The notes under the pieces: model-generated
The model's database searches: none
Seen by the model: only the letters and a program-made list of their open reading frames with translations
What the model was told of the DNA's origin: nothing
Shown: piece after piece, positions 1 through 64,000 of the stretch
Position numbering within the stretch: the stretch's first letter is position 1
How the letters are laid out: each line of letters starts with the position of its first letter
Source of the DNA: an uncultured Caenibius sp.
GTDB taxonomy: Bacteria > Pseudomonadota > Alphaproteobacteria > Sphingomonadales > Sphingomonadaceae
Assembly (NCBI GenBank): GCA_964466155.1
Contig: CAYXMY010000001.1
Coordinates: forward strand, 427-64,426
DNA length: 64,000 nucleotides
Direction: 5' to 3'
Translations under genes and position numbers: made by a program

Positions 1-210
1 ATACCGGCGCGGAAAGTCACACCCGATGCACCGCTCCGCCTCAGACCGATACACCTGCGACTACGTCTGGCGCCTCTAGTCAAAGGCAGACAAAACCCAG
101 TTATACCAGTCTCTTGTGGCTGCTCTTGCCGATGGATGAACCTCGCACGGGCCTGCGTGGAAACCCCTGGCAACGAACGAGCGGCGTGCGTACTTTCAGG
201 CCGTTCTGTG

Positions 211-1023
211 TCAACCCGCCGCGAGCGCCTGCCGCACGCCATCGACCGCGCGCCGGACCCGTTCCGCCACGGGCATGCCCGCTTCGAGATCGGCATTGCG
301 CGGGATTTCCACGCTGATCGGGCAGTCCTTCGGCAAGGCGCGGACGAAACCGGCGATGTCGAACACCCCTTCGCCCGGCAGCAGGCGCGCGGAGGAGGCT
401 TCGAAATCGATCCGGTCCGCCGGGCATTCCGCCGCGCCATCGGCGACTTGCCCATAAAGAATATAGTCCGCCGGGGCGGCTGCCAGTTCCGCAATCGAAC
501 CGCCCGAACGCATCAGGTGGAGCAAATCGACATTCACCCCCACCCGGCCGGGGCGATTGATCGCCGCCACCAGTTCCAGCGCGTCGGCCAGCGATTGGAC
601 TTGCGAGGGCGGATAGAATTCCACCCCCACGCGCAGTTCGTAACTGGCCGCCAGATCGCAAAACGCTCCGAACTTGTCCAAACGCCGCGTGGGATCGCGG
701 TCGTAGATCAGCGCGTTCAGCAATTGCGCATCGAGTTGCGCGGCGCATTCCAACGCGGTCTTGAAACTCTCCATCTCGGTGCGGCCCGCCAGCGTGAAAG
801 GGTAGGCAAGATCGAGCGCGATCCCCAGATCCTTCATCCGTTCGCCCAGCGCCTTGCGCGCGGCAAGATCGGTGTAGATGTCGAACGGCGGCATCTGCGG
901 CAGCACATCCATCGGCTGCATGAACAGGCAAATGCCTCCGCATCCGGCCGCGTGCGCCGCCTCCACCAGTTGGATGGGCGTGGTGTCGACGGCCGTGATA
1001 TGATCGAGAGAGAGCGACTGCAT
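211..1023 (-). CDS. Sugar phosphate isomerase/epimerase (xylose-isomerase-like TIM barrel) family protein
   Basis: Track ORF 211..1716(-) trimmed to the internal ATG at 1023 (MQSLSLDHITAV...). The upstream part of the long ORF is R/G/D-rich shadow and overlaps the real divergent gene at 1216. The 270-aa product resembles AP-endonuclease-2/xylose-isomerase-like TIM barrels and is a paralogue of 35203..35997. Confidence 0.75.
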   Translation of the reverse strand: MQSLSLDHITAVDTTPIQLVEAAHAAGCGGICLFMQPMDVLPQMPPFDIYTDLAARKALGERMKDLGIALDLAYPFTLAGRTEMESFKTALECAAQLDAQLLNALIYDRDPTRRLDKFGAFCDLAASYELRVGVEFYPPSQVQSLADALELVAAINRPGRVGVNVDLLHLMRSGGSIAELAAAPADYILYGQVADGAAECPADRIDFEASSARLLPGEGVFDIAGFVRALPKDCPISVEIPRNADLEAGMPVAERVRRAVDGVRQALAAG

Positions 1024-1215
1024 GCCCCCTGCCCTATCGCAAGTGAAGCGCGCTGGCCACAGGTGCCGCATGCTTTGCATGCCACCAGGGCCGTAATATT
1101 TGCCATCGCCGCCTGTTCGATGCATCGCCGGGGGCGAAGGGCGAAGATAAAGCATTCCCCCTCGTGCGGATGCAGCCGCGCCGCCGCCATTGATTGCCAT
1201 AGGAGTTGAACCGCC

Positions 1216-1860
1216 ATGCCCTGTTACGCCTTCCATGGTATCGTGCCGGTCGTCGATCCGACCAGTTACGTGCACCCGCTCGCTTCGCTGATCGGCGATG
1301 TCATCGTCGGGCCGGGCTGCTTCATCGCCCCCGGCGCATCGCTGCGCGGCGATTTCGGCCGCATCGTCGTGGAAGGCGATACGAGCGTGCAGGATTCCAC
1401 CACCATCCACGCCTCTTCCCTGCGCGATACGATCGTGCATCGCGGCGCGACTCTGGCCCATGGCTGCATCATCCACGGGGCGGAAATCGGTCAGAACGCC
1501 CTGATCGGCATGAACGCCGTCATACTGGACAATGCCATTATCGGCGATGAATGCCTCGTCGCCGCCATGTCGCTGGTCAAATCGGATGTCGTCATCCCCC
1601 CGCGCAGCCTGGTGGCCGGCAACCCAGCCAAGATCGTGCGCACGTTGGAGCCGCATCAGGTGACATGGAAGAACGATGGCAAGGGCGAATATCAGCGCCT
1701 CGCCCGCGAAGCGCACACCGAAATGCTGCCGGTGGAACCGCTATCCGCCCCCGAAGCCAATCGCGGCCGGGTGCCGGGCGAAGCCATCGCCGTGCGGCTG
1801 ACAGGCGATATGGCGCGTGAAAGGGAGCGCCGGGCCGCCGAAAATTCAGAGACATCGTAA
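1216..1860 (+). CDS. Hexapeptide-repeat (left-handed beta-helix) protein, gamma-carbonic-anhydrase / PaaY / CaiE family
   Basis: 214-aa ORF with repeated hexapeptide pattern (IGDVIVGPGCFIAPGASLRGD, IGQNALIGMNAVILDNAIIGDECLV) typical of this family. Confidence 0.8.
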   Translation: MPCYAFHGIVPVVDPTSYVHPLASLIGDVIVGPGCFIAPGASLRGDFGRIVVEGDTSVQDSTTIHASSLRDTIVHRGATLAHGCIIHGAEIGQNALIGMNAVILDNAIIGDECLVAAMSLVKSDVVIPPRSLVAGNPAKIVRTLEPHQVTWKNDGKGEYQRLAREAHTEMLPVEPLSAPEANRGRVPGEAIAVRLTGDMARERERRAAENSETS

Positions 1861-2041
1861 CCCCGCGAAGCAGGAACCCAAACCGCCAAACATAACTCAA
1901 CCGGAACAAAGCGGAGATAGGCACCCGCTCACAATTGCCGCTTTCGCCCGCAGGCTGCTATCGTCCAATCAAAGCCCGGCACTGTTGGAGCCGGGCCGCG
2001 ATAGAACAGAACAAACGGATTGAAAGAGAGGTCGATCGCTC

Positions 2042-2716
2042 ATGGCAACCGCCGCCAAGGATACACCCGCCTGCACAATGGGCCATCTGGCCATGCACTA
2101 CGGCAAGGCCGAAGACGGGCCGAAAGCCGCCCGGTTACTCAAGGCGCTGGGCCTGGTGGAAACGCAGGTTCTTCCCCTGCCCAACGGCAATTTCTACCGC
2201 TTCGTGGTGGACAAGGCACATTATGGCCGGGGCGATGGCATCGTCTATCTCTCCGCCCTGCCCGAACCGCAGCTAAAGCTGATCGAAACGATCCACAACG
2301 CGCTGGGTGTCGGCACCGACAACGAGCATGACGCCGTCAAGGGCATGCGGGCGATGATGGAAAGCGATTTCGAAGCCAGCTTCCATTTCGGTCTCCTGCT
2401 GGAAACGCTGGAAGATCTCGAACGCATCGTTCTCGATCTTCAGAATCTGGCGGAGAACGACCCCGATCTCAAGGGGCGGATCAAGTTCGGGTTCAACCGG
2501 GCTTTGCCGGGCAATCCCGAAATCGACGCCCGGCTCGATGCCTCACCCATCTATGGCGGCGTGACCCGCTACGCCTACGGCAGCCACGGGGTGCAGGCGT
2601 TTGTCGAAACCGATCTGCTCAAGGCCGGCCAGTTGGGCGACGCCATGGTGATCGAACTGGACTATGTCTTCCCCGGTTACGATCAGCACATTCTCTCGGT
2701 CGTCGAACTGGGCTGA
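2042..2716 (+). CDS. Hypothetical protein (possibly VOC/glyoxalase-like fold)
   Basis: 224-aa ORF with normal amino-acid composition, followed by a strong hairpin terminator. No diagnostic motif recognised. The His/His/Glu spacing (HLAMHY, FHFGLLL, IELDY) is only suggestive of a VOC fold. Confidence 0.55.
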   Translation: MATAAKDTPACTMGHLAMHYGKAEDGPKAARLLKALGLVETQVLPLPNGNFYRFVVDKAHYGRGDGIVYLSALPEPQLKLIETIHNALGVGTDNEHDAVKGMRAMMESDFEASFHFGLLLETLEDLERIVLDLQNLAENDPDLKGRIKFGFNRALPGNPEIDARLDASPIYGGVTRYAYGSHGVQAFVETDLLKAGQLGDAMVIELDYVFPGYDQHILSVVELG

Positions 2717-2737
2717 CCGCCCCCATCGAGGGCACGC

Positions 2738-2780
2738 AAAAAGGCCCGGCTGCGCAGTGCGGCCGGGCCTTTTCGTTTTT
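2738..2780. terminator. Bidirectional rho-independent terminator between convergent genes
   Basis: aaggcccggc (2741-2750) pairs with gccgggcctt (2762-2771). It is flanked by an A-run upstream and ttcgttttt downstream. Confidence 0.6.
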
Positions 2781-2836
2781 GCGACTGATAGCGCGGGAAA
2801 ACGGCGGGATGCTGCCACCCCGCCGCCTTGCTTCGA

Positions 2837-5164
2837 TCAGAACTTGATCCCGGCCGTGATCCCGTAGGTACGCGGATCGGGGAAGTAAGCGACCGTCATG
2901 TTGCCGAACCCGGCACCGAAATCGATGAAGTTCGTCGGGTTCTTTTCCTTGGTCAGGTTGCGAACCCAGAGCGAAACTTCCGCCTTCACGTCGCCATGCA
3001 GCGGAATACCGCCGACGGCAGCGCGGAGATTGACGAGGGTACGGCCCTTCGACATCGTGTTGTGCGCGTCCTGCTGGCCCGCATATTCCGGCACCAGCGC
3101 ATAGGGGAAGGTGTAGTACTTGGAGACGTAGTTCAGATCGCCGTTGATCGTGAACTTGCCCCAATCGCCTTCAGCCACGCGCAGGTCCGCGCCCACCGAA
3201 GCGGTGTAGTGCGGCGTGTGCGGGAATGCGCGGTTGTTCGAAACGTCCGGACCGCCTTCGGTTTCGGTGTAGTTCTTGTACTTCGCATCGAGATACGCAA
3301 GCGACGCATTGATCGTCAGCGCATCGACCGGACGGATCACGGTTTCCACTTCGAGACCGCGGATACGAGCCTTGGCCGCGTTGCGGACGATGGATGCCGC
3401 TGCGCCCTGCGCCGTGAACACGGAAAGCTGGATGTCCTTGTGCTCATCCCAGAACGCCGCAACGTTGAAGATCACCTTGCCGCCGAACAAACGGCTCTTC
3501 ACGCCGATTTCGTAGCTGTCGACCTTTTCCGGGCGGTAGGGGTTGCACAGTTCGAATGCACCGCTCGGGCAAGCGGCCGTCGGAGCACGGAAATCCGAGG
3601 TTTCGCCGTTGAAGCCACCCGACTTGAAACCACGAGCGAAGCGCGCATAGGTATTCACGTTACGGCTGAACTCATAGGACAGCGTCGCGGCGGGGCTGAA
3701 GTTGTGATACTTCGCATCCGGCACGCTGCCGAAGGGCAGATCGACATAAGTGACCAGCGGCTGGCCATCGGTAGTGCCAGCAGCGAAGAAGCGGCTGATG
3801 TCCTTCTTTTCTTCGGTATAACGCGCACCCAGCGTCAGCTTGAGCGGATCGGTGATCCGAATGTCGGCCTGTGCGTAAAGCGCCCAAGCCTTGGTGTGCG
3901 AGGCATAGTTCGACTGGTACACAGCCGCCCGCGGATCGAGCGGATCGACCGTCGGGCCGTAAGCGCCGAAGAAACGCTGCGGACCATCGGTGCCAGCCTT
4001 TTCCTTGTAATAGAACGCGCCGAGCACGAAGTTGACGCGATCGTCCCACACCTTGCCGGTCGCCTGCAGTTCCTGGCTGAACGAATGGAACTTCGTATCA
4101 CGGCCGGTGTAAGCGAGATCGTACTGCGTCCCGTCGAGGTCGATCCGGTCATCCCACTTGAGGTTGCGGTAGGCGGTGATCGACTTCAGCGTAATCTCGC
4201 CCAGTTCCAGCGTACCGGTCAGCGAGTGGCCGTAGGAACGCGAACGCTCATACAGCGGTTCGTCGTTCAGGCTGGCGGTCGACTGACGCTTGCGGGGCTC
4301 GACATAGGCCGCCAGCAAGCCGCTGCCGTTGACGAGCTGACCATAGTCAGGAGTCTGATCGAACTTCGAATAGTCGAAGCTATAGTCGAAGGTCAGATTG
4401 TGGGTCGGCTGGAAGCGGACCTGGACCATTCCGCTCTTGCTGTCGAGGCCACCCACGCGGCCCTGCTTCGGCGGCGACAGGAGCGAACCCGGCGTGCCAT
4501 AAAGCGGATCGTTGGTCAGCTTGACGAACCCGTCGCGCTTCTGGATCTGACCGGAAAGCTTGACGGAGAACGGGCCGAACGCGGGCAGGTCGAGAACGGC
4601 CTTGGCGCGCTTCGCGTCGTAGTTGCCGTAGCTGACTTCGGCCGAACCGCCGAATTCGCCGGAGGGCTTCTTGGTGACGAGGTTCACAGCGCCAGCCAGC
4701 GCGTTGCGGCCATAAAGCGTACCCTGCGGGCCGCGCAGCACTTCGACGCGTTCGAGATCGGCAACATCGAAGATCGAGCCCTGTGCCTTGGCGATGTACA
4801 CGCCGTCGAGGTACAGACCGACCGCCGGTTCCCAGGTAATGGCCGGGTTGATGGTGACCGAGCCGCGGATCGCGATCTGCGAAATCGTCTTGTTCGACGG
4901 GGCGCGTTCGATCTTCACGTTCGGCGCGATGGTGCCGAGGCTGTCGATCGAGGTGATGCCGCGCGATTCGAGGAACTGGCTGGACACAGCCGAAATCGCA
5001 ATCGGGACATTCTGGATGTTTTCGGCGCGCTTCTGCGCGGTCACGATGATTTCGCCGATGCCTGCGTCAGAGGTAGGTGCCTCGTCTTGCGCGAATGCCA
5101 CACCGGGCAAAGCCGCAAACAGGCACGACCCGCAAAGCGCGGTCGAAACGAGAAGCTTCTTCAT
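2837..5164 (-). CDS. TonB-dependent receptor
   Basis: 775 aa. Signal peptide (MKKLLVSTALCGSCLFAALPGVAFAQ), TonB-box/plug region (GEIIVTAQKRAENIQNVPIAISAV), C-terminal aromatic residue (ITAGIKF), and GGAGGA ribosome-binding site upstream. Confidence 0.95.
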   Translation of the reverse strand: MKKLLVSTALCGSCLFAALPGVAFAQDEAPTSDAGIGEIIVTAQKRAENIQNVPIAISAVSSQFLESRGITSIDSLGTIAPNVKIERAPSNKTISQIAIRGSVTINPAITWEPAVGLYLDGVYIAKAQGSIFDVADLERVEVLRGPQGTLYGRNALAGAVNLVTKKPSGEFGGSAEVSYGNYDAKRAKAVLDLPAFGPFSVKLSGQIQKRDGFVKLTNDPLYGTPGSLLSPPKQGRVGGLDSKSGMVQVRFQPTHNLTFDYSFDYSKFDQTPDYGQLVNGSGLLAAYVEPRKRQSTASLNDEPLYERSRSYGHSLTGTLELGEITLKSITAYRNLKWDDRIDLDGTQYDLAYTGRDTKFHSFSQELQATGKVWDDRVNFVLGAFYYKEKAGTDGPQRFFGAYGPTVDPLDPRAAVYQSNYASHTKAWALYAQADIRITDPLKLTLGARYTEEKKDISRFFAAGTTDGQPLVTYVDLPFGSVPDAKYHNFSPAATLSYEFSRNVNTYARFARGFKSGGFNGETSDFRAPTAACPSGAFELCNPYRPEKVDSYEIGVKSRLFGGKVIFNVAAFWDEHKDIQLSVFTAQGAAASIVRNAAKARIRGLEVETVIRPVDALTINASLAYLDAKYKNYTETEGGPDVSNNRAFPHTPHYTASVGADLRVAEGDWGKFTINGDLNYVSKYYTFPYALVPEYAGQQDAHNTMSKGRTLVNLRAAVGGIPLHGDVKAEVSLWVRNLTKEKNPTNFIDFGAGFGNMTVAYFPDPRTYGITAGIKF

Positions 5165-5472
5165 TAATTCCTCCTATGCGCGGAGTTTGGGGAGAAAAGG
5201 GCCGCGCATGTGGCCGGGCCGATGCATACTCGGGTCCTGCTTTGCAAGACCAACCCCGCCTTTGGGTGGGGTATGAGACACGCTTTGATTACGGATCGTT
5301 GCAAAATGGCCACAACCCCGAATACCCACCGGAGGAGCGCTTCGAGCCCTGACTCCGCCCGGTGCATTCAGGAAAAAAGGGGTGACGGCAACCGCAGAGC
5401 AAGGCACGATGACGGCATGTTATCGCAGCGGAACCCATCCACAAAACGCGCATGAACATGAGGGAGAATGGC

Positions 5473-6297
5473 ATGAAGAGAGCTTATCTGGCAGGTGCAT
5501 TGGTTCTGGCCGGAGCCGGGGCCATCATCGGCGCGGGCAGCGCTGTGGTGGCCGAGCAACCCGCCCAGACGGCCCAGATGCCGGAAAAATTCAAATTCCC
5601 GCCCGGCTATCTCGAACTGAATCAGATGCCGGATAGCGTTGTCCTCGTTCCCCCGGCCCCGGCGAAGGATAGCGCGACTTTCGCACGCGATCTGGACGCG
5701 TCGCAGCGCGGGCTTGCCTTGCGCGGCACGGCACGCTGGGATCTCGCCACGAAAGATGCCGATCTGTTCACCCCAGCCGATACCGATGCAATGTCCTGCG
5801 CCGCGGGCTTCGCCATCGGGCCGGATACGACCCCCGCCACCAATCGCCTGCTGCGCCGCGCGATGATCGATTTCGGGGTGTCGACCGGGGCGGCGAAGAA
5901 GAAGTATCAGCGCCCGCGCCCGTTCATGGAAAACAACCAGCCGACCTGTACCCCCGCGCACGAGGTCTATCTGCGCAAGGACGGTTCCTATCCTTCCGGG
6001 CATAGCGCCATCGGCTATGGCTGGGGTCTGGTTCTGGCGGAATTGTTACCCGACCGGGCAACCCAGGTGATCGCCCGTGGGCGCGCCTTTGGCGACAGCC
6101 GCCGGGTGTGCAATGTCCACTGGCTGAGCGATATCGAAGAAGGCCGTATCACCGCCAGCGCTGCCTTTGCCCGGCTGCAATCGGTCCCCGCGTTTCAGGA
6201 AGACCTGAAAGCCGCACGCGCCGAAATCGCGGCGGGCAACCTGCCCGCTCCCAAGCGGGATTGCGCGAAAGAAGCCGAAGCGCTGGCGATGCAATAA
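5473..6297 (+). CDS. Class A non-specific acid phosphatase (PAP2 superfamily)
   Basis: Full signature KX6RP (KKKYQRPRP), PSGH (YPSGHS) and SRX5HX3D (SRRVCNVHWLSD), plus a signal peptide. Start moved to the ATG at 5473, which has a GAGGGAGA ribosome-binding site. Confidence 0.9.
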   Translation: MKRAYLAGALVLAGAGAIIGAGSAVVAEQPAQTAQMPEKFKFPPGYLELNQMPDSVVLVPPAPAKDSATFARDLDASQRGLALRGTARWDLATKDADLFTPADTDAMSCAAGFAIGPDTTPATNRLLRRAMIDFGVSTGAAKKKYQRPRPFMENNQPTCTPAHEVYLRKDGSYPSGHSAIGYGWGLVLAELLPDRATQVIARGRAFGDSRRVCNVHWLSDIEEGRITASAAFARLQSVPAFQEDLKAARAEIAAGNLPAPKRDCAKEAEALAMQ

Positions 6298-6312
6298 GCG
6301 CACCGGCGCTGT

Positions 6313-6338
6313 GGCCGGCAGGGTGCGCCCTGCCGGCC
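6313..6338. terminator. Hairpin between convergent genes
   Basis: ggccggcaggg-tgcg-ccctgccggcc, a perfect 11-bp stem. Confidence 0.55.
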
Positions 6339-6340
6339 GA

Positions 6341-7309
6341 TCAGGCAAAGTCGGCCAGGAATTCGCGCATCAGGCGCGTGACATCATCCGATCTTTCCAA
6401 CTGGATCAGATGCCCGGCCTTGGGCAGCATTTCGATCCGCCGGACATCAGCATGGTGATTGTGAATTTCGCCCAGCGGGTCCTCCCCGTGCCAGGCTTCG
6501 AGGTCGACATCCTGTTCGCTGCCGATGAAGTAATAGGGCGCCTGCGTCTTGTGCCCGCGCCACGGTGCACGCTGATGCCAGCGGATATCCATCGCCCGAT
6601 ACCAGTTAAGCCCGCCGGTAAAGCCTGACCGTTCGTAGTCCGCGACAATCGCATCCATTTCCGGCTCGCTCCACCAGGCCCACGGGAACGGCGGCGCTTC
6701 GGGCAAAGCGTCGAGATAAGTCGTGCCGGGCGGATGCTGCCACACGTCGAGGTAATGGTAATCTCCCGATAGGGCATAAAACACCCGCGTCAGGAATGCG
6801 CGCGGCGCGGCGGCCAGATCGGCGTCGGCCACACCGGGTTCACGGAAATATTCGATGTGGACGAAATGTTCCTTCGCCCATTCCGCCGCTTCCGCCAGCG
6901 GCGTGATATCGGGCCGATCCGGATAATGCGGATTTTCCAGCGCGATGATGCCCCGCACCTTTTCCGGATGCAGATGCGCCAGATCGAATATCGCGAAAAT
7001 CCCGAAATCCAGCCCGGCGAACACCGCCTGCTCTTCTCCCAGATGCGTCACCAGCGCGGCAAGATCGCCTGCGGTCCGATGGCAATCGTAGGCTTCCTTC
7101 TCCGCCGGAACCTCCGTCTGCCCCATGCCGCGCATATCGGGCGCGACCACACGCCAGCCCGCTGCGGCCAGCGGGCCGATCTGCCGGTGCCAGCTATACC
7201 AGGTGTGGGGGAAGCCGTGACAGAGGATGAGCAGCGGCCCCTCCCCCTGCTCGACATAATGCATGACGATGCCGTTGATCGTGGCGGTGTGATGTTCCAG
7301 TCCTCTCAT
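6341..7309 (-). CDS. Alpha/beta hydrolase, epoxide-hydrolase-like
   Basis: 322 aa. HGFP oxyanion motif (LCHGFPHTWYSW), Asp nucleophile elbow (FAGLDFGIFA) and C-terminal His (KAGHLIQLE). Confidence 0.85.
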   Translation of the reverse strand: MRGLEHHTATINGIVMHYVEQGEGPLLILCHGFPHTWYSWHRQIGPLAAAGWRVVAPDMRGMGQTEVPAEKEAYDCHRTAGDLAALVTHLGEEQAVFAGLDFGIFAIFDLAHLHPEKVRGIIALENPHYPDRPDITPLAEAAEWAKEHFVHIEYFREPGVADADLAAAPRAFLTRVFYALSGDYHYLDVWQHPPGTTYLDALPEAPPFPWAWWSEPEMDAIVADYERSGFTGGLNWYRAMDIRWHQRAPWRGHKTQAPYYFIGSEQDVDLEAWHGEDPLGEIHNHHADVRRIEMLPKAGHLIQLERSDDVTRLMREFLADFA

Positions 7310-7361
7310 AACCGGGAGAAGTACCAGACACCGCGCACAGGCTCAAACGCCACCGGCAAAC

Positions 7362-7393
7362 TTCCGGCCCGATGGCGAAACACCGGGCCGGAA
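7362..7393 (-). terminator. Hairpin downstream of the TonB-dependent receptor gene 7411..9708
   Basis: ttccggcccg (7362-7371) pairs with cgggccggaa (7384-7393). Confidence 0.5.
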
Positions 7394-7410
7394 ACGAAAG
7401 CCGATGCGGA

Positions 7411-9708
7411 TCAGAATGAAACCTTGATTTCGCCGCCGATCACGCGCGGTTCGGAATATGGCGCCGTCTGCGAAATGTAGCCGCCGGGAGCACCCGGTCC
7501 GGTCTGGAGCTGATTGCCGACACCGATCACGAATTCGCGCGCGCGGCGGTTGAACAGGTTGTTCACGAACACGGCGAACGAAACATTCACATTGTCAATC
7601 GGCTGTTCGTAGACGAGGCGTGCGTTGAAGACCTTGCGTGCGTCGCTCTTCCACAGATCGCGCCCCGGAACCAACGGCCCCGCCACGGCCGAGGTATAGA
7701 CCCCCGCCTGATACGAGTACGAGGCGAAAGCGGTCAGCTTGCGATTGCCGTCATCCACGATCTGCCAGTCGCCCGAAACGGTCAGCGCGTTCTTCGGCAC
7801 GAACGGCATGGTGAAATAGCCCGTCACGTTGTCGCCGACATTCACCGGCGAATAGGGATTGACCGCCGGGTCGAAATTGGTGCCAGCAAAGGCCACGATC
7901 GATTTCAGCTTCGGATCGAGATAGGCATAGGATGCCCGCAGGTTGACGCCGCGCACCGGACGCACGGCCAGTTCCGCTTCGATACCTTTGATCGTCGCCC
8001 GCCCGGCGTTGACCGTGGCGACTTTCGTGAGATCGATCGGATCGGCGGTGAAATCGATCTGCATATCCTTGAACTTGTTGTAGAAGGCTGAAAGGTTGAA
8101 AGTCAGCTTGCGGTCGAAGAATTGCGATTTCAGGCCGACTTCCCATGCCTCCACCTTTTCCGGCCCGAAAGTTTGGGCGAAATCCAGTGCGCCTTCAGCC
8201 GAACCGCCCGCCTTGTAGGCTTTCGAGTAGCGGACATAGGTCATCAGGTCCGGCGTCCATTGCATGGCGAGGTTTACCGACGGGCTGAAATTATGGAATT
8301 TCTGGCGGTTACGCGTGTTGTTTTCGATGAGCATATCGAAATACCACTGGGAGCGCGAAGCGGTGCGTTTGTCTTCGGTATAACGCGCACCCAGCGTCAG
8401 CTTGAGGCGATTGTCAAGAATCGGCGGGGTGATAGTGGCCTGCATGTAGGCCGCCTTCGAAATCGACTTGGCGTGAATGTCCTTGAAAGTCTGGGCGTAT
8501 CCGCCCGGCTGGATGATCGCCCCGACAATATCCTGCTCGGAAAAGTGCGAGCCCTTCTCGCGGAAATAATACAGGCCGCCGGTGTATTCGATCAGATCGC
8601 CGATCGAACCGATCAGTTGGAATTCCTGCGTGTATTGCTTGGCGCGATACTGATGCTCCTGCGCCACGGTGTAATCGCCGCCGGGGAAGGGATAGGATTG
8701 CGCCACCCCATAGTTCACGAACTGATGGGAATCCGATTTGCGGTAACCCGACAGCGAACGGATGGTGAGCGTATCCGATACATCCCATGCCACCGTCAGT
8801 TGATGATCGGTGAAGTGCGACTTGCTCCAGCGCATGGCGAGATCGGTGTAGGTGTGGTTCTTGTCCGCCGTGTACCCGGGCACGACACCGACGAGATCGG
8901 GGTTGATATAGTATGGCGGAGTGGAGAGCACCCGGCCCCGGTCGAACGCGTAATCGACGGTCAGTGTATCGGTCGGGGTCCAGCGCGCGGCCACGCGGCC
9001 GGCAAGCTGGCCAGCGGCCTGATAATTGCGCCCACCGCTGTTCTTCACATATCCATCGTTATGGGAATAGAGCAGCGTGCCCTTGATCGCCAGATTGCCG
9101 AACGAAGGCAGGTCGAGATTGACCAGACCGCGCACATAATTGCGGCTGCCATATGTGACGCTCGCATCGCCGCCCCATTCGCCCGTCGGCTTGGACGAGA
9201 TGATGTTGATCGCGCCACCCGTAGTGTTGCGGCCATAGAGCGTACCCTGCGGGCCGCGCAGAACTTCGATACGTTCCGGATCGCCAAGATCGAGCAAGGC
9301 CGCTTGCGGCCGCGAAATGTAGAAGCCATCGACATAGAGACCGACACCGCCATCCTTGGTGATCTGGCCCGCATCGGCCGCACCCTGGCCGCGCATGTTC
9401 AGCGAAACGGTATCCGAAGAGTTCGGATAAGCGGTGATGTTGAGGCTGGGAACCGCCTGTGCGATCCCGCGAAGGTCCGTGGTGCCATGACTGGCAAGAT
9501 CGGCACCGCTGGCCGCCGTGATCGCCAGCGGAACATTCTGCAGCTTTTCTTCGCGCCGCTGCGCGGTGACGACGATTTCACCGCTATCCGCCACGTTGGC
9601 GGGTGCGGCAGTCTGAGCGGATGCGGCTACCGGGGTAACGATGCACGCCGCGCCCATGCTGGCAATCAGCGCCAGACCGGAACATGTATGAAGCGTCCGA
9701 AAGTTCAT
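7411..9708 (-). CDS. TonB-dependent receptor
   Basis: 765 aa. Signal peptide, plug motif (GEIVVTAQRREEKLQNVPLAITA), terminal Phe (EIKVSF), and GGAGGAGG ribosome-binding site. Confidence 0.95.
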   Translation of the reverse strand: MNFRTLHTCSGLALIASMGAACIVTPVAASAQTAAPANVADSGEIVVTAQRREEKLQNVPLAITAASGADLASHGTTDLRGIAQAVPSLNITAYPNSSDTVSLNMRGQGAADAGQITKDGGVGLYVDGFYISRPQAALLDLGDPERIEVLRGPQGTLYGRNTTGGAINIISSKPTGEWGGDASVTYGSRNYVRGLVNLDLPSFGNLAIKGTLLYSHNDGYVKNSGGRNYQAAGQLAGRVAARWTPTDTLTVDYAFDRGRVLSTPPYYINPDLVGVVPGYTADKNHTYTDLAMRWSKSHFTDHQLTVAWDVSDTLTIRSLSGYRKSDSHQFVNYGVAQSYPFPGGDYTVAQEHQYRAKQYTQEFQLIGSIGDLIEYTGGLYYFREKGSHFSEQDIVGAIIQPGGYAQTFKDIHAKSISKAAYMQATITPPILDNRLKLTLGARYTEDKRTASRSQWYFDMLIENNTRNRQKFHNFSPSVNLAMQWTPDLMTYVRYSKAYKAGGSAEGALDFAQTFGPEKVEAWEVGLKSQFFDRKLTFNLSAFYNKFKDMQIDFTADPIDLTKVATVNAGRATIKGIEAELAVRPVRGVNLRASYAYLDPKLKSIVAFAGTNFDPAVNPYSPVNVGDNVTGYFTMPFVPKNALTVSGDWQIVDDGNRKLTAFASYSYQAGVYTSAVAGPLVPGRDLWKSDARKVFNARLVYEQPIDNVNVSFAVFVNNLFNRRAREFVIGVGNQLQTGPGAPGGYISQTAPYSEPRVIGGEIKVSF

Positions 9709-9797
9709 GATACCTCCTCCTTGAAATTATGTATGTTTTTCTATGCAATGCGGGGCTGCGCCCAGGTGGCAGACCCGTAATTCAGTCGTTCGCACGG

Positions 9798-10253
9798 TCA
9801 GTCGAGAGCAGGCGGATGCCATGCTTCCATAGGGAAATCCGGATGACCCAATTCGCAGCTGCATGGCCAGGATAACAGGATCGCCATGGTGGAAAGTGTT
9901 TCCTCCCCCGCCTTGCATTGCAGATCGAGCCAGACCCATTCCGCCCCAGGCAAACCCGTTTCCCGCCGCGAGACGGTGCCCGAATAGGTCACTTCCATTC
10001 CGGGGCAGATCGGACGGCGCATTTTGAGCCGCCAGCGCGCAATCCACGCATCCGTCCCGGCCCACTTCATCGCATAGGCGTGGAACCATCCGGTCTGTGT
10101 GGGCGCGTTCATGATGATGTCGGGCAGCTTCATGCCCTGCGCATAAGCGATATCGTGGTGCTGCGGTTGCCAGTCACGGCTGGCCGCCGCGCCTATCGCG
10201 ATATCGCGTGCGGACACGATGCGGGTGAGCGAAGGCAAGGCGTCGTCGCTCAT
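9798..10253 (-). CDS. MaoC-like (hotdog fold) dehydratase subunit
   Basis: Trimmed to MSDDALPSL..., whose ATG overlaps the upstream stop (ATGA). The 151-aa hotdog-like sequence is paired with 10250..10753, as in heteromeric ChsH1/ChsH2-type hydratases. Confidence 0.8.
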   Translation of the reverse strand: MSDDALPSLTRIVSARDIAIGAAASRDWQPQHHDIAYAQGMKLPDIIMNAPTQTGWFHAYAMKWAGTDAWIARWRLKMRRPICPGMEVTYSGTVSRRETGLPGAEWVWLDLQCKAGEETLSTMAILLSWPCSCELGHPDFPMEAWHPPALD

Positions 10254-10753
10254 GCCGAACCTTCCGCGCCATATCCGAAGAAGCGCAGCGTCTCCGCCCC
10301 GAACAGCATGCCATCCTCGGCGCAACGGTATTCCACGCGGATGGTCCAATAGCGCCCTGCCCCCAAGCGCGTGGTGCACGGCTCACCAAGGTCCACCAGA
10401 ATCTGTTCGCTGCGCACTCTCACGCCGGGGCGGATCGGTGCAGCAACTTCGCTTTCCATCTCCGCCACGATGGCCCGCGGCAGGCCAAGCCTGTCCTTGA
10501 TGAGGAAATGCAGCGCCAGCCCGCTCGTACCCGCATCGCCATCGGGATGCCACATCACCGGGCGGTTCCACGCCGAAAGCAGCGCGGGCGGCGCGATCAT
10601 GTCGGCCGGATCGTCCACCCAGTAAGCGGGCGTGCCGTCCTTCACGGCGGCGGCGAACAGGCGGATCGCGCCCGCTTCCACCGCGCCGTCGCTCACTTGC
10701 GCAAACTGCGGCTTGCCCATCAATGCGGCCAGATCGTCCGGTATGCCGGTCAT
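10250..10753 (-). CDS. MaoC/FAS1-like N-terminal hotdog dehydratase subunit
   Basis: 167 aa, translationally coupled to 9798..10253. Confidence 0.8.
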   Translation of the reverse strand: MTGIPDDLAALMGKPQFAQVSDGAVEAGAIRLFAAAVKDGTPAYWVDDPADMIAPPALLSAWNRPVMWHPDGDAGTSGLALHFLIKDRLGLPRAIVAEMESEVAAPIRPGVRVRSEQILVDLGEPCTTRLGAGRYWTIRVEYRCAEDGMLFGAETLRFFGYGAEGSA

Positions 10754-10774
10754 CGCCCCATGCCCCCCTCCTGC

Positions 10775-11962
10775 CTATTTCAGCGGCAGACCGAGCCCGC
10801 GCCGGGCGATGATGTTCTTCTGCACTTCGGAAGTGCCGCCGCCGATCGTGTCGAGCGGAGTGGTCTGGTAGAAATGTTCCCACACCCCATTGTCCACCGC
10901 ATGATCGGCCCCTTGGCGCAAGAGCCCGGCGGGGCCGAGATGGTCGAGCACGAAATCGGTGATGACCTGCCCCAGCCGCGTGGCGAAGACCTTGTACATC
11001 GCCGCTTCCACCGCAGGCACCTGTCCTTTGGCTGCGGCATCGACCACCCGCCGTTGCAGCATCTTGGCGGTTTCCACTTCCGCCCCCAATCGCCCGACCT
11101 GCCGCCGCACGCCGATATCGTCGGCCAGCGGCGCACCGTTGCGATCCGTCGTGCGCAGCGCTTCCAGCGCCCGCTCGAACTTCTGCAGCAGCGGGTTGAT
11201 CGTGTAGAAGGTGAAGCGTTCGAAATCGAGCGCTTCGCAGACATAGGTCCAGCCCTTGTTCAATTCGCCGACCAGCGTTTCCGGGCCGATGCGGACATTG
11301 TCGAAGAACACTTCGTTGGTGTGGTGGTAGCCCATGGTCACGATCGGACGCACCGTCAGCCCCGGATGATCCATGCCGATCAGAAACACGCTGATCCCTT
11401 TGTGCTTGGGCGCATCGGGATCGGTACGCGCGGCGACCCAGTACCATTCCGCAAAGTTGGCCGACGTGGTCCAGACTTTCTGCCCGTTGAGCACCCAGCC
11501 ATCCCCGTCGCGTTCCGCCTTCAGTTTCAGGCTGGCCAGATCGGACCCGGAACCGGGCTCCGAATAGCCCAGCGCGAATTCCACTTCGGCATCGAGGATC
11601 AGCGGCAGGAAGCGCCGCTTCATGTCTTCCGAGCCGTGGCGGATGATCGTCTTGCCGATGCAGCCCACGCCCTTGCCGATCAGCGGCGCGCCGCGCAGCG
11701 CCAGTTCCTCGTTCAACAGGTATTCGAAAATGCCGGGAACGTCCTGCCCGCCATACTCCTTCGGCCAGGACATGCCGAGATAGCCCTTGCCCGCCATGCG
11801 CTTGCAGAACGCCCGCCGTTCCGGGCTGTTGGCGAGCTGCGAATGGGCATCGCGGTCCGGCGCCATGAATTCCGTCGCGTCCGGATGCTGCGCCTGTGCA
11901 TCGAGGAAAGCGCGCACGCCAGCGGCGAATTGCTGCTCTTCAGCGGTCAGTTTAAAATCCAT
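10775..11962 (-). CDS. Acyl-CoA dehydrogenase family protein
   Basis: Trimmed to MDFKLTAEEQQF.... 395 aa with an ACAD layout (GYSEPGSGSDLASL, WTTSANFAEW, GGGTSEVQKNIIA). Confidence 0.9.
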   Translation of the reverse strand: MDFKLTAEEQQFAAGVRAFLDAQAQHPDATEFMAPDRDAHSQLANSPERRAFCKRMAGKGYLGMSWPKEYGGQDVPGIFEYLLNEELALRGAPLIGKGVGCIGKTIIRHGSEDMKRRFLPLILDAEVEFALGYSEPGSGSDLASLKLKAERDGDGWVLNGQKVWTTSANFAEWYWVAARTDPDAPKHKGISVFLIGMDHPGLTVRPIVTMGYHHTNEVFFDNVRIGPETLVGELNKGWTYVCEALDFERFTFYTINPLLQKFERALEALRTTDRNGAPLADDIGVRRQVGRLGAEVETAKMLQRRVVDAAAKGQVPAVEAAMYKVFATRLGQVITDFVLDHLGPAGLLRQGADHAVDNGVWEHFYQTTPLDTIGGGTSEVQKNIIARRGLGLPLK

Positions 11963-11970
11963 GATGCGTC

Positions 11971-14900
11971 CTATGCCGTCTCGAGTTCGGCCACAGCGTC
12001 GGCCACTTCCTTGCGGACCTGTTCCAGCTTGGTTTCCTTGACCACGCCGTAGCCTTTCACCCCTTCGTAAGCGGCGGCGATGGCGGCCAGTTGGGGGAGA
12101 TTGTCCGGCGTGGCCCGGGCCAGCAACCGTTCCACCAGCGCTTCGTATTCGCTGCCCAGCGCGCGTTCCATTCGGCGGTGGGCATTGCGCCCGAACAGGT
12201 CGAACGCGGTGCCGCGCAGCCCCTGCATCCCCGCCAGCGCGCGATAGAGATGCAGCACCCACGGGCCGAATTCACGCTTACGCTCCCGCCCGTCAGGCCC
12301 GCGCCGCGAAATCAGCGGCGGGGCGAGATTGAAGCGCAGCTTCACATCGCCTTCGAACGTCTCCGCCAGCCGCCGCTGCAAGGAACCGTCGCTGAACAGG
12401 CGGGCGACTTCGTATTCGTCCTTGTAATAGAGCGCTTTGGCATAGCCGCGCGCCACCGCTGGGGTCAGGCAATCCGCCGTTCCGGTCAGCGCACGCTCCG
12501 CCTCTGCAACGCGGCCGACAAGCGCACGATAGCGCTCTGCCAGCGGTGCGCCATCGAATGCGGCCAGCAGCCCGGCCCAATCGTCCACTAGCTGCTTGGG
12601 CGTGCGCCGTTCGGCAGGCTGATCGCCCCCCGCTATCCACCGCGCAGGCGCATCGGCATCGACGGCGGCAATCCGGCCAAGCTGGAACGCGGTGAGATTC
12701 AGCGTCACCGCCGCGCCGTTCAGCCGGATCGCCGTTTGCAGCGCATCCAGCGATAGCGGGATCAGCCCCTTCTGCCAGGCATAGCCGACCATCAGCATGT
12801 TCGCGCCGATGGCATCGCCCAGTTGGGACACCGCAATCGCCGTCGCATCGATCCCGGACAGCGCGCTTTCGCCCGCCTTCGCCGCGATCACATCGGCCAG
12901 CTTGCCAGCGCTGAAATCAAGATCGGGATTGGTGGCGAAAGCCGATGTCGGCGCGACGAAGCGGTTGAACACCACGTGCGTGCGGCCCCGCGCCATCTTG
13001 GAGAGACTTTCCGCCGAGGCGGCCACCACCAGATCGCAGCCCAGTACCACATCGGCGCGGCCTTCGGGGATGCGCGGCACGTGTCCGGTGGATTCCCCGC
13101 GCGTCAGCCGCACATGGCTCGTCACCGGGCCGTTGCGCTGGGCAAGGCCGGAAAGGTCGAGCACCGTCACCCCCAGCCCGTCGATATGCGCCGCCATGCC
13201 GAGGATCGCCCCGATGGTGACCACGCCATTGCCGCCGATCCCGGCCACCACCGTGCTGTGCATGCCGGTGATTTCGGGAAGTTGCGGCAGGGGCAGATCC
13301 ACCCCGCCGATGATCGCGTCGAGCTTGCCCGGCTGCGCCTTGCGCGGCGTGCCGCCTTCGACGGTAACGAAGCTGGGGCACAACCCTTTGACACAACTGA
13401 AATCCTTGTTGCAGACCGACTGATTGATCCGCCGCTTGCGCCCGAAAGTGGTTTCTTCCGGTTCGATCGCCACGCAGTTCGACTGGATGCCGCAATCGCC
13501 GCAGCCTTCGCAGACATCGGCATGGATGAACATGCGCTTGTCGACATCGGGCACTTTGCCACGCTTGCGCAGGCGGCGGCGCTCGGTGGCGCAGGCCTGA
13601 TCGTAGATGATCGCGGTGACGCCCTGCACTTCGCGCATCGTCTGCTGTACCCGATCCAGCGTATCACGATGATGGAAGGTCACCCCCGGCGGGAAATCCT
13701 TGGGATCGTGGCGCGCGGGATCGTCCGCCACCACCGCGATTTTCTTCACCCCTTCGGCATGCAATTGCCCCGCGACATGCGGCGCGGAGATGCTGCCATC
13801 GAAGGATTCGCCTTCGATGGGCTGGCCGCCCGTCATCGCAATCGCACCGTTGAGCAGGATCTTGTACGTGATGTTGACGCCAGCCGTGACACAGGCGCGG
13901 ATCGCCAGCAGGCCGGAATGGAAATAGGTGCCATCGCCCAGATTCTGGAAGATGTGATCCATTTCCATGAACGGCGCCTGCCCGATCCACGCGGCCCCTT
14001 CCCCACCCATGTGATAGATCGTGATCGTGTGCCGGTCGGGCAGCCAGGTGGCGAGGCCGTGGCAGCCGATCCCGCCCATCGCCACCGAACCATCAGGCAC
14101 GCGGGTGGAGGTGTTGTGCGGGCACCCGGCGCAGAAGCTCGGCATGCGTACCAGCCCGGCGGCTGCGGCGGTCACTTCGGCGGCGGCTACGTCCGGTTCG
14201 TTGGTGGCAAGCATGCGCTGCAAGTCTTCGCCCGGATTGTGTGCCAGCAGGCGGCTGCGCAACGCCTGCATCACGCTGGCCGGGGCCAGTTCGCCCACTT
14301 GCGACAGCAGCGGCGCGCCAGACAGGTCCCGCTTGCCGGTCAGGGCCGGGCGGCGATCCGCAGGCAGGTTGTAGAGGATATGGGCAAGCTGCTCCTCGAT
14401 GACCGGGCGTTTTTCCTCGATCACCAGCAACTCGTCGCAGCCTTCGGCGAAAGCCTTGATCCCTTCGGGCTCCAGCGGCCAGCTCATCCCCACCTTGTAG
14501 AGCGCGATCCCCGCCGCTTCGGCCCGCGCGGTATCGAGCCCCAGCGCATCGAGCGCTTCCAGCGTGTCGAGCGTCGCCTTGCCGGTGGTGACGATGCCCA
14601 GCCGCCGCTGTCCACGCCCGCCCAGCACTTGCCGGTCGATCCCGTTGGCACGGGCGAAAGCCTTCACCGCTTCCAGCCGGTGATCCATCTGCTTGGCTTC
14701 GGCCACGATCGGCATCACGCCAAGCTGGATATTCAGCCCGCCGGGCGGCAGCGCATAGTCTTCGGGCAGGCGAAACCGCAGCCGCTCCGGCGCAACATCG
14801 ACGCGGGAGGAGGATTCGATCGTATCCGTGATGCATTTGAACCCGACCCACGCGCCCGAATAGCGCGACATGGCGAAACCGGCGAGCCCGAGATCGAGAT

Positions 14901-15426
14901 AATCCTGCACATGCGCGGGATTGAACACCGGCATGCCGAAATGGATCAGCGCATGATCGCTCTGATGCGCGACGGTGGAGGAACGCGCGGCGTGATCGTC
15001 CCCACACAGCACCAGCACCCCGCCGTTCTTCGCCGCACCGGCAAAGCTGCCGTGCTTGAGCGGATCGCCCGAACGGTCCACCCCCGGCCCCTTGCCGTAC
15101 CACATGGCGAAAACGCCATCGTGCTTCGCCTTGCCGATCAGCCCGGTCTGCTGTGTGCCCCATACGGCGGTGGCGGCCAGATCCTCGTTCACGCCCGGCT
15201 GGAAATGGATGGCATGCTGATCGAGAAATTCCCGCGCCTGCCACAGGGCGAGATCGTAAATGCCCAGCGGCGAACCGCGATAGCCGGAGATGAAACCCGC
15301 CGTGTTCAGCCCGGCTTCCCGATCCCGCATGGCCTGCATGATCGGCAGGCGCACCAGCGCCTGATTGCCGGTGAGGTACACATGGCCGCTGGTAGCGCGA
15401 TATTTATCGTCGAGGCTGACCGTCAT
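11971..15426 (-). CDS. Indolepyruvate/2-oxoacid:ferredoxin oxidoreductase family protein (fused alpha-beta, 1151 aa)
   Basis: TPP motif GDGTYFHSG, ferredoxin-like Cys cluster CEGCGDCGIQSNC, N-terminal GNQALVRLP...GYRGSPL. Size is typical of fused IorAB-like proteins. Confidence 0.9.
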   Translation of the reverse strand: MTVSLDDKYRATSGHVYLTGNQALVRLPIMQAMRDREAGLNTAGFISGYRGSPLGIYDLALWQAREFLDQHAIHFQPGVNEDLAATAVWGTQQTGLIGKAKHDGVFAMWYGKGPGVDRSGDPLKHGSFAGAAKNGGVLVLCGDDHAARSSTVAHQSDHALIHFGMPVFNPAHVQDYLDLGLAGFAMSRYSGAWVGFKCITDTIESSSRVDVAPERLRFRLPEDYALPPGGLNIQLGVMPIVAEAKQMDHRLEAVKAFARANGIDRQVLGGRGQRRLGIVTTGKATLDTLEALDALGLDTARAEAAGIALYKVGMSWPLEPEGIKAFAEGCDELLVIEEKRPVIEEQLAHILYNLPADRRPALTGKRDLSGAPLLSQVGELAPASVMQALRSRLLAHNPGEDLQRMLATNEPDVAAAEVTAAAAGLVRMPSFCAGCPHNTSTRVPDGSVAMGGIGCHGLATWLPDRHTITIYHMGGEGAAWIGQAPFMEMDHIFQNLGDGTYFHSGLLAIRACVTAGVNITYKILLNGAIAMTGGQPIEGESFDGSISAPHVAGQLHAEGVKKIAVVADDPARHDPKDFPPGVTFHHRDTLDRVQQTMREVQGVTAIIYDQACATERRRLRKRGKVPDVDKRMFIHADVCEGCGDCGIQSNCVAIEPEETTFGRKRRINQSVCNKDFSCVKGLCPSFVTVEGGTPRKAQPGKLDAIIGGVDLPLPQLPEITGMHSTVVAGIGGNGVVTIGAILGMAAHIDGLGVTVLDLSGLAQRNGPVTSHVRLTRGESTGHVPRIPEGRADVVLGCDLVVAASAESLSKMARGRTHVVFNRFVAPTSAFATNPDLDFSAGKLADVIAAKAGESALSGIDATAIAVSQLGDAIGANMLMVGYAWQKGLIPLSLDALQTAIRLNGAAVTLNLTAFQLGRIAAVDADAPARWIAGGDQPAERRTPKQLVDDWAGLLAAFDGAPLAERYRALVGRVAEAERALTGTADCLTPAVARGYAKALYYKDEYEVARLFSDGSLQRRLAETFEGDVKLRFNLAPPLISRRGPDGRERKREFGPWVLHLYRALAGMQGLRGTAFDLFGRNAHRRMERALGSEYEALVERLLARATPDNLPQLAAIAAAYEGVKGYGVVKETKLEQVRKEVADAVAELETA

Positions 15427-15830
15427 GCCGCGGCCGTTTCCATCAGTTCGACTGTGACGCCCTGCCCATCCTGAATCTGCGCGGCGCGCACGCCGGGGCG
15501 CACATCGCGCGGCGGCACCGGAATGGGGAAACCCGCAACACGCGCCGCATCGACCACCGCATCGAGATTGGTGACCGCCAGCGTCAGATAGCGCAGGCCG
15601 GTTTCGGCATCGAACGCGCCGCTATCCGCCTTGCGCGCCACCTGTGCATCGGGGATGCACAACCGCAGGATCGCGTTGCCGACCTGCAGCCGCACGATGG
15701 TCATTCCCGGAAAGCTCACTTCGCCCTCAACCGGAAAGCCGAGCAACCCATTCCAGAACGCCAAGGCCCCATCGCGATCGTTGGTGACGATCCCGACATC
15801 GATATGCGGCTGTGCCAGTTGCGCGGCCAT
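15423..15830 (-). CDS. VOC (glyoxalase/bleomycin-resistance/dioxygenase) family protein
   Basis: Trimmed to MAAQLAQPHIDVGIV.... 135 aa. Its start overlaps the upstream stop (TAATG) and its stop overlaps the downstream start (ATGA). Confidence 0.8.
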   Translation of the reverse strand: MAAQLAQPHIDVGIVTNDRDGALAFWNGLLGFPVEGEVSFPGMTIVRLQVGNAILRLCIPDAQVARKADSGAFDAETGLRYLTLAVTNLDAVVDAARVAGFPIPVPPRDVRPGVRAAQIQDGQGVTVELMETAAA

Positions 15831-16765
15831 TATGCTCTCCGTCCCGTTTCTTCGATGCTTTCGGCGGTGAGGCCATGGTGCCCCCAAATATCGCCCGGCC
15901 CGCGATATTTCGGCGTCCAGTCCGGCCCAACCTGAATCGCGCCCCAGCCGATCTCGACTTCCACGCCCGAAGGCGATTCGACGTAGAACGACACGATCCG
16001 GTCGTTCGAATGGCGGCCGAGCGAAGCGGTGATCCTGCACCCTGCCGCGATCACGCGGTCATAGGCCTGCCCCACCATGTCGAGATCGCTCGCCTCGAAC
16101 ATGATGTGATGCACGCCGTTGATCGGCGCGACTTTCATCAGCCCCACCGTGTGATGGCGCCGGTTGATGTGGAAGAAATTGACCGTCTGATCCGGCCCGA
16201 CATGATAATAATCGGTCAGCCGGAAACCGAGCACACGGGTATAGAAATCGCAATTCGCCTCATAATTCGCCGCGAACAGGTTGATGTGCCCCATGCCCAT
16301 CGCCCCGGTGAGGAACGTCATGCCGCGTGCATTGCGGTAATCGTTCGTCACCAGCGGGCCGTAGAACAGTTCGATCGCGTTGCCCGCCGGGTCCTGCGTG
16401 AAGCCGATGCCGGTCACCGCGCGGGCGGTGCATTCCTCCGCACTCCCGCACCGTGCGGGGAAACCGGCCGCTTCCAGTTCCGCCAGGGCCGCATCCAGTT
16501 CGAACGGCCCGCGCACTTCCAGCCCCATGTAGCGCAGCCCCGGCGCGCCCGCTGCGGGATGGATGCCCAGCCGCCAAGACCAGTCATCGATTCGGAAAAA
16601 AGCCGAGCCATCGGCCAAGCGGCCATCGTCACCCGCACCGGGGACATAGGCTTCCATACCCGGCGCCCGGCCAAGGTCGACCCCCAGAATATCGCGCCCG
16701 AAGGCGATCCACGCCTCCACATCGGGCACATTGAGGCCGACATACCCCAGACCGAGAATTTGCAT
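15830..16765 (-). CDS. Type I extradiol ring-cleavage dioxygenase (BphC/HsaC-like)
   Basis: Trimmed to MQILGLGYVGLNV.... 311 aa, two-domain VOC. Contains HINLFA, HHTVGL and HIMFE motifs typical of 2,3-dihydroxybiphenyl-type dioxygenases. Confidence 0.85.
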   Translation of the reverse strand: MQILGLGYVGLNVPDVEAWIAFGRDILGVDLGRAPGMEAYVPGAGDDGRLADGSAFFRIDDWSWRLGIHPAAGAPGLRYMGLEVRGPFELDAALAELEAAGFPARCGSAEECTARAVTGIGFTQDPAGNAIELFYGPLVTNDYRNARGMTFLTGAMGMGHINLFAANYEANCDFYTRVLGFRLTDYYHVGPDQTVNFFHINRRHHTVGLMKVAPINGVHHIMFEASDLDMVGQAYDRVIAAGCRITASLGRHSNDRIVSFYVESPSGVEVEIGWGAIQVGPDWTPKYRGPGDIWGHHGLTAESIEETGRRA

Positions 16766-16927
16766 CGCCTGCTCCCATTCGTTATTTATAGATACTATTA
16801 GTACCGTTATTTTTGTCAATATGCGCTCGCAAGCAGAGCCGATGCAACGGTAAGACTGGACAAGCCAAAAAGTTATGAGTACCGATAGTTTCGTTAATGG
16901 CGAAGCCAAAGTGGGAGACGCGAGAGA
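16766..16927. promoter_or_regulatory. AT-rich divergent promoter/operator region
   Basis: Lies between two divergent operons. Contains an 11/14 direct repeat, attagtaccgttat (16797-16810) and atgagtaccgatag (16875-16888), and the inverted half-sites taccgtt / aacggta. Confidence 0.4.
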
Positions 16928-18058
16928 ATGGATCTGAGCCTGTCCGGGGAACAGGAGGCGCTGCAGCGCTCCATCCGTTCCCTGTGTGAAGATCGGTTCA
17001 CCACCGCAGCCATGCGGGCCTGCGAGGACGATCCCACGGCCGCATTGGCGATTTACGAAGACCTCTCCGCGCTCGGCCTTGGCGGCATCCTGATCCGTGA
17101 GGAAGCGGGCGGGCTGGGTCTCGGCATGACCGAAATGGTCGTGGCTCAGGCCGAACTCGGCCGGGCACTGGTGCCGCTGCTGTTCACCGAAAGCACCGTG
17201 CTCGCCGCCACTCTGCTCGCGGATAGCGCGGACGAAACGGCGCGAAGCGTTCTTGCCGCACTTGCCATGGGAGAAAAGCGCGCGACTTGCGCCTGGCAGG
17301 AAAGCGGGCGCGTTCCTGTGGATGGACCGCAGGCCGCACGGCTGACCATGACCGATGGCACGGCGCACTTGTCCGGCGAAAAATGCTTCGTGCCCGAAGT
17401 GCGCCTTGCCGACTACATCCTCGTTCATGCGAGCGATGACGCGGGCAGCCCTGCCCTGTGCCTTGTCGAACGCGGGGCGGGAGGCATGGCCATTTCCGAT
17501 CAACCCAACATGGCGGATCTCGCCATGGCCAACCTGCGCTTCACCGATACGCCGGTGCTGGCCGTCGCCGCGCATGGCGATGCGGCCATGGCTGCGTGGG
17601 ACAAAGCACTGACCGCGATGAAGATCGCCATCGCCGCCCAGGCCATCGGCGGGGCGGAAATAGCGCTCACCATGGCGCGCGACTATGCCGCCACCCGCCA
17701 GCAATTCGGCCAGCCCATCGGCGCGTTCCAGTCTATTGCACACTATCTCGCCGATGCGGCGGTCAATGTCGAAGGGGCGCGGATGCTGGTCTATCGCGCG
17801 GCCTCCGCCGCTGACGATGGCGATCCCGCCCGCACCTGGGCGGACATGGCCAAGATGAAGGCCTGCCAAGTCTATCGCGACGTTTCCGCGCTTTCCATCC
17901 AGATTCACGGCGGCATCGGCTTCACGCTGGAAGCCGATCCGCAACTCTACTTCCGAAGGGCAAAGCATTTGCAACTGATGTACGGCGATCCGCTCGATCT
18001 GCAGGAACGGACGGGCGACGCGCTGATCGCGGGCACGCACAAGGTGCTGGAAGCATGA
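16928..18058 (+). CDS. Acyl-CoA dehydrogenase family protein (possibly the non-catalytic or partner subunit type)
   Basis: 376 aa with an ACAD layout. The C-terminal region reads LMYGDPLDLQ where MCAD-type enzymes have YEGT. Confidence 0.85.
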   Translation: MDLSLSGEQEALQRSIRSLCEDRFTTAAMRACEDDPTAALAIYEDLSALGLGGILIREEAGGLGLGMTEMVVAQAELGRALVPLLFTESTVLAATLLADSADETARSVLAALAMGEKRATCAWQESGRVPVDGPQAARLTMTDGTAHLSGEKCFVPEVRLADYILVHASDDAGSPALCLVERGAGGMAISDQPNMADLAMANLRFTDTPVLAVAAHGDAAMAAWDKALTAMKIAIAAQAIGGAEIALTMARDYAATRQQFGQPIGAFQSIAHYLADAAVNVEGARMLVYRAASAADDGDPARTWADMAKMKACQVYRDVSALSIQIHGGIGFTLEADPQLYFRRAKHLQLMYGDPLDLQERTGDALIAGTHKVLEA

Positions 18059-18954
18059 GTACGCGCTTGCTCGAAGGGCGCCCGGCCATCGTCACCGGCG
18101 CTGCGGGCGGCATCGGCCGGGGGCATGTCCTCCACCTCGCCGCCGCCGGTGCGCCGGTCGTCATCAACGATATCAACGGCGAAGCGGCCGAAGCGCTGGC
18201 GCGGGACGTTATCGCGGCCGGGGGGCAGGCGCTCGTTTCCACTCACGATATCGGCACGCGCGAAGGGGCCGAAACCTTGGTGCAAGCCTGCTGCAAAGCG
18301 TTCGGCAGCGTCTGCATCCTCGTCAACAACGCGGGCAACCTGCGCGACAAGACTCTGCTCAAGATGACGGACGACGATCTCGACGCGGTGCTGACCGTCC
18401 ATGTCAAAGGCACGTTTCTGTGCACCCAAGCCGCCGCGCGGGCGATGGTCGAACAGGGCGCGGGTGGCGCGGTGGTCAACACCACTTCGGGCGGCCATTT
18501 CGGCAGCTTCGGCCAGACCGCCTATTCCGCCGCCAAAGGCGCCATCGCTTCGATGACATACACCTGGGCGCTGGAACTGGCGCGTTACGGCATCCGCGTG
18601 AACGCCATCGGCCCGCTGGGCACCACGGCCATGTCGAAAACCTACCGCGACGCCGATGGCAAGCCGGGGCAGGATTTCGATCCCACGCTGAACGGCCCCG
18701 CCGTGGTTTACCTGTGCAGCGACGAGGCGGCCAACGTTTCGGGCCAGGTCTTCGGCACCGGGGGTGAGCGTCTTTCCCATATGGTGCAGCCGCATTACGG
18801 CAAGACGCTGATCCAGCCCGGCGGGTGGGATGTGGACAGCATCCGCCGCCATTTCCAGACGCAGATGCCCGGCCAGTTCGGCGCGTTCGGCATCCTCGGC
18901 AAGCCTTATCCCTTCCACGGCGGCATCCATCCTCCCGCCGCCAGGGAGGATTGA
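18055..18954 (+). CDS. Short-chain dehydrogenase/reductase (SDR)
   Basis: TGAAGGIG Rossmann motif, NNAG, and YSAAK catalytic Tyr/Lys. ATGA overlap with the upstream gene. Confidence 0.9.
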   Translation: MSTRLLEGRPAIVTGAAGGIGRGHVLHLAAAGAPVVINDINGEAAEALARDVIAAGGQALVSTHDIGTREGAETLVQACCKAFGSVCILVNNAGNLRDKTLLKMTDDDLDAVLTVHVKGTFLCTQAAARAMVEQGAGGAVVNTTSGGHFGSFGQTAYSAAKGAIASMTYTWALELARYGIRVNAIGPLGTTAMSKTYRDADGKPGQDFDPTLNGPAVVYLCSDEAANVSGQVFGTGGERLSHMVQPHYGKTLIQPGGWDVDSIRRHFQTQMPGQFGAFGILGKPYPFHGGIHPPAARED

Positions 18955-18956
18955 CG

Positions 18957-20348
18957 ATGGCCGGGATCGTCGACTGGGGCGTGCATATCGCCGCGCATCG
19001 CCTCCCCCTCGCGCTGCTTGCCGGGCGCAAGGCGGAAGGCGGGCCGGAACGGGCGCTGGCCTGGGCGGACGAGGACAGCGTGACCATGGCGGTGGACGCT
19101 GCCCGCCATTGTCTGAAAGACCGGGCGCGGGACGCAATCGATCTGCTGATTTTCGCCACCACCACTTATGCCTTCGCGGAAAAGCAGGGCGCCGCGCTGA
19201 TCGCCGCCGTGCTCGGCCTGCCGCAGACCGTGCGCACCGCCGATATCGGCCATTCGCTGCGCGGCGGGGCACAGGCGCTGCTGTTGGCCGACGATGCGGT
19301 CAAGGCAGGGCGCGCCAGACAGGCGCTGGTGCTGATCGCCGATTGCCGCATGGGCGCACCGGGATCGGAACTGGAACGCAGCGGCGGCGATGCGGCAGTG
19401 GCGTTCCTGATCGGGCATGACGGGGTGGTGGCGGAGCTTTCGGGCAGCGCGGCGCATTCGGAAGAGCTGGTCGATGTCTGGCGGCGCAGCGGCGACCGCT
19501 TCACCCACCAGTGGGAAGACCGCTTCACCACGCAATACGGCTTTCTCGACCCCAGCGCCGCTGCCGCCGCCAAGCTGCCCAAGACGGCGGACGGCGCGCA
19601 CCGTGTCTGGGCCACCAGCGCCCCCAACAAGCGCGCTTCAGGCAGTCTCACCAAAGCAATCGGCGTGGCCCCCGCCGCCATGGTGCCCGGCCTGTTCGAC
19701 ACGGTCGGCTATTGCGGCACGGCGCAGGCCCCGCTCCTGCTGGCCGCCGCGCTCGACACGGCGGAAACGGGGCAGGAACTGGCTCTGCTCGCCCATGGCG
19801 ATGGGGCGGAAGCGCTGCTTTACACCGTGATCGCACCCCGCCCCGGCCATGCAGTGGCCGATGCCGTGGCGCAGCGTATCCCGGTCCCTTCGCTCCAGGC
19901 CTATCGCCGCGCGCGCGCGCTCGACACGGCCGAATATCCGCCGGTCGACGATCAGGGCATTTCCGCCACGATCCATTTCCGCGAACGGGCGGAGGATTTG
20001 CGCCTGCACGGCCAACGGTGCGCCTGCGGCGAACCGCAATTCCCCAAACAGCGCGTCTGCATCCGTTGCGGGGCGAAGGACCGGTTCACGCCGGAAGATT
20101 TCGCGGAACGGGGCGGAACGCTCGTCACTTATACGCTCGATTCCTTCTTCCCTTCCCCCACTCCGCCCACGGCGGTAGGCGTGGTACAGGTGGCGGATGG
20201 CCCGCGTATCTACATGCAGGTGGCGGGGCTGCCCAAAGAAGGCCCCACGCTGGGCATGCCGCTGCGCTTCGCCTTCCGCCGCATTCACGATGCAGGCCAG
20301 CGCCCGAACTATTTCTGGAAAGCCCTGCCCGAAAGGACCCTGCCATGA
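18957..20348 (+). CDS. HMG-CoA-synthase-like thiolase-fold domain fused to a C-terminal DUF35 (zinc ribbon + OB fold) domain
   Basis: Trimmed to MAGIVDWGVHI.... The N-terminal ~340 aa resemble HMGS/KAS-III-like proteins. The C-terminus has CACG-x8-CIRCG followed by an OB-like segment (GTLVTYTLDSF...VGVVQVADGPRIYMQV). Confidence 0.75.
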   Translation: MAGIVDWGVHIAAHRLPLALLAGRKAEGGPERALAWADEDSVTMAVDAARHCLKDRARDAIDLLIFATTTYAFAEKQGAALIAAVLGLPQTVRTADIGHSLRGGAQALLLADDAVKAGRARQALVLIADCRMGAPGSELERSGGDAAVAFLIGHDGVVAELSGSAAHSEELVDVWRRSGDRFTHQWEDRFTTQYGFLDPSAAAAAKLPKTADGAHRVWATSAPNKRASGSLTKAIGVAPAAMVPGLFDTVGYCGTAQAPLLLAAALDTAETGQELALLAHGDGAEALLYTVIAPRPGHAVADAVAQRIPVPSLQAYRRARALDTAEYPPVDDQGISATIHFRERAEDLRLHGQRCACGEPQFPKQRVCIRCGAKDRFTPEDFAERGGTLVTYTLDSFFPSPTPPTAVGVVQVADGPRIYMQVAGLPKEGPTLGMPLRFAFRRIHDAGQRPNYFWKALPERTLP

Positions 20349-21490
20349 GCCTGAGGGATAAGGCCGCGATTGTCGGCGTGGGCTGCACCCATTTCATGGA
20401 GAACTGGACCGGCAGCGCGGAGGATATGATCGTCGATGCAGTGTTCGAAGCCTATGCCGACGCCGGGATCGAAGACCCCAACCGCCAGATCGACGCGGTG
20501 TTCTGCGGTTCGCTCTATTCCGCGATGGGGCCAGTCGATGTGTCGGAAGCGCTCAAGCTCTACAAGCCGCTGACTTCGGTCTACAACTACTGCGCCACTG
20601 GCACCGAAGTGGTCCGCGCCGCCGTGATGGCGATTGCCGCCGGGGCATACGACACGGTGCTGGCCGTGGGTTATGACAAGCCCAAGGATCGCGGCGTCTC
20701 CGGCCCGCCGGTTGCGTTCCGCGGTGTGCGCGATCTGCCCGCCACGCCCGCCGGATGGTTCGCACTGGCCGCCGCCCCCTATTTCGCCAAGTTCGGCGCC
20801 GGGCGGGAAGAATTGGCACAAATTGCGGTGAAAAATCACCATAATGGCACCCTCGCCCCCAAATCCTTCCTCAAGAAGGAAATCACGGTGGACGATGTGC
20901 TGACTGCGCGGATGATTTCCTGGCCTTTCGGGCTTTACGATTGCGCCGCGCAGACCGATGGCGCGGCGGCGGTGATCGTCACCCGCGCCGATCTGGCGCG
21001 CAACCATCCCAAGCAGCCGGTGCTGGTGAAAGCGATCACCTCGCACTGTTCCCCCCACCCGCACACCGACCCGGATCACGATTTCCTGCGCTGGAAAGCC
21101 ACCGAAAGCGCCGCGAGGGATGCCTATCGCATGGCCGGGATCGACGATCCCTTCCGCCAGATCGATGTGGCGCAATTGCACGACTGCTTCACGCTGACGG
21201 AACTGCTCTCCTACGAAGACCTCGGCTTTATTCCCAAAGGCGCGGCGAAGGAGCACATCGCCAGCGGCACATTCACGCTGGCGGGCGAACTGCCAGTCAA
21301 CACCGACGGAGGCTTGAAAAGCTTCGGCCATCCCACCGGGGCCAGCGGCGCGCGCATGATCGTGGAGAACACGTTGCAACTGCGCGGCGAAGCCGGTGCG
21401 CGGCAAGTGCAAGGGGCGAAACTGGCGCTGAGCCACAACATCGGCGGCTATCCCACGGGCTGCGCCGTCAGCATTCTGGGGGTGGAATGA
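20345..21490 (+). CDS. Thiolase, SCP-x / lipid-transfer-protein type
   Basis: 381 aa. Nucleophilic Cys context (VYNYCATGT), HDCF, and GHPTGASGARM. ATGA overlaps on both sides. Confidence 0.85.
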   Translation: MSLRDKAAIVGVGCTHFMENWTGSAEDMIVDAVFEAYADAGIEDPNRQIDAVFCGSLYSAMGPVDVSEALKLYKPLTSVYNYCATGTEVVRAAVMAIAAGAYDTVLAVGYDKPKDRGVSGPPVAFRGVRDLPATPAGWFALAAAPYFAKFGAGREELAQIAVKNHHNGTLAPKSFLKKEITVDDVLTARMISWPFGLYDCAAQTDGAAAVIVTRADLARNHPKQPVLVKAITSHCSPHPHTDPDHDFLRWKATESAARDAYRMAGIDDPFRQIDVAQLHDCFTLTELLSYEDLGFIPKGAAKEHIASGTFTLAGELPVNTDGGLKSFGHPTGASGARMIVENTLQLRGEAGARQVQGAKLALSHNIGGYPTGCAVSILGVE

Positions 21491-22293
21491 GCGGGCCATA
21501 CGAAACGCTGGATATCCGCATTGCCGATCATATCGCGGTGCTGACCCTGTCGCGCGAGGCCCGCCACAACGCGATTTCCAGCCGGATGAACGTGGAACTG
21601 CCGCAAGCCTGGCGGCAGCTCGAAGCCGATCCCGCCGTGCGCGTGATCGTGGTGACGGGCGCGGGCGGCAAGGCCTTCTGTACCGGGGCCGATCTCGCCG
21701 ATCTGCCGAGGACGGAAGACCCCGCATTCGCGCAACAGCTTTCCTCCATCGGCTGGACCGGGCGGCAGAACGGCGTGACCAAGCCGGTGATCGCCGCGAT
21801 CAATGGCCTCAGCGTGGGCGCGGGCCTGCATTTCGCGGCGGATTCCGATATCGTGCTGGCCGCCGACCATGCACAGTTCGTGGACAGCCATGTGGCGGTC
21901 GGCCTGATCGCCGCGCTGGAACCCATCGGCCTTGCCCGGCGCATGCCTCTGGGCGCAGTGATGAAACTGGCGCTAACCGGGGGGGACGAACGCCTTTCCG
22001 CGCAGGAAGCATGGCGGCTGGGGATGGTGGACGAGATCATGCCGCTCGACGCGCTGATGCCGCGCGCAATGGAACTGGCCGCCAGCATCGCCCGCCATTC
22101 CCCCACCGCCGTCGCCCGCACCCGCGCCGCGATCTGGGCGTCGAAGGAATTGCCGCTGAGCGAAGCGCTGGAGGAAGGCTGGCGCCATATCCTGGCGCAG
22201 AACAATCATCCCGATCTGGCCGAAGGCGTGGCCGCGTTCGTCGAAAAACGCGCACCCCAATGGCGGGATCGCGATCCGGGGGACGCGGCGTGA
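21487..22293 (+). CDS. Enoyl-CoA hydratase/isomerase (crotonase) family protein
   Basis: VVTGAGGKAFCTGADL and NGLSVGAGLHF motifs. Confidence 0.9.
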   Translation: MSGPYETLDIRIADHIAVLTLSREARHNAISSRMNVELPQAWRQLEADPAVRVIVVTGAGGKAFCTGADLADLPRTEDPAFAQQLSSIGWTGRQNGVTKPVIAAINGLSVGAGLHFAADSDIVLAADHAQFVDSHVAVGLIAALEPIGLARRMPLGAVMKLALTGGDERLSAQEAWRLGMVDEIMPLDALMPRAMELAASIARHSPTAVARTRAAIWASKELPLSEALEEGWRHILAQNNHPDLAEGVAAFVEKRAPQWRDRDPGDAA

Positions 22294-23012
22294 GCTACGG
22301 CACGCTTGCCATCGCCCGGCACGGCGCGGTCGAAATGATCGCACTGACCAGCGCCGACGGGATGAACTGCTACACCCCGGAAATGGGCGAAGACCTTGTG
22401 GCGGCCCTGCGCGCAGCGGCGGCGGACGAAGATGTGGCCGCCATCGTCCTCACCGGCAGTGGGCGGGCGTTCTGCGCGGGCGCGCATCGCGATGTGCTGA
22501 CCGGCGCGCTCGGCCCTTCCGGCCTGCGCATCGGGCAGGAGGCCTTCATCGCCAGCTTCGCATCCGAATTCGCGGCCATTCCCAAGCTGACCATCGCCGC
22601 ATTCAACGGTTCCGCCGCCGGGATCGGCGTGACCATGAGCCTGCTCTGCGATCTGCGGCTGGCCGTGCCGGGCGCACGGTTGCGGCTCAATTTCGCGGAA
22701 CTCGGGATCATGCCGGGGCTCGGTTCGACCTGCACGCTCGCCCGCCTCGTCGGCCCGGCACAGGCCAAGAAGCTGCTGCTGTGCAGTGAGACGCTGACCG
22801 GCGAGGAAGCCATGGCACTTGGCCTGGTCGACGAAGTGGTTCCGGCCGACGCGCTGCGGGATCGCGCGCTGGCACTGGGGGAAGCAGCGGCGAAATCCAG
22901 CCGCGCGTTGGCCGCTGAAATCAAGGCGGCAATCGATGCCTGCGGCGAAAGCGATCTTGCCGCTGCCCTGCGCCGCGAAGCCGACGCCGCGAAACGGCTG
23001 CGAGGGGCGTGA
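22290..23012 (+). CDS. Enoyl-CoA hydratase/isomerase family protein
   Basis: GTG start in a GTGA overlap. VLTGSGRAFCAGAH and NGSAAGIGVTMSLLCD motifs. Confidence 0.8.
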   Translation: MSYGTLAIARHGAVEMIALTSADGMNCYTPEMGEDLVAALRAAAADEDVAAIVLTGSGRAFCAGAHRDVLTGALGPSGLRIGQEAFIASFASEFAAIPKLTIAAFNGSAAGIGVTMSLLCDLRLAVPGARLRLNFAELGIMPGLGSTCTLARLVGPAQAKKLLLCSETLTGEEAMALGLVDEVVPADALRDRALALGEAAAKSSRALAAEIKAAIDACGESDLAAALRREADAAKRLRGA

Positions 23013-23449
23013 TGGCGCGGCAGGCAATCCGCTTCGACGATTACCACGGCTTCGCCCGGATCGAGGCCCGGGGCTTCACCGCCTGGGGGCCGGACGTGCC
23101 GCTGGAGCGGGAAACGGTCGCCGCTTTCCTTGCCGTGACCGGCGCACCCGGCGATGGCGCGCAGATCCCCGGCGTCATGTTGCAGGCCATGCTGCCCCGG
23201 CTCGTGCCCGGGCACGATTGGGAGGTGACGGGGCATAGCGGGGCGATCAATCTCGGCAGCCCGACGATCCGCTTCCCTGTGCCCGCACAGGCCGGGGCAC
23301 GGCTCTGCGGGCGCAGCCGCCTGTCCGCCGCCACGCACCATGCCAGGGGCACCGTCGTTGCCATGGAATTCGAAGTGATCGAACATGGGGCGCAGGAGCC
23401 GTGCCTGCGCTCGATCATCGAACTGCTCTATCTCGGGCAACCGGCATGA
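23009..23449 (+). CDS. MaoC-like/hotdog-fold protein
   Basis: 146 aa, translationally coupled on both sides. The hotdog assignment rests on size, context and weak pattern only. Confidence 0.65.
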   Translation: MMARQAIRFDDYHGFARIEARGFTAWGPDVPLERETVAAFLAVTGAPGDGAQIPGVMLQAMLPRLVPGHDWEVTGHSGAINLGSPTIRFPVPAQAGARLCGRSRLSAATHHARGTVVAMEFEVIEHGAQEPCLRSIIELLYLGQPA

Positions 23450-24600
23450 CCATCGTCGGCAAAGTCGCCATCGCGGGCATCGGCCAGACGCCGTTCGGCC
23501 GGGGGCTGGCAGCGCCGGAGCGCGAACTCGCTTGCATCGCCATCGACGCGGCGCTGCGGGATGCCGGGGTCGATGCAGGCGAAATCGACGCCCTGTGCAG
23601 CTACACCATGGAAGCGACGCCCGATTTCGAAATCGTGCGCAATTGCGGCCTCGGCCCGCTGCACTATTTTGCTCAAGTGCCCCATGGCGGCGGCGCTGGA
23701 CCTGCGGCCATCGGCCACGCGGCCATGGCGCTCGCCACCGGGCAGGCAAAAGCCGCTGTCGTCTGGCGCGCGCGCAAACGCTCCGCCGCCGCCAGCCGGG
23801 TCTGGGCGCAATCGGCCGCCGTGCTGGAAGACCACTGGAAATGGTCACGCCCCTCGGGCCTGCTGCGCCCGGTGGATGAAGTGGCGGCGATGGCGCGCCG
23901 CTATGCCCATGAATACGGCGATATCGCCCCGGCGCTGGCCGAAATCGCCATGGCGCTGCGCGCTTATGCCTGCGCCAATCCGGCGGCGATGATGCATGGC
24001 AAGCCGATGGACGAAGCGGCCTATTACGCCTCGCGCATGGTGGCCGATCCGCTGCGCCTGTTCGACAATTGCCTCGAAACCGATGGGGCTGTGGCGCTGG
24101 TTCTTCTGCCGGTGGAACGGGCGCGCGATGCCCGGCACAAACCGGTGGTGATCGAAGCGTTCGCGCAGGGGATGATCCCCGGCCACCAGTCGATGGCCGA
24201 TTTCCACCGCGCCGATGCGCTGACAAGTTGCGGCCATGTCGCGGCGGAACAGCTCTGGCGCATGACCGGTTTCGCCCCCGCCGATGTCGATGTGGCGCAG
24301 ATTTACGATGCGTTTTCGCCGCTGATCCTGTTTTCGCTGGAAGCCTATGGCTTCGTGCCGAAAGGCGAAGCGGCGCGCTTCATTTGCGATGGGGGCCTGC
24401 GCCCGGATGGCGCGCTGCCGACCAACACGGCGGGCGGCGGCCTGTCGGAAGCCTATCTTCACGGGCTCAATCTCGTGACCGAGGCGGTGCGGCAAATTCG
24501 CGGCACGGCGACCACCCAGATCGCCGATGCCCGGCTCGCGCTCGTTACCGGGTGCGACGCCACGCCCAACGGCGCCCTGCTGCTGAGGAGCGACGGATGA
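23446..24600 (+). CDS. Thiolase-fold protein lacking the nucleophilic Cys (Ltp2-like candidate aldol-lyase)
   Basis: 384 aa. It begins KVAIAGIGQTPFGR like SCP-x thiolases, but the Cys position reads QVPHGGGAGP. The C-terminus has TNTAGGGLSEAYLHGLN. Confidence 0.8.
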   Translation: MTIVGKVAIAGIGQTPFGRGLAAPERELACIAIDAALRDAGVDAGEIDALCSYTMEATPDFEIVRNCGLGPLHYFAQVPHGGGAGPAAIGHAAMALATGQAKAAVVWRARKRSAAASRVWAQSAAVLEDHWKWSRPSGLLRPVDEVAAMARRYAHEYGDIAPALAEIAMALRAYACANPAAMMHGKPMDEAAYYASRMVADPLRLFDNCLETDGAVALVLLPVERARDARHKPVVIEAFAQGMIPGHQSMADFHRADALTSCGHVAAEQLWRMTGFAPADVDVAQIYDAFSPLILFSLEAYGFVPKGEAARFICDGGLRPDGALPTNTAGGGLSEAYLHGLNLVTEAVRQIRGTATTQIADARLALVTGCDATPNGALLLRSDG

Positions 24601-25025
24601 TCCCCGGCATCCCCCTCCCTTCGCGCGATGGCCCGTTCGAAGCGGGCTTCTGGGCCGCGCTCGACCGGGGCGAACTGGCGCATCAACAGTGCGAAGCCTG
24701 CTCCGCCTGGCATTTCCCGCCACGCTGGCGCTGCACCTGCGGCGGCGCGCTGACTTACCGGCCTGTTTCCGGCCGGGCACGGCTGTGGTCATGGACGGTG
24801 GTTCATCCCCCCGTCCTGCCCGCTTTCGCCCCGTTCGCCCCCTATCCGGTGGCGATTGCCGAACTGGCGGAAGCCCCCGGCCTGCGCATGGTGGGGCCAC
24901 TGGTGGAACAGCCGGGCGACCCGCTCAACCATGTCGATCCGGCGCGGTTGCGCATCGGCATGCCGCTCACGGCCTGCGTGATCGCCTTGGCCGACGGCGT
25001 GCGCTGGCCCGCCTGGCAAATCTGA
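24597..25025 (+). CDS. DUF35 OB-fold/zinc-ribbon protein
   Basis: 142 aa. CEAC-x10-CTCG zinc ribbon followed by an OB-like segment. ATGA overlap with the thiolase-like gene. Confidence 0.85.
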   Translation: MIPGIPLPSRDGPFEAGFWAALDRGELAHQQCEACSAWHFPPRWRCTCGGALTYRPVSGRARLWSWTVVHPPVLPAFAPFAPYPVAIAELAEAPGLRMVGPLVEQPGDPLNHVDPARLRIGMPLTACVIALADGVRWPAWQI

Positions 25026-25047
25026 ATTCTATCCCGGAGACAATATA

Positions 25048-26238
25048 GTGACAGTGGATTACGATCCCTTTTCGACCGAAGCGATGCGCGACCCGCACCC
25101 GATCTACAAGGATCTGCGTGCGGAAGGTTGCCCGCATTTCGTCGAAGCGCGGCGCGCCTGGGCTCTGACACTGTACGACGATCTCAAGAAAGCGAGCCTG
25201 CGCAACGCCTGGCTCGATTTCTCGGCCGGGCAGACCCCGGCGCAACTGATGCTGGGCGAACCGGTGCCGCACACGTTCATGACGATGAATGTGCCCTACA
25301 ACCGCAAATGGCGCGGGCTGTTGGAACCGTTCTACGGCGCGGGTGCGATCCAGAAGGAAATCCCCCGTCTCAAAGCGGCCATCGCCAGAGAACTGGAGCC
25401 TTTGCGCGGGCAGGATAGCTTCGATGTCTATCACGATTTCGCCAATCAGGTGATGTGCATCAACGCCGGGTACAATCTCGGCCTGCCGCGCGAACAGGCA
25501 ATCGCGGCGCGCAATCTGATCGACCGGATGATTCTCAACCGCGTGCCGGGGCAGGTCGGTTCTTCCACGCCCGACAGCCAGCAGGCGGCGGGCGAGCTGA
25601 TGCACCTGCTGATGGGCCACGTCGCCCATATGCGCGCCGATCCCACGGCGGGCGGCCCGCAGGGCAAAGTGCTGCGCGATGCCGAAGTGGATGGCCAGCG
25701 CCTCTCGGATCAGGACCTGTTGTTCTATCTTTTCAGCCTGCTGGTCGTCGGATCGGAAACCACCCCGATGGCGGTGGCGGGCACGCTGTATTACCTCGCC
25801 CGCCATCCTGAGCAGAAGGCGATGGTGCTGGCCGATCATAGCCGGCTGGCCGATGCTTTTCGCGAAACGCTGCGCTACGATCAGCCGACCAACATGCTCG
25901 CCCGCCGCGCGGCGACCGATTTCGAACTGAACGGGGCGGAGATCAAGGCGGGCGACAATCTGCTGTTCATCTACGCCTCGGCCAATCGCGATGCGAACCG
26001 CTTTGCCAATCCGGACCGCTTCGACATCACCCGTACGAACGAGGGCGATCTCAGCTTCGGCATGGGCGCGCATTTCTGCCTTGGGGCGGCGCTGGCCGTT
26101 GTCGCGGGCGAACTGATGCTGCGCGCGATCTTCGATCTGATCGAGGATTACGAAGTGATCGAGGAGGAATGCGAGCGCGCCTTCGGCGAGCATCTCAACG
26201 GCTTTATCCGGATGACGATCAGGCCGCGCTGGAAGTAG
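25048..26238 (+). CDS. Cytochrome P450
   Basis: Heme-binding loop FGMGAHFCLGAALA, I-helix VVGSETTP, ETLR (EXXR). GTG start. Confidence 0.92.
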   Translation: MTVDYDPFSTEAMRDPHPIYKDLRAEGCPHFVEARRAWALTLYDDLKKASLRNAWLDFSAGQTPAQLMLGEPVPHTFMTMNVPYNRKWRGLLEPFYGAGAIQKEIPRLKAAIARELEPLRGQDSFDVYHDFANQVMCINAGYNLGLPREQAIAARNLIDRMILNRVPGQVGSSTPDSQQAAGELMHLLMGHVAHMRADPTAGGPQGKVLRDAEVDGQRLSDQDLLFYLFSLLVVGSETTPMAVAGTLYYLARHPEQKAMVLADHSRLADAFRETLRYDQPTNMLARRAATDFELNGAEIKAGDNLLFIYASANRDANRFANPDRFDITRTNEGDLSFGMGAHFCLGAALAVVAGELMLRAIFDLIEDYEVIEEECERAFGEHLNGFIRMTIRPRWK

Positions 26239-26839
26239 CGCCGCCCACTTGCTTCAGCCCCGCCACGATGATCTTGGCCATCAGGCGGAAATCGTCGATT
26301 TCGAGATTGTCCGGATCGAAGAACGAGCGCTGCACCATCGGCCCCACGATCAGTTCATGCGCGATCGTGGGCGGTGTCGCAGCAGGCAGTTCCCCCCGGT
26401 CGATCGCGCGCTGGATCATGGCGATGCCCGATGCGCGGCGGCGGTTCACCGTTTCATGCAGGCGTGCGGCCAAGGCTTCGTTGTGCATCGCTTCGCTGAC
26501 GAGCGCGGGCAGCACGCTGGGGAGCGAGGTCGTGCGCAGAAATTCGTAATACTGGGTGATGTAAGCGACGATCTCCCCCTCCAGATCGCCGGTTTCGTGA
26601 ATTTCGATGAGCGGCAGCAGATCGAACGCCGCGATTGCCAATTCCTCCTTGGTCGCCCAGCGGCGATAGATCGTGGCCTTGCTCACTTTCGCGCGGGCGA
26701 CAACCGCATCCACCGTCAATCCCGAGAAGCCGACTTCCCCCAACAGGGTGAGCGTTTCTTCCAGAATTGCCTTTTCACGGCTGGCATCGCGCGGCCTTCC
26801 GGGCGAACGGCGCGGCGCAGGTTTCTTATCTGGTGCCAC
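26219..26839 (-). CDS. TetR/AcrR family transcriptional regulator
   Basis: HTH region (FSGLTVDAVVARAKVSKATIYRRWATKEEL). The start is uncertain: GTG at 26839 gives 206 aa, and the longest ORF runs to 26929. The 3' end overlaps the P450 3' end by 20 nt. Confidence 0.85.
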   Translation of the reverse strand: MAPDKKPAPRRSPGRPRDASREKAILEETLTLLGEVGFSGLTVDAVVARAKVSKATIYRRWATKEELAIAAFDLLPLIEIHETGDLEGEIVAYITQYYEFLRTTSLPSVLPALVSEAMHNEALAARLHETVNRRRASGIAMIQRAIDRGELPAATPPTIAHELIVGPMVQRSFFDPDNLEIDDFRLMAKIIVAGLKQVGGATSSAA

Positions 26840-27113
26840 GTATCGCTTTCCCCCGGTTTCCAAATCGACATTCCGTGTTTTTGCGATAGGCGGGCTATCC
26901 GGCCTGTTCAACCCTGTGAAAGCAAGCATTTGCAGGGATTGTCCGCTCTCGTTTCACTGGGGGGACCGGGGATAAGTTCAGGCATGCGCCCGATGCGGCA
27001 AACAGAACCGAAACCGCCAATAAGCGCTCCACCACCACTGCGAGCAGTTGCATATTGCGCTGCGATGCGGAAGCAGTGCAGGCGATAGAATGGCGGGGCA
27101 TGGAAGGCAGGGC

Positions 27114-28748
27114 ATGACAGCGAACGAATTCGATTACGTGATCGTCGGTGCGGGGGTCGCCGGATGTATCCTCGCCAACCGCCTTTCCGCCGATCCGCAA
27201 AACCGCGTCCTCCTGCTGGAAGCAGGTGGCAAGGACAACAGCCCGCTGATCGCCGCCCCCGGCGGATTGCTGCCGATCATGATGTCGGGGCGCTATGCCT
27301 GGCGCTATATGTCGGCCCCGCAGAAGCATCTGGATGACCGGGTGCTCTATCTTCCGCGCGGCAAGGTTCTGGGCGGCGGCTCGTCAATCAACGGCATGGT
27401 GTATGACCGGGGCATGCACAGCGATTACGACCGCTGGGCGCAAGCGGGCAATGCGGGCTGGTCCTTCGCCGAAGTGCTGCCCTATTTCCGCAAGCTCGAA
27501 ACCTACCATCCGCATGACGATGCCTGGCACGGACAGAACGGCCCGATCCAGATCACCCGCGCGGATCAGACCCATCCCTTTACCCAGGCGTTTATCGAGG
27601 CCGGGCAACAGGCGGGGTATGCCTGCAATCCCGATCTCAACGGGGCATCGCGCGAAGGGTTCGGCGCAGTCGATCTGACGGTGGGCAACGGCAAACGGTC
27701 GAGCGCATCGGCCGCTTATCTCCGCCCGGTCATCCGCCGCCCGAACCTGACCGTGGAGACAGGCGCCCAGATGCGCAAGATCCTGTTCGAAGGCAAACGC
27801 GCCACCGGCGTCGTCTATCGCCGGGATGGGGAAAGCGAAGACCGGGTTGCCCACGCAACCCGCGAAACGATCCTTAGCGCAGGCGCCATCAATTCCCCCC
27901 ATCTGCTGATGCTGTCCGGCATCGGGCCTGCCGCGCACCTTGCCGAACACGGGATTCCGCTGGTGCACGATCTGCCCGGCGTCGGCCAGAACTTGCAGGA
28001 TCATCTGGCCGTCCATGTGAAATATAAGGCGACCAAGCCGCTTTCGATGCTGCGCTATCTCAACCCGGTGCGCGGGGCCTTCGCTCTTGGGCAATATCTG
28101 TTGTTCAAGCGCGGCGTGCTAACGCAAACGGGAATGTCGGCGGCCTGCTTCGTCAAATCCGATCCGGCGCTGGATGAACCCGATATCAAGATGCTGCTGG
28201 TCATGGCGCTGATGAGCCACAACGGCCAGAAAATGGTGCCGATGCATGGCTTCTACGCCCACACCAATGTCGCCCGGCCCGAAGCGCGCGGCAGCGTGAC
28301 TTTGGCCAGTGCCGACCCGGACGCACCGCCGGTGATCGATCAGAACTATCTCGGCACTGAAAATGACCGGCGCGTGGCCCGTGCCGCCGTGCGCGCGGCG
28401 CGCGAAATCTTCCGCCAGCCAGCCTTCGATGCTTTTCGCGGCGAAGAGCTTGCCCCCGGCCCCCATGTGCAAAGCGACGAGGATATCGACGCCTATATCC
28501 GCGCGCAGGCGGAAGCCGACTATCACTCCACCGGCACCGCGCGCATGGGCAACGATCCGCTGGCCGTGGTCGATCCGCAATTGTGCGTCCATGGTATCGC
28601 GGGACTGCGGGTGGTGGATGCCTCCGTCATGCCGCATCTGCCCGGCGCCAACACCGGCATTCCCGTGGCGATGATCGCGGAAAAGGCGGCCGACATGATC
28701 CTCGGCAATCCGCCCCTTCCCGCGGCGGAAATTCCTGCAAGCGCCTGA
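27114..28748 (+). CDS. GMC family FAD-dependent oxidoreductase (choline/alcohol dehydrogenase-like)
   Basis: Trimmed to [28 protein letters not shown] signatures ([11 protein letters not shown]-terminal HSTGTARMG). Confidence 0.92.
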
Positions 28749-28762
28749 TCGCGGGCAATACG

Positions 28763-28797
28763 AAAAGCCCCGCCTCCTTGCGAAGGCGGGGCCGTTT
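28763..28797. terminator. Bidirectional rho-independent terminator
   Basis: gccccgcct (28767-28775) pairs with aggcggggc (28784-28792). An A-run lies upstream and gtttc downstream, between convergent genes. Confidence 0.65.
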
Positions 28798-28835
28798 CAT
28801 CGGTCGCAGGCGGGATACTTTCCCGCCCGCTACCC

Positions 28836-30527
28836 TTATTCGTTGCCGCCGGTCATATCGCGCGCCGCGATATAGCCGAAGGTCATCGCCGGACCGAGCG
28901 TGCTGCCCGCGCCGGGATAGCTTTCGCCCATCACCGAGGCGGAGTTGTTGCCCACGGCATAGAGACCCTGGATCGCCTTCCCGGCATCGTCGAGCACTTG
29001 CGCCTTGGCATTGGTCAGCAGGCCGCCGTTGGTGCCGATATCGCCCGGATAGATCGGCATCGCATAGAACGGCGCTTCGGTCAGCGCGCGCAGGCACGGG
29101 TTGGGCATGTTGCGCGGATCGCCGTACATCTTGTCGTAAGCCGCCCGCCCGCGATGGAACAGCGGATCTTCGCCTTTCGCCGCATTCTCGTTGAATTCGG
29201 CAACGGTCTTGCTCAGCGCTACCGGATCGACGCCCATCTGCGTGGCCAGTTCCTCGATCGTTTTCGCTTTCTTGAGGATCTGCTTCACCGCACCGCTTTG
29301 CAACCAGTCGGGCATCAGCGGATAGACCGGCCCCATGGGGAACTGGTGGCGATAGCGATAGTCGAACACCATCCAGCTCGGGCTGGCATCGCCATGTTCA
29401 AGCTGACGCCGGGCCATCTGTTGTCCGGCAACGTGATAGGACGCCGCTTCGTTGAGATAGCGCTGCCCCTTCTGGTTGACCATGATACAGCCCGGCAGCG
29501 CGCGCTCCATCGTCGCCAGGCGTCCGCGATCTTCACCCGGAACGTAGAACACCGGCGCAGCCCAGGTGGATTGCATGTTCATCGTCGTGGCGCCGATGCC
29601 CTGCCCCGCGCGAATGGAATCGCCGGTGTTGCTGGTCACGCCGCCTGAAATCTGCGCCGTGGGATAGAGCGGCGCGTATTCCTTGCGCATTTCCTGGTTC
29701 TTGTCGAACCCGCCGGCCGCCAGAACTACACCCTTGCGCGCGCGGATTCGCATCGGCTTGCCTTTGTGCGTGATGACGGCGCCCGTCACCTGATCGCCTT
29801 CACGGACGAGTTCGGTCAACGGGCTTTCCAGCCACAGCGGGACGTTCCGCTCGTTCAAGGCCAGACGCAGACCGCCCGACAGGGCATTGCCCAGCGTGAG
29901 ACGGCGATCCTTGCCCGAAGTGAAACGGAACGGAAGGTCGAGCCAGTATTTCGCCATGTTCACGGCCAGATGCGTGAACCACCCCTTCGTGCGGTACAAC
30001 AGTTCCGTGGTTTCCGCGAAATTCCAGTTCAGCCAGCCGAACAGGCTGGCCGCGGGCGAAGCGAAACGCAGCGTACGCACATCGGCGCCCAACTGCTTGC
30101 CATCGAGCTGCAATGGCAGATGGGTGCGGAAGCCCGTCGGCGAACCGCCGGGGTTTTCCGCATGATAATCGGGATAAGGGACCGAGATATAGCGGACCTG
30201 GGTGTTGTCCAGCACCCAGCGCAGCATCGGCGCGGCATTGTCGACATAGGCCTGGATGTTTTCATCCGGCACGTTGTCCTTCGACAGCCCGCGAATGTAG
30301 GTAAAGGCGTCGTCGAGATTATCGTCGAACCCCGCCTCGCGGGCGAGATCGCTGCCCGGAATCCAGATGCCGCCGCCGGATGTGGCGGAAGTGCCGCCCC
30401 ACAGCTTGTCCTTTTCGACGACCAACACATCGGCATTGTTCTTCGCCGCGACCAGCGCGCTGAGCATGCCGCCCGCGCCCGAGCCGACGACGAGGACATC
30501 GACTTCTTTATCCCAATTCTGGCTCAT
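28836..30527 (-). CDS. FAD-dependent 3-oxosteroid 1-dehydrogenase-like (KstD / fumarate-reductase flavoprotein family)
   Basis: Trimmed to MSQNWDKEVDVLVVGSGAGGMLSALVAA...WGGTSATSGGGIWIPG. 563 aa, which is KstD-like in size and N-terminus. Confidence 0.85.
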   Translation of the reverse strand: MSQNWDKEVDVLVVGSGAGGMLSALVAAKNNADVLVVEKDKLWGGTSATSGGGIWIPGSDLAREAGFDDNLDDAFTYIRGLSKDNVPDENIQAYVDNAAPMLRWVLDNTQVRYISVPYPDYHAENPGGSPTGFRTHLPLQLDGKQLGADVRTLRFASPAASLFGWLNWNFAETTELLYRTKGWFTHLAVNMAKYWLDLPFRFTSGKDRRLTLGNALSGGLRLALNERNVPLWLESPLTELVREGDQVTGAVITHKGKPMRIRARKGVVLAAGGFDKNQEMRKEYAPLYPTAQISGGVTSNTGDSIRAGQGIGATTMNMQSTWAAPVFYVPGEDRGRLATMERALPGCIMVNQKGQRYLNEAASYHVAGQQMARRQLEHGDASPSWMVFDYRYRHQFPMGPVYPLMPDWLQSGAVKQILKKAKTIEELATQMGVDPVALSKTVAEFNENAAKGEDPLFHRGRAAYDKMYGDPRNMPNPCLRALTEAPFYAMPIYPGDIGTNGGLLTNAKAQVLDDAGKAIQGLYAVGNNSASVMGESYPGAGSTLGPAMTFGYIAARDMTGGNE

Positions 30528-30531
30528 ATCT

Positions 30532-31320
30532 TTATTCCGCGCTGAAAAATTGAGGAGCCTTGCGCTCGACGATGGCCTGATTCCGATTGGAGAATGTCGG
30601 TTCCAGCGCTTCGGGCTGCGGGAATATCCAGTATTCGCCGCGTTCCACCGCATCGAGCACCAGCGGCGCGAATTCATCGCCCGTCATGCCGTGCTGTTCG
30701 AGCATGCTCGTCATCGTGGTGTGGAAGCCTTCCGCCTGCTCGGGCGGCGCTTCACGGAAAATGCCGGACTTGACCGGCCCCGGCGCCAGCAACGAGACGC
30801 CGATCTTCGATCCCAGAATCTGCAACTCGCCCGCCAGGCTTTCGGTCAGCGCCACAGTGGCGAACTTGGTGGCCGAATAAGGGGCCATCAGCGGCGAAGG
30901 AAGGAACCCGCCGACAGACGCCGTGTTGATGATCCGCGCCGGGCGGTCGGCGGCCAGCAGCCGGGGCACGAAAGCGCGCAACCCGTTGAGGATACCTTCG
31001 ATGTTGACGGCCCACGCCTGCTGCCATTTTTCGGCCGGAATTTCCCAACTGTTGCCGGTGGCCAGAACGCCCGCGTTGTTGAACAGCAGATCGACCTGCC
31101 CGTGGGCCTTGTACGCCTTTTCGGCCAGCGCTTCGCAGGCGGCCAGATCGGTCACATCGGTCTGCACCGCATAGGCGGCATTGCCGATTCCGCGCGCCAC
31201 TTCCTGCAGTGCGGCCTCGTCACGGTCGGCCAGCACGACCTGCATTCCACGACGGGCGGCTTCGCGCGCCAGCCCGGCGCCAATCCCGCCGGCTGCGCCG
31301 GTAATTACGGCAACGGTCAT
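30532..31320 (-). CDS. Short-chain dehydrogenase/reductase (SDR)
   Basis: Trimmed to MTVAVITGAAGGIG. NNAG and YSATK motifs. Lies 4 nt upstream of the KstD-like gene. Confidence 0.9.
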   Translation of the reverse strand: MTVAVITGAAGGIGAGLAREAARRGMQVVLADRDEAALQEVARGIGNAAYAVQTDVTDLAACEALAEKAYKAHGQVDLLFNNAGVLATGNSWEIPAEKWQQAWAVNIEGILNGLRAFVPRLLAADRPARIINTASVGGFLPSPLMAPYSATKFATVALTESLAGELQILGSKIGVSLLAPGPVKSGIFREAPPEQAEGFHTTMTSMLEQHGMTGDEFAPLVLDAVERGEYWIFPQPEALEPTFSNRNQAIVERKAPQFFSAE

Positions 31321-31454
31321 CCAAAATCTCTCCTTCAAGGGGATGTAAACGGCAAGGATTCGCCGCCGTCAATGACGCGTGCGCGATCGTCCCCCGCAGC
31401 CTGCTGCAACACAGGCATTTTCCCACCGAATTGACGACGCAACTGTGGACACGC

Positions 31455-31484
31455 TTGCCAATAAGTCAACACCATGCGTAGAAT
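31455..31484 (+). promoter_or_regulatory. Candidate sigma-70-type promoter for 31525 SDR operon
   Basis: TTGCCA, 18-nt spacer, TAGAAT, about 40 nt upstream of the ATG. AAGGTGAGG ribosome-binding site. Confidence 0.3.
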
Positions 31485-31524
31485 GTCGGCCAATAATCTA
31501 CGAATTGACACAAGGTGAGGATGC

Positions 31525-32286
31525 ATGACCGATCTTAGCGGCAAAGTAGCACTTATCACCGGCGCGGGTCAGGGTGTGGGGCAGGGAATCGCCTTCGCGC
31601 TCGCCGATGCCGGCGCCAGCGTCGTGCTGGCTGGGCGGACACTGGAAAAGGTCCAGAAATCGGCCGATGAAATCATCAAGCGCGGCGGCAAGGCAATGGC
31701 CTTGGCCTGCAACGTAAAAGCGGCGGATGATCTTGCCCAGGCGGTCGATGCCACAGTGAAGGAATTCGGCGGGCTCGATATCCTCGTCAACAACGCGCAG
31801 GAAGTGCCGCTCGGCACGCTGGACAAGGTCACCGACGCGGCGTTCACCGCAGGCTTCGAATCGGGGCCGCTGGCCACGATGCGCCTGATGAAACTGGCCC
31901 ACCCCCATATGAAGGCGCGCGGCGGCGGGACGATCTTCAATTTCGCCTCTTCCGCCGGCATCCGCTGGGATATGAGCGGCTACGGCGCGTATGGTGCGGT
32001 CAAGCAGGCGATCCGCAGCCTGACCCGCGCAGCCGCAGCCGAATGGGGACCGGACAACATCCGCGTGCTGACGATTGCCCCGCACGCGGAATCGCCAGGC
32101 CTCAAGGGCTGGTTCGAAGCCAACCCCGAAGAAGCCGCCGCGTTCTTCCGCACCATTCCGCTGGGCCGTATCGGCAGGCTCGAAGAAGATATCGGCCGTG
32201 CCCTCGTCGCCCTGTGCGGCACTGACCTCAGCTATCTCACCGGCGCCACCATTCCGCTCGACGGCGGCCAGGCAAACTTCGACTGA
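31525..32286 (+). CDS. Short-chain dehydrogenase/reductase (SDR)
   Basis: ITGAGQGVGQG, NNAQ and YGAVK motifs. Confidence 0.9.
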   Translation: MTDLSGKVALITGAGQGVGQGIAFALADAGASVVLAGRTLEKVQKSADEIIKRGGKAMALACNVKAADDLAQAVDATVKEFGGLDILVNNAQEVPLGTLDKVTDAAFTAGFESGPLATMRLMKLAHPHMKARGGGTIFNFASSAGIRWDMSGYGAYGAVKQAIRSLTRAAAAEWGPDNIRVLTIAPHAESPGLKGWFEANPEEAAAFFRTIPLGRIGRLEEDIGRALVALCGTDLSYLTGATIPLDGGQANFD

Positions 32287-32297
32287 GGCGAAACGAC

Positions 32298-33008
32298 ATG
32301 GAAAAAGTCATTTACGCCCTTTGGAAAGCCGAAGGCGAAGATCGCGAGACCTTCAATTCCCGTCTCCTGGAACAGCTTCCCGAAGCGCTGAAGAAAACCG
32401 GCGCCACGAAAGTGCGCATCAACCTGCGCGATGCCACGGTCGATCCGGCGGCACCCCTGATCCAGCAATGGCAGCAGCCGATGCAGGATGCCGTGGTGCA
32501 ATTGTGGCTGCCTTCGGCCAATGCCATATTCCGGGGCGATACCGATGCCGCCATCGCCGCCCGGTGCGGCCGTTTCGCCGCCTGGCTGGTCGCGGAATCG
32601 GCCATCATCCCCAACACCCAGCATCCGCCGGTAAAGAAGGGTGAACGGACCTGGGGCTGGTCGCAGGCGAGCTTCATTTCTTTCCGCAAGGATATGCGCT
32701 GGGAAGATTCCATCAAGCATTGGCATAGCCACCACGCGCGTGTGGCCATCGATACTCAGTCGAACTTCGAATATATCCAGAACCTGATCGTCCGTCCGCT
32801 GACGGACAATGCGCCGACTTATGGCGCATTCGTGGAAGAATGCTTCCCGCTGGAAGCCATGACGGATAGCTACGTCTTCTTCGACGCGGTGGGCGATGAG
32901 GATAAATATCAGGCCAATTTCAAGGCAATGATGGATAGCTGCGCCGGTTTCATCGATGCGAGCCAGATCGACATCGTCCCGACCAGCCAGTTCGATTTCG
33001 CAGAGTGA
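32298..33008 (+). CDS. Hypothetical protein, possibly a tandem EthD-like / dimeric alpha-beta-barrel protein
   Basis: 236-aa ORF. The N-terminus (MEKVIYALWKAEGEDRETFNSRLLE) resembles EthD-domain starts. No catalytic motif recognised. Confidence 0.6.
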   Translation: MEKVIYALWKAEGEDRETFNSRLLEQLPEALKKTGATKVRINLRDATVDPAAPLIQQWQQPMQDAVVQLWLPSANAIFRGDTDAAIAARCGRFAAWLVAESAIIPNTQHPPVKKGERTWGWSQASFISFRKDMRWEDSIKHWHSHHARVAIDTQSNFEYIQNLIVRPLTDNAPTYGAFVEECFPLEAMTDSYVFFDAVGDEDKYQANFKAMMDSCAGFIDASQIDIVPTSQFDFAE

Positions 33009-33032
33009 GGTAGGTTCCCCCTACCCGGCCCA

Positions 33033-33890
33033 ATGTCATTCACACCCACGATACTCAACCAGCTCGAAGTCGCGTTTGGCCGGATCGAGCTGGTTGAATG
33101 GGCCTGGCCGGACATTCTCGAATTCACCCGCACCGAAGCCGATCTGATGCTGGAGATGTCGATCCCTCCGCTTTCGACGGAAGCATCGGCCTGCTTTCCG
33201 GATATTGCACCGGACAAATACTGCTTCATGGGCACGTTGTTCGTCCGCTACCCCAACATTGCGGTCAGCGGCCGTTCCGAAGGCGGGCGCATCCGCGTTC
33301 TGCGCTGCGTATTCGAAAAGACCACCGCCCGCAGAATCCTGCGCCACAAGCCCAATCCTCCGCTCGATTTCCTGCAATCCTTGCTCAACGTCCGCAACGA
33401 CGCGCTGCGCACGCTGATGCGCCTCGCCCATCGCGAACTGATCAATCCGGTCGATCCGTCCCCCGCCGCCATCGAAGCGCTGATGAACGTCATCGTGGTG
33501 GAAATGGAGCGGCTGTTCGAACGGCAGCGGGACAGCCAATCCAGCGGCCGCCTGGCAGGCTGGCAATACCGGCGCATCCGCGAACGCCTGATGCAGGGCG
33601 ACGGTCAACCGGCGGTGGCCGAACTGGCGCGCCTGTGCGGCATTAGCAGCCGCCATCTCCACCGGCAGTTTCTCGCCCTGACCGGAAAAACGATCTCCAA
33701 ATATATCGAGAATTTCTGGGTCGAGCAGGCCAAGGAATTGTTGCTCACCCGGGGCGTTTCGATCAAGGAAATCGCCGAGCGTTGCGGCTTTTCCCACGCC
33801 AACAGTTTTTCGCGCGCTTTTCGCCGGGTCAGCGGATTATCGCCGCAGAAATTCAGGCAACGCGCCGGAGACAGTGCGAGCGAGATATGA
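33033..33890 (+). CDS. AraC family transcriptional regulator
   Basis: C-terminal double HTH (ELARLCGISSRHLHRQF...IKEIAERCGFSHANSFSRAFRR). Confidence 0.88.
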   Translation: MSFTPTILNQLEVAFGRIELVEWAWPDILEFTRTEADLMLEMSIPPLSTEASACFPDIAPDKYCFMGTLFVRYPNIAVSGRSEGGRIRVLRCVFEKTTARRILRHKPNPPLDFLQSLLNVRNDALRTLMRLAHRELINPVDPSPAAIEALMNVIVVEMERLFERQRDSQSSGRLAGWQYRRIRERLMQGDGQPAVAELARLCGISSRHLHRQFLALTGKTISKYIENFWVEQAKELLLTRGVSIKEIAERCGFSHANSFSRAFRRVSGLSPQKFRQRAGDSASEI

Positions 33891-33960
33891 CGGGCGCACC
33901 GTGATGACATGCGGGGGTTCCTTCCCCCAACCCCTTGTTTCGATTTGAGAGGATACGATC

Positions 33961-34833
33961 ATGACTGACAGGAAAGTGGCGCTGGTGACCGGGGCCAGCC
34001 GCGGGGCCGGGGCCGGCATCGCCCGCGGTTTCGGTGAGTTGGGCTATACCGTCTATGTCACCGGCCGCACCGTCGCGCCGGGCGATGCCAAGGGGTGGGA
34101 CGGGTCCGTATTGCCCGGCACGGTGGCGGAAACCGCCGCGCAGATCACCGAACTGGGCGGTCAGGGTATTCCCGTATTGTGCGATCATGCGGACGATGCC
34201 CAGGTCGCCAGGCTGTTCGAACAGATCGAGGCGGAACAGGGCCGCCTCGATATCCTCGTCAACAACGCGACTTATATCCATCACCAGCTCATCACCAAGA
34301 TGCCGTTCTGGGAAAAGGAACTGGACGCGCAGAAGATTCTCGATGTGGGCTTGCGCTCGGCCTATGTCGCCAGTTGGCACGCCGCGAAGATCATGGTGCG
34401 GCAGGGCAGCGGGTTGATCGGCATGGTCTCCTCCTTCGGCGCGACCTGCTACATGCACGGCCCCGCTTATGGCGCGCAGAAAGCCGGTCTGGACAAACTC
34501 GCGCATGACATGTGGCACGATCTGCGTGGCACCGGCGTCGCCGCCGTGTCCATCTGGCTCGGCCCGCAAATGACGGAGCGGGCGAAGATTTCGGCCGAAG
34601 TCGAACCGGAACAGTACAAGGAACTGATCGCGACGGCGGAAAATCCGGAATTCACCGCCCATATCCTCGATGCCATCGACAAGGCCCCCAATCGTGAGGA
34701 CCTGTCGGGTCAGACGCTGGTCGGCGCGGAGATCGCGAAGGAACTGGGCGTGACCGACCGCGGGGTGGAACGCCCCTCTTATCGTGAAATGCTGGGCACC
34801 CCGCGCGATCGCAATTTCGCCGCGATCTATTGA
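33961..34833 (+). CDS. Short-chain dehydrogenase/reductase (SDR)
   Basis: VTGASRGAGAG, NNA and YGAQK motifs. Confidence 0.9.
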   Translation: MTDRKVALVTGASRGAGAGIARGFGELGYTVYVTGRTVAPGDAKGWDGSVLPGTVAETAAQITELGGQGIPVLCDHADDAQVARLFEQIEAEQGRLDILVNNATYIHHQLITKMPFWEKELDAQKILDVGLRSAYVASWHAAKIMVRQGSGLIGMVSSFGATCYMHGPAYGAQKAGLDKLAHDMWHDLRGTGVAAVSIWLGPQMTERAKISAEVEPEQYKELIATAENPEFTAHILDAIDKAPNREDLSGQTLVGAEIAKELGVTDRGVERPSYREMLGTPRDRNFAAIY

Positions 34834-34861
34834 TCCCCTTTGCCCCGTTACCGAGGAGAGA

Positions 34862-35149
34862 ATGATGGCTATCAAAGTGGTTTACGATATGACCGCCGCC
34901 GCCGGGAAAGGCGATGAATTTGCCGGTGCGCTTGCAGACCTTGCCGCAATCGTGCGTCCGCTCGCAGGCTGTGACGGCATCGATATCCTGCGCAAGCAGG
35001 ACAATGCGGACCAGTTCCTGTTCATCGAAAGCTGGCAGTCGAACGAAGCCTATGCCGAAGCGGCCAAGCAAGTGCCGCAAACGGCCTTCGCCCCGCTAAA
35101 GCCGCTGTTGGCCGGACCGCCTGCGCGCGCCGCCTACGACGCCGGGTAA
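34862..35149 (+). CDS. Antibiotic-biosynthesis-monooxygenase (ABM) domain protein
   Basis: Trimmed to the ATG at 34862, downstream of a GAGGAGAG ribosome-binding site. 95 aa with an ABM-like pattern (FLFIESWQSNEAYAEA). Confidence 0.75.
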   Translation: MMAIKVVYDMTAAAGKGDEFAGALADLAAIVRPLAGCDGIDILRKQDNADQFLFIESWQSNEAYAEAAKQVPQTAFAPLKPLLAGPPARAAYDAG

Positions 35150-35156
35150 GGCCATC

Positions 35157-35190
35157 GGGGGGAGCGTTTCTGAACAAACGCCCCCCCTTT
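35157..35190. terminator. Hairpin between convergent genes
   Basis: ggggggagcgttt pairs with aaacgccccccc (one mismatch), followed by ttt. Confidence 0.45.
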
Positions 35191-35202
35191 CCACTTCGAC
35201 GA

Positions 35203-35997
35203 TTACACGCCTCGCGCGGGGGTAAGCAGCGCTTCCAGCGCGTCCACCAGAATGCGCCCCCGTTCCAGCGGGCTGAGGCCCGGCGGTGCGGCGAACGGTG
35301 CTTCCACGGCAATACGCGCATGGGCAGGCAAGAGCGGGATCAACGTTCCCAGCCGGAATTCCCCCTGCCCCGGCGGCAAGCGGCCCTGCACGGCTTCGGT
35401 CGCAAGATCGCCCGGTGCGGCCAGCGGGCCATCACTGATCTGCACATGCACAATCCGCTCCGGCGGCAAGGCGGCGATATCCGCCCATGTTCCGCCGGTG
35501 CGCATCACATGCAACGTATCGATGGTCAGTCCGACATCGTCCCCGCTCATTTCCGCCAGAGCCAAGGCATCGGCGGGCGTGCGCACCGGGGAGAGGGAAA
35601 AGGCCTCTATCACCATGCGCGTGCCCGCCGCGCGCGCCATCTGCGCAAGGCGCCCCATGGCATCTTCGCGCCGCGAAGGATCGTTATCCATCGCCAGGGC
35701 ATTGATATCCCCGCCCAGTTCCGCCGCCAGAGCGAGCGTGGCCTGCATCGCTTCCCAATCGGGTGCGTCATCGAGCAGGAACGGTTCCACCACACCGACC
35801 GAAAGCCCGTTCGCCCGCAGCGCCGCTATCACCTCCCGGCGAGCGGGTGCATCTGTCACCAGATCCCGGTAAGGGCCTATTGGCAAGGGCCGGACGAACA
35901 GGCTCACGGCAGAACATGACAATTGCCCCGCGACCTCGATCATGGCGAGCGCGGGCAAATCGTGAAGCGACAAATGGTCGAAGCAAATAGGGCTCAT
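35203..35997 (-). CDS. Sugar phosphate isomerase/epimerase (xylose-isomerase-like TIM barrel) family protein
   Basis: 264 aa, paralogous in layout to 211..1023. Confidence 0.75.
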   Translation of the reverse strand: MSPICFDHLSLHDLPALAMIEVAGQLSCSAVSLFVRPLPIGPYRDLVTDAPARREVIAALRANGLSVGVVEPFLLDDAPDWEAMQATLALAAELGGDINALAMDNDPSRREDAMGRLAQMARAAGTRMVIEAFSLSPVRTPADALALAEMSGDDVGLTIDTLHVMRTGGTWADIAALPPERIVHVQISDGPLAAPGDLATEAVQGRLPPGQGEFRLGTLIPLLPAHARIAVEAPFAAPPGLSPLERGRILVDALEALLTPARGV

Positions 35998-36284
35998 CGA
36001 AAGCCAGGTTCGACGGATAATTTCGCGGCGTCAATCGTTCTGCACACGATGGCGAGTCGCTGCGGCGCAGCTTTACGGATCGTCATGCCCGGCGAACCAC
36101 CGCACCTCCCCCGAAACGGCCCGGTTCCTGCACAAAAGAACCGAAAAATGATCCGAACAGGCTCAAAATTCGCTACCAATCGGGTTGCGCGATTTGGCTG
36201 AATACGGAACGAGAGGTATTTTCTCCGCAACGGCATGAAGCGCAAATTTTGCGCTCTGCCCGTGTTCAATCGGGAGAGATTTGA

Positions 36285-38027
36285 ATGAACGACATGTTGA
36301 TCAGGAACGGTACTGTCGTGGACGGCACCGGCGCTCCTGCATTTAAGGCGGATGTCCGTATCCATGACGGCGTCATCGCCGAAGTGGGTGAAGGCCTGGA
36401 AGCCAACGGTGAGCGCATTTTCGACGCCGATGGCTGCTACGTCACTCCCGGCTTCATCGAAAGCCACACGCACTATGACGCCAGCATGTGGTGGCAGCCC
36501 GATCTCGATCCGCTGCCCGGCTATGGCGCCACCACGATGATCCTGGGCAACTGCGGCTTCACCATGGCCCCGCTTCACCCGGATCAGAAGGTCCGCGAAG
36601 AAGTCATGGGCATCTTCTCCTTCTTCGAAGATATCCCGCTCGAACCCTTCAAGGAACATGTGACCTGGGACTGGAACACCTGGTCGGAATATCGCAAATC
36701 CTTTGAAAAGCGGCTGCAGGTTCCGCTGAACTATGCCAGCTTCGTGGGCCACATTCCGCTGCGCCTTGCCGCGATGGGCATGGAAGCGTGGGACCGCGCC
36801 GCCACTCCCGAAGAAATCGCGAAGATGGCCGAATTGCTCGACGATGCGCTGGCCGCCGGTGCGCTCGGCCTGTCGGACAACCTGCACGATCACGATGGCA
36901 ACGACCGCCCGGTTCCCACGCTGCTGGCCGACGATGCGGAATTCACCGCGCTGTTCGATGTCATGGATCGCTATCCGCACACCTGCTATCAGGTGATCGT
37001 CGACACCTTCATGCGCAAGACCGGCCCGCAAAGCCTCAACCGGCTCGAAAAGCTGCTCAAGGGCCGCAATATCCGCGTCCAGATCGCCGGCGCCGTTCCT
37101 TCGCTCGAATTCCAGAAGGACATCCTCCCCGCGATGCAGGCCAGCACGCAGTCGATGCGCGATGCCGGTATCGACGTGTGGCCCGGTTACGCCCATGTCT
37201 CGCCAACCAACGTGCTGGGGATCGTCAAGTCGCTGATCTACGCGCAGTCGAACGATTATGTCTGGCACGAGGTCGTCCTGGCCGAAGACCATGACGAGAA
37301 GCGCCGCCTGCTGGCCGATCCAGAATGGCGCGCCCGCGCCCGCGATAGCTGGGACAACCATGCCTGGCCGCACTCGCCGTTGCAGAACCCGCAAAGCCTG
37401 TACCTGATCGACAGCGAGAACGGCACCGGCCCGATCAACATCACGCTGAAGGAATATGCCGACAGCCGCGAGCTTCACCGCAGCGACGCGATGGCGGAAT
37501 GGCTTCTCGCCAACGGCACCTTCTCCACCGTGCACATGGCCCCCTTCCCGAAGGACGAGCAGCTCACCATCGAACTGATGGAAGACCCGAAAACGGTGGG
37601 CAACATCTCCGACGCTGGCGCCCACTTGCAAATGCTGTGCGGCGGGGGTGAAAACGCCCTGTTGCTGACCCAGTACGTGCGGGAACAACAGGCGCTTTCG
37701 CTCGAACAGGCCATTCATGTGATGACCGGCAAACTCGCCAACCATTTCTTCCTTCAGGATCGCGGGGTCATCGCACCCGGCAAGCGCGCGGATATCTGCG
37801 TGTTCAATCTGGATGAAGTGGAACGCCGCCAGATGATCAAGGCCTGGGACATGCCGGATGGCAAGGGCGGCACGAGCTGGCGCTTCACCCGCGAAGCGAT
37901 GCCGCCGCGCCTGACGCTGGTCAACGGCGTGCCCACTTTCGAAAACGGCGCATACACCGGCAACAAGCCGGGCCGTTTCCTCACCCCTGCAAATGAAAAT
38001 GCCGGCATGGCAATTGCCGCGGAGTAA
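36285..38027 (+). CDS. Metallo-dependent amidohydrolase, N-acyl-D-amino-acid deacylase (D-aminoacylase)-like
   Basis: 580 aa. N-terminal LIRNGTVVDGTG...VTPGFIESHTHYD metal motif and NCGFTMAP. Paralogue of 48076..49827. Confidence 0.88.
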   Translation: MNDMLIRNGTVVDGTGAPAFKADVRIHDGVIAEVGEGLEANGERIFDADGCYVTPGFIESHTHYDASMWWQPDLDPLPGYGATTMILGNCGFTMAPLHPDQKVREEVMGIFSFFEDIPLEPFKEHVTWDWNTWSEYRKSFEKRLQVPLNYASFVGHIPLRLAAMGMEAWDRAATPEEIAKMAELLDDALAAGALGLSDNLHDHDGNDRPVPTLLADDAEFTALFDVMDRYPHTCYQVIVDTFMRKTGPQSLNRLEKLLKGRNIRVQIAGAVPSLEFQKDILPAMQASTQSMRDAGIDVWPGYAHVSPTNVLGIVKSLIYAQSNDYVWHEVVLAEDHDEKRRLLADPEWRARARDSWDNHAWPHSPLQNPQSLYLIDSENGTGPINITLKEYADSRELHRSDAMAEWLLANGTFSTVHMAPFPKDEQLTIELMEDPKTVGNISDAGAHLQMLCGGGENALLLTQYVREQQALSLEQAIHVMTGKLANHFFLQDRGVIAPGKRADICVFNLDEVERRQMIKAWDMPDGKGGTSWRFTREAMPPRLTLVNGVPTFENGAYTGNKPGRFLTPANENAGMAIAAE

Positions 38028-38918
38028 ATGACAATGGCAACTGAAGCACAAGTTGGTGAAGGCGAACGCGCCTATTTCAACGGTCGGATTCGCAAGATCG
38101 AAACGGACAGTTCGGTTCTGATCAGTTCGTCCAAATACCTCAACAACGCTGAACTGCGGGGGTTGATCGCGCAGGAAATGCTCCGCCGCAACGGGGCCGA
38201 CCTGCCGAACACCGCCTATATCCCCGAAGTGGTGCAGATCCTTCAGAATCTGGAAGACATGCCCCGCATCATGCAGCTGTTCGAGGAAGAAAAGGCCCGT
38301 CTGCCGCGCTTCCGCGAATGGCTCGAAGAGCGCAACCTCGCGAACTTCACGATCGAGCAGGTGAAGGATTGCAAGCCCGGCACGCTGGGCGCCATGCTTC
38401 ACACCTTCATGGTCGAAAGCGGATACGAACTGGATATCTTCTATCGTGAGGTTCAGGTGGTGAACGATTTCACCTTCTACCTGCGGCAAACCGCGCTGAC
38501 GCACGATATCGAGCACATGATTTCAGGCTTCGGCCCGAACCATGGCGGTGAAGTCGCGCTGCTCAACGCCAATCTCCACGCACGCGTGCGCTACTTCCAT
38601 CCGGAACTGGCCGCGTTCTTCAATCGCGTGCAGATCTATCTCAAGGCGAAGACGATCATGAAGGACGGGCTTCACTACCCCGAAGCCATGGCGCTGAACC
38701 TCGAAGCGGAATTCCTCGGCGCGGAACAGGGCCGCAACTGGAAATACCCGCTGATGATCGTCGACTGGCGCAAGTATGCCGACTGGCAGGTCGAAGACAT
38801 CCGCCGGGAACTCGGCATTACGCCCGTCCTGCCGGATGGCGTATGGGATGATACCAACCGCCTCTGCGACGAAGGCGATCCGAGCTATACCGAACAGAAC
38901 CTGATGGCGGCCGAATAA
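38028..38918 (+). CDS. Coq4-family protein (function unknown in this context)
   Basis: THDIEHMISGFGPNHGGE matches the Coq4 HDxxH-x11-E motif. Starts 1 nt after the amidohydrolase stop. Paralogue of 47225..48076. Confidence 0.75.
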   Translation: MTMATEAQVGEGERAYFNGRIRKIETDSSVLISSSKYLNNAELRGLIAQEMLRRNGADLPNTAYIPEVVQILQNLEDMPRIMQLFEEEKARLPRFREWLEERNLANFTIEQVKDCKPGTLGAMLHTFMVESGYELDIFYREVQVVNDFTFYLRQTALTHDIEHMISGFGPNHGGEVALLNANLHARVRYFHPELAAFFNRVQIYLKAKTIMKDGLHYPEAMALNLEAEFLGAEQGRNWKYPLMIVDWRKYADWQVEDIRRELGITPVLPDGVWDDTNRLCDEGDPSYTEQNLMAAE

Positions 38919-38937
38919 ACCTGCCGTCATGATCGTG

Positions 38938-38975
38938 AAAAGGGGTGGGCACGCATCGCCTGCCCCTTTTTCGTA
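38938..38975 (+). terminator. Rho-independent terminator
   Basis: aaaaggggtgggc...gcctgcccctttt stem followed by a T-run. Confidence 0.55.
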
Positions 38976-39137
38976 TCTCCTCCCCTGCTCCACCGCGGCG
39001 GACCGCAGGCTGCCGCCCGCGAACTTTTTGGGGATATTGCGCTTTTTTCGCTATTCGCGAACACAGGTGCGCCGTAGTCTGACAGCGGATAGCATGGGGC
39101 GCACAATGCCAATCGACCCCCGGGCGCGCGAAAAGGC

Positions 39138-39605
39138 ATGACACAGACTTTCAACTTCGACACGACCGACGAAGCCATCGTGGACTTGCTGCGCCAGAAC
39201 GGGCGCGCCACCAATCAGCAGATTGCCGAAACGTTGGGGCTGACGGCCACAACCGTATCTTCACGCATCAAGCGCATGGAAGATGCGAACCAGTTGCGCG
39301 TGGTCGCCGTGTCGGATTTTTCCGCCCACGGTTTCAATTTCCTGATGGAAGTCGCGGTGGAGGTGGATGGCCGCCCGGCATCCGAAGTGGGGAAGGAACT
39401 GGCCGCTTTCCCCGAAGTGTTCGCGGTGCATCTCGTCACCGGCCGTTACGATCTCGATATGCTGGTCGCGCTCCGCGATTTTGACGACCTTTCGCATCTC
39501 CTGCTCGACAAGTTTTCCAAGATTCGCGGTATCCGTTCGATGGCCCCGGCCATCGTGGTCGATATCATCAAGTACCAGTTCGATATCGCCCCGATCGAGG
39601 AATGA
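39138..39605 (+). CDS. Lrp/AsnC family transcriptional regulator
   Basis: 155 aa. HTH (IVDLLRQNGRATNQQIAETLGLTATTVSSRIKRM) plus a RAM/ACT-like C-terminus. Confidence 0.9.
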   Translation: MTQTFNFDTTDEAIVDLLRQNGRATNQQIAETLGLTATTVSSRIKRMEDANQLRVVAVSDFSAHGFNFLMEVAVEVDGRPASEVGKELAAFPEVFAVHLVTGRYDLDMLVALRDFDDLSHLLLDKFSKIRGIRSMAPAIVVDIIKYQFDIAPIEE

Positions 39606-40105
39606 ACCGGGCCATGAACGGATACCAGCTTGACGATCTGGACCGCCAGTTGATTACCCAGCTCAGCCGCGATGCGCGGGTTTCCAACCGCAAGATCGCG
39701 GCCGAACTGGGGGTCACCGAAGGCACCGTGCGCGGCCGGATTAAACGGCTGCAACAGGATGGGCTGATCACGTTCACCGCTGTGACCGGCCTACAGTTGG
39801 AAGCGAAATCGCGGCTGGCCTTCATCACCGTCCAGGCCAATGCCAACGATGTGCGCGGCATTGCGCGGAAGATTTCGGAAATGCCGATGATCAACGGCGT
39901 GATGATCACCATGGGCCAGTTCAATATTCTGGCCATTTGCCTGTTCGACGATCTGGACCGGCTGGTGGATATCGCTTCGGACAAGATCCTGGCGCTACCC
40001 GGCGTGCATCACGTCGAAACGTCGATTGCGGTAAAAACCTTCAAATACAACACGCGCGTCGCCCGCATTACCGAGGACAAACCCGCGCACGACCGGGCAG
40101 CCTGA
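39602..40105 (+). CDS. Lrp/AsnC family transcriptional regulator
   Basis: 167 aa. HTH (LITQLSRDARVSNRKIAAELGVTEGTVRGRIKRL). ATGA overlap with the preceding Lrp gene. Confidence 0.9.
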   Translation: MNRAMNGYQLDDLDRQLITQLSRDARVSNRKIAAELGVTEGTVRGRIKRLQQDGLITFTAVTGLQLEAKSRLAFITVQANANDVRGIARKISEMPMINGVMITMGQFNILAICLFDDLDRLVDIASDKILALPGVHHVETSIAVKTFKYNTRVARITEDKPAHDRAA

Positions 40106-40111
40106 CCTTGC

Positions 40112-40140
40112 GGGGAAGGGGCGAAATCCCCCCTTCCCCC
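40112..40140. terminator. Hairpin between convergent genes
   Basis: ggggaagggg (40112-40121) pairs with ccccttcccc (40130-39), a perfect 10-bp stem. Confidence 0.5.
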
Positions 40141-40149
40141 TATCAGGCA

Positions 40150-40905
40150 TCAATAAACGGTTGTCCCGCCATCGACGACGAGCGGCTGCCCCGTTACGAA
40201 ACTCGCCGCATCGGAACAGAGCCACAGCACGGCTGCCGCAATCTCTTCCGGCACGCCCATGCGGCCCATCGGCGTCATCTGTTCGATCTTTTCGCGGATG
40301 GCGGGATTGGCGGCGGCCTGCGCGGTCATCGCCGTGTCGATCACTCCAGGGCATACCGCATTGACGCGGATTCCCTGCCGCGCCCAGCGCAGCGCGCCGT
40401 GGCGGGTCAAACCGATCACGCCGTGCTTCGATGCCGTATAGGCCGGCTGCGCACCGTTGCCGACCAGCCCGTTGATCGATGCGGTGTTCACAATCGCACC
40501 GCCCCCGTGCTGCAGCATGATCTCCGCTTCTTCGCGCATGCACAGCATCACGCCGGTCAGATTGATGTCGATGGCACGCGCCCAGACGGCATCGTCATAT
40601 TCGTTGGCCGCGACATTGTTGATGCCAGCGTTGTTGAATGCGTAGTCCAGCCGCCCGAAATGCTGCAGCGCCGCCGCGACCATCGCCTTGACCTGCGCCG
40701 GGTCGCTGACATCGCAATGCTGGAACACGGCCTTGCCGCCCTGCGCCGCGATCTGTGCCACGGTTTCGGCCCCGGCCTCGTCCTGCACATCGCATACGAG
40801 TACTGCGGCCCCCGAAGCGGCAAAGCCCAGCGCGGTGGCGCGGCCAATTCCGCCCCCGGCACCCGTTACCAGAGCAACCTTGCCGTCCATTCCGTAATTG
40901 ATCAT
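40150..40905 (-). CDS. Short-chain dehydrogenase/reductase (SDR)
   Basis: Start set at the ATG at 40905, which has an AAGGAG ribosome-binding site. VTGAGGGIG, NNAG and YTASK motifs. Confidence 0.9.
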   Translation of the reverse strand: MINYGMDGKVALVTGAGGGIGRATALGFAASGAAVLVCDVQDEAGAETVAQIAAQGGKAVFQHCDVSDPAQVKAMVAAALQHFGRLDYAFNNAGINNVAANEYDDAVWARAIDINLTGVMLCMREEAEIMLQHGGGAIVNTASINGLVGNGAQPAYTASKHGVIGLTRHGALRWARQGIRVNAVCPGVIDTAMTAQAAANPAIREKIEQMTPMGRMGVPEEIAAAVLWLCSDAASFVTGQPLVVDGGTTVY

Positions 40906-40987
40906 GCCCGCTCCTTGCATTGCGACACCAAGTTCTTAATCTGAGCCACGAACCGCGGTCAATGCCGCACAAACGCTGGGAACATGC

Positions 40988-42058
40988 ATGCATGATCTGA
41001 TTTTTACGCCAACCGAGTTTGGCGCGTTGAAACTTGCCAACCGGGTGGTCATGTCACCCATGACACGCAGCCGCGCGGGGGCAGGCGATGCCCCCACGGC
41101 GATGAATACGGAATATTACCGTCAACGCGCCTCGGCGGGCCTGATCGTCACCGAAGGCGTGTTTCCCTGCCCCGAGGGGAAAGGATACTGGCGCACACCC
41201 GGCATCCATTCGCAGCAGCAGATCGACGGGTGGGCCAAAGTGGCCGAAGCCGTTCACGCAGAGGGCGGGTTGATCTCCATGCAACTCATGCATTGCGGCC
41301 GGGCCGTGGTTTCCGCCAATCGCGGTTATCAGGCCGACGTGGTCGCCCCCAGCGCCCTGCTCTGCCCCGATCCGATCCCCGGCCCCGATGGCGTGCCCGT
41401 CCCGGCCGATATGCCCCGTGCATTGACTGCGGACGAACTGCCGCTGGTGGCGCAGCAACACGCGCAAGCCGCCCGCAACGCACGGGCAGCCGGAATCGAT
41501 GCGGTGGAACTGCATTGTTCCAGCGGCTACCTGATCAACAGCTTTCTCAATCCCGCCAGCAACAGGCGGGAGGATGAATTCGGCGGCAGCCCCGAAAACC
41601 GCGCCCGTTTCCCGATCATGGTGGTGAAGGCCATGGCCGACGCCATCGGCGCGGACCGGGTGGGTGTGCGCATTTCGCCGGGCAACCCGTATAACGGGAT
41701 GGACCCCTCGAGTCCTGGCCCGGTGTTTGCCGCCCTGCTCGACGGGATTGCCGATCTGGGGCTGTCCTATCTGCACGTGCTCGACACGCATATGCGCGAT
41801 TTCGATACGATTGCATTCGTGCGCCAGCATTGGTCCGGGCCGGTTGCGGTCAACAACATGCTGACGCTCGACAAGGCTAGGGACCTTCTCGCAAGCGGGC
41901 AGGTCGAAGGCGTTTCCTTCGGCCGCGATTTCATTGCCAACCCCGATCTCGTCACCCGCTTCAAGGCCGGTGCGCCATTGGCCGAAGCGCAGCGAGACTA
42001 CTTCTACGTCGGGGAAGAGAAAGGGTACACTGATTACCCTTTCCATGCCGCAACCTGA
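40988..42058 (+). CDS. Old Yellow Enzyme family alkene reductase (NemA/NADH:flavin oxidoreductase-like)
   Basis: LANRVVMSPMTRSRA, QLMHCGR and TIM-barrel OYE layout. 356 aa. Confidence 0.9.
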   Translation: MHDLIFTPTEFGALKLANRVVMSPMTRSRAGAGDAPTAMNTEYYRQRASAGLIVTEGVFPCPEGKGYWRTPGIHSQQQIDGWAKVAEAVHAEGGLISMQLMHCGRAVVSANRGYQADVVAPSALLCPDPIPGPDGVPVPADMPRALTADELPLVAQQHAQAARNARAAGIDAVELHCSSGYLINSFLNPASNRREDEFGGSPENRARFPIMVVKAMADAIGADRVGVRISPGNPYNGMDPSSPGPVFAALLDGIADLGLSYLHVLDTHMRDFDTIAFVRQHWSGPVAVNNMLTLDKARDLLASGQVEGVSFGRDFIANPDLVTRFKAGAPLAEAQRDYFYVGEEKGYTDYPFHAAT

Positions 42059-42071
42059 TTCACCGGTGTAA

Positions 42072-42105
42072 ATGAGGCGGAGCCAGCCCAGCCGCCCCGC
42101 CTCAT
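42072..42105. terminator. Hairpin between convergent genes
   Basis: atgaggcgg (42072-42080) pairs with ccgcctcat (42097-42105). Confidence 0.45.
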
Positions 42106-42186
42106 GCCAACCGGGAGTGGCGGCGGATGACCGGGCAAGTTCGGTCATCCGCCTTCCGGCCGGATTGAAACCTATTCAAACGCGGC

Positions 42187-43275
42187 TCAGGCAGCCACCT
42201 TCTCGTGCACGCCGGGTGGCGATTTCATCGTGGTGTGCATCCCATCCACCCGCTTGTGGAATTCCGGCGCCCGTTCGCGCGGGTTGTAGAACTGCTTGTA
42301 CCAGATGCGTTCCTTGTGGAACGGGCCGTCATCGGGGATCTGCAGGATGTTGATCGCAGGTTCCTTGTACTTCCACAGTTCGAAATCCTGCGCGAAGGCG
42401 GCCAGCCCCGCTTCGTGATAAGCGCGGGCAATCGCCGCTTCCTCACGCGTCGGCTCGTGATTTTCGGCCGTCTGCGCCATCACCGCGAACCACACGCGCA
42501 CTTCGCCATCTTCCACCGGCGTGTTGCAGATCATCATCAGCGAAGGGTGTTTGCCTTCCATGCGCGACAGCAGGATGCCCGGCCCGGTGTACCAGGTGTC
42601 GGTTTCCAGCAATGCATCGCCATCCACCAGCGTGCGATGGCCCGAACCGAAGCGCTGGCGCATGATGTGCCCAGCGAATTCGTTCTCGAAATAGGCATGG
42701 CCCAGGCTGCCGTGCACGGGCGTGAAATGCGCAAAATCGGTCATGTTATCGACGATTTCCTGCGGGTGGATGGGCAGCGTTCCCAGATGATCCACCTGCC
42801 AGCGGACCCAGCCCTGTTCGGTCCGGTCGTATTCGGCGAACGCGGGCAGATCGAAATCGGGGGCGCCGCCTTCCATGTCATGCCACATCCAGATGCAGCC
42901 CGCCCGTTCGACCACCTTGTGCGATTTGACGCAGGCCGCCTTGGGAATGCCGTGGGTGGAATAAGGGATATCGTCGCACTGCCCCTCAGGCGTGAAGCGC
43001 CAGCCGTGCGCCGGGCAGCGGATCGAATCCCCTTCGATCCGCGTTCCATCCTTCACCACGTAAGAGGTGGTGTTGCGCGCGATGTTGACTTTCATGTGCG
43101 GGCAATAGGCATCGAGCAGCACCACCCGCCCGCTCTTGCCGCGATAGAGCGCCATTTCCTTGCCGAAGAAGCGCACCGGTTGCGGCTCCTGCGTCACTTC
43201 ATCGGCAATCGCGATCATGAACCACCCACGGGGAAATGCCAGTTCGCCCAGGCCATATTCAGCAGTCGTCGCCAT
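42187..43275 (-). CDS. Rieske [2Fe-2S] non-heme-iron oxygenase, KshA-like (3-ketosteroid 9-alpha-hydroxylase oxygenase-type)
   Basis: CPH...CPAH Rieske ligands, mononuclear iron motif DNMTDFAHFTPVH. 362 aa, close to KshA size. Confidence 0.85.
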   Translation of the reverse strand: MATTAEYGLGELAFPRGWFMIAIADEVTQEPQPVRFFGKEMALYRGKSGRVVLLDAYCPHMKVNIARNTTSYVVKDGTRIEGDSIRCPAHGWRFTPEGQCDDIPYSTHGIPKAACVKSHKVVERAGCIWMWHDMEGGAPDFDLPAFAEYDRTEQGWVRWQVDHLGTLPIHPQEIVDNMTDFAHFTPVHGSLGHAYFENEFAGHIMRQRFGSGHRTLVDGDALLETDTWYTGPGILLSRMEGKHPSLMMICNTPVEDGEVRVWFAVMAQTAENHEPTREEAAIARAYHEAGLAAFAQDFELWKYKEPAINILQIPDDGPFHKERIWYKQFYNPRERAPEFHKRVDGMHTTMKSPPGVHEKVAA

Positions 43276-43298
43276 AGTACCTCTCCTTGAATGGCGGA

Positions 43299-44492
43299 TC
43301 AGATGAAACTGTCGGTGTTGGGGCCGCCCAGCATCACACCGCCGACATTGCGGCCCACGGTGCTGGGATTGTTGGCCACATGCGTGCGCCCGGCATGGAT
43401 ATCGCAGAACGCCCGCGCGATCGGATTGCCGCGATAGATCGCTTCCGCGCCGCTCAGGAAGAACAGGCGGCTGATCAGCGCGCAGCAGCGGCTGGAAATC
43501 TGCGCCGACTGGAAGCGGAAGCGCAGCCGGGTTTCAAGATCGGCGGATTCGCCCGCCCGCGCATGTTCGTTCAGCACACCGAAATTGCGGAACAGGATGG
43601 TCTTCATCTCGTCAATCGCCGACTGGGTTTCAGCGATCAGCATCTGCACATCGGGATCGCCGGTGGCGCTGGCGAAGCTGTTGTTGCTCTTGCGCCGCGC
43701 ACCCGTTTCCAGAAACACGTCGAGCGCCCCCTGCAACGCCCCGATGGACGAAGACGACACGGCGCGCACGAACACCTGGCCGAATGGCAGCTTGTAAAGC
43801 GGCGCGGGATTGGCCTTGGCCCCTGGGCTCGTCAGCGCGAAACCGTCCTTCGAACGGTGCGTGCGATAAGCGGGGACCAACGCATCGGACACCGTCACAT
43901 CCTGGCTGCCCGTGCCGCCAAGACCGATGGTGTTCCAGATCGACAGGACCTGGAAATCCGCCCGCGGGACGAGGAAGGTCAGGAAATCGGGCTGGCCGGT
44001 TTCCGGATCGGGCACCAGCCCGCCCAGAAACGCCCATTCGCAGTGATCGACGCCGCTGGAAAAGCCCCAGCGCCCGCTGATCCGGTATCCGCCTTCGACC
44101 GGGGTCACTTCCGCGCGCGGCATGTAAGAGGAGGAGATCAGCGTCGTCGGGTCTTCGCCCCAGACATCTTCCTGCGCTTGTGGATCGAACAGCGCCAGTT
44201 GCCAGTTATGGACGGCCACCACGCCGAGCACCCATGCCGAAGACATGCAGCCTTCGGCAAGCTTCATCTGGACTTCGTAGAAAACCTCCGGGTCCATTTC
44301 GTAGCCGCCGTAACGCTTGGGCTGGAGGATTTTGAAGAAATCGGCCGCCTGGAAATCGGCGATGGTCGCATCCGGCACCTTGTTTTCCGCTTCGCACTGA
44401 TCGGCGCGGGCGCGCAAGGTGGGGACCAGCGCGGCGGCGCGGGCAACCAGATCGGCCGGGCTGGGCATGTCAATCTTCGGGGCAAGGCTCAT
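43299..44492 (-). CDS. Two-component flavin-dependent monooxygenase, oxygenase subunit (ACAD fold, HsaA-like)
   Basis: 397 aa. N-terminal LVARAAALVPTLRARADQCEAENKVP and C-terminal ARAFCDIHAGRTHVANNP are typical of the HsaA / group D hydroxylase family. Confidence 0.8.
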   Translation of the reverse strand: MSLAPKIDMPSPADLVARAAALVPTLRARADQCEAENKVPDATIADFQAADFFKILQPKRYGGYEMDPEVFYEVQMKLAEGCMSSAWVLGVVAVHNWQLALFDPQAQEDVWGEDPTTLISSSYMPRAEVTPVEGGYRISGRWGFSSGVDHCEWAFLGGLVPDPETGQPDFLTFLVPRADFQVLSIWNTIGLGGTGSQDVTVSDALVPAYRTHRSKDGFALTSPGAKANPAPLYKLPFGQVFVRAVSSSSIGALQGALDVFLETGARRKSNNSFASATGDPDVQMLIAETQSAIDEMKTILFRNFGVLNEHARAGESADLETRLRFRFQSAQISSRCCALISRLFFLSGAEAIYRGNPIARAFCDIHAGRTHVANNPSTVGRNVGGVMLGGPNTDSFI

Positions 44493-44510
44493 GGGCCGTC
44501 TCCTTTTCGT

Positions 44511-45434
44511 TCAGGCCGCGCTGGCCATGGGCTGTTGTTGTTCATCGGCGCCGAAGCCGATGCTGAAATCGTGGCCCCACAGGCTGACCGAAGTGCTTTC
44601 GAACACGGTGTGGCGATCCCAATCGACAGTCCGCCCGCCGAACCCGTATTCCAGCGCGAAACCGCCCGGCGTCGCCATGTAGAAACTGGTCATGCGGTCG
44701 TTGGTGTGCTTGCCCAGCGTCGCCATCATCCGGGTGCCGGCGGCGCGGACGCGGTCCATTGCATGGCCGACTTCGTCCATCGTCGGCACTTCGACCATCA
44801 GATGGACACATCCCGCGGGCACTTCCCCTTGGAACAGGGCAAGCGAATGGTGCCGCGCGTTGCTGCAATGCATGAATTCGATGCGCTGCTCCGGCCCTTC
44901 CACGCCTTGCGGGCGATGGATCATGAAATCGGCCATGCCGAAGCCCAGCACATCGATCATAAAGGCGCGCGTTTCTGCGAAGTTCGGCGCGGGCAGCACG
45001 ACATGGCCATAGCCCATGTCCCCGGTCACGAAACGGGGCACGCCCGCAGGCGACACGAAGCGATCAAAATGCGAGGTATAGCCCAGCACCAGTTCGTGGC
45101 GGTTGCCCGAAGGATCGAGGAACCACACCATATCGACCACGTGGCGCAGGGCGCGCTCTTCAGCCGTCGCAGAGTGGCACACCACGCCTTTCCGCTTCAG
45201 TTCGGCCAGCGCGGCGGCAAATTGCGCTTCGGTCCGGATTTCCCAGCCGCTGGCGAAGTAACGGTCCTGCCCATCCTGCCGGATGAACAGCCGCCCCGCC
45301 CGCTCGTCCATGCGGAGCGAGAGACCGCCGGGCGCAGAGTGCGCGGAAAAGCCGGCCACATCCTCGCCGAAGCGTTCCCACGCGGTGGGATCGGCGGCGT
45401 TGATGACGCTGTAAGCCAGTGCCGCAATTTCCAT
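44511..45434 (-). CDS. Type I extradiol ring-cleavage dioxygenase (HsaC/BphC-like)
   Basis: 307 aa, two-domain VOC. Contains GYGHVVL, RHHSLAL and HLMVEV motifs. Confidence 0.85.
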   Translation of the reverse strand: MEIAALAYSVINAADPTAWERFGEDVAGFSAHSAPGGLSLRMDERAGRLFIRQDGQDRYFASGWEIRTEAQFAAALAELKRKGVVCHSATAEERALRHVVDMVWFLDPSGNRHELVLGYTSHFDRFVSPAGVPRFVTGDMGYGHVVLPAPNFAETRAFMIDVLGFGMADFMIHRPQGVEGPEQRIEFMHCSNARHHSLALFQGEVPAGCVHLMVEVPTMDEVGHAMDRVRAAGTRMMATLGKHTNDRMTSFYMATPGGFALEYGFGGRTVDWDRHTVFESTSVSLWGHDFSIGFGADEQQQPMASAA

Positions 45435-45537
45435 GACGCAACCTTCCTTGCGAAACCATGGAAGGCATCATGACCTGCGAGCGGCAGCGTGAAATTGACT
45501 TATATCAAACTGCTCCGGGGATCGAGCAACGAATACG

Positions 45538-45603
45538 CCATATTGCATCAATAAAAATCTGGATATTGCGTATAATGTCAGCATTATTTCTACGCAAATA
45601 TCC
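45538..45603. promoter_or_regulatory. AT-rich control region with an imperfect inverted repeat (candidate operator)
   Basis: ggatattgcgta (45561-45572) and tacgcaaatatcc (45591-45603) form an inverted repeat with a 1-nt indel. A related half-site, ccatattgcat, is at 45538. The region lies upstream of the extradiol dioxygenase / HsaA-like / KshA-like operon. Confidence 0.4.
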
Positions 45604-45623
45604 TTCCTTGGCGCTAACCAGCG

Positions 45624-46979
45624 CTACAAGGCGGCCGCAAATCCACGCAGGAAGATCGTAGCCGCGCGCCGTGCCGCGTCAGCCATTTCGACGGGGCCGA
45701 GCGCCCTGCCCGCCGCGATTACCCGGGTTCCCTTGAAAGCCAACACCAGCGCCTGACGCGCATACCATGGCCGGTCGTGCACTCGCACTTTGCCCGCATC
45801 CTCCAGGCTGTCGAGCCATGCCGTCAGCGGGGCGAGCCACGGATTGCGCAGGATTGCATAGACATCGCGCGCCAGTTCGGAATCGCGCCGCATTTCGGCG
45901 ATGACCGTGCGATGCAACAGGATCGAATCGGCGCTGCCAAGCACCTGCAGGCTCGCCTGAAGGAATTGCGCCAGGGCTTCCTCCGCCGCGTCCCCCGTTG
46001 GCAGCGGCGGTGGCACGGCATCGGCCAACCGGTAAGCCATTGCCCGCATAGCCGCACCGAAAAGCCCCGCCTTGTTGCCGAAATGGCGATAGAGCGTGCC
46101 GCGCCCGACGGCAGCCTCCGCCCCGATCAGATCGAGACTGGCGCCCTGATAGCCGTTTTCGAGAAAATGCGTGGCCGCCACGCCGAGCAGCTTCGCGATA
46201 TGCGCGGGCGGCTCGTCTCCGGCAGGCGGGGCGGCGGGCACGGGAAAACACTCCCCCCCTCTATCGTCCATGGCAAGGATGCCATGCCCAAACAGTTTCG
46301 CCACCCGCCGCGCGGCAACATCGCGCTGCGCCGGGGGCGGGCTGGGAAAGCCCATCAGCAAAGCCGGGCTTTCAGACGACAGCGATCCGAACAGAGTCGC
46401 AAAATCGAGCGGTACATGGGCGCTCTCGCCATGCGCTTCGGCGATCTTCTGCAGCAGAGCGCGGATCGGCTCCAGCCTGTCCGACTGCGCATCGTGCATG
46501 CTTTCCGCGAAATCGGGCATCAGCCGCGCGATGCTGATCGTAACCCATGCCGCACTGAGGAAACCGCCATCGACCGCCGCATCGAGAATGGCGCGGGAAA
46601 AGAACGCCAGCCCATCGTCCGCCGCGCGGGCGTCCACCGGCTGCGCATTCACCCGTGCGGTGAATTCAGTGCCCAGTTCTTCGGCAGCGGCGCGGAACAG
46701 CGCCTCCTTGTCCGGGAAATAGCGATAGATCGTTTCCTTGCTGACGCCTGATGCACGCGCAATCGCATCGATGCTCACCGCATCGAAACCGCCCGCGACA
46801 AATTCGGCCCGGGCCACGGCAAGCAAATGGCGCACGCGGGCCGATTGCTGCGGGGGCCGTGTGGCGCGGGATTCGGGATCTTCCAAAGCGATGGTCGCCT
46901 CCATCACACGGGCTATAGCAGACCCGCACCCGGTTGCGACCCGCCCGCACCGCTCCATCAACAGCCTATCCATAGCCAA
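45624..46979 (-). CDS. Tandem (duplicated) TetR-family regulator with two HTH-plus-ligand modules in one chain
   Basis: Two TetR_N-type HTH segments: FDAVSIDAIARASGVSKETIYRYFPDKEALF near residue 65 and YQGASLDLIGAEAAVGRGTLYRHFGNKAGLF near residue 285. An alternative start is the ATG at 46904. Confidence 0.8.
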   Translation of the reverse strand: MAMDRLLMERCGRVATGCGSAIARVMEATIALEDPESRATRPPQQSARVRHLLAVARAEFVAGGFDAVSIDAIARASGVSKETIYRYFPDKEALFRAAAEELGTEFTARVNAQPVDARAADDGLAFFSRAILDAAVDGGFLSAAWVTISIARLMPDFAESMHDAQSDRLEPIRALLQKIAEAHGESAHVPLDFATLFGSLSSESPALLMGFPSPPPAQRDVAARRVAKLFGHGILAMDDRGGECFPVPAAPPAGDEPPAHIAKLLGVAATHFLENGYQGASLDLIGAEAAVGRGTLYRHFGNKAGLFGAAMRAMAYRLADAVPPPLPTGDAAEEALAQFLQASLQVLGSADSILLHRTVIAEMRRDSELARDVYAILRNPWLAPLTAWLDSLEDAGKVRVHDRPWYARQALVLAFKGTRVIAAGRALGPVEMADAARRAATIFLRGFAAAL

Positions 46980-47003
46980 GCGCGCCGCAGATGTCTTGAC
47001 AAA

Positions 47004-47030
47004 AATCGAACGGTTTGATACCGTTCGATT
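47004..47030. promoter_or_regulatory. Perfect 10-bp inverted repeat (candidate TetR operator) overlapping a TTGACA box
   Basis: aatcgaacgg-tttgata-ccgttcgatt. TTGACA at 46996-47001. Lies between the divergent tandem-TetR gene and the Coq4-like gene. Confidence 0.5.
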
Positions 47031-47224
47031 GCAAGGCCGATGAAGTCAGACGGCAAATGGGCGCGATAGCCAGACCGAACCCCGATATCGCAGGTGGGAA
47101 ACGGTGGCGTTATCGCATATCCTTGCCGCACGGCTGACCGCATCGTTCGACCGGCGCCCCGCGCACAGGCTTTCGGGCCAAGCCGGGCAGCGCCGCGATT
47201 GCGCAAGTTTCGGGAGAGTATTCA

Positions 47225-48076
47225 ATGGCCGATGATATACCTTATCTGTTTCGCGGCGTGATGCCGGTGGAAACGCCCAGCAGCGTGCTGGTGTCGTCTT
47301 CCAAGTATCTCAACAATCCGCGTCTGCGCGAATGGCTGGCGATGATCCTCCTGCGCCGGAACGGGCCGGACATGCCCCCGCCCGCGGAAATGTACGAGTT
47401 CATGAGCATTCTCGACGAACTGCGCGATTATGACCGGATCGAGCAGATGATCGCGGACGAGCGCAAGGTGAACCCAGAATTCGACGCGTGGTTCGCTGAA
47501 GGATTCCATTCCACTTACGCCATCGAAGATTTCAGGCAGTACGATCCCGGCTCGCTCGGCGGTATTTTCTACACCTGGATCACCGAAGGCGATTACGAAA
47601 TCCAGATCACCCCGTGGCAGGAGCCCAAGACCCAGCTTGAATTCTACAATCTGCGCGCCGGGCAAACGCACGATTTCGAGCACATCCTGACTGGCGGCGG
47701 CTTCAATTTCATGGGCGAACTGGTGCCCTACTGGTATCGTCTGACCAACATTTTCAAACACATCAAGGACCCGGAACTGGCGGCCGAACTGTGCACGATC
47801 TACATTTTCGGATCGCTGCGCTACACCGTGCGTACCATCCTCCACTACCCTCAGGTATGGATGACAGCGGTCAAATGTATCGAACAGGGGATGAAAGTGG
47901 GCCAGGCCAGCGATGCCCTGTTCATGAAGAAGCTCGAACCGGCTTTCCACCTGCCGCTGGAAGAAGCGCGGGCGGCACTCGGCGTGCGCGAAGCGGTCTT
48001 CCTCGACACGCATGACGAAGGCATGTTCTGGGCGACGGACGGTAAGCAACAACTTCTACGGGAGGCAGCCGAATAA
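47225..48076 (+). CDS. Coq4-family protein (function unknown in this context)
   Basis: THDFEHILTGGGFNFMGE matches HDxxH-x11-E. Shares SSVL(V/I)SSSKYLNN and LRRNG blocks with 38028..38918. Confidence 0.75.
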   Translation: MADDIPYLFRGVMPVETPSSVLVSSSKYLNNPRLREWLAMILLRRNGPDMPPPAEMYEFMSILDELRDYDRIEQMIADERKVNPEFDAWFAEGFHSTYAIEDFRQYDPGSLGGIFYTWITEGDYEIQITPWQEPKTQLEFYNLRAGQTHDFEHILTGGGFNFMGELVPYWYRLTNIFKHIKDPELAAELCTIYIFGSLRYTVRTILHYPQVWMTAVKCIEQGMKVGQASDALFMKKLEPAFHLPLEEARAALGVREAVFLDTHDEGMFWATDGKQQLLREAAE

Positions 48077-49827
48077 TGACACGGTGCGATATTCTGATCC
48101 GCGGCGGCACGATCGTCGATGGCAGCGGCAATGAACCCTTCGTCGGCGATCTCGCCATCACGGGCGACACCATCGCCTGGATGGGCGCCGCCTATCAGGG
48201 CGAAGCGAATGAAGTGATCGATGCCGCGGGCCTGACCGTCACCCCCGGCTTTGTCGACATCCACACCCACTACGATGGGCAGGCGGCATGGTCGGACGAA
48301 TTGTCCCCCTCCTCCTCCCATGGGGTGACGACAGTCGTCACCGGCAATTGCGGTGTCGGCTTTGCCCCCTGCCGCACCGAAGACCATGACCGGCTGATCC
48401 GGGTGATGGAAGGCGTGGAAGACATTCCCGGCGTCGTCATGGCCGAAGGGCTGGACTGGGCCTGGGAAACTTTCCCCGAATACCTCGATGCCCTGGCCGC
48501 CCGCCCGCGCGATATCGATGTGGCGGCGCTGCTGCCGCACAGCCCCTTGCGCGTCTATGCCATGGGCGAACGCGGGGCCAACCGCGAACCGGCAACGCCG
48601 GACGATATGGACCGGATGTACGATCTGGCGCGTGAAGCGCTGGATGCGGGCGCTATCGGCTTCGCCACTTCGCGCCTGCTGCTTCACCGCACCAAGGCTG
48701 GGGAGAACATCCCCAGCTTCGCCGCGGACGATGCCGAACTCAAAGCCATTACGGCGGCCATGCGCGATACGGGCAAAGGCGTGCTGCAGATGGTGCTCGA
48801 TTCCCCGTTCCAGAGCTGGAGCGACGAACTGGCCCACCTGATCGCGATCGCCGAAAGCTGCGGCCGCCCGGCGACATTCACGCTCGGCACCTCGAACCAT
48901 GGGGAGCCGGTGTTCCGCGATGCCCTGCGCATCGTGGAAGAAGCCAACGCGCGCGGCCTGTCCATCACGCCGCAGATCCTCCCGCGCCCAGTGGGGATGA
49001 TCGGCGGATTCGATCTGTCGACGCATCCGTTCTGCCTGTGCCCCAGCTACATCGCGATTGCCCGGCTGCCGCTGGACGAACAGCTTCCCCATCTGCGCGA
49101 TCCGGAGTTCCGCGCCCGGTTGATTGCCGAACAACCGCAGGAAAACCATTCGCTGGCGATGATGACGCGCAACTGGGACTGGATCTTCCCGTTTGCGGGC
49201 GAGCCCAATTACGAACCCCCGGTAGAAACCAGCGTGGGCGCGCAAGCTCGCGCGCAAGGCCGGACACCGGAAGAGGTGGCCTACGATCTGCTGATGAACG
49301 GCGGCGACGGGCGCGGCATGCTCTACAACGCGCTGGGCAATTACTATCAGGGCAAGTTCGACGCGCTGTACGAACTGATGACGCATCCCGATACGGTGAT
49401 GGGCCTGGGCGATGGCGGCGCGCATTATGCCGCGATCTGCGATGCCAGCTATCCCACCTTCCTGTTGACCTACTGGGTCCGAGATCGGGATGGTCCGCGC
49501 CTCACGCTGCCGCAGGCGGTCCGCGCCTTGACCGCGCGCCCGGCCGAGACAGTCGGCCTTGAAGATCGCGGGCTTCTGGCGCCCGGCTACAAGGCGGATG
49601 TCAACGTGATCGATCCGGCGGGCATGAAACTGCATCTGCCGATGATCCGCCGCGATCTGCCCACCGGTGAGCGCAGGCTCGACCAGGCAGCCACCGGCTA
49701 TGTCGCCACGATCTGTTCCGGCACGGTCATTCGCCGGGGCGACCAGCCGACCGGCGCACGACCGGGCCGTGTGGTCCGTGGCAATCAGGCCGCACCGCAA
49801 GATAACACCGCACTGGAACCGGCCTGA
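48076..49827 (+). CDS. Metallo-dependent amidohydrolase, D-aminoacylase-like
   Basis: 583 aa. LIRGGTIVDGSG...VTPGFVDIHTHYD and GNCGVGFAP motifs. TAATG overlap with the Coq4-like gene. Confidence 0.88.
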   Translation: MTRCDILIRGGTIVDGSGNEPFVGDLAITGDTIAWMGAAYQGEANEVIDAAGLTVTPGFVDIHTHYDGQAAWSDELSPSSSHGVTTVVTGNCGVGFAPCRTEDHDRLIRVMEGVEDIPGVVMAEGLDWAWETFPEYLDALAARPRDIDVAALLPHSPLRVYAMGERGANREPATPDDMDRMYDLAREALDAGAIGFATSRLLLHRTKAGENIPSFAADDAELKAITAAMRDTGKGVLQMVLDSPFQSWSDELAHLIAIAESCGRPATFTLGTSNHGEPVFRDALRIVEEANARGLSITPQILPRPVGMIGGFDLSTHPFCLCPSYIAIARLPLDEQLPHLRDPEFRARLIAEQPQENHSLAMMTRNWDWIFPFAGEPNYEPPVETSVGAQARAQGRTPEEVAYDLLMNGGDGRGMLYNALGNYYQGKFDALYELMTHPDTVMGLGDGGAHYAAICDASYPTFLLTYWVRDRDGPRLTLPQAVRALTARPAETVGLEDRGLLAPGYKADVNVIDPAGMKLHLPMIRRDLPTGERRLDQAATGYVATICSGTVIRRGDQPTGARPGRVVRGNQAAPQDNTALEPA

Positions 49828-49836
49828 GCCTGAAAT

Positions 49837-49877
49837 CCCTTGCGGGGCGGTTTCGCACCGTTCCGCAAGGGTTTTCG
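49837..49877 (+). terminator. Rho-independent terminator
   Basis: cccttgcgg (49837-49845) pairs with ccgcaaggg (49863-49871), followed by ttttcg. Confidence 0.6.
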
Positions 49878-49887
49878 CATGCGGCGA

Positions 49888-50406
49888 TCAGGCCGGTTCG
49901 GGAACGCCCACCGGTACTTCACCGAACGCCACGTATTTCGGGCTGCCATCCTCGCCCACCACTTCGGTGAACATGGATGTCACATAGCTGCGCGTTGCGG
50001 CGATGTGCCAGCGGCCATCCTGCTTGCGATAGATATCCTCGTATTCCACGCCCAGCCGCGTGACCGACCGCGTGGCGAGCAGGATCGTCCGGAAATTGAG
50101 CGACCACTTGCCGGTGGCCGTATCCGGGCCGGTCAGCGCGATTTCGCCGTTGGTGGCATGGTGGATGTCATACACGCCTTCCTGGCAGGCCATCTCCTGA
50201 TAGACCTTGAGAAATGCCTCGCGATCCGTGAAAACGGGGAAATTCTGATATTCGATACGGATCGGACCGGGGAGGAACGTGTCGCGCAGTTCATCCACTT
50301 GCTTGAGATCGCAGCACCGCAGATAGCGGGCCTTGAGTTGGCGGATCGCATCGATATCCTCAAGCGCGGTCAGGCGGACGGCAAGGTCTTCAAGAGTGGC
50401 GGGCAT
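49888..50406 (-). CDS. SnoaL-like / NTF2-fold protein
   Basis: Trimmed to MPATLEDLAVRLTALEDIDAIRQLKARYLRCCD, an N-terminus typical of SnoaL_4/NTF2-like proteins. 172 aa. Confidence 0.75.
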   Translation of the reverse strand: MPATLEDLAVRLTALEDIDAIRQLKARYLRCCDLKQVDELRDTFLPGPIRIEYQNFPVFTDREAFLKVYQEMACQEGVYDIHHATNGEIALTGPDTATGKWSLNFRTILLATRSVTRLGVEYEDIYRKQDGRWHIAATRSYVTSMFTEVVGEDGSPKYVAFGEVPVGVPEPA

Positions 50407-50540
50407 CGTCTTCTCCCATTCGCCGGAATATTCCGGAACAACTGATTTGCACATGAATATCGCGCAATCTTCTACGCATATAAAAGTTCATACTGCATGA
50501 TATTTACCAAATGCGCCACAACCGGGAAACAGGAAACGCG

Positions 50541-51422
50541 ATGAGCCAGTATAACACGATCCGCTACGAAACCGATGACGGCTTGCTGCGGCTGACACTC
50601 AACCGCCCGGACAATCTCAACGCCTTCACGGTCGAAATGGCCGACGAACTGGAAGACGCCTATCGCCGGGCCAATGGCGACGATGCCGTGCGGGCGATTG
50701 TCGTCACCGGGGAAGGCAAGGCGTTCTGCGCGGGGATGGACCTGTCCACCGGCGGCAATGTCTTCGGGCTCGACGAAAGCCAGTCCCCCACGCTGGCGGA
50801 CTTGCAGGAACGGCCGGTGCGAGAGGCGATTGAACGCGGCGTGCGCGATACCGGCGGGCGCGTGGCGCTGGCGATGTACGATTGCCTCAAGCCCATCGTC
50901 GGCGCGATCAACGGCGCGGCGGTGGGCATCGGCGCCACGATGACACTGCCGATGGATTTCCGCCTTGCCTCCGACCGGGCGCGGATCGGCTTCGTCTTCG
51001 GTCGGCTGGGGATCACACCGGAAGCCTGCTCCACCTGGTTCCTGCCGCGCATCGTCGGCATGCAGCAGGCGCTCGAATGGCTGTACAAGGCCGATATCTT
51101 CGATGCTGCCGAAGCGCTGGACAAGGGGCTGGTCCGCTCCGTCCACGCGCCGGACGATCTGGTCGATGCAGCATGCGCGTTCGCCCGCTCGCTGGTGGCC
51201 GACCGCTCGCCTGTCAGCATCGGCTTGATCCGCCAGATGATGATGCACAACCCCGCCCAGCCCCACCCGCGCGCCGCGCATGACGTGGAATCGCTGGCGA
51301 TGTTCTATTCCAGCATCGGCGATGGGAAGGAAGGCGTGCAGGCCTTTCTGGAAAAGCGCGCACCCGCGTTTTCCGGCAAGGCGTCCGCCATGCCGCCATT
51401 CTATCCCTGGCACGAAGACTGA
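50541..51422 (+). CDS. Enoyl-CoA hydratase/isomerase family protein
   Basis: Trimmed to MSQYNTIRYE.... VVTGEGKAFCAGMDL and NGAAVGIGATMTLPMD motifs. Confidence 0.88.
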   Translation: MSQYNTIRYETDDGLLRLTLNRPDNLNAFTVEMADELEDAYRRANGDDAVRAIVVTGEGKAFCAGMDLSTGGNVFGLDESQSPTLADLQERPVREAIERGVRDTGGRVALAMYDCLKPIVGAINGAAVGIGATMTLPMDFRLASDRARIGFVFGRLGITPEACSTWFLPRIVGMQQALEWLYKADIFDAAEALDKGLVRSVHAPDDLVDAACAFARSLVADRSPVSIGLIRQMMMHNPAQPHPRAAHDVESLAMFYSSIGDGKEGVQAFLEKRAPAFSGKASAMPPFYPWHED

Positions 51423-51465
51423 TACACGCTGACGGAAGGCACGACCGCAAGGCCACGCCTGTGGG

Positions 51466-52539
51466 CTAGGCGGGAGTCCGCTGCCGCTGCTCGGTCGCCA
51501 TGCTCCAGACCGCCATGAACAGCGCGGCAATCATCGGCCCGACAATGAACCCGTTGAGGCCGAAGATGCTCAGGCCCGACAGCGTCGCGATCAGGACCAC
51601 GAAATCGGGCATCCGCGTGTCCTTGCCGACGAGAATCGGGCGCAGGAGATTGTCCACCATGCCGATCACGAACAGGCCGCATACCGTCAGGATCACCCCT
51701 TCGGTAACCGAACCCGTCACCAGCAGATAGACCGCCACCGGCACCCACACGGCCCCCGTACCGACCGCCGGAACGAGCGAGAAGAAGCCCATCAGCACGC
51801 CCCACAGCAGCGCGCCCTCTATCCCCAGTGCCCAGAAGATCGTCCCGCCCAGCACGCCCTGCACGATGGCGACAACCACCGTCCCTTTCATCGTGGCGCG
51901 CACCACGACCACGAAATGATGCAGCAGGGCATCGCGTTCGGCACTGCGCAGCGGGATCGCGGGGAGAATCTTGCGCCCCAGGGTATCCCCGTCCCGCAAC
52001 AGGAAGAACGTAAGGTAAAGCATGACACCCAGGGAGGCGACGAACTTGAGCGCCCCCTGCCCGATATTCAGCGCCCGCGTTGCGAGGGCCTGCACCCCGC
52101 TGGCGATACCGCCGCCAAACATATCTCTCAGCGAATCGATATCGCTGATATCAACCGCGTTGACCGCGTGCCGTGCCCAGGCGGGCAGCGAGGCAATGAA
52201 GTGCTGCGCCATCCCGGCGATATCGACCTGTCCGGCTTCGAATTTGGCGTAGATCGACAGCCCTTCCTGCACCAGCGCCGCACCGAGCAGGATGGCAGGC
52301 ACGATAACGAGCGCAACGATCAATAGCAGCGTCAGCCCAGTCGCCAGATTCCTCTTGCCACCAAGCCAGCGGATCATCCGTGAATTGAGCGGATCGAACA
52401 AGATAGCGACCACGACACCCCAGAGGATGGCACCGAAATAGGGCGCGATCAGCAGGGCAAAACCGATGGTGACCAGAATGAGGACGATCAGAAAGCCCCC
52501 GTCTTCCAGCCTGAATTTGCGCGGTTCGCCTCCGTTCAT
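51466..52539 (-). CDS. AI-2E family transporter (PerM/UPF0118)
   Basis: 357 aa, multi-pass membrane protein with an AI-2E-like layout (LLRPILVGKDTRMPDFVVLIATLSG). Confidence 0.88.
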   Translation of the reverse strand: MNGGEPRKFRLEDGGFLIVLILVTIGFALLIAPYFGAILWGVVVAILFDPLNSRMIRWLGGKRNLATGLTLLLIVALVIVPAILLGAALVQEGLSIYAKFEAGQVDIAGMAQHFIASLPAWARHAVNAVDISDIDSLRDMFGGGIASGVQALATRALNIGQGALKFVASLGVMLYLTFFLLRDGDTLGRKILPAIPLRSAERDALLHHFVVVVRATMKGTVVVAIVQGVLGGTIFWALGIEGALLWGVLMGFFSLVPAVGTGAVWVPVAVYLLVTGSVTEGVILTVCGLFVIGMVDNLLRPILVGKDTRMPDFVVLIATLSGLSIFGLNGFIVGPMIAALFMAVWSMATEQRQRTPA

Positions 52540-52624
52540 ATCGTGTGCTTCGCATCAATGCGGCGAAGAATCCATCGTCTATTTGAACGAAGCGAGTCCA
52601 CAACAGGCCGGATATGCCCCCTAG

Positions 52625-53092
52625 TCAGCCCCGCCCGCGATAGTTGGCCACACCCTGACAGGCCACCCACCCCCCTCCGGGGGCGGTGCCGGATTGCCAG
52701 AACACATCGATGGGAATGCCCCCGCGCGGATACCAGTAACCGCCGATACGCAGCCAACGCGGCTGCATCTCGTCGAACAGGCGTTGCCCGATACCGACGG
52801 TCACATCTTCGTGGAATCCATTGTGATTACGAAAGCTTCCCAGAAACAGCTTGAGCGATTTCGATTCGACGATGGTTTCACCGGGCGCATAATCGATCAC
52901 CAGATGGGCAAAATCGGGTTGACCTGTCACCGGGCAAAGCGAAGTGAATTCGGGCGCGGAAAAGCGGATGGTGTATAACGCGCCCACGCGGGGATTGGGC
53001 ACATAGTCCAGCACGGCTTCCTCTGGCGAAGAAGGAAGGTTACTGTGCTGCCCCAAGTGGAGGGGCGCGCCATGCGGTTTGTCGTTGCTCAT
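52625..53092 (-). CDS. queF: NADPH-dependent 7-cyano-7-deazaguanine (preQ0) reductase
   Basis: Trimmed to MSNDKPHG.... Catalytic Cys context [12 protein letters not shown] and QueF motif ESKSLKLFL. Confidence 0.88.
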
Positions 53093-53201
53093 AATCCGCT
53101 GATGCCGCGATCGGGTGCAATGCACAAGATGGCGAATTGACGCGGTGCGTTCATCCGCTATTCAGCGCGCCCTGCGCTTGAGCGCACATAGGTGGCAAGT
53201 C

Positions 53202-54593
53202 ATGATTCCTAAGGCGACACGGATAGCACTGGCGACAACGGCGTTGGCGGCCGCAGTGTCCGCGCACGCCCAGACCACGGGCGAAGGTCTGGAAAACTTC
53301 CGCCTGCGGCCGACCGCCCCCAACATTCAAGGGCCGACAACGCCGGACAACCCGATTATCGAGCGCCCCGCGCCGCAACCGCAGCCAAGCCAGCCCCCAA
53401 AAGCCGCCCCTCCGGTATCCAAGCCGGAAACGCCTAAGGCGGAAACCCCCAAGGCACCGCCTGCCAAGGCCGAGACGGCAAAGACTGCTGCGCCCCGCAC
53501 GAACGAGGCGAAACCTGCCAATGCGTCCAGACAGGAACCTGTCCGTCCGCACACTCCGACAACCGGCCAACCCGCCCCCAAACCGGCAGCAGACGCGAAC
53601 AAACCGGTGGCGGATGCGAAGTCCGGGCAAGTTCCGCCGGCCCCGGCGCCAACCGCACCGCCGGTAGCGGTAAACCCGGCACCGACACCGGCTGCCCCTC
53701 AGCCCACACCGCAAGCAGCGCCTTCGCAACCGCAAGTGGCCCCCGCTCAGCCGGCAGCAGCGGCCCTCCCGCCTTTACCCGGCGAGAGTGCCACGAACGG
53801 CAAGCCGTGGTGGCTTTATCCCGCGCTGGCGCTCCTGCTGCTTTGCATCGTCATTGGGGGCCTGTTGTTCTGGCGCAAACGCCGCGATCAGGCGCAGTTC
53901 GACACCATCATGGCAATCGAACGGCCCCGCCTGCAACCGGCGGAGGGCGGCACAACGCAAGTTCAACCGCCAATCCCCGCACCGGAACCGGAGAGCCTGC
54001 CCGAACCAGCCGCAGCCACCGTTGCGCCGGAGGTTGCAACCGCGCCCGCGGCACCTGCGGCGCAAAAGCCGCCCACGGTCAACGATCATGCATCCCCCCC
54101 GCTGGGGTGCATGCTGGAAACCACCAGCCTCAGCGTTTCGCTGGTCAACGCCACATTGGCGTATCAGGTCACGCTCGCCAACGCATCGAACGAACCGATC
54201 CGCAATCTGGCGATTTTCGGCGATCTCGTGTCCGCCCACGCCTCCGTGCCGATGGACGAGCAACTTGCCGGGCCAGGCGCGGCAAGTGCGCCGCTGCATC
54301 GGTTGCCTGAACTGCCCGCCGGACAGACCATCTCGTTCAACGGCCAGTTGCGCCTGCCGCTCAACGCCATTCGCGCCGTGCGCAGCGAGCAGGCCGTCAT
54401 GTTCATCCCTCTCGCGCGGATGCGGGTCGAGGCGGAGGGACTGCCCAAAGCCGTGATCCAGACGTGCGTGATCGGGCAGAAGCCGAACGGCCCCGGCGCT
54501 GGCCTACGCCCCTTCCGGCTCGATACCGGCCCCCGTATCTATCCCGACATCGGCCAGCGCGCACTGGACGTGCCGACGCCTCAGGCGGCCTGA
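53202..54593 (+). CDS. Secreted or membrane-anchored proline/alanine-rich protein of unknown function
   Basis: Trimmed to MIPKATRIALATTALAAAVSAHAQ (signal peptide). About 200 aa of P/A/K/Q-rich low complexity, one TM helix (WWLYPALALLLLCIVIGGLLFW, followed by RKRRD), and a ~200-aa C-terminal domain. Confidence 0.65.
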   Translation: MIPKATRIALATTALAAAVSAHAQTTGEGLENFRLRPTAPNIQGPTTPDNPIIERPAPQPQPSQPPKAAPPVSKPETPKAETPKAPPAKAETAKTAAPRTNEAKPANASRQEPVRPHTPTTGQPAPKPAADANKPVADAKSGQVPPAPAPTAPPVAVNPAPTPAAPQPTPQAAPSQPQVAPAQPAAAALPPLPGESATNGKPWWLYPALALLLLCIVIGGLLFWRKRRDQAQFDTIMAIERPRLQPAEGGTTQVQPPIPAPEPESLPEPAAATVAPEVATAPAAPAAQKPPTVNDHASPPLGCMLETTSLSVSLVNATLAYQVTLANASNEPIRNLAIFGDLVSAHASVPMDEQLAGPGAASAPLHRLPELPAGQTISFNGQLRLPLNAIRAVRSEQAVMFIPLARMRVEAEGLPKAVIQTCVIGQKPNGPGAGLRPFRLDTGPRIYPDIGQRALDVPTPQAA

Positions 54594-54635
54594 ACCCCCT
54601 CGACCTGCGGTGCCCCCGCCGCTAGGTTTCAGCGG

Positions 54636-55868
54636 GTGAAGAACGACGATCCATTCGCAGACTCGGGCATCGGGACCCGTCTCACCATCGCAGGACGGCG
54701 GCCGGAATGGACCGGCACGCCCGGACACCCCGGCAGCGTAGTCAATCCGCCGGTCTGGCGGGCGAGCACGCACCTCTACTCCGACACCGCCGCCCTTAAG
54801 AAGGGCGCACAGGCCGGGGATGAAAACCGGTTCTACTATGGCCGTCGCGGCGCCCCCACCCAATGGGCGCTGGCCGAAGCTTTGACTCAACTGGAACCTG
54901 GCGCGGCGGGCACCCTGCTCTATCCCAGCGGTGTCGCCGCCATCGCCGGGGCTTTGCTGGCGCTGGTCAAGCCGGGCGACCATCTGTTGATGGCCGACAA
55001 TGTCTATGAACCCAGCCGCAACATCGGGCGCGGGCTTCTTGCCGGTCTCGGTGTGGAGACAGAATTCTTCGACCCGCTCGATACCGACGGCTTCGCGCGG
55101 CTGATCCGGCCCAACACGCGCGCCGCCCTGTTCGAGGCGCCGGGCAGCCTGACGATGGAAGTGCCGGATATTCCGGCTTTCACCGCAATCGCCCGCGACA
55201 AGGGCGTCATCAGCCTGATCGACAACACCTGGGCCAGCCCGCTGGGCTTCCCCGCGTTGGAGCGCGGCTGCGATATCGCGATCATGTCGCTGACGAAACA
55301 TGTCGGCGGCCATTCGGATGTGATGATGGGCAGCGTTGCGGCGGGGAAAGAGCTTTATCCCAGATTGCGCCGCACTTACCTTCAGCTTGGCCATGTCGTC
55401 TCGCCCGACGATGCCGCGCTTGCCTTGCGCGGCCTGCGCACATTGCAGGTCCGGCTGGAACGCTCTTCCGCCAGCGCGCTCATCCTTGCGAAATGGCTCT
55501 CCATCCGGCCCGAAGTCGCACAGGTGCTTTGCCCCATGCTTCCCGGCGCACCGGGGCATGAGACATGGGCCAGCACCTTCAAGGGCGGCTGCGGCCTGTT
55601 CAGTTTCCTGTTCAGGAACACCGACGAGGCTGCGCGGGCACGCTTCATCGACGCTTTGAACCTGTTCGGCATCGGCTATAGCTGGGGCGGTTTCGAAAGC
55701 CTCGTCGTGCCCGTCGACCCGGCAGGGGCTCGCAGCGCCACCCCATGGCCGCCCGCCGGCGTTCCAGCAGAAGGCCGCTTCGGCGTAAGGCTGTCCATCG
55801 GGCTGGAAGAACCCGCCGACCTGATCGCCGATCTCGAACAAGCCTTTGCCCGGATGCGCGAAGGATGA
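54636..55868 (+). CDS. metC: Cystathionine beta-lyase (PLP-dependent, Cys/Met metabolism family)
   Basis: PLP-lysine context MSLTKHVGGHSD. N-terminus and length are typical of MetC. GTG start. Confidence 0.8.
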   Translation: MKNDDPFADSGIGTRLTIAGRRPEWTGTPGHPGSVVNPPVWRASTHLYSDTAALKKGAQAGDENRFYYGRRGAPTQWALAEALTQLEPGAAGTLLYPSGVAAIAGALLALVKPGDHLLMADNVYEPSRNIGRGLLAGLGVETEFFDPLDTDGFARLIRPNTRAALFEAPGSLTMEVPDIPAFTAIARDKGVISLIDNTWASPLGFPALERGCDIAIMSLTKHVGGHSDVMMGSVAAGKELYPRLRRTYLQLGHVVSPDDAALALRGLRTLQVRLERSSASALILAKWLSIRPEVAQVLCPMLPGAPGHETWASTFKGGCGLFSFLFRNTDEAARARFIDALNLFGIGYSWGGFESLVVPVDPAGARSATPWPPAGVPAEGRFGVRLSIGLEEPADLIADLEQAFARMREG

Positions 55869-56836
55869 GCGGCATGTCAGGCGCGGATGGCATCAAGGAA
55901 GCCGTTTCGTCGGAAAACCTGACAATGGGCAAACTCGTCCGGGCGCTCGACAGTTATAGCATCGATATCGGCAAGACCCACGTTTCGCTGTGGGACGGGC
56001 TGGTTGTGCTGTTCGTCATCGTCGCCGTGGTCCTGCTGGCCTATTTCACCAGCAAGCTTTCGCACCATCTGCTCAAGCGCATTTCCGGGCTGGACGAGGC
56101 GCAGAAGCTGCTGATCGACAAGATCGCCAGCATCGCGGTGTGGACGCTCGCGATCTTTATCGGGATCGATTTCCTCGGGATCGACCTCACCGCTCTGGCC
56201 GTGTTTTCCGGCGCCTTCGGCCTCGCCATCGGCTTCGGCCTGCAAAAGACGCTGGGCAATCTGATTGCCGGCATCATCCTTTTGATGGACCGTTCGATCA
56301 AACCGGGCGACGTGATCGCCGTCAGCGACATGAGCGGGCGGGAAAGCTTCGGCCAGATCCGCAAGATCGGCATCCGTGCGATTTCCGTCACCACGCGGGA
56401 TATGAAGGAATATCTCATTCCGAATGAGAACCTGATGGTCAATCAGGTGGAAAACTGGTCCTACAGCACGCGCAATGTGCGCATCCGGGTGCCGGTGCCA
56501 GTGGCATTCGGCACCGATCTCGACCTTGCCGAAAAGCTGATGATGCAGGCGACGAAAGAAGCCGCGCGCGTGCTTGAGCTTCCTGAACCGAAGGTCTTGC
56601 TGATGAACTTCGGCGAGAACGCGATCCAATTCGAAATCCGCTTCTGGATCGACGATCCCGAAGATGGAATCGGTGCGGTGCGTTCCGATGTGCTGAAAGG
56701 CGTGTGGCGCCTGTTCATCGAGCATGGAATCCGCGTGCCCTACCCCCAGCGCGAAGTTCACTTCAAAAATGCCCTGCAATTGGACGAAATCACGCCCGCC
56801 CCGCGCCGCCAAAACCTTGAAAAGCCGGATAATTGA
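55865..56836 (+). CDS. Mechanosensitive ion channel family protein (MscS-like)
   Basis: TM helices followed by GNLIAGIILLMDRSIKPGDVIAV, an MscS signature region. ATGA overlap with metC. An alternative ATG is at 55874. Confidence 0.88.
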   Translation: MSGMSGADGIKEAVSSENLTMGKLVRALDSYSIDIGKTHVSLWDGLVVLFVIVAVVLLAYFTSKLSHHLLKRISGLDEAQKLLIDKIASIAVWTLAIFIGIDFLGIDLTALAVFSGAFGLAIGFGLQKTLGNLIAGIILLMDRSIKPGDVIAVSDMSGRESFGQIRKIGIRAISVTTRDMKEYLIPNENLMVNQVENWSYSTRNVRIRVPVPVAFGTDLDLAEKLMMQATKEAARVLELPEPKVLLMNFGENAIQFEIRFWIDDPEDGIGAVRSDVLKGVWRLFIEHGIRVPYPQREVHFKNALQLDEITPAPRRQNLEKPDN

Positions 56837-56925
56837 GCACCGCCGGGCGTGGAGTAAAGATCAGCTAATCACCGGCAAAACCATTCTCACTGGAACAATT
56901 GCGCCGGAACGGCCATTTGGCCGTC

Positions 56926-57693
56926 ATGACACATAGCCCTGCTATCGGAACAGTGCATCTGGTGGGCGCCGGCCCTGGCGATCCCGACCTGTTGACCCTG
57001 CGCGCCGCGCGGCTGATTATGCGCGCCAAGCTGATCGTTCACGATGGCCTCGTCGAACCGGCCGTTCTCGAACTGGCAAAGCCAGGCACGCGGATGATTT
57101 CCGTCGCCAAGCGCCGCGCGCGGCATACGATGCCACAGGAAGACATCAACGCTCTGCTGGTGCGCGAAGCGCTGGCTGGCAACGATGTCGTGCGGCTGAA
57201 AGGCGGCGATCCGTTCATTTTCGGCCGCGGCGGGGAAGAAGCCGAAGCCTGCCACGCCGCTGGCGTACCTGTCGAGATCGTCCCCGGCATCAGCGCCGCC
57301 ATGGGCGCGGCGGCGGCGGCGCAAATCCCCCTGACCCATCGAGAAAACGCCAGCATCGTCAGCTTCGTTGCCGGGCAGTGCAAGAGCTTGACCGAGCAGG
57401 ATTGGGTTGGCCTTGCCGGAAAGGGCCGCACGCTGGTGATCTACATGGGCGTGAAGACCGCCCCGCAGATCGCGGAAAAGCTGATAACGGACGGGCTCGC
57501 CCCCGATGTGCCGGTGGCCGTGGTTGAAAACGCCGCGCGTTCGGATATGCGCGTTCTGCGTACCGCTCTGGCGGGGCTGCCCGATCTCGTGATTCGCGCG
57601 AAGGTCAAAAGCCCGGCCCTCATTATCATCGGCGATGTGACTGCGCGCGAAAATGCCGCGCTGGCCCGCGTCGCTCTGGAGGCAATGTCATGA
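56926..57693 (+). CDS. cobA: Uroporphyrinogen-III C-methyltransferase (siroheme branch)
   Basis: VHLVGAGPGDPDLLTLRA, GGDPFIFGRGGEE and VPGISAA motifs. Confidence 0.88.
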   Translation: MTHSPAIGTVHLVGAGPGDPDLLTLRAARLIMRAKLIVHDGLVEPAVLELAKPGTRMISVAKRRARHTMPQEDINALLVREALAGNDVVRLKGGDPFIFGRGGEEAEACHAAGVPVEIVPGISAAMGAAAAAQIPLTHRENASIVSFVAGQCKSLTEQDWVGLAGKGRTLVIYMGVKTAPQIAEKLITDGLAPDVPVAVVENAARSDMRVLRTALAGLPDLVIRAKVKSPALIIIGDVTARENAALARVALEAMS

Positions 57694-57989
57694 AGATCCT
57701 GACCGGAAACGACCTCAAGACCGGGGCCGTCACCTGGTGGACCGGCCAAGACTGGTCGCTCCATGTGGAGGATGCGGCCGATGTCGGTGTTGAAGCCGAT
57801 GCCATCGCCGCCCGCGAAGAAGGCGCCCGCCGCGTCAATGCGCCTTATGCCATCGACGCCGTGCGCGAAGAAACGGGCGGCGTTCGCCCCGCCCATATCA
57901 AGGACCGCATCCGCGCGCTCGGCCCGACCGTGCGCCCCGACCTAACTCTCAAGCCGGCTGATCCCGAAGTCGGCAACTGGGTGATCTGA
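57690..57989 (+). CDS. DUF2849 domain protein (sulfite-reductase-associated)
   Basis: 99 aa (MKILTGNDLKTGAVTWW...), overlapping both cobA and cysI. This placement is typical of alphaproteobacterial cysI clusters. Confidence 0.8.
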   Translation: MKILTGNDLKTGAVTWWTGQDWSLHVEDAADVGVEADAIAAREEGARRVNAPYAIDAVREETGGVRPAHIKDRIRALGPTVRPDLTLKPADPEVGNWVI

Positions 57990-59623
57990 TGTATCGTTAT
58001 GACCAATACGACCAGGCAATGGTCGATACCCGCGTCGCGGAATTCCGCGACCAGACCAAGCGCCGCATCGAAGGCAGGCTGAGCGAGGACCAGTTCAAGC
58101 CGCTGCGCCTCCAGAACGGTCTCTATCTCCAGCTGCATGCCTACATGCTGCGCGTGGCCGTGCCCTATGGCACGCTCAGTTCCGCGCAGATGCATGTGCT
58201 GGCCGATATCGCGGACAAGTATGACCGCGGCTACGGCCACTTCACCACCCGCCAGAACATCCAGTACAACTGGATCAAGCTGGAAGATGCGCCCGACATC
58301 TTGGCCGATCTGGCCAAAGTCGAAATGCATGCGATCCAGACGAGCGGCAACTGCATCCGCAACATCAGTTCCGATCAGTTCGCAGGCGCCACGGCCGATG
58401 AAATCATCGATCCGCGCCCCTATGCGGAACTGCTGCGCCAGTGGTCGAGCTTCCATCCGGAATTCCTCGCTCTGCCGCGTAAGTTCAAGATCGCGGTGAT
58501 CGCCAGCGATACCGACCGCGCGGCGATGAAGCTGCACGATATCGGCATTCGCCTGGTGAAGAACGATGCGGGCGAACTGGGCGCTGCATTCTATGTCGGT
58601 GGCGGCATGGGCCGTACGCCGATGGTCGCGCCGCTGATCCGCGACTTCGTGCCGCTAGACCAGCTCATCACCTATTCCGAAGCCTGCCTGCGGGTTTACA
58701 ACCGCTATGGCCGCCGCGACAACAAGTACAAGGCGCGGATCAAGATCCTCGTCCATGAACTGGGCAAGGACGAATACGCCCGCCAGGTGGAGGAAGAATT
58801 CGCCCACCTGCTGACGCAGAACATCGAACCGCCGCTCGCGGAGCTGGAACGGATTGCCGCCCACTTCACCGATCCCGCATTCGAAACCGGGGTGAGCGAC
58901 GATCTCGATCTTTCCGATCCCGATTTCGCCCTGTGGGTGGAGCGCAACTGCTCGGCCCATAAGCAGCCGGGTTACATCATCGCCAATATCAGCCTGAAGC
59001 CGGTCGGCGGCATTCCGGGCGATGCCTCTGCCGCGCAAATCCACCTGATGGCCGATCTCGCCAAGGCATACAGCTTCGACGAACTGCGCGTGACGCATGC
59101 GCAGAACATCGTGCTGCCCCATGTGAAGAAGGCCGATCTCTACACCCTGTGGCAGAAGCTGGAAGCGGCGGACCTCGGCACGGCGAATATCGACACCATC
59201 GAGGACATCATCGCCTGCCCCGGCCTCGATTATTGCAGCCTCGCCAACGCGCGTTCGATCCCGGTGGCGCAGAAGATCGCCACGCGCTTCGCCGAAACCG
59301 GCAAGAGCGACACGCTGGGCGAATTGAAGCTCAAGATCAGCGGCTGCATCAACGCCTGCGGGCACCACCATGCGGGCCACATCGGCATCCTCGGAGTCGA
59401 TCGCAAGGGCGTGGAGAACTACCAGCTCCTGCTCGGCGGCTGCGAGGGCGACGATACTTCGCTCGGCACTATCACCGGGCCGGGCTTCGATGAAAACGGC
59501 ATTGTCGGCGCCGTCGAAAAGGCGACCGACGTCTATCTCGCCAACCGGCAGGACGGGGAACGCTTCCTCGACACCTATCGCCGGATCGGCATGGCACCCT
59601 TCAAGGAGGCGCTTTATGGTTGA
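57989..59623 (+). CDS. cysI: Sulfite reductase hemoprotein (nitrite/sulfite reductase 4Fe-4S/siroheme family)
   Basis: 544 aa. TTRQNIQYNW and SGCINACGHHH cluster/siroheme Cys motifs. Confidence 0.9.
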   Translation: MYRYDQYDQAMVDTRVAEFRDQTKRRIEGRLSEDQFKPLRLQNGLYLQLHAYMLRVAVPYGTLSSAQMHVLADIADKYDRGYGHFTTRQNIQYNWIKLEDAPDILADLAKVEMHAIQTSGNCIRNISSDQFAGATADEIIDPRPYAELLRQWSSFHPEFLALPRKFKIAVIASDTDRAAMKLHDIGIRLVKNDAGELGAAFYVGGGMGRTPMVAPLIRDFVPLDQLITYSEACLRVYNRYGRRDNKYKARIKILVHELGKDEYARQVEEEFAHLLTQNIEPPLAELERIAAHFTDPAFETGVSDDLDLSDPDFALWVERNCSAHKQPGYIIANISLKPVGGIPGDASAAQIHLMADLAKAYSFDELRVTHAQNIVLPHVKKADLYTLWQKLEAADLGTANIDTIEDIIACPGLDYCSLANARSIPVAQKIATRFAETGKSDTLGELKLKISGCINACGHHHAGHIGILGVDRKGVENYQLLLGGCEGDDTSLGTITGPGFDENGIVGAVEKATDVYLANRQDGERFLDTYRRIGMAPFKEALYG

Positions 59624-60053
59624 TGTGCTGCGCTTTCGCGATGATGAGCCAGTGGGTGATCCCGCCGTCACCGTGGACGCTTTTTCCGAGCAGACCAATG
59701 CCTCGGCCGTCCGCGTCGAACCGGGCGACGATGCCCGCGATCTGCTGCCGTTCCTCGAACAGCTCCGCCTGATCGAAGTCGACTTCCCCTCTTTCATGGA
59801 TGGGCGCGGCTATTCGGTGGCCCGTATCCTGCGCGAAGCAGGCTACAAGGGCGAGTTGCGCGCCGTGGGCGACGTGCTGGTCGATCAGCTTTTGCATCTG
59901 CGCCGCTGCGGCTTCGATGCCTTTGCACCGGACAAGGGGCTCGATCCGGCCGATGCCGAAGCGGCGTTCAACCGCTGGCCCGAAGTCTATCAGGCTGCGG
60001 CCGACGACCGGCAGCCGATCTGGGCCAAGCGTCACGGGATCGCCAATGGCTGA
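59616..60053 (+). CDS. DUF934 domain protein (sulfite-reduction-associated)
   Basis: 145 aa (FMDGRGYSVARILRE...GDVLVDQL). 8-nt overlap with cysI. Confidence 0.8.
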   Translation: MVDVLRFRDDEPVGDPAVTVDAFSEQTNASAVRVEPGDDARDLLPFLEQLRLIEVDFPSFMDGRGYSVARILREAGYKGELRAVGDVLVDQLLHLRRCGFDAFAPDKGLDPADAEAAFNRWPEVYQAAADDRQPIWAKRHGIANG

Positions 60054-60849
60054 AACCGCGCGCCGCATTGACCGCATCGATACCGGGGCACGCTTCACCG
60101 CCGAAGACGCGGCTGCGCTCAACGCGCGGTTCGCGGGCGCTTCGCCGGATGACGTGCTGCGCGCGGTGCTGGTCGATGGGGTGGCGGGCCGGATCGCGCT
60201 GGTGTCCAGCTTCGGTGCGGAAAGCTCCGTGCTGCTGCACATGGCCTCGCGCATCGATCCCGCGGTGGCGGTGCTGTTCCTTGAAACCGGCAAGCATTTC
60301 GAGGAAACGCTCGCCTATCGCGACCATCTGGTGGAGCGGCTTGGGTTGACCAACCTGATCGATCTCTACCCCGATCCGGTAGCGCTCGCCAACAAGGATG
60401 AAAGCGGACTGCGCTGGTCTTACGACCCGGACGGCTGCTGCGAAATCCGCAAGGTTCAGCCATTGGCTACTGCCTTGCAGGATTTCGACGCCTCGATCAC
60501 CGGGCGCAAGGCGTTTCAGTCGGTCACACGTGCCGATCTGCCGGTGTTCGAGCCGGATACCTCGGATGCGGCTGGCCGGCTCAAGGTCAACCCGTTGATC
60601 GGCATGACCAAGGACGATCTCGACGCCTATATGGTGGAGCACGATCTGCCCGCGCATCCGCTGGTCGCCCAAGGGTATCCTTCCATCGGTTGTTCCCCCT
60701 GCACCAGCAAGGTCGCACCGGGCGAAGATCCGCGTTCCGGCCGCTGGAAAGGCTGGGACAAAACCGAATGCGGCATTCATGTGCCGACAAGTTCCCCGAT
60801 TCCGGGTATGGGCGACGAATTGCCTCCGGGTTACGAACCGGTCTTCTGA
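60046..60849 (+). CDS. cysH: Adenylyl-/phosphoadenylyl-sulfate reductase, Fe-S-cluster (APS reductase) type
   Basis: CC (DGCCEIRK) and CxxC (GCSPCT) cluster motifs plus the catalytic ECGIH motif. Confidence 0.9.
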   Translation: MAETARRIDRIDTGARFTAEDAAALNARFAGASPDDVLRAVLVDGVAGRIALVSSFGAESSVLLHMASRIDPAVAVLFLETGKHFEETLAYRDHLVERLGLTNLIDLYPDPVALANKDESGLRWSYDPDGCCEIRKVQPLATALQDFDASITGRKAFQSVTRADLPVFEPDTSDAAGRLKVNPLIGMTKDDLDAYMVEHDLPAHPLVAQGYPSIGCSPCTSKVAPGEDPRSGRWKGWDKTECGIHVPTSSPIPGMGDELPPGYEPVF

Positions 60850-60964
60850 CCTTCAGGCGTGTGGTCAGGCGCGCGTTTTACCGTTCCCGCCCGGCTGGAT
60901 AGCGCACGGCGCTTTCCCCCGTTCGCAGGCGCTGCTATGATAGGCGCGCCAAAGGAGTGTTGAA

Positions 60965-61207
60965 ATGGGTTCGATGTCGTTTACGCACTGGATCATCGTT
61001 GCGATCGTGGTGCTGATCTTGTTCGGCCGTGGCCGAATTTCCGAAACCATGGGCGAATTCGGCAAGGGCCTGCGCAGCTTCAAGGATGGCATGGCCGACA
61101 AGGACGAGGCCGATTCGGCCAGCCGCAGCACGCCGCAAATCAGCCAGTCGAATGCCGAAGCGGACAAGTCTGCCAGCAAGGACAGCACCGCGACCGGCGG
61201 CAACTGA
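60965..61207 (+). CDS. tatA: Twin-arginine translocase subunit TatA/E
   Basis: 80 aa. N-terminal TM helix followed by [24 protein letters not shown]. Confidence 0.9.
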
Positions 61208-61235
61208 CCGGTTCATTCATATGTGCTGACAAGAA

Positions 61236-61265
61236 AGCGGGGCCAGTGGCCCCGCTTTTTGTTCG
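61236..61265 (+). terminator. Rho-independent terminator
   Basis: agcggggcc-agt-ggccccgct followed by tttttgttcgttt. Confidence 0.7.
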
Positions 61266-61287
61266 TTTGCCACCCAGGCAATCGGCG

Positions 61288-62196
61288 TCAGAGCCAGCCC
61301 TGCCGCCGATACCATTCCGCCGTGGCCTTGAGCCCTTCGGCAGTGCGCACTTTCGGCGTCCAGCGCCGGGCGGGCACGCTGCGCTGCGCGCTCACGACCC
61401 AATCAGGGTGAACCATATAGCTCACCCGGTCCGCGCTCAGCTTGACCTTGCCGGGACGAATCCAGCCTTCGATCCGCGATATCCAGTCGAGCGCGCCGCG
61501 CGACATATGCGGCACCCACGGCTTGCGCCCCACGGCATCGCCAATCGCTTCGGCCAGGTCACGGTGGCTCCAGCCGTCGGCCTGCCCATCGTCCGGTTCG
61601 AACACGCGGTGCGTCACATCTTCGCCCCCGCTCGCCAGCGCCAGCAGCAGATTGGCCAGATCGTCGACATGGATCACCGAAGCGCGCCCCGGCGGGGGCA
61701 TCGGCACCACCCCCCATTTGGCGCTGCGGAACAGTTCGAACATTTCCGTATCGCGCGGCCCATAAACCGCCGGCGGACGCACAATCGTCCAGTCCAGGCC
61801 GCTGGCGGCAACGATCTTTTCCGCCCGGCGCTTGGATGCGCCATAAGCGGACAATTGCGGTTCGCGGGCCGAAAGCGAGGAAACATGCACGAAACGCGGC
61901 ACCCCTGCGGCCAATGCCGCTTCGACCACGGCGAGCGTACCACCGGCGTTGCCTGCTTCGAACCCTGCCGCATCGGGCGCATTGACCACACCTGCGACAT
62001 GGATCACCGCTTCCACGCTATCGGCCATGCGCATCAATGCCCGGCGGTCACCCAGATCACCGAGAATCCACTCAACCCCCTTGCGGTCGGGCTGCTGGCG
62101 GCGAGTCAGCGCATGAACCGTCACCTTCTTCGCAGCCGCAGCATCCAGCACCGCTTGGCCCACAAAACCGGTCGCACCGGTCAAAGCTATCGTCAC
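61288..62196 (-). CDS. NAD(P)-binding extended SDR (epimerase/dehydratase, NDUFA9-like family)
   Basis: GTG start in a GTGA overlap with the proB stop gives MTIALTGATGFVGQ. YGASK catalytic pair. Confidence 0.8.
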   Translation of the reverse strand: MTIALTGATGFVGQAVLDAAAAKKVTVHALTRRQQPDRKGVEWILGDLGDRRALMRMADSVEAVIHVAGVVNAPDAAGFEAGNAGGTLAVVEAALAAGVPRFVHVSSLSAREPQLSAYGASKRRAEKIVAASGLDWTIVRPPAVYGPRDTEMFELFRSAKWGVVPMPPPGRASVIHVDDLANLLLALASGGEDVTHRVFEPDDGQADGWSHRDLAEAIGDAVGRKPWVPHMSRGALDWISRIEGWIRPGKVKLSADRVSYMVHPDWVVSAQRSVPARRWTPKVRTAEGLKATAEWYRRQGWL

Positions 62197-63323
62197 AACA
62201 ACACCAACTGATTGCGATGTACCACCGCCGAACGGGGGGCATAACCAAGAATATCCGCCTGTTCGGCCGAAGTGCGCCCCAGTATCCGCGCACATTCATC
62301 CGCATCGTATTCGACCAGGCCTTGCGCCAGAATCTTGCCCGCGCCATCGTGAATGGCAACCGGATCGCCGCGATGGAATGTGCCTTCCACCGCCACGATA
62401 CCGGCGGCGAGCAGGCTCTTTCCCGCGCCCAGCGCGCTCACGGCCCCGGCATCGATGACCAGCGCCCCCTTCATCCGCAAGCGCCCCCCCAACCAGGCCT
62501 TGCGCGCCGCATCCTTGCGCCGGGGCAGAAATACCGTGCCGATCCCCTGCCCCAGAGCCCGCGCCAGCGGACGGTCGTATGTGCCGTTGAGAATGGCAAG
62601 GACGATCCCCGCGCGTTCGGCGATTTCGGCAGCGAGCAATTTCGCGGTCATTCCCCCCGAACCGAGGCCGGAGCCGGAACCGCCTGTCGCCATGGCATGG
62701 ATTTCCGCAGTCACGCCGCGAACTTCGGGCAGCATCCGCGCGCCCTCCGCCTGCGGATCGCGATCATAAAGCCCATCGATATCGGACAGCAGCAGCACGG
62801 CCTGCGCCTGCGCCGCCTGCGCCACGCGCGATGCAAGCCTATCGTTGTCGCCAAAGCGGATTTCCTGCGTGGCCACGCTGTCATTCTCGTTCACCACCGG
62901 CACCGCGCCTGCCTTGATCAATCGCCCCAGAGTGGCGCTGGCGTTGAGATAGCGGCGGCGGTCTTCCAGGTCTTCCAATGTCAGCAGCAATTGCGCGGCA
63001 ACGATGCCCCTGGCGCCCAGCAGTTCGCTCCACAGTTCTGCCAGCATGATCTGGCCCACGGCAGCGGCGGCCTGTGCATCGGCCAGATCGGCGCGTCCAC
63101 CCTTGGGCAGGCGCAGCCTTGCCGCCCCCAATGCGATGGCGCCGGAACTGACCACGACCACCTCCTGCCCGCGCGCGCGGGCAGCGGCGATTTCATCCAC
63201 CAAGCCTTCCAGCCACGCCCGGCGCGGCGCGCCTTTTTCGACGAGCAGCGCCGAACCGACCTTGATTACAAGGCGGCGGCAACGGTTGGCATCGGCGATA
63301 TCCGAGAGACGCGAAATCGACAT
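62193..63323 (-). CDS. proB: Glutamate 5-kinase (with C-terminal PUA domain)
   Basis: VIKVGSALL, NENDSVAT and FGDNDRLA motifs. 376 aa. Confidence 0.92.
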   Translation of the reverse strand: MSISRLSDIADANRCRRLVIKVGSALLVEKGAPRRAWLEGLVDEIAAARARGQEVVVVSSGAIALGAARLRLPKGGRADLADAQAAAAVGQIMLAELWSELLGARGIVAAQLLLTLEDLEDRRRYLNASATLGRLIKAGAVPVVNENDSVATQEIRFGDNDRLASRVAQAAQAQAVLLLSDIDGLYDRDPQAEGARMLPEVRGVTAEIHAMATGGSGSGLGSGGMTAKLLAAEIAERAGIVLAILNGTYDRPLARALGQGIGTVFLPRRKDAARKAWLGGRLRMKGALVIDAGAVSALGAGKSLLAAGIVAVEGTFHRGDPVAIHDGAGKILAQGLVEYDADECARILGRTSAEQADILGYAPRSAVVHRNQLVLL

Positions 63324-63381
63324 GAGGCGGGGGTTTATAAGCTAAGGTTGGGTTTGCAAAGCGGGCGAAAGGGAAGCCGTG

Positions 63382-64000
63382 TCATAGCGGCGACCAAGGC
63401 TGTGCCTCGTCTTCATCCTCGACTTCCCCATCGGGCCGTTCGGTAGCCGTCACTGCCGGAAGATAGGACAGGACGGCATTCAGCAATGGCTCGATCCCGG
63501 CCCCTGTCGCCCCCGAAATCGCAAACACATCGTCCGCGCCCGCTTCTTTCAGTTCTTCGGCGAAAGCGGCGGCCAGTTCGGCATCGGCAAGATCGATCTT
63601 GTTCAACACCACCAGGCGCGGTTTTTCATCGAGTTCACCGCCGTAGGCCGACAGTTCATCCTCGACGATGCGCATGGCTTCGGCCGGATCTTCCCCGGCG
63701 ATGTCGATAAGGTGAATCAGCACCCGGCAACGTTCGATATGGCCGAGAAAGCGATCCCCGATCCCCGCACCGTCTGCCGCGCCTTCGATCAGGCCGGGGA
63801 TGTCGGCCAGGACGAATTCGCGCCCCTTGTGCCGTACGACGCCCAATTTGGGCACCAGTGTGGTGAAGGCGTAATCGCCCACTTTGGCCTGGGCATTCGA
63901 CACCTGATTGATGAAGGTCGATTTTCCGGCATTGGGCAGCCCGACCAGCCCGACATCGGCCAGCAGCTTCAGACGCAGCCACACCCACATCTCTTGCCCA
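63382..64000 (-). CDS. obg: GTPase Obg/CgtA (C-terminal part; the gene continues beyond the window end)
   Basis: G1 GLPNAGKST, G3 DIPGLIEGA, G4 NKID. The reading frame is open to the window edge. Confidence 0.92.
   Translation of the reverse strand, partial: GQEMWVWLRLKLLADVGLVGLPNAGKSTFINQVSNAQAKVGDYAFTTLVPKLGVVRHKGREFVLADIPGLIEGAADGAGIGDRFLGHIERCRVLIHLIDIAGEDPAEAMRIVEDELSAYGGELDEKPRLVVLNKIDLADAELAAAFAEELKEAGADDVFAISGATGAGIEPLLNAVLSYLPAVTATERPDGEVEDEDEAQPWSPL

Follow-up and report, generated by a model that had tools for sequence, protein, structure and literature searches.

A strictly paired amidohydrolase and Coq4-like protein in a sphingomonad steroid degradation island

The window analysed here is a 64,000-nucleotide stretch of DNA from an uncultured Caenibius sp. 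(contig CAYXMY010000001.1), in which two gene pairs each join a predicted amidohydrolase (AH) to a Coq4-like protein (CQ). An ORF check places AH1 at positions 36285-38027 (+ strand, 580 aa), and its stop codon TAA (38025-38027) is abutted in the same frame by the ATG at 38028 that opens CQ1 as listed (38028-38918, + strand, 296 aa). CQ1 probably starts instead at the ATG at 38034, since GGAG (38021-38024) then lies 9 nt upstream, the orthologue in Caenibius tardaugens begins there, and the AH1-CQ1 spacer of orthologues is most often 5-6 nt. In the second pair the order is swapped, with CQ2 (47225-48076, + strand, 283 aa) sharing one base (TAATG) with AH2 (48076-49827, + strand, 583 aa). A preliminary description of this DNA, made from the letters alone, had placed a 296-aa frame directly after a 580-aa one and a diverged, order-swapped pair at 47225-49827, and both placements are borne out. 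All four ORFs have a GC3 of 0.74-0.80, and we therefore take them to be real genes; long antisense ORFs were set aside as high-GC artefacts. A terminator-like hairpin and T-run (38943-38971, + strand) lies 25 nt 3' of the CQ1 stop and lends weak support to a two-gene AH1-CQ1 transcript, such sites being no commoner in the region than chance and only the position of this one being suggestive. Inspection of the AH1 and CQ1 sequences revealed no obvious N-terminal signal peptide in either. The C. tardaugens counterparts of both pairs would be EGO55_13465/13470/13420/13415.

AH1 (1.2e-26) and AH2 (5.4e-54) both match Pfam Amidohydro_3, as the preliminary description had proposed, and D-aminoacylase structure 1M7J is matched by AH1 alone (7.5e-31), AH2 alone (5e-34) and the AH family profile (4e-56). 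By these matches the two proteins, which are 28% identical (E 2e-57), belong to the D-aminoacylase (N-acyl-amino-acid deacylase) clade of the amidohydrolase superfamily, and with synteny they mark AH1 as a predicted cytoplasmic metallo-amidohydrolase. None of the NCBIfam equivalog models reaches its cut-off with the AH proteins, the best matches spanning only the N-terminal 60-90 residues. In AH1, HTHYD (36465-36479, + strand) aligns to D-aminoacylase HTHDD and supplies His61 and His63, the predicted strand-1 HxH metal ligands, which are invariant over both AH clades. GNCG (36546-36557, + strand), invariant in every AH sequence examined, puts Cys90 at the position of metal-ligand Cys96 in alignments to 1M7J, and DAGAH (37611-37625, + strand) supplies Asp443, the predicted counterpart of the strand-8 catalytic Asp366. 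AH2 has DGGAH where 1M7J has DGLPH, with D, G, A and H invariant in both clades, and its predicted metal and catalytic residues are H63/H65, C92 and D446. HxH, GNCG and D-x-G-A-H are thus kept between clades of just 28% identity, and from this pattern we judge the putative catalytic residues to be under selection.

The closest characterised relatives are the D-aminoacylase of Alcaligenes faecalis DA1 (1M7J) and N-acyl-D-glutamate deacylase (3GIP), with which the AH proteins align in the N-terminal beta-sandwich and the C-terminal domain and share HxH, the GNCG cysteine and the strand-8 Asp. AH1 and AH2 differ in being about 100 aa longer and in showing no sequence-level alignment over residues ~200-460, and AH1 also differs in its C-terminal Ala-Ala-Glu (AAE) tail and its Coq4-like partner. 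Near the position of D-aminoacylase His220 there is a conserved His (AH1 H201), in a middle region of AH1 that does not align; at His250, the sole alignment that reaches the position has Ala or Val, and an equivalent of this ligand appears to be absent from the AH proteins. The AH1 metal site is placed by alignment alone because the AlphaFold model of AH1, built on an alignment of AH1 and AH2 only, has a pLDDT of 38.

CQ1 scores 32.2 bits against Pfam Coq4 (PF05019; gathering score 22.9), which upholds its earlier assignment to that family. The same assignment is less clear-cut for CQ2, which at 22.6 bits lies marginally under the gathering score; we count it in the family because the CQ family profile matches the Coq4-like structure 3MSQ at E 8e-16 (with a further match at 8e-10 within the 6E12/3MSQ set) and because its motif is intact. 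CQ1 and CQ2 share 37% identity (E 4e-38). The putative metal-binding motif HDxxH-x11-E occupies residues 159-175 of CQ1 (HDIEHMISGFGPNHGGE; 38502-38552, + strand) and residues 149-165 of CQ2 (HDFEHILTGGGFNFMGE; 47669-47719, + strand). It is found in all 120 CQ1 homologues, and, taken more widely, all 240 close homologues and 48 of 55 distant representatives have it, so the conservation that the preliminary description had called for is there; in a 136-sequence family alignment His159, His163 and Glu175 of CQ1 never vary, and Asp160 reaches 90% conservation or more. The AlphaFold model of CQ1 (pLDDT 92, pTM 0.88) finds only 6E12 and 3MSQ in a Foldseek search of the PDB (target-normalised TM 0.80, E 3e-7), and HMM, motif and modelled fold together confirm CQ1 as a Coq4-family protein. 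These best and only structural matches, cyanobacterial Alr8543 (6E12) and Npun02000094 (3MSQ), have a metal site beside bound lipid, the 6E12 structure containing both oleic acid and Mg. CQ differs from them in sequence (22-23% identity), in its AAE tail and in about 70 extra N-terminal residues, which in the sphingomonad proteins carry a conserved SSxLxSSSKYLN...LRRNG block. Long members of the CQ family are tandem Coq4-like duplications with one intact motif each, and the 150 best family representatives include no AH-Coq4 fusion protein. Only 153 relatives turned up in a search of 185,579 species genomes, and the best 80 of them are essentially all from Sphingomonadales.

AH1 and CQ1 end in the same tripeptide, AAE (38016-38024 and 38907-38915, + strand), as does CQ2 (48065-48073, + strand), and within the window it ends only these three proteins; AH2 ends in ...ALEPA. 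The tail is present in 75/75 AH1 orthologues, in all 120 database homologues of CQ1 and in 77 of its 85 locus orthologues. Across AH1 orthologues it is encoded by all four Ala codons and both Glu codons and followed by all three stop codons, and the CQ1 codons also vary, so that selection acts on the protein. Among 5045 ORFs of the loci, no other C-terminal tripeptide comes close to AAE in frequency (177 cases, 159 of them in ORFs of AH- or CQ-like length). Residues 294-296 of CQ1 have a pLDDT below 50 and are predicted to be flexible. Two trivial origins were rejected: a side effect of a motif in the DNA, Shine-Dalgarno or other, given the varying codons and stops and the lack of a coupled gene downstream of CQ1, and a general tag of steroid-cluster proteins, given that an SDR, the Hsh3-like protein and two KshA homologues have '-AE' ends that their orthologues do not keep. 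The same tripeptide on two unrelated partners is an unusual signal, one that may reflect physical or regulatory coupling.

Both pairs are set in a gene island for 9,10-seco steroid and estrogen degradation that is syntenic with C. tardaugens. Upstream (28836-35997), Pfam identifies a KstD-like flavoprotein, three SDRs, an AraC regulator, a xylose-isomerase-like TIM protein and an Hsh3-like EthD protein (32298-33008), and genes of this stretch map to C. tardaugens EGO55_13510 (kstD) and EGO55_13495 (Hsh3 homologue) (PMC6895838, PMC12882949). Between the pairs, Pfam and NCBIfam place an SDR, an OYE reductase, KshA (42187-43275), an HsaA/TesA2/OecB-like protein (43299-44492) and an HsaC-like protein (44511-45434) at 40150-45434. 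In C. tardaugens the orthologues EGO55_13445 and EGO55_13440 are 7-8-fold up on testosterone and EGO55_13440 is 8-fold up on estradiol; steroids thus induce the orthologues of kshA, tesA2 and kstD that flank the pair in that species, where it sits between kstD and kshA. CQ1 is followed by two Lrp/AsnC regulator genes that overlap each other (39138-39605 and 39602-40105, + strand); roughly 20 of 80 loci, plus loci L084 and L094, have such a gene pair less than 6 kb from CQ1, so that it recurs without being universal. A Pfam scan of about 50 window ORFs found no ubi or coq gene, and the CQ neighbours are catabolic at every locus examined. The catabolic island of the preliminary description is, more precisely, a cluster for the degradation of steroids and estrogens, its guess at a steroid substrate agrees in general terms with the KshA, HsaA-like, HsaC-like, KstD-like and Hsh3-like neighbours, and its point that ubiquinone genes are missing nearby holds.

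In the sphingomonad loci with enough upstream DNA, all in distinct genomes, an AH1 orthologue lies directly 5' of CQ1 on the same strand in 81 of 81. Most genomes have a divergent XRE-type regulator, then AH1, then CQ1, and the flanks differ by genome: an XRE regulator in 31-70 loci, an MFS transporter in 17, a TonB-dependent receptor in 17, an esterase in 13, an alkyl sulfatase in 12, P450 with ferredoxin in 10, KshA in 8 and a KstD-like gene in 7, the alkyl sulfatase and esterase being neighbours of a deconjugation type. Diverged cases further extend the pairing beyond this genome: Novosphingobium sp. EMRT-2 has an AH 56% identical to AH1 adjoining a CQ 33% identical to CQ1, and in S. herbicidovorans the corresponding proteins (71% and 56% identical) are encoded two genes apart. 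The search of the literature found no paper tying Coq4-like proteins to amidohydrolases or steroid degradation, in keeping with the preliminary description, which was aware of no characterised system of the kind.

The other CQ clades have changing partners. The most constant neighbour of CQ2 is a divergently transcribed double TetR regulator (45624-46979, - strand, 451 aa, two TetR_N domains), in the same layout in loci L001, L084, L094, L097 and L098. CQ2 homologues often have no amidohydrolase, as in N. aromaticivorans, L097 and L098, and usually lie near a gene for a TauD-like dioxygenase, a gene not present in the window; scanning metagenomes with CQ2 gave just 9 loci. A third clade, CQ3, is always 3' of an AtuA-family gene. 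Since CQ2 and CQ3 occur without an adjoining amidohydrolase, CQ function needs no AH, and Coq4-like proteins have several enzyme partners. The partner of CQ1 would be the amidohydrolase, that of CQ2 a TauD-like dioxygenase, whether or not AH2 is there as well, and that of CQ3 an AtuA-family protein. The sphingomonad paralogues have the look of modules, each joined to a different catabolic enzyme, a role not unlike that of eukaryotic COQ4 as both enzyme and organiser of a CoQ metabolon. The obligate two-protein unit suggested earlier thus stands for the AH1/CQ1 clade (81/81) and falls for the CQ2 and CQ3 clades. The same description had the adjacency kept through duplication and an order swap; in EMRT-2 an AH1-clade enzyme is paired with a CQ2/CQ3-like protein, which favours re-assortment of partners over one en-bloc duplication. 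Direct evidence for pair 2 acting on taurine conjugates was rejected: at 77-90 bits, the adjoining TauD-like proteins of L001 and L094 stay far below the TauD equivalog cut-off of 313, so that the most direct pointer to such conjugates is lost, and EGO55_04770 is a different gene.

We tentatively favour the view that AH1 and CQ1 form a bicistronic, probably heteromeric, cytoplasmic module of two metalloproteins for a hydrophobic steroid-derived amide or acid, and not for ubiquinone synthesis. Within Sphingomonadales, AH1 and CQ1 would be co-transcribed and make up a dedicated catabolic module, with AH1 as an active cytoplasmic metal-dependent C-N hydrolase. The hydrophobic tunnel of CQ1 might hold the lipophilic steroid-derived portion of the substrate while its HDxxH-x11-E site positions or acts upon the polar end. 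AH1 would cut the amide bond of a steroid-derived N-acyl-amino-acid-type compound, for example an imported amino-acid-conjugated steroid acid, and CQ1 would present the substrate to AH1 or process the released carboxylate. The AAE tails, which resemble N-acyl-glutamate, may dock in the partner's binding or metal site and keep the assembly together. Known Coq4-family chemistry is zinc-dependent decarboxylation or oxidative decarboxylation, and COQ4 has been likened to binuclear metallohydrolases (PMC7615680, PMC10680789). Eukaryotic COQ4 (PF05019), a Zn-dependent C1 (oxidative) decarboxylase, resembles CQ in motif, in a helical fold with a lipid tunnel (via the bacterial structures), in full length including the N-terminal region and in cooperating with partner enzymes; CQ differs in its catabolic steroid context, lack of quinone genes and several paralogues per genome, and CQ1, known from sequence, differs in its linked amidohydrolase and AAE end and in scoring just 32 bits to the HMM. 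Against this favoured module, sphingomonads already possess a bile-salt amidase of another family, periplasmic Bsa. The apparent lack of a His250 equivalent, the lost pointer to taurine conjugates, the CQ2 and CQ3 genes with no adjoining amidohydrolase and the lack of AH-Coq4 fusions in the 150 representatives also count against it. Bsa (Nov2c227) of Sphingobium sp. Chol11 also serves sphingomonad steroid catabolism and cleaves N-acyl-glycine and N-acyl-taurine steroid conjugates, the reaction type proposed for AH1; Bsa is of the amidase family with a TAT signal (Feller et al.), whereas AH1 is of the amidohydrolase superfamily with no obvious signal peptide. A more ambitious version, which we think improbable, has the Coq4 fold recruited as a family of modular catalytic partners in sphingomonad steroid catabolism, with AH1-CQ1 as a heteromeric enzyme of two metal centres, held together by AAE tails that mimic the substrate and combining a type of amide cleavage not described before with (oxidative) decarboxylation of a steroid-derived acid.

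AH1 and CQ1 could instead be two sequential enzymes that form no complex, AH1 freeing an aromatic or phenolic acid from an amide or lactam (such as a ring-A-derived 4-hydroxybenzoate-like seco-steroid or another aryl acid) and CQ1 (oxidatively) decarboxylating it. COQ4 acts in this way on a lipid-tailed 4-hydroxybenzoate ring (PMC7615680, PMC10680789), the CQ motif is invariant, HsaA-/HsaC-type neighbours handle phenolic seco-steroids, and distant CQ relatives have neighbours from the Amidohydro_2 family, some of whose members are decarboxylases; yet the 9,10-seco and 4,5-seco pathways have no known carboxylated phenolic intermediate, the partners of CQ2 and CQ3 are non-hydrolases, and purely metabolic coupling leaves the identical tails unexplained, and on balance we think this unlikely. 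Similarly doubtful is a role for Coq4-like proteins as non-catalytic accessories (lipid-substrate carrier, scaffold or metallochaperone), with AH1 the sole catalyst of the pair. Three CQ clades each beside another enzyme (AH1, a TauD-like Fe/2OG dioxygenase, an AtuA-family protein) would suit it, as would the tandem fusions with one intact motif, which suggest dimers with a structural half, and the historical view of COQ4 as a scaffold; the metal motif, however, is conserved as strictly as in catalytic COQ4, and mutations of the human motif kill catalysis and spare scaffolding (PMC7615680, PMC10680789).

There is only a slim chance that the substrate is no steroid at all but another hydrophobic amide (such as a terpenoid, steroidal alkaloid, N-acyl amino acid or lipid) and that the location reflects the clustering of sphingomonad catabolic genes. 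Most genomes do have generic neighbours (SDRs, MFS transporter, TonB-dependent receptor, P450, esterase, alkyl sulfatase), the CQ3 partner is an 'acyclic terpene utilization' gene of the AtuA family, and homologues sit on megaplasmids of Sphingobium 'Tom' strains, which we take to be tomato-root isolates linked to steroidal glycoalkaloid degradation; against this, KshA, KstD-like, Hsh3-like or SnoaL_4 genes recur by the pair in many genomes, and in the window as in C. tardaugens the pair lies between steroid-induced kstD and kshA. That CQ1 and CQ2 are true ubiquinone-biosynthesis Coq4 proteins in an incidental location is barely credible: Pfam Coq4 membership and the GO:0006744 that NCBI puts on N. 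aromaticivorans orthologues speak for it, and against it stand at least three paralogues per genome in regulated catabolic clusters, no ubi/coq neighbour in the window, a distribution far narrower than that of ubiquinone and weak HMM scores (32 and 23 bits).

The public label 'ubiquinone biosynthetic process' on these genes is probably wrong, and spreading. New here is the AAE tail common to AH1 and CQ1, whose invariance on unrelated proteins deserves explanation. In Sphingomonadaceae some steps of steroid and bile-salt degradation are still without an assigned gene (Feller et al.), and a strong candidate for such a step is a module kept in about 80 species beside paralogues of kshA, kstD and hsaA; deletion mutants of C. 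tardaugens are routine (PMC12239570). The mechanism of COQ4 is itself disputed, one study describing a decarboxylase and another an oxidative decarboxylation, the latter also reporting that COQ4 of eukaryotes has no solved structure and that assays in vitro failed (PMC7615680, PMC10680789). As seemingly cytoplasmic bacterial proteins, the CQ homologues might serve as an in-vitro and structural model of COQ4, and that mechanism could become testable through full-length homologues whose partner enzymes are defined and whose hosts are genetically tractable. The strict AH1-CQ1 pairing in sphingomonad steroid islands implies an uncharacterised catabolic role for the Coq4 family, which, if true, would be a non-quinone one.

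The window contains two pairs of genes that each join a D-aminoacylase-clade amidohydrolase (AH) to a Coq4-like protein (CQ). In pair 1, AH1 (36285-38027, 580 aa, stop codon TAA; Pfam Amidohydro_3, 1.2e-26) is followed by CQ1 (38028-38918), with an in-frame ATG at 38028 directly after the AH1 TAA, and in pair 2 CQ2 (47225-48076) precedes AH2 (48076-49827; Amidohydro_3, 5.4e-54), which overlaps the end of CQ2 in TAATG. All four ORFs are present as the preliminary description had them, and both amidohydrolase assignments hold; the Coq4 assignment stands for CQ1 (32.2 bits, gathering score 22.9 bits), and CQ2 has the expected motif with a score (22.6 bits) just below the same cutoff. Third-position GC is 0.74-0.80 in AH1, CQ1, CQ2 and AH2 (62% GC for the sequence overall), which identifies all four as real genes; the long antisense ORFs were rejected as composition artefacts. 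The paralogues are old, with 37% identity between CQ1 and CQ2 and 28% between AH1 and AH2. The true start of CQ1 is probably the second ATG, at 38034, because a GGAG lies 9 nt upstream, the C. tardaugens gene agrees, and a spacer of 5-6 nt results; this is also the most frequent AH1-CQ1 spacing among orthologues. A terminator-like hairpin 25 nt 3' of CQ1 is weak evidence for a co-transcribed module.

Searching 185,579 species, each represented by one genome, gave 153 relatives of the Coq4-like proteins; the top 80 are CQ1 orthologues (69-84% identical) and come almost entirely from Sphingomonadales (Novosphingobium, Sphingobium, Chakrabartia, Sphingorhabdus and Croceicoccus). The pairing extends well beyond this genome: an AH1 orthologue (73-91% identical) lies directly upstream of CQ1 on the same strand in 81 of 81 loci with enough upstream DNA, C. 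tardaugens loci included. Divergent from AH1, about 150-250 nt upstream, is an XRE-type HTH gene (216-272 aa, annotated 'hypothetical') in about 70 of 80 genomes (L004-L083), for example at 3381-4199 of locus L008 and 6270-6920 of L099, the N. aromaticivorans pNL2 locus; a xylose-isomerase-like TIM gene takes its place in the window, Caenibius and Croceicoccus. Other recurrent flanks are MFS and TonB-dependent transporters, SDRs, an Abhydrolase_3 esterase, an MBL-type alkyl sulfatase, a P450 with ferredoxin, KshA and a KstD-like protein. A pair kept while its surroundings change is a classic sign of functional coupling, and the conservation of AH1-CQ1 against differing flanks argues for such coupling here. 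The pairing recurs in more diverged form in Novosphingobium sp. EMRT-2, where an AH 56% identical to AH1 is followed after 31 nt by a CQ 33% identical to CQ1, and in S. herbicidovorans MH, where AH (71% identity) and CQ (56%) are convergent and lie two genes apart.

Both proteins of pair 1 end in Ala-Ala-Glu (AAE; AH1 38016-38024, CQ1 38907-38915), as does CQ2 (48065-48073), and no other ORF of the window does. The tail is found in 75 of 75 full-length AH1 orthologues, in all 120 database homologues of CQ1 (120/120) and 77 of the 85 CQ1 orthologues from the compared loci, in CQ2 of C. tardaugens and N. aromaticivorans, in many distant family members, and in both proteins of the convergent S. 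herbicidovorans arrangement. In the set of 5045 ORFs of at least 100 aa from all loci, no other C-terminal tripeptide comes near AAE in frequency (177 cases); 159 of these ORFs have an AH- or CQ-like length, and most of the remaining 18 turn out to be those genes called too long or cut short. Each of the four Ala, two Glu and three stop codons occurs in the tail and the preceding residues vary, which shows selection on the protein and not on a DNA motif or ribosome-binding site; a by-product of either kind was rejected on this synonymous variation. The CQ1 tail is predicted to be disordered in the structure model and would thus be free to bind something. We know of no named signal that fits an Ala-Ala-Glu tail. 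Its least strained reading is that the tails dock into a common site, since one type of substrate for this amidohydrolase clade is N-acyl-glutamate, which C-terminal -Ala-Glu resembles. AH2 has ...ALEPA (49813-49824) in place of AAE; 25 of 120 CQ2 homologues (P0168-P0232) likewise end in ...LEPA, either a second shared tail or coincidence.

The putative Coq4-family metal motif HDxxH-x11-E occupies residues 159-175 of CQ1 and 149-165 of CQ2 and is intact in 240 of 240 close homologues, with His159, His163 and Glu175 invariant and Asp160 at least 90% conserved in the family alignment. The predicted CQ1 model (136-sequence alignment; pLDDT 92, pTM 0.88) matches only two PDB entries, the cyanobacterial Coq4-like structures 6E12 (Alr8543 with oleic acid and Mg) and 3MSQ, at a target-normalised TM of 0.80; an N-terminal block (SSxLxSSSKYLN...LRRNG) conserved in sphingomonad CQ proteins is absent from these cyanobacterial proteins. 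In AH1 and AH2, the first 200 and last 110 residues align with D-aminoacylase (1M7J) and N-acyl-D-Glu deacylase (3GIP), and HxH, the cysteine of GNCG and the Asp of strand 8 (D-x-G-A-H) are kept; the 250 residues in between gave no alignment, and a His250 ligand is not apparent. Because HxH, GNCG and D-x-G-A-H are kept across AH clades only 28% identical, both are very likely active metalloenzymes, judging from sequence.

The surroundings are those of steroid degradation. Around and between the pairs are genes for a KstD-like flavoprotein, several SDRs, an EthD protein, an OYE reductase, KshA, an HsaA-like oxygenase (395 bits against the HsaA equivalog), an HsaC-like dioxygenase, a SnoaL_4 protein and an enoyl-CoA hydratase, with AraC, Lrp/AsnC and double-TetR regulators. 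Upstream, an edc-type estrogen-degradation cluster (11971-28748) encodes an EdcC-like indolepyruvate-oxidoreductase-family protein (1151 aa), acyl-CoA dehydrogenases, hydratases, a thiolase-like protein, a GMC oxidoreductase, a P450 (25048-26238), a TetR regulator (26219-26929) and TonB-dependent receptors. An ORF of 492 aa with coding-like composition (53115-54593) has no match in Pfam or NCBIfam. The window belongs to a close relative of Caenibius (Novosphingobium) tardaugens: its proteins are 87-93% identical to those of C. tardaugens, where the locus is fully syntenic and both pairs are kept. Published anchors, namely kshA (EGO55_13445) beside tesA2 (EGO55_13440), kstD (EGO55_13510) and the Hsh3 homologue (EGO55_13495) (PMC6895838, PMC12882949), were matched to the syntenic C. 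tardaugens genes (locus L001) and genes were counted off from them, from which we infer that CQ1 is EGO55_13465, AH1 EGO55_13470, CQ2 EGO55_13420 and AH2 EGO55_13415. Testosterone raises expression of the flanking kshA, tesA2/oecB-like and kstD genes 3.5-8-fold, and estradiol that of the tesA2 homologue EGO55_13440 8-fold. The C. tardaugens genome has at least four D-aminoacylase-like paralogues, among them EGO55_03095 (579 aa), which adjoins an igr-like steroid side-chain operon and is about 2.3-fold up on cholate (PMC12882949, supplementary table), so the clade seems tied generally to steroid catabolism in this species.

These data support a dedicated, co-transcribed AH1-CQ1 module of two metalloproteins acting together, inside steroid catabolism or beside it, on a hydrophobic compound. 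AH1 would cleave the C-N bond of a steroid-derived substrate of the N-acyl-amino-acid type in the cytoplasm; no obvious signal peptide was found at the AH1 or CQ1 N-terminus. CQ1 would hold the lipophilic moiety, its metal site presenting the substrate or processing the freed carboxylate, and the two proteins may associate via their AAE tails. A strictly sequential scheme, hydrolysis by AH1 and then decarboxylation by CQ1, is unlikely, and equally so a CQ1 that is a non-catalytic accessory factor. It is more doubtful still that the substrate is not a steroid. Genuine quinone synthesis by the CQ proteins is very improbable, given the narrow taxonomic range of the Coq4-like relatives, their multiple regulated paralogues and their catabolic neighbours. 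As first reported, ubi/coq genes are missing nearby, and none occurs in the whole window. RefSeq assigns GO:0006744, 'ubiquinone biosynthetic process' (IEA), to Coq4-like genes of L099 (NC_009427.1) and a further locus, L101 (NZ_CP039697.1), which is probably over-annotation of catabolic-cluster genes.

The preliminary description had proposed an obligate two-protein unit, a claim too broad for the Coq4-like family, as several genomes have CQ2 homologues without an amidohydrolase: the N. aromaticivorans orthologue Saro_3710 (80% identical), which neighbours TetR genes and a progesterone-type BVMO (Saro_3708), and those of L097 and L098. What stays constant beside CQ2 is a divergent double TetR, accompanied in most cases by a TauD-like Fe/2OG dioxygenase gene (L001 16930-20131, L094 4642-9580, L097 3644-6846, L098 3747-6834); the window (45624-48076) has a 245-bp gap (46980-47224) and no TauD-like gene. 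The TauD-like neighbour was rejected as a taurine dioxygenase, not being an equivalog. An AH2 next to CQ2 is confined to certain lineages (the window, C. tardaugens, L085, L060 and L094). A third sphingomonad clade, CQ3, is found in 10 loci immediately downstream, by a few nt, of an 'acyclic terpene utilization AtuA family' gene (pNL2 12548-15194, SARO_RS19015/19010; L009, L020, L025, L027, L030, L045, L048, L049 and L051), another conserved Coq4-like/enzyme pair. In EMRT-2 the CQ beside the AH1-clade enzyme is nearer to CQ2 and CQ3, so the partners have been reshuffled, and the single duplication of the whole pair with an order swap first envisaged is insufficient.

The Coq4-like family has few members: of 1.8 billion representatives, only about 59 clusters at 50% identity reach E<1e-30. 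Its more distant members are found in catabolic clusters alongside SnoaL_4, SDR, CoA ligase, luciferase-like oxygenase, Amidohydro_2 and esterase genes. Tandem-duplicated members of 510-544 aa (P0241, P0243, P0244, P0246, P0391 and P0392) keep HDxxH-x11-E in one half only, which hints that the family may work as dimers of one catalytic and one structural protomer. The N. aromaticivorans pair is labelled 'D-aminoacylase' and 'Coq4 family protein' by NCBI; literature on C. tardaugens, Chol11 or COQ4 yielded no mention of the pair, and a full-text literature search found no published link of Coq4-like proteins to amidohydrolases or steroid degradation. The characterised sphingomonad bile-salt amidase is secreted and belongs to a family other than that of AH1 (Feller et al.). 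What appears new, therefore, is the conserved partnership, and the context, of Coq4-fold and D-aminoacylase-clade proteins of already known kinds. Because other partners (TauD-like, AtuA-like) also occur, the comparison suggests that Coq4-like proteins are modular partners, echoing the dual catalytic and organising role of eukaryotic COQ4 in the CoQ metabolon (PMC7615680, PMC10680789).

Follow-up and report, generated by a model that had tools for sequence, protein, structure and literature searches.

Two gene pairs and their surroundings

The window, by which we mean the whole 64,000-nucleotide stretch of DNA from an uncultured Caenibius sp. analysed here, carries two modules that each pair a gene for a Coq4-like protein with a gene for an amidohydrolase (Table 1). 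The ORFs bear out what a preliminary description had read from the letters: in module 2 (type 2 genes) the Coq4-like gene comes first and overlaps the amidohydrolase gene by 1 nt, the start codon of the latter using the A of the TAA stop codon of the former (TAATG; GAATAATGACA), whereas in module 1 (type 1 genes; 36285..38918) the order is inverted. A GGGAGG sequence is located 8 nt upstream of the type 2 amidohydrolase start, inside the Coq4-like gene. In module 1, GGAG is followed by TAA-ATG, so that the Coq4-like gene starts immediately after the amidohydrolase stop codon. Both junctions thus look built for translational coupling. The description was also right about the flanks, given that two Lrp genes adjoin module 1 and that a tandem TetR gene is read divergently from module 2 across a perfect inverted repeat. 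The SnoaL_4/NTF2-like gene on the far side of module 2 is a recurrent neighbor of the module in many loci.

Table 1. Features of the two modules and their neighborhood (positions in the window).
Feature	Position	Strand	Remarks
Amidohydrolase, type 1	36285..38027	+	580 aa; ends in -AAE
Coq4-like protein, type 1	38028..38918	+	296 aa; ends in -AAE
Two overlapping Lrp/AsnC genes	39138..39605 and 39602..40105	+	Downstream of module 1
KshA-like Rieske oxygenase	42187..43275	-	KshA_C domain; downstream of TetR
HsaA/TesA2/OecB-like flavin monooxygenase	43299..44492	-	HsaA 395 bits
HsaC/TesB-like extradiol dioxygenase	44511..45434	-	HsaC 260 bits
Tandem (double-domain) TetR regulator	45624..46979	-	451 aa as longest ORF; start codon uncertain
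Predicted promoter toward Coq4-like gene	46996..47024	+	TTGACA 46996..47001, 17-nt spacer, TACCGT 47019..47024
Perfect 11-5-11 inverted repeat	47004..47030		Predicted operator of tandem TetR
Unusually long leader, operator to Coq4-like start	47031..47224	+	TauD/TfdA-family gene here in relatives
Coq4-like protein, type 2	47225..48076	+	283 aa; contains THDFEHILTGGGFNFMGE; ends in -AAE
Amidohydrolase, type 2	48076..49827	+	583 aa; D-aminoacylase-like fold; paralogue of 36285..38027
SnoaL_4/NTF2-like gene	49888..50454	-	Convergent on type 2 amidohydrolase

The window matches the chromosome of C. tardaugens (locus L124) gene for gene, in a region adjoining the characterised edc estrogen cluster. 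Testosterone and estradiol raise the expression of kshA (EGO55_13445) and tesA2 (EGO55_13440) 7-8-fold in that organism, where EGO55_13520 is the first gene of the edc cluster (PMC6895838; PMC7793797). The C. tardaugens counterparts of the genes studied here are, as we infer, EGO55_13415, 13420, 13465 and 13470. Both gene pairs are part of a sphingomonad steroid/estrogen-degradation island, and the literature that we searched makes no mention of them.

A TauD/TfdA-family gene, which the window itself lacks, heads the operon in 15 of 79 loci, among them those of C. tardaugens, C. estronivorus and Sphingobium; a search of the 197-nt leader for a TauD pseudogene remnant found none, and no riboswitch or other RNA matched Rfam at the gathering threshold within the window. 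The extra gene of the relatives is a generic member of the TauD/TfdA family (PF02668, E=2e-40) and scores 77 bits against the taurine dioxygenase TauD equivalog, whose cutoff is 313. EGO55_04770, the 'taurine dioxygenase' induced by cholate, is not the same gene and has other surroundings.

A tandem TetR regulator and its predicted operator

The regulator contains two Pfam TetR_N domains (residues 52-98 and ~263-313), while NCBIfam TetR models match residues ~40-100 and ~263-313, and over the DNA-binding region its two halves share 32% identity. Many loci contain orthologues, with lengths of 416-448 aa. In the window, the tandem TetR gene is the first of a co-directional string, tetR-hsaC-hsaA-kshA, whose other three members are genes for steroid rings A/B. 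Mce3R of Mycobacterium tuberculosis (PDB 9B7Y) likewise carries two TetR DNA-binding domains on one polypeptide and controls genes that have a link to steroid (cholesterol) metabolism (PMC11667970). Even so, this actinobacterial protein is only weakly similar to its alphaproteobacterial counterpart (37 bits), and it binds a non-palindromic site, whereas the conserved site described here is a perfect palindrome.

This palindrome reads AATCGAACGGT-ttgat-ACCGTTCGATT. Its core, CGAACGGT-N5-ACCGTTCG (47007..47027), recurs in ~28 orthologous loci. A -35-like hexamer, cTTGaC, always precedes it by 5-6 nt, and the first gene usually begins 25-60 nt beyond it; the window departs from most loci in that 197 nt separate the predicted operator from the start codon. 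The core is also present in loci whose TetR is only ~31% identical. Further operator copies were absent from the window at up to 3 mismatches, and 43 of 100 shuffled sequences gave at least one match at that level, so the count within the window is not significant by itself; the recurrence at the same place in ~28 other loci is. Given this recurrence at a fixed spacing from the -35-like hexamer, the palindrome is very probably the operator of the tandem TetR. The stretch 46990..47040, put forward earlier for an EMSA with the TetR protein, contains this phylogenetically conserved predicted operator. A -10-like hexamer (TACCGT) falls inside its right arm, and the distance between the TTG hexamer and the operator is constant across loci. 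A scan for the sigma-70 consensus returned no promoter in 45400..50600; the promoter toward the Coq4-like gene is predicted purely from cross-species conservation.

It had also been proposed that the two modules are wired to different signals. Their regulators indeed differ in the window (TetR versus two Lrp), but regulators swap between genomes: in two other loci (L009 and L011) it is module 2 that this Lrp pair flanks, and often there is no Lrp gene near module 1. Different signals for the two modules are thus only suggested.

Co-inheritance and protein families

The sequence blocks said to be common to the paralogues, SSVL(V/I)SSSKYLNN, LRRNG and VTPGF(V/I)(D/E)(I/S)HTHYD, were all present. 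Within the window, tblastn identity is 37% between the Coq4-like paralogues (over 209 aa) and 28% between the amidohydrolases, low values that agree with the old duplication proposed for them; across the orthologue sets, mean identity between types is 30% for the Coq4-like proteins and 27% for the amidohydrolases. Among adjacent same-strand pairs, coq2-ami2 was found 48 times and coq1-ami1 9 times, and cross-pairs never. The trees of the Coq4-like proteins and the amidohydrolases were congruent (Mantel r 0.88 and 0.92), with 32 of 54 neighbor-joining bipartitions common to both as opposed to at most 2 under label shuffling, so the incongruence expected from independent acquisition of the genes was not seen. 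This congruence upholds the proposed co-duplication in part; in its strict form the claim needs outgroup context, and a third Coq4-like paralogue is partnered by AtuA and not by an amidohydrolase. The pair forms a genuine module, of which an old second copy exists, and its two genes show partner-specific co-inheritance across more than 45 species. Linkage has been kept despite the inverted gene order of the two modules. An invariant C-terminal -AAE occurs in both coq1 and ami1.

We counted linkage in 74 species-level loci with enough downstream sequence. The amidohydrolase gene directly follows the Coq4-like gene in 45 of them, always with the Coq4-like gene first. In the other ~29 loci the amidohydrolase gene does not adjoin, and the neighbor is often an AtuA-family gene, or the Coq4-like gene stands alone with TetR; the Coq4-like protein therefore does not always need this amidohydrolase. 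A case in point is the N. aromaticivorans group, in which the Coq4-like gene stays by TetR while the amidohydrolase gene is located elsewhere, adjoining HsaC, and some Sphingobium have lost the amidohydrolase. The ami1-coq1 neighborhood is conserved in Novosphingobium, Caenibius, Croceicoccus, Sphingobium and metagenomes. Overall, the Coq4-like subfamily is narrowly distributed (351 stretches among 185,579 species genomes and 69 clusters at E<=1e-30), and a genome has 2-3 paralogues, which lie in catabolic islands of chromids or plasmids. The best 150 family representatives include no Coq4-amidohydrolase fusion, which leaves a physical complex without direct support; the long proteins among them are Coq4-Coq4 fusions.

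The Coq4-like proteins are marginal members of their Pfam family (PF05019): copy 1 passes the 22.9-bit cutoff with 32.2 bits and copy 2 stays just below it with 22.6 bits, whereas canonical Coq4 domains score 127-170 bits. A phmmer comparison with 3MSQ gave E=3e-4. According to the AF2 model (pLDDT 78.9, pTM 0.78), which matches only 3MSQ and 6E12 with E<1e-4 (Foldseek probability 1.0, TM ~0.73-0.75), the protein has the all-helical Coq4 fold. It shares this fold and the invariant zinc motif HDxxH-x11-E with eukaryotic COQ4, with cyanobacterial Alr8543 (PDB 6E12/3KB4; 6E12 contains oleic acid and Mg) and with the Npun protein (PDB 3MSQ), and a hydrophobic tunnel beside the metal site is to be expected as well. 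The motif residues H149, D150, H153 and E165 are invariant in 125 stand-alone sequences from three paralogue groups. Identity to COQ4 and the cyanobacterial homologues is only 16-18%, and ~65-95 extra N-terminal residues carry the most conserved motif of the family, a subfamily-specific, Ser-rich stretch that is predicted to be disordered (in type 2, TxSSxLxSSSxYLN..LRxNGxDxP). In the Coq4-Coq4 fusions this segment is kept in both halves, even in the half without the zinc motif. The genes also differ from COQ4 in belonging to repressor-controlled catabolic clusters with no quinone pathway, in 2-3 paralogues accompanied by hydrolases or AtuA, and a prenylated benzoate is not the substrate to be expected there. 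This context argues against a role in ubiquinone biosynthesis, that is, the C1 decarboxylation of prenylated benzoate.

The amidohydrolases match Pfam Amidohydro_3 with E=5e-54 (copy 2) and 1e-26 (copy 1). Based on the structural matches of the model (best Foldseek hits 1RJQ, 1M7J, 9G5M and 3GIP; E ~1e-30 to 1e-32, TM 0.74-0.78), the fold is D-aminoacylase-like, with a (beta/alpha)8 barrel and a beta-sandwich domain. D-aminoacylases, N-acyl-D-amino-acid deacylases and OngB (subtype V; PDB 1M7J, 3GIP, 9G5M, 9KB1) are the best matches (profile 198 bits) and have in common with the amidohydrolase the N-terminal beta-domain, the HxH motif, a Cys after beta2 and the catalytic Asp after beta8. In type 2, the invariant residues are H63/H65, Cys92, Asp446 and His450, and D446 aligns with AfDam Asp366, the catalytic Asp after beta8. 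The enzyme studied here is ~100 residues longer than these relatives, its genes always belong to a steroid cluster with a Coq4-like partner (apart from it in the N. aromaticivorans group), and it falls far short of the cutoff of every NCBIfam equivalog model. Moreover, D-aminoacylases are defined by the beta-site zinc ligands Cys/His/His (AfDam Cys96, His220 and His250; PMC12017989), a site that does not appear to be conserved, as both His are missing. Indeed, across 67 family members residues 205-316 include no invariant or near-invariant His, the predicted strands beta5 (236-240) and beta6 (266-269) are followed by L/D and L/G instead of His, and a local HMMER alignment places Ala opposite AfDam His220. 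As sequence profiles do not align the central barrel with that of D-aminoacylases, this argument relies on family-wide invariance and predicted strands rather than on superposition.

Other hydrolase genes are conserved in sphingomonad steroid clusters, namely Nov2c227 (Bsa) and Nov2c229 of Chol11 and EGO55_16305 of C. tardaugens, and the bile-salt cluster of Chol11 resembles the window in having two contiguous Lrp/AsnC regulators. Bsa, however, is a secreted amidase-signature enzyme (bioRxiv 10.1101/2021.05.19.444901). We also dropped the idea that the amidohydrolases of the window correspond to the Chol11 'amidase' Nov2c229 or to EGO55_16305: the Nov2c229-type gene adjoining SclA seems to encode an amidohydrolase of ~400 aa, and the one on pMSHV of S. 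herbicidovorans (B6S01_RS18715), beside a CoA ligase and an SDR, only ~397 aa, compared with the 580-aa type found here. Judged by this gene rather than by the Chol11 sequence, the amidohydrolases of the pairs are probably distinct from Nov2c229. The papers on the 'amidases' of Chol11 and C. tardaugens mention no Coq4-like partner.

Possible roles in steroid catabolism

The reading that we favor, and to which we give an even chance, is that the two genes form an operon for a cytoplasmic Coq4-family zinc protein and an atypical metallohydrolase of D-aminoacylase fold, which together would serve as an accessory module of the sphingomonad catabolic island for steroids (estrogens, androgens or bile salts); their biochemical function is a prediction. 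The double TetR, a single chain, would bind the palindrome with its two HTH domains and repress both divergent units, namely the Coq4-like/amidohydrolase operon and its own gene, the latter possibly along with hsaC-hsaA-kshA; a ligand derived from steroids would then release the repressor. A single hydrophobic substrate derived from steroids might be handled by both enzymes, in consecutive steps or within one complex: the amidohydrolase would expose a carboxylate by opening or hydrolysing a C-N or C-O bond, and the Coq4-like protein would then decarboxylate or otherwise process the substrate, using a hydrophobic tunnel and zinc site as in eukaryotic COQ4. Module 1, an anciently diverged paralogue, may do an analogous job on a different substrate. 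Against this explanation, we know of no 9,10-seco or 4,5-seco intermediate that obviously needs an amidohydrolase and a decarboxylase. A broader version, in which Coq4-like proteins with either an amidohydrolase or AtuA constitute a new class of two-component metalloenzymes for bond cleavage or decarboxylation in sphingomonad steroid catabolism, seems rather unlikely to us; candidate steps would be side-chain removal in the Delta4,6 bile-salt pathway or a step after estrogen/androgen ring cleavage.

Alternatively, the Coq4-like protein might not be an enzyme but an adaptor or scaffold that binds lipids or steroids and brings a hydrophobic substrate to differing partners, the amidohydrolase here and AtuA elsewhere. 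COQ4 was long regarded as such a scaffold in the CoQ synthome. That one subfamily associates with two unrelated enzyme families would fit this idea, as would the location of its strongest conservation in a disordered Ser-rich segment, which is typical of an interaction motif, the retention of this segment in fusion halves devoid of the zinc motif, the fatty acid held in the tunnel of 6E12 and the -AAE terminus common to coq1 and ami1. We nevertheless consider it unlikely, because a zinc motif that is invariant in 125 of 125 stand-alone members is hard to explain for a pure carrier, and because COQ4 itself has now been shown to be catalytic (PMC7615680), its zinc-dependent decarboxylase activity having been reported only in 2023-24. 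Still less probable, in our view, is an intracellular deconjugation of N-acyl steroid conjugates (taurine, glycine or other amino-acid bile-acid amidates), wherein the amidohydrolase would cleave the amide and the TauD-family oxygenase would deal with the amine, whether already released or still bound. Among characterised enzymes, the nearest relatives of the amidohydrolase do hydrolyse N-acyl-D-amino acids, the oxygenase gene leads the operon in the loci mentioned above, and sphingomonads grow on conjugated bile salts (bioRxiv 10.1101/2021.05.19.444901). In Chol11, however, the secreted Bsa does this work, the metal site that defines D-aminoacylases is not conserved, the oxygenase is far below the taurine dioxygenase cutoff and is missing from the window, and the Coq4-like partner would be left unexplained. 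Finally, the database names 'ubiquinone biosynthesis protein Coq4' and 'N-acyl-D-amino-acid deacylase family protein' would suit ordinary ubiquinone Coq4 orthologues and ordinary D-aminoacylases that adjoin by chance or by hitch-hiking. We regard this as highly improbable in view of the several paralogues in catabolic islands on chromids or plasmids, the narrow distribution, the marginal Pfam scores and extra N-terminal domain, the promoter under predicted repressor control, the partner-specific co-evolution and the unconserved metal triad.

The estrogen, androgen and bile-salt routes of sphingomonads have acknowledged gaps, including several unassigned genes of the estrogen 4,5-seco pathway, and for the Delta4,6 bile-salt variant we know of no aldolase or thiolase for side-chain removal. 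A conserved and apparently translationally coupled pair that follows a predicted repressor site, is present twice and belongs to the best-studied model cluster, next to edc and kshA/tesA2 in C. tardaugens, is a candidate for a missing step of bacterial steroid breakdown. The predicted operator-repressor pair is, in turn, a candidate steroid biosensor, like EdcR of the same organism. If the broader reading as two-component metalloenzymes is correct, it would provide the first catabolic and the first bacterial function for the Coq4 fold, and the recruitment of a bacterial Coq4 subfamily to steroid catabolism would widen the chemistry of this fold and offer tractable soluble homologues for mechanistic work.

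Two gene pairs and their conservation

The preliminary description had reported overlapping Coq4-like and amidohydrolase ORFs (module 2), an old second pair in inverted order (module 1) beside Lrp genes, and a tandem TetR gene with a perfect inverted repeat; all of its factual statements proved correct when checked on the sequence. The ORF list contained both module-2 genes, and a tblastn search of the two proteins against the window returned one paralogue apiece and no more. At the module-2 junction, GGGAGGcagccgaaTAATGaca, one base is common to the stop and start codons, and the Shine-Dalgarno sequence of the amidohydrolase sits within the upstream Coq4-like gene. The inverted pair of module 1 is joined as GGAG-TAA-ATG and is followed by two Lrp/AsnC genes. 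Both large proteins match Pfam Amidohydro_3, and the Pfam Coq4 model gave 32.2 bits for copy 1 and 22.6 bits for copy 2, slightly below the 22.9 cutoff. Inspection by eye revealed no obvious N-terminal signal sequence in any of the four module proteins.

Features of the two modules and their surroundings (L numbers are orthologous loci fetched from other genomes; all other coordinates are those of the window)
Feature	Location	Strand	Remark
Coq4-like, type 2	47225..48076	+	283-aa ORF
Amidohydrolase, type 2	48076..49827	+	583-aa ORF
Amidohydrolase paralogue, type 1	36285..38027		28% identity over 592 aa (tblastn)
Coq4-like paralogue, type 1	38028..38918		37% identity over 209 aa (tblastn)
N-terminal Ser-rich motif	47273..47377 (Coq4-like residues 17-51); 38103..38207		outside Pfam Coq4 model
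-AAE C-termini	38916..38918; 38025..38027; 48071..48073; L091-L123, L001, L089
Coq4-like with abutting AtuA-family (PF07287) gene	L081 9959..12580; L067 9989..12578; L001 6129..8775		without amidohydrolase neighbour
Both modules in tandem (MAG contig)	L086 10001..16880
Tandem TetR	45624..46979	-	two TetR_N domains
Perfect inverted repeat	47004..47030
Leader	47031..47224		197 nt
EdcC-like indolepyruvate:ferredoxin oxidoreductase	11971..15426	-
EdcB-like extradiol dioxygenase	C-terminal part of ORF 15830..18040	-	Pfam domains within residues 431-697
EdcA-like P450	25048..26238	+
EdcR-like TetR	26219..26929	-
EthD-domain gene	32298..33008
Long ORF	211..1716	-	Pfam domains within residues 251-479

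A GTDB scan with the Coq4-like alignment, using one genome per species, retrieved 351 relatives. The best 80 of these 351 loci all carry orthologues of the module-2 Coq4-like protein (58-81% identity) and belong mostly to Sphingomonadales, with a few Rhodospirillales, Acidocella and Caulobacteraceae MAGs. Of the 74 loci whose sequence extends far enough downstream, 45 have the type-2 amidohydrolase directly after the Coq4-like gene, in constant order. Members of the N. aromaticivorans/subterraneum group keep the Coq4-like gene with the tandem TetR but have the amidohydrolase elsewhere on pNL2, beside hsaC. Three Sphingobium loci have the TetR followed by a divergent TauD-Coq4-like pair without the amidohydrolase. 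In a set of loci at around 60% identity (Chakrabartia and others), an AtuA-family gene abuts the Coq4-like gene in place of the amidohydrolase, and pNL2 encodes a third Coq4-like paralogue, 47% identical to type 2, directly 3' of AtuA. The AtuA family is a second recurrent partner; its gene converges on the Coq4-like gene in loci of the Chakrabartia type and runs in the same direction, 4 nt apart, on pNL2.

The neighbourhood of module 1 is conserved as well. The window, C. tardaugens, N. aromaticivorans, ES2-1, THN1, PP1Y and several contigs from metagenomes share an amidohydrolase gene with the Coq4-like gene behind it on one strand; the Sphingobium version is rearranged (TonB receptor, Coq4-like convergent on amidohydrolase, VOC) with the pair still adjacent. 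Among all fetched loci, adjacent same-strand pairs were type 2 with type 2 in 48 cases and type 1 with type 1 in nine, with no cross-pairs. One MAG contig carries both modules within 7 kb, each with its own internal order (Coq4-like type 2, amidohydrolase type 2, amidohydrolase type 1, Coq4-like type 1).

Compared pairwise, the distances within one partner family track those within the other closely (Mantel r = 0.88 for n = 48 and 0.92 for n = 9; p <= 5e-4), and their neighbor-joining trees have 32 of 54 bipartitions in common, compared with at most two in 200 label shuffles. Identity between the types is alike in both families (30% and 27%), and the two amidohydrolase types, which carry the same unusual features, match each other over their full length at 188 bits, versus 122 bits in two fragments for any solved D-aminoacylase. 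The congruence suggested as a check on co-duplication was therefore found, and these values fit the duplication of an ancestral pair; since plain vertical co-inheritance would produce the same congruence within types, we leave co-duplication as unproven.

The tandem TetR and its predicted operator

The two halves of the tandem TetR are 32% identical over the DNA-binding region, and the inverted repeat beside the gene reads AATCGAACGGT-N5-ACCGTTCGATT. Allowing up to three mismatches, its core, CGAACGGT-N5-ACCGTTCG, was recovered in about 28 loci, including some whose tandem TetR is only ~31% identical to that of the window; it lies 5' of either the Coq4-like gene or the TauD-family gene in front of it. 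In all palindrome-bearing loci the core starts 5-6 nt past a cTTGaC hexamer, and a 17-nt spacer places the -10 at TACCGT (TAnnnT), an invariant part of the right half-site, so that the predicted repressor site overlaps the spacer and -10 of a putative promoter directed at the Coq4-like operon. Because the intergenic regions measure 47-200 bp in most loci, this site must also cover the promoter of the TetR gene itself. The tandem TetR would bind here and leave upon contact with a ligand, the presumed inducer of the module. A precedent for a single-chain double TetR is Mce3R of M. tuberculosis (PDB 9B7Y), which governs cholesterol-linked genes; its site is non-palindromic (PMC11667970), whereas that beside our regulator is a perfect palindrome.

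C. tardaugens, C. estronivorus and Sphingobium carry a TauD/TfdA-family gene between operator and Coq4-like gene. It is absent from the window and from a 98% relative (L007), and the remaining leader showed neither a TauD remnant nor an Rfam match. The earlier proposal that the modules answer to different signals is plausible in this genome; in other loci the Lrp pair lies by module 2 (L009, L011) or far from module 1 (L092, L093), indicating that the regulatory wiring is evolutionarily fluid.

Surroundings and the C. tardaugens map

On the same minus strand, 3' of the TetR gene, lie an HsaC/TesB-like extradiol dioxygenase (260 bits to HsaC) and, downstream and co-directional, an HsaA/TesA2-like monooxygenase (395 bits) and a KshA-like Rieske oxygenase; hsaC-hsaA-kshA may be co-transcribed with the TetR gene across a 189-nt gap. 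Farther upstream in the window are a KstD-like flavoprotein, SDRs, an EthD-like gene, an AraC regulator, a P450, a small TetR, an indolepyruvate-ferredoxin-oxidoreductase-like gene and TonB-dependent receptors. Among named relatives, the nearest are Croceicoccus estronivorus MH-B5 (KshA 91%, amidohydrolase 83%) and Caenibius tardaugens NBRC 16725 (type-1 Coq4-like 87%).

Gene order is the same as in the C. tardaugens locus L124 over the stretch between the KstD-like gene and the amidohydrolase of module 2, both included, and published tags fit this map: kstD (EGO55_13510), the Hsh3 homologue (EGO55_13495), kshA (EGO55_13445) and the tesA2/oecB homologue (EGO55_13440), with the edc estrogen cluster beginning at EGO55_13520 (PMC6895838; PMC7793797; PMC12882949). 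Both modules thus immediately adjoin a characterised estrogen-degradation cluster, and the ring-A/B genes between them respond to testosterone and estradiol with 7-8-fold induction. Counting tags, module 1 would correspond to about EGO55_13470/13465 and module 2 to about 13420/13415.

Compared with the published cluster (PMC7793797), window positions 11971..26929 resemble edc. The EthD-domain gene, positional counterpart of EGO55_13495, a 64% homologue of the 7beta-hydroxysteroid dehydratase Hsh3 (PMC12882949), is a bile-salt-related gene within an estrogen/androgen island. Two long ORFs have Pfam domains confined to their C-terminal halves, and translation probably begins far downstream of their mechanical starts. 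Outside the region, according to the supplementary tables of PMC12882949 and PMC6895838, C. tardaugens has at least three more 'D-aminoacylase' genes: EGO55_03095, with ~2.3-fold induction by cholate; EGO55_05865; and EGO55_06235, whose level on testosterone is ~8-fold below that on pyruvate. These genes suggest that the family has expanded in this degrader of steroids.

The two proteins and their possible chemistry

An AlphaFold2 model of the Coq4-like protein, built from a mixed type-1/type-2 alignment (pLDDT 78.9, pTM 0.78), matched only two structures, both of cyanobacterial Coq4-like proteins: 3MSQ and 6E12 (the latter Alr8543 bound to oleic acid and Mg), at probability 1.0 and TM 0.73-0.75. 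The motif HDxxH-x11-E (H149, D150, H153, E165) is invariant in 125 Coq4-like sequences; COQ4 depends on this motif for its Zn-dependent C1 decarboxylation (PMC7615680), and it adjoins a hydrophobic tunnel (PMC10680789). Unlike canonical Coq4, this subfamily has low Pfam scores, a narrow spread (69 clusters at E <= 1e-30 among 1.8 billion representatives) and an additional N-terminal region bearing TxSSxLxSSSxYLN..LRxNGxDxP, a Ser-rich stretch that is its best-conserved part and was modelled at low confidence. The top representatives (P0361-P0364, 515-544 aa) are Coq4-Coq4 tandem fusions that keep the N-terminal motif in both halves and the Zn motif in one, a pseudo-heterodimer architecture, which suggests that Coq4-like proteins act as (pseudo)dimers. 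A C-terminal -AAE ends all 34 type-1 Coq4-like proteins, all 16 type-1 amidohydrolases and 20 of 85 type-2 Coq4-like proteins; we know of no recognition system accounting for this shared end on two unrelated folds with neighbouring genes.

By sequence profile and AF2 model (pLDDT 84.5), the amidohydrolase is closest to D-aminoacylases and OngB, a group whose defining features are a zinc at a Cys/His/His beta site and a catalytic Asp (PMC12017989). Cys C92, the HxH (H63/H65) and Asp D446 are invariant, whereas family-wide conservation revealed no conserved His at residues 205 to 316, the expected place of the beta5/beta6 ligands. The protein, ~100 residues longer than D-aminoacylases, is therefore D-aminoacylase-like in fold yet fails a defining feature, and the labels 'D-aminoacylase' and 'N-acyl-D-amino-acid deacylase' that databases give it should not be taken as function. 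Identity with the Chol11 'amidase' Nov2c229 was dropped, as the Nov2c229-like gene beside a CoA ligase in S. herbicidovorans encodes a different, ~400-aa amidohydrolase.

The best-supported reading, to which we give an even chance, is a repressor-controlled, translationally coupled two-enzyme module of a steroid catabolic island, in which both metalloproteins would act on one hydrophobic steroid-derived substrate: the amidohydrolase would hydrolyse it, the Coq4-like protein would carry out decarboxylation or related Zn chemistry on it, and module 1, an old paralogue, would serve another substrate. What the data demonstrate is the gene architecture, the co-evolution, the conserved operator sequence and the retained fold and motifs, with the chemistry and the inducer as proposals. 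That the Coq4-like protein is instead a non-catalytic steroid-binding adaptor for several partner enzymes seems unlikely, and intracellular deconjugation of N-acyl steroid conjugates, aided in relatives by the TauD-family oxygenase, somewhat more so. Ordinary ubiquinone and D-amino-acid genes that are neighbours by chance would be a very improbable explanation.

Taken singly, the components come from known superfamilies, and there is nothing unusual in TetR-operator control. What is new is that a divergent Coq4 subfamily is repeatedly, and in a partner-specific manner, paired with an atypical protein of D-aminoacylase fold (or AtuA) in steroid-degradation islands, that the pair exists as two modules of ancient paralogues, and that it is absent from the literature searched on the model organisms carrying it, where neither the Coq4-like nor the D-aminoacylase-like genes of the modules are mentioned (C. 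tardaugens, Sphingobium sp. Chol11 and related strains). If the pair does catalyse a missing step of sphingomonad steroid degradation, this would raise its importance.
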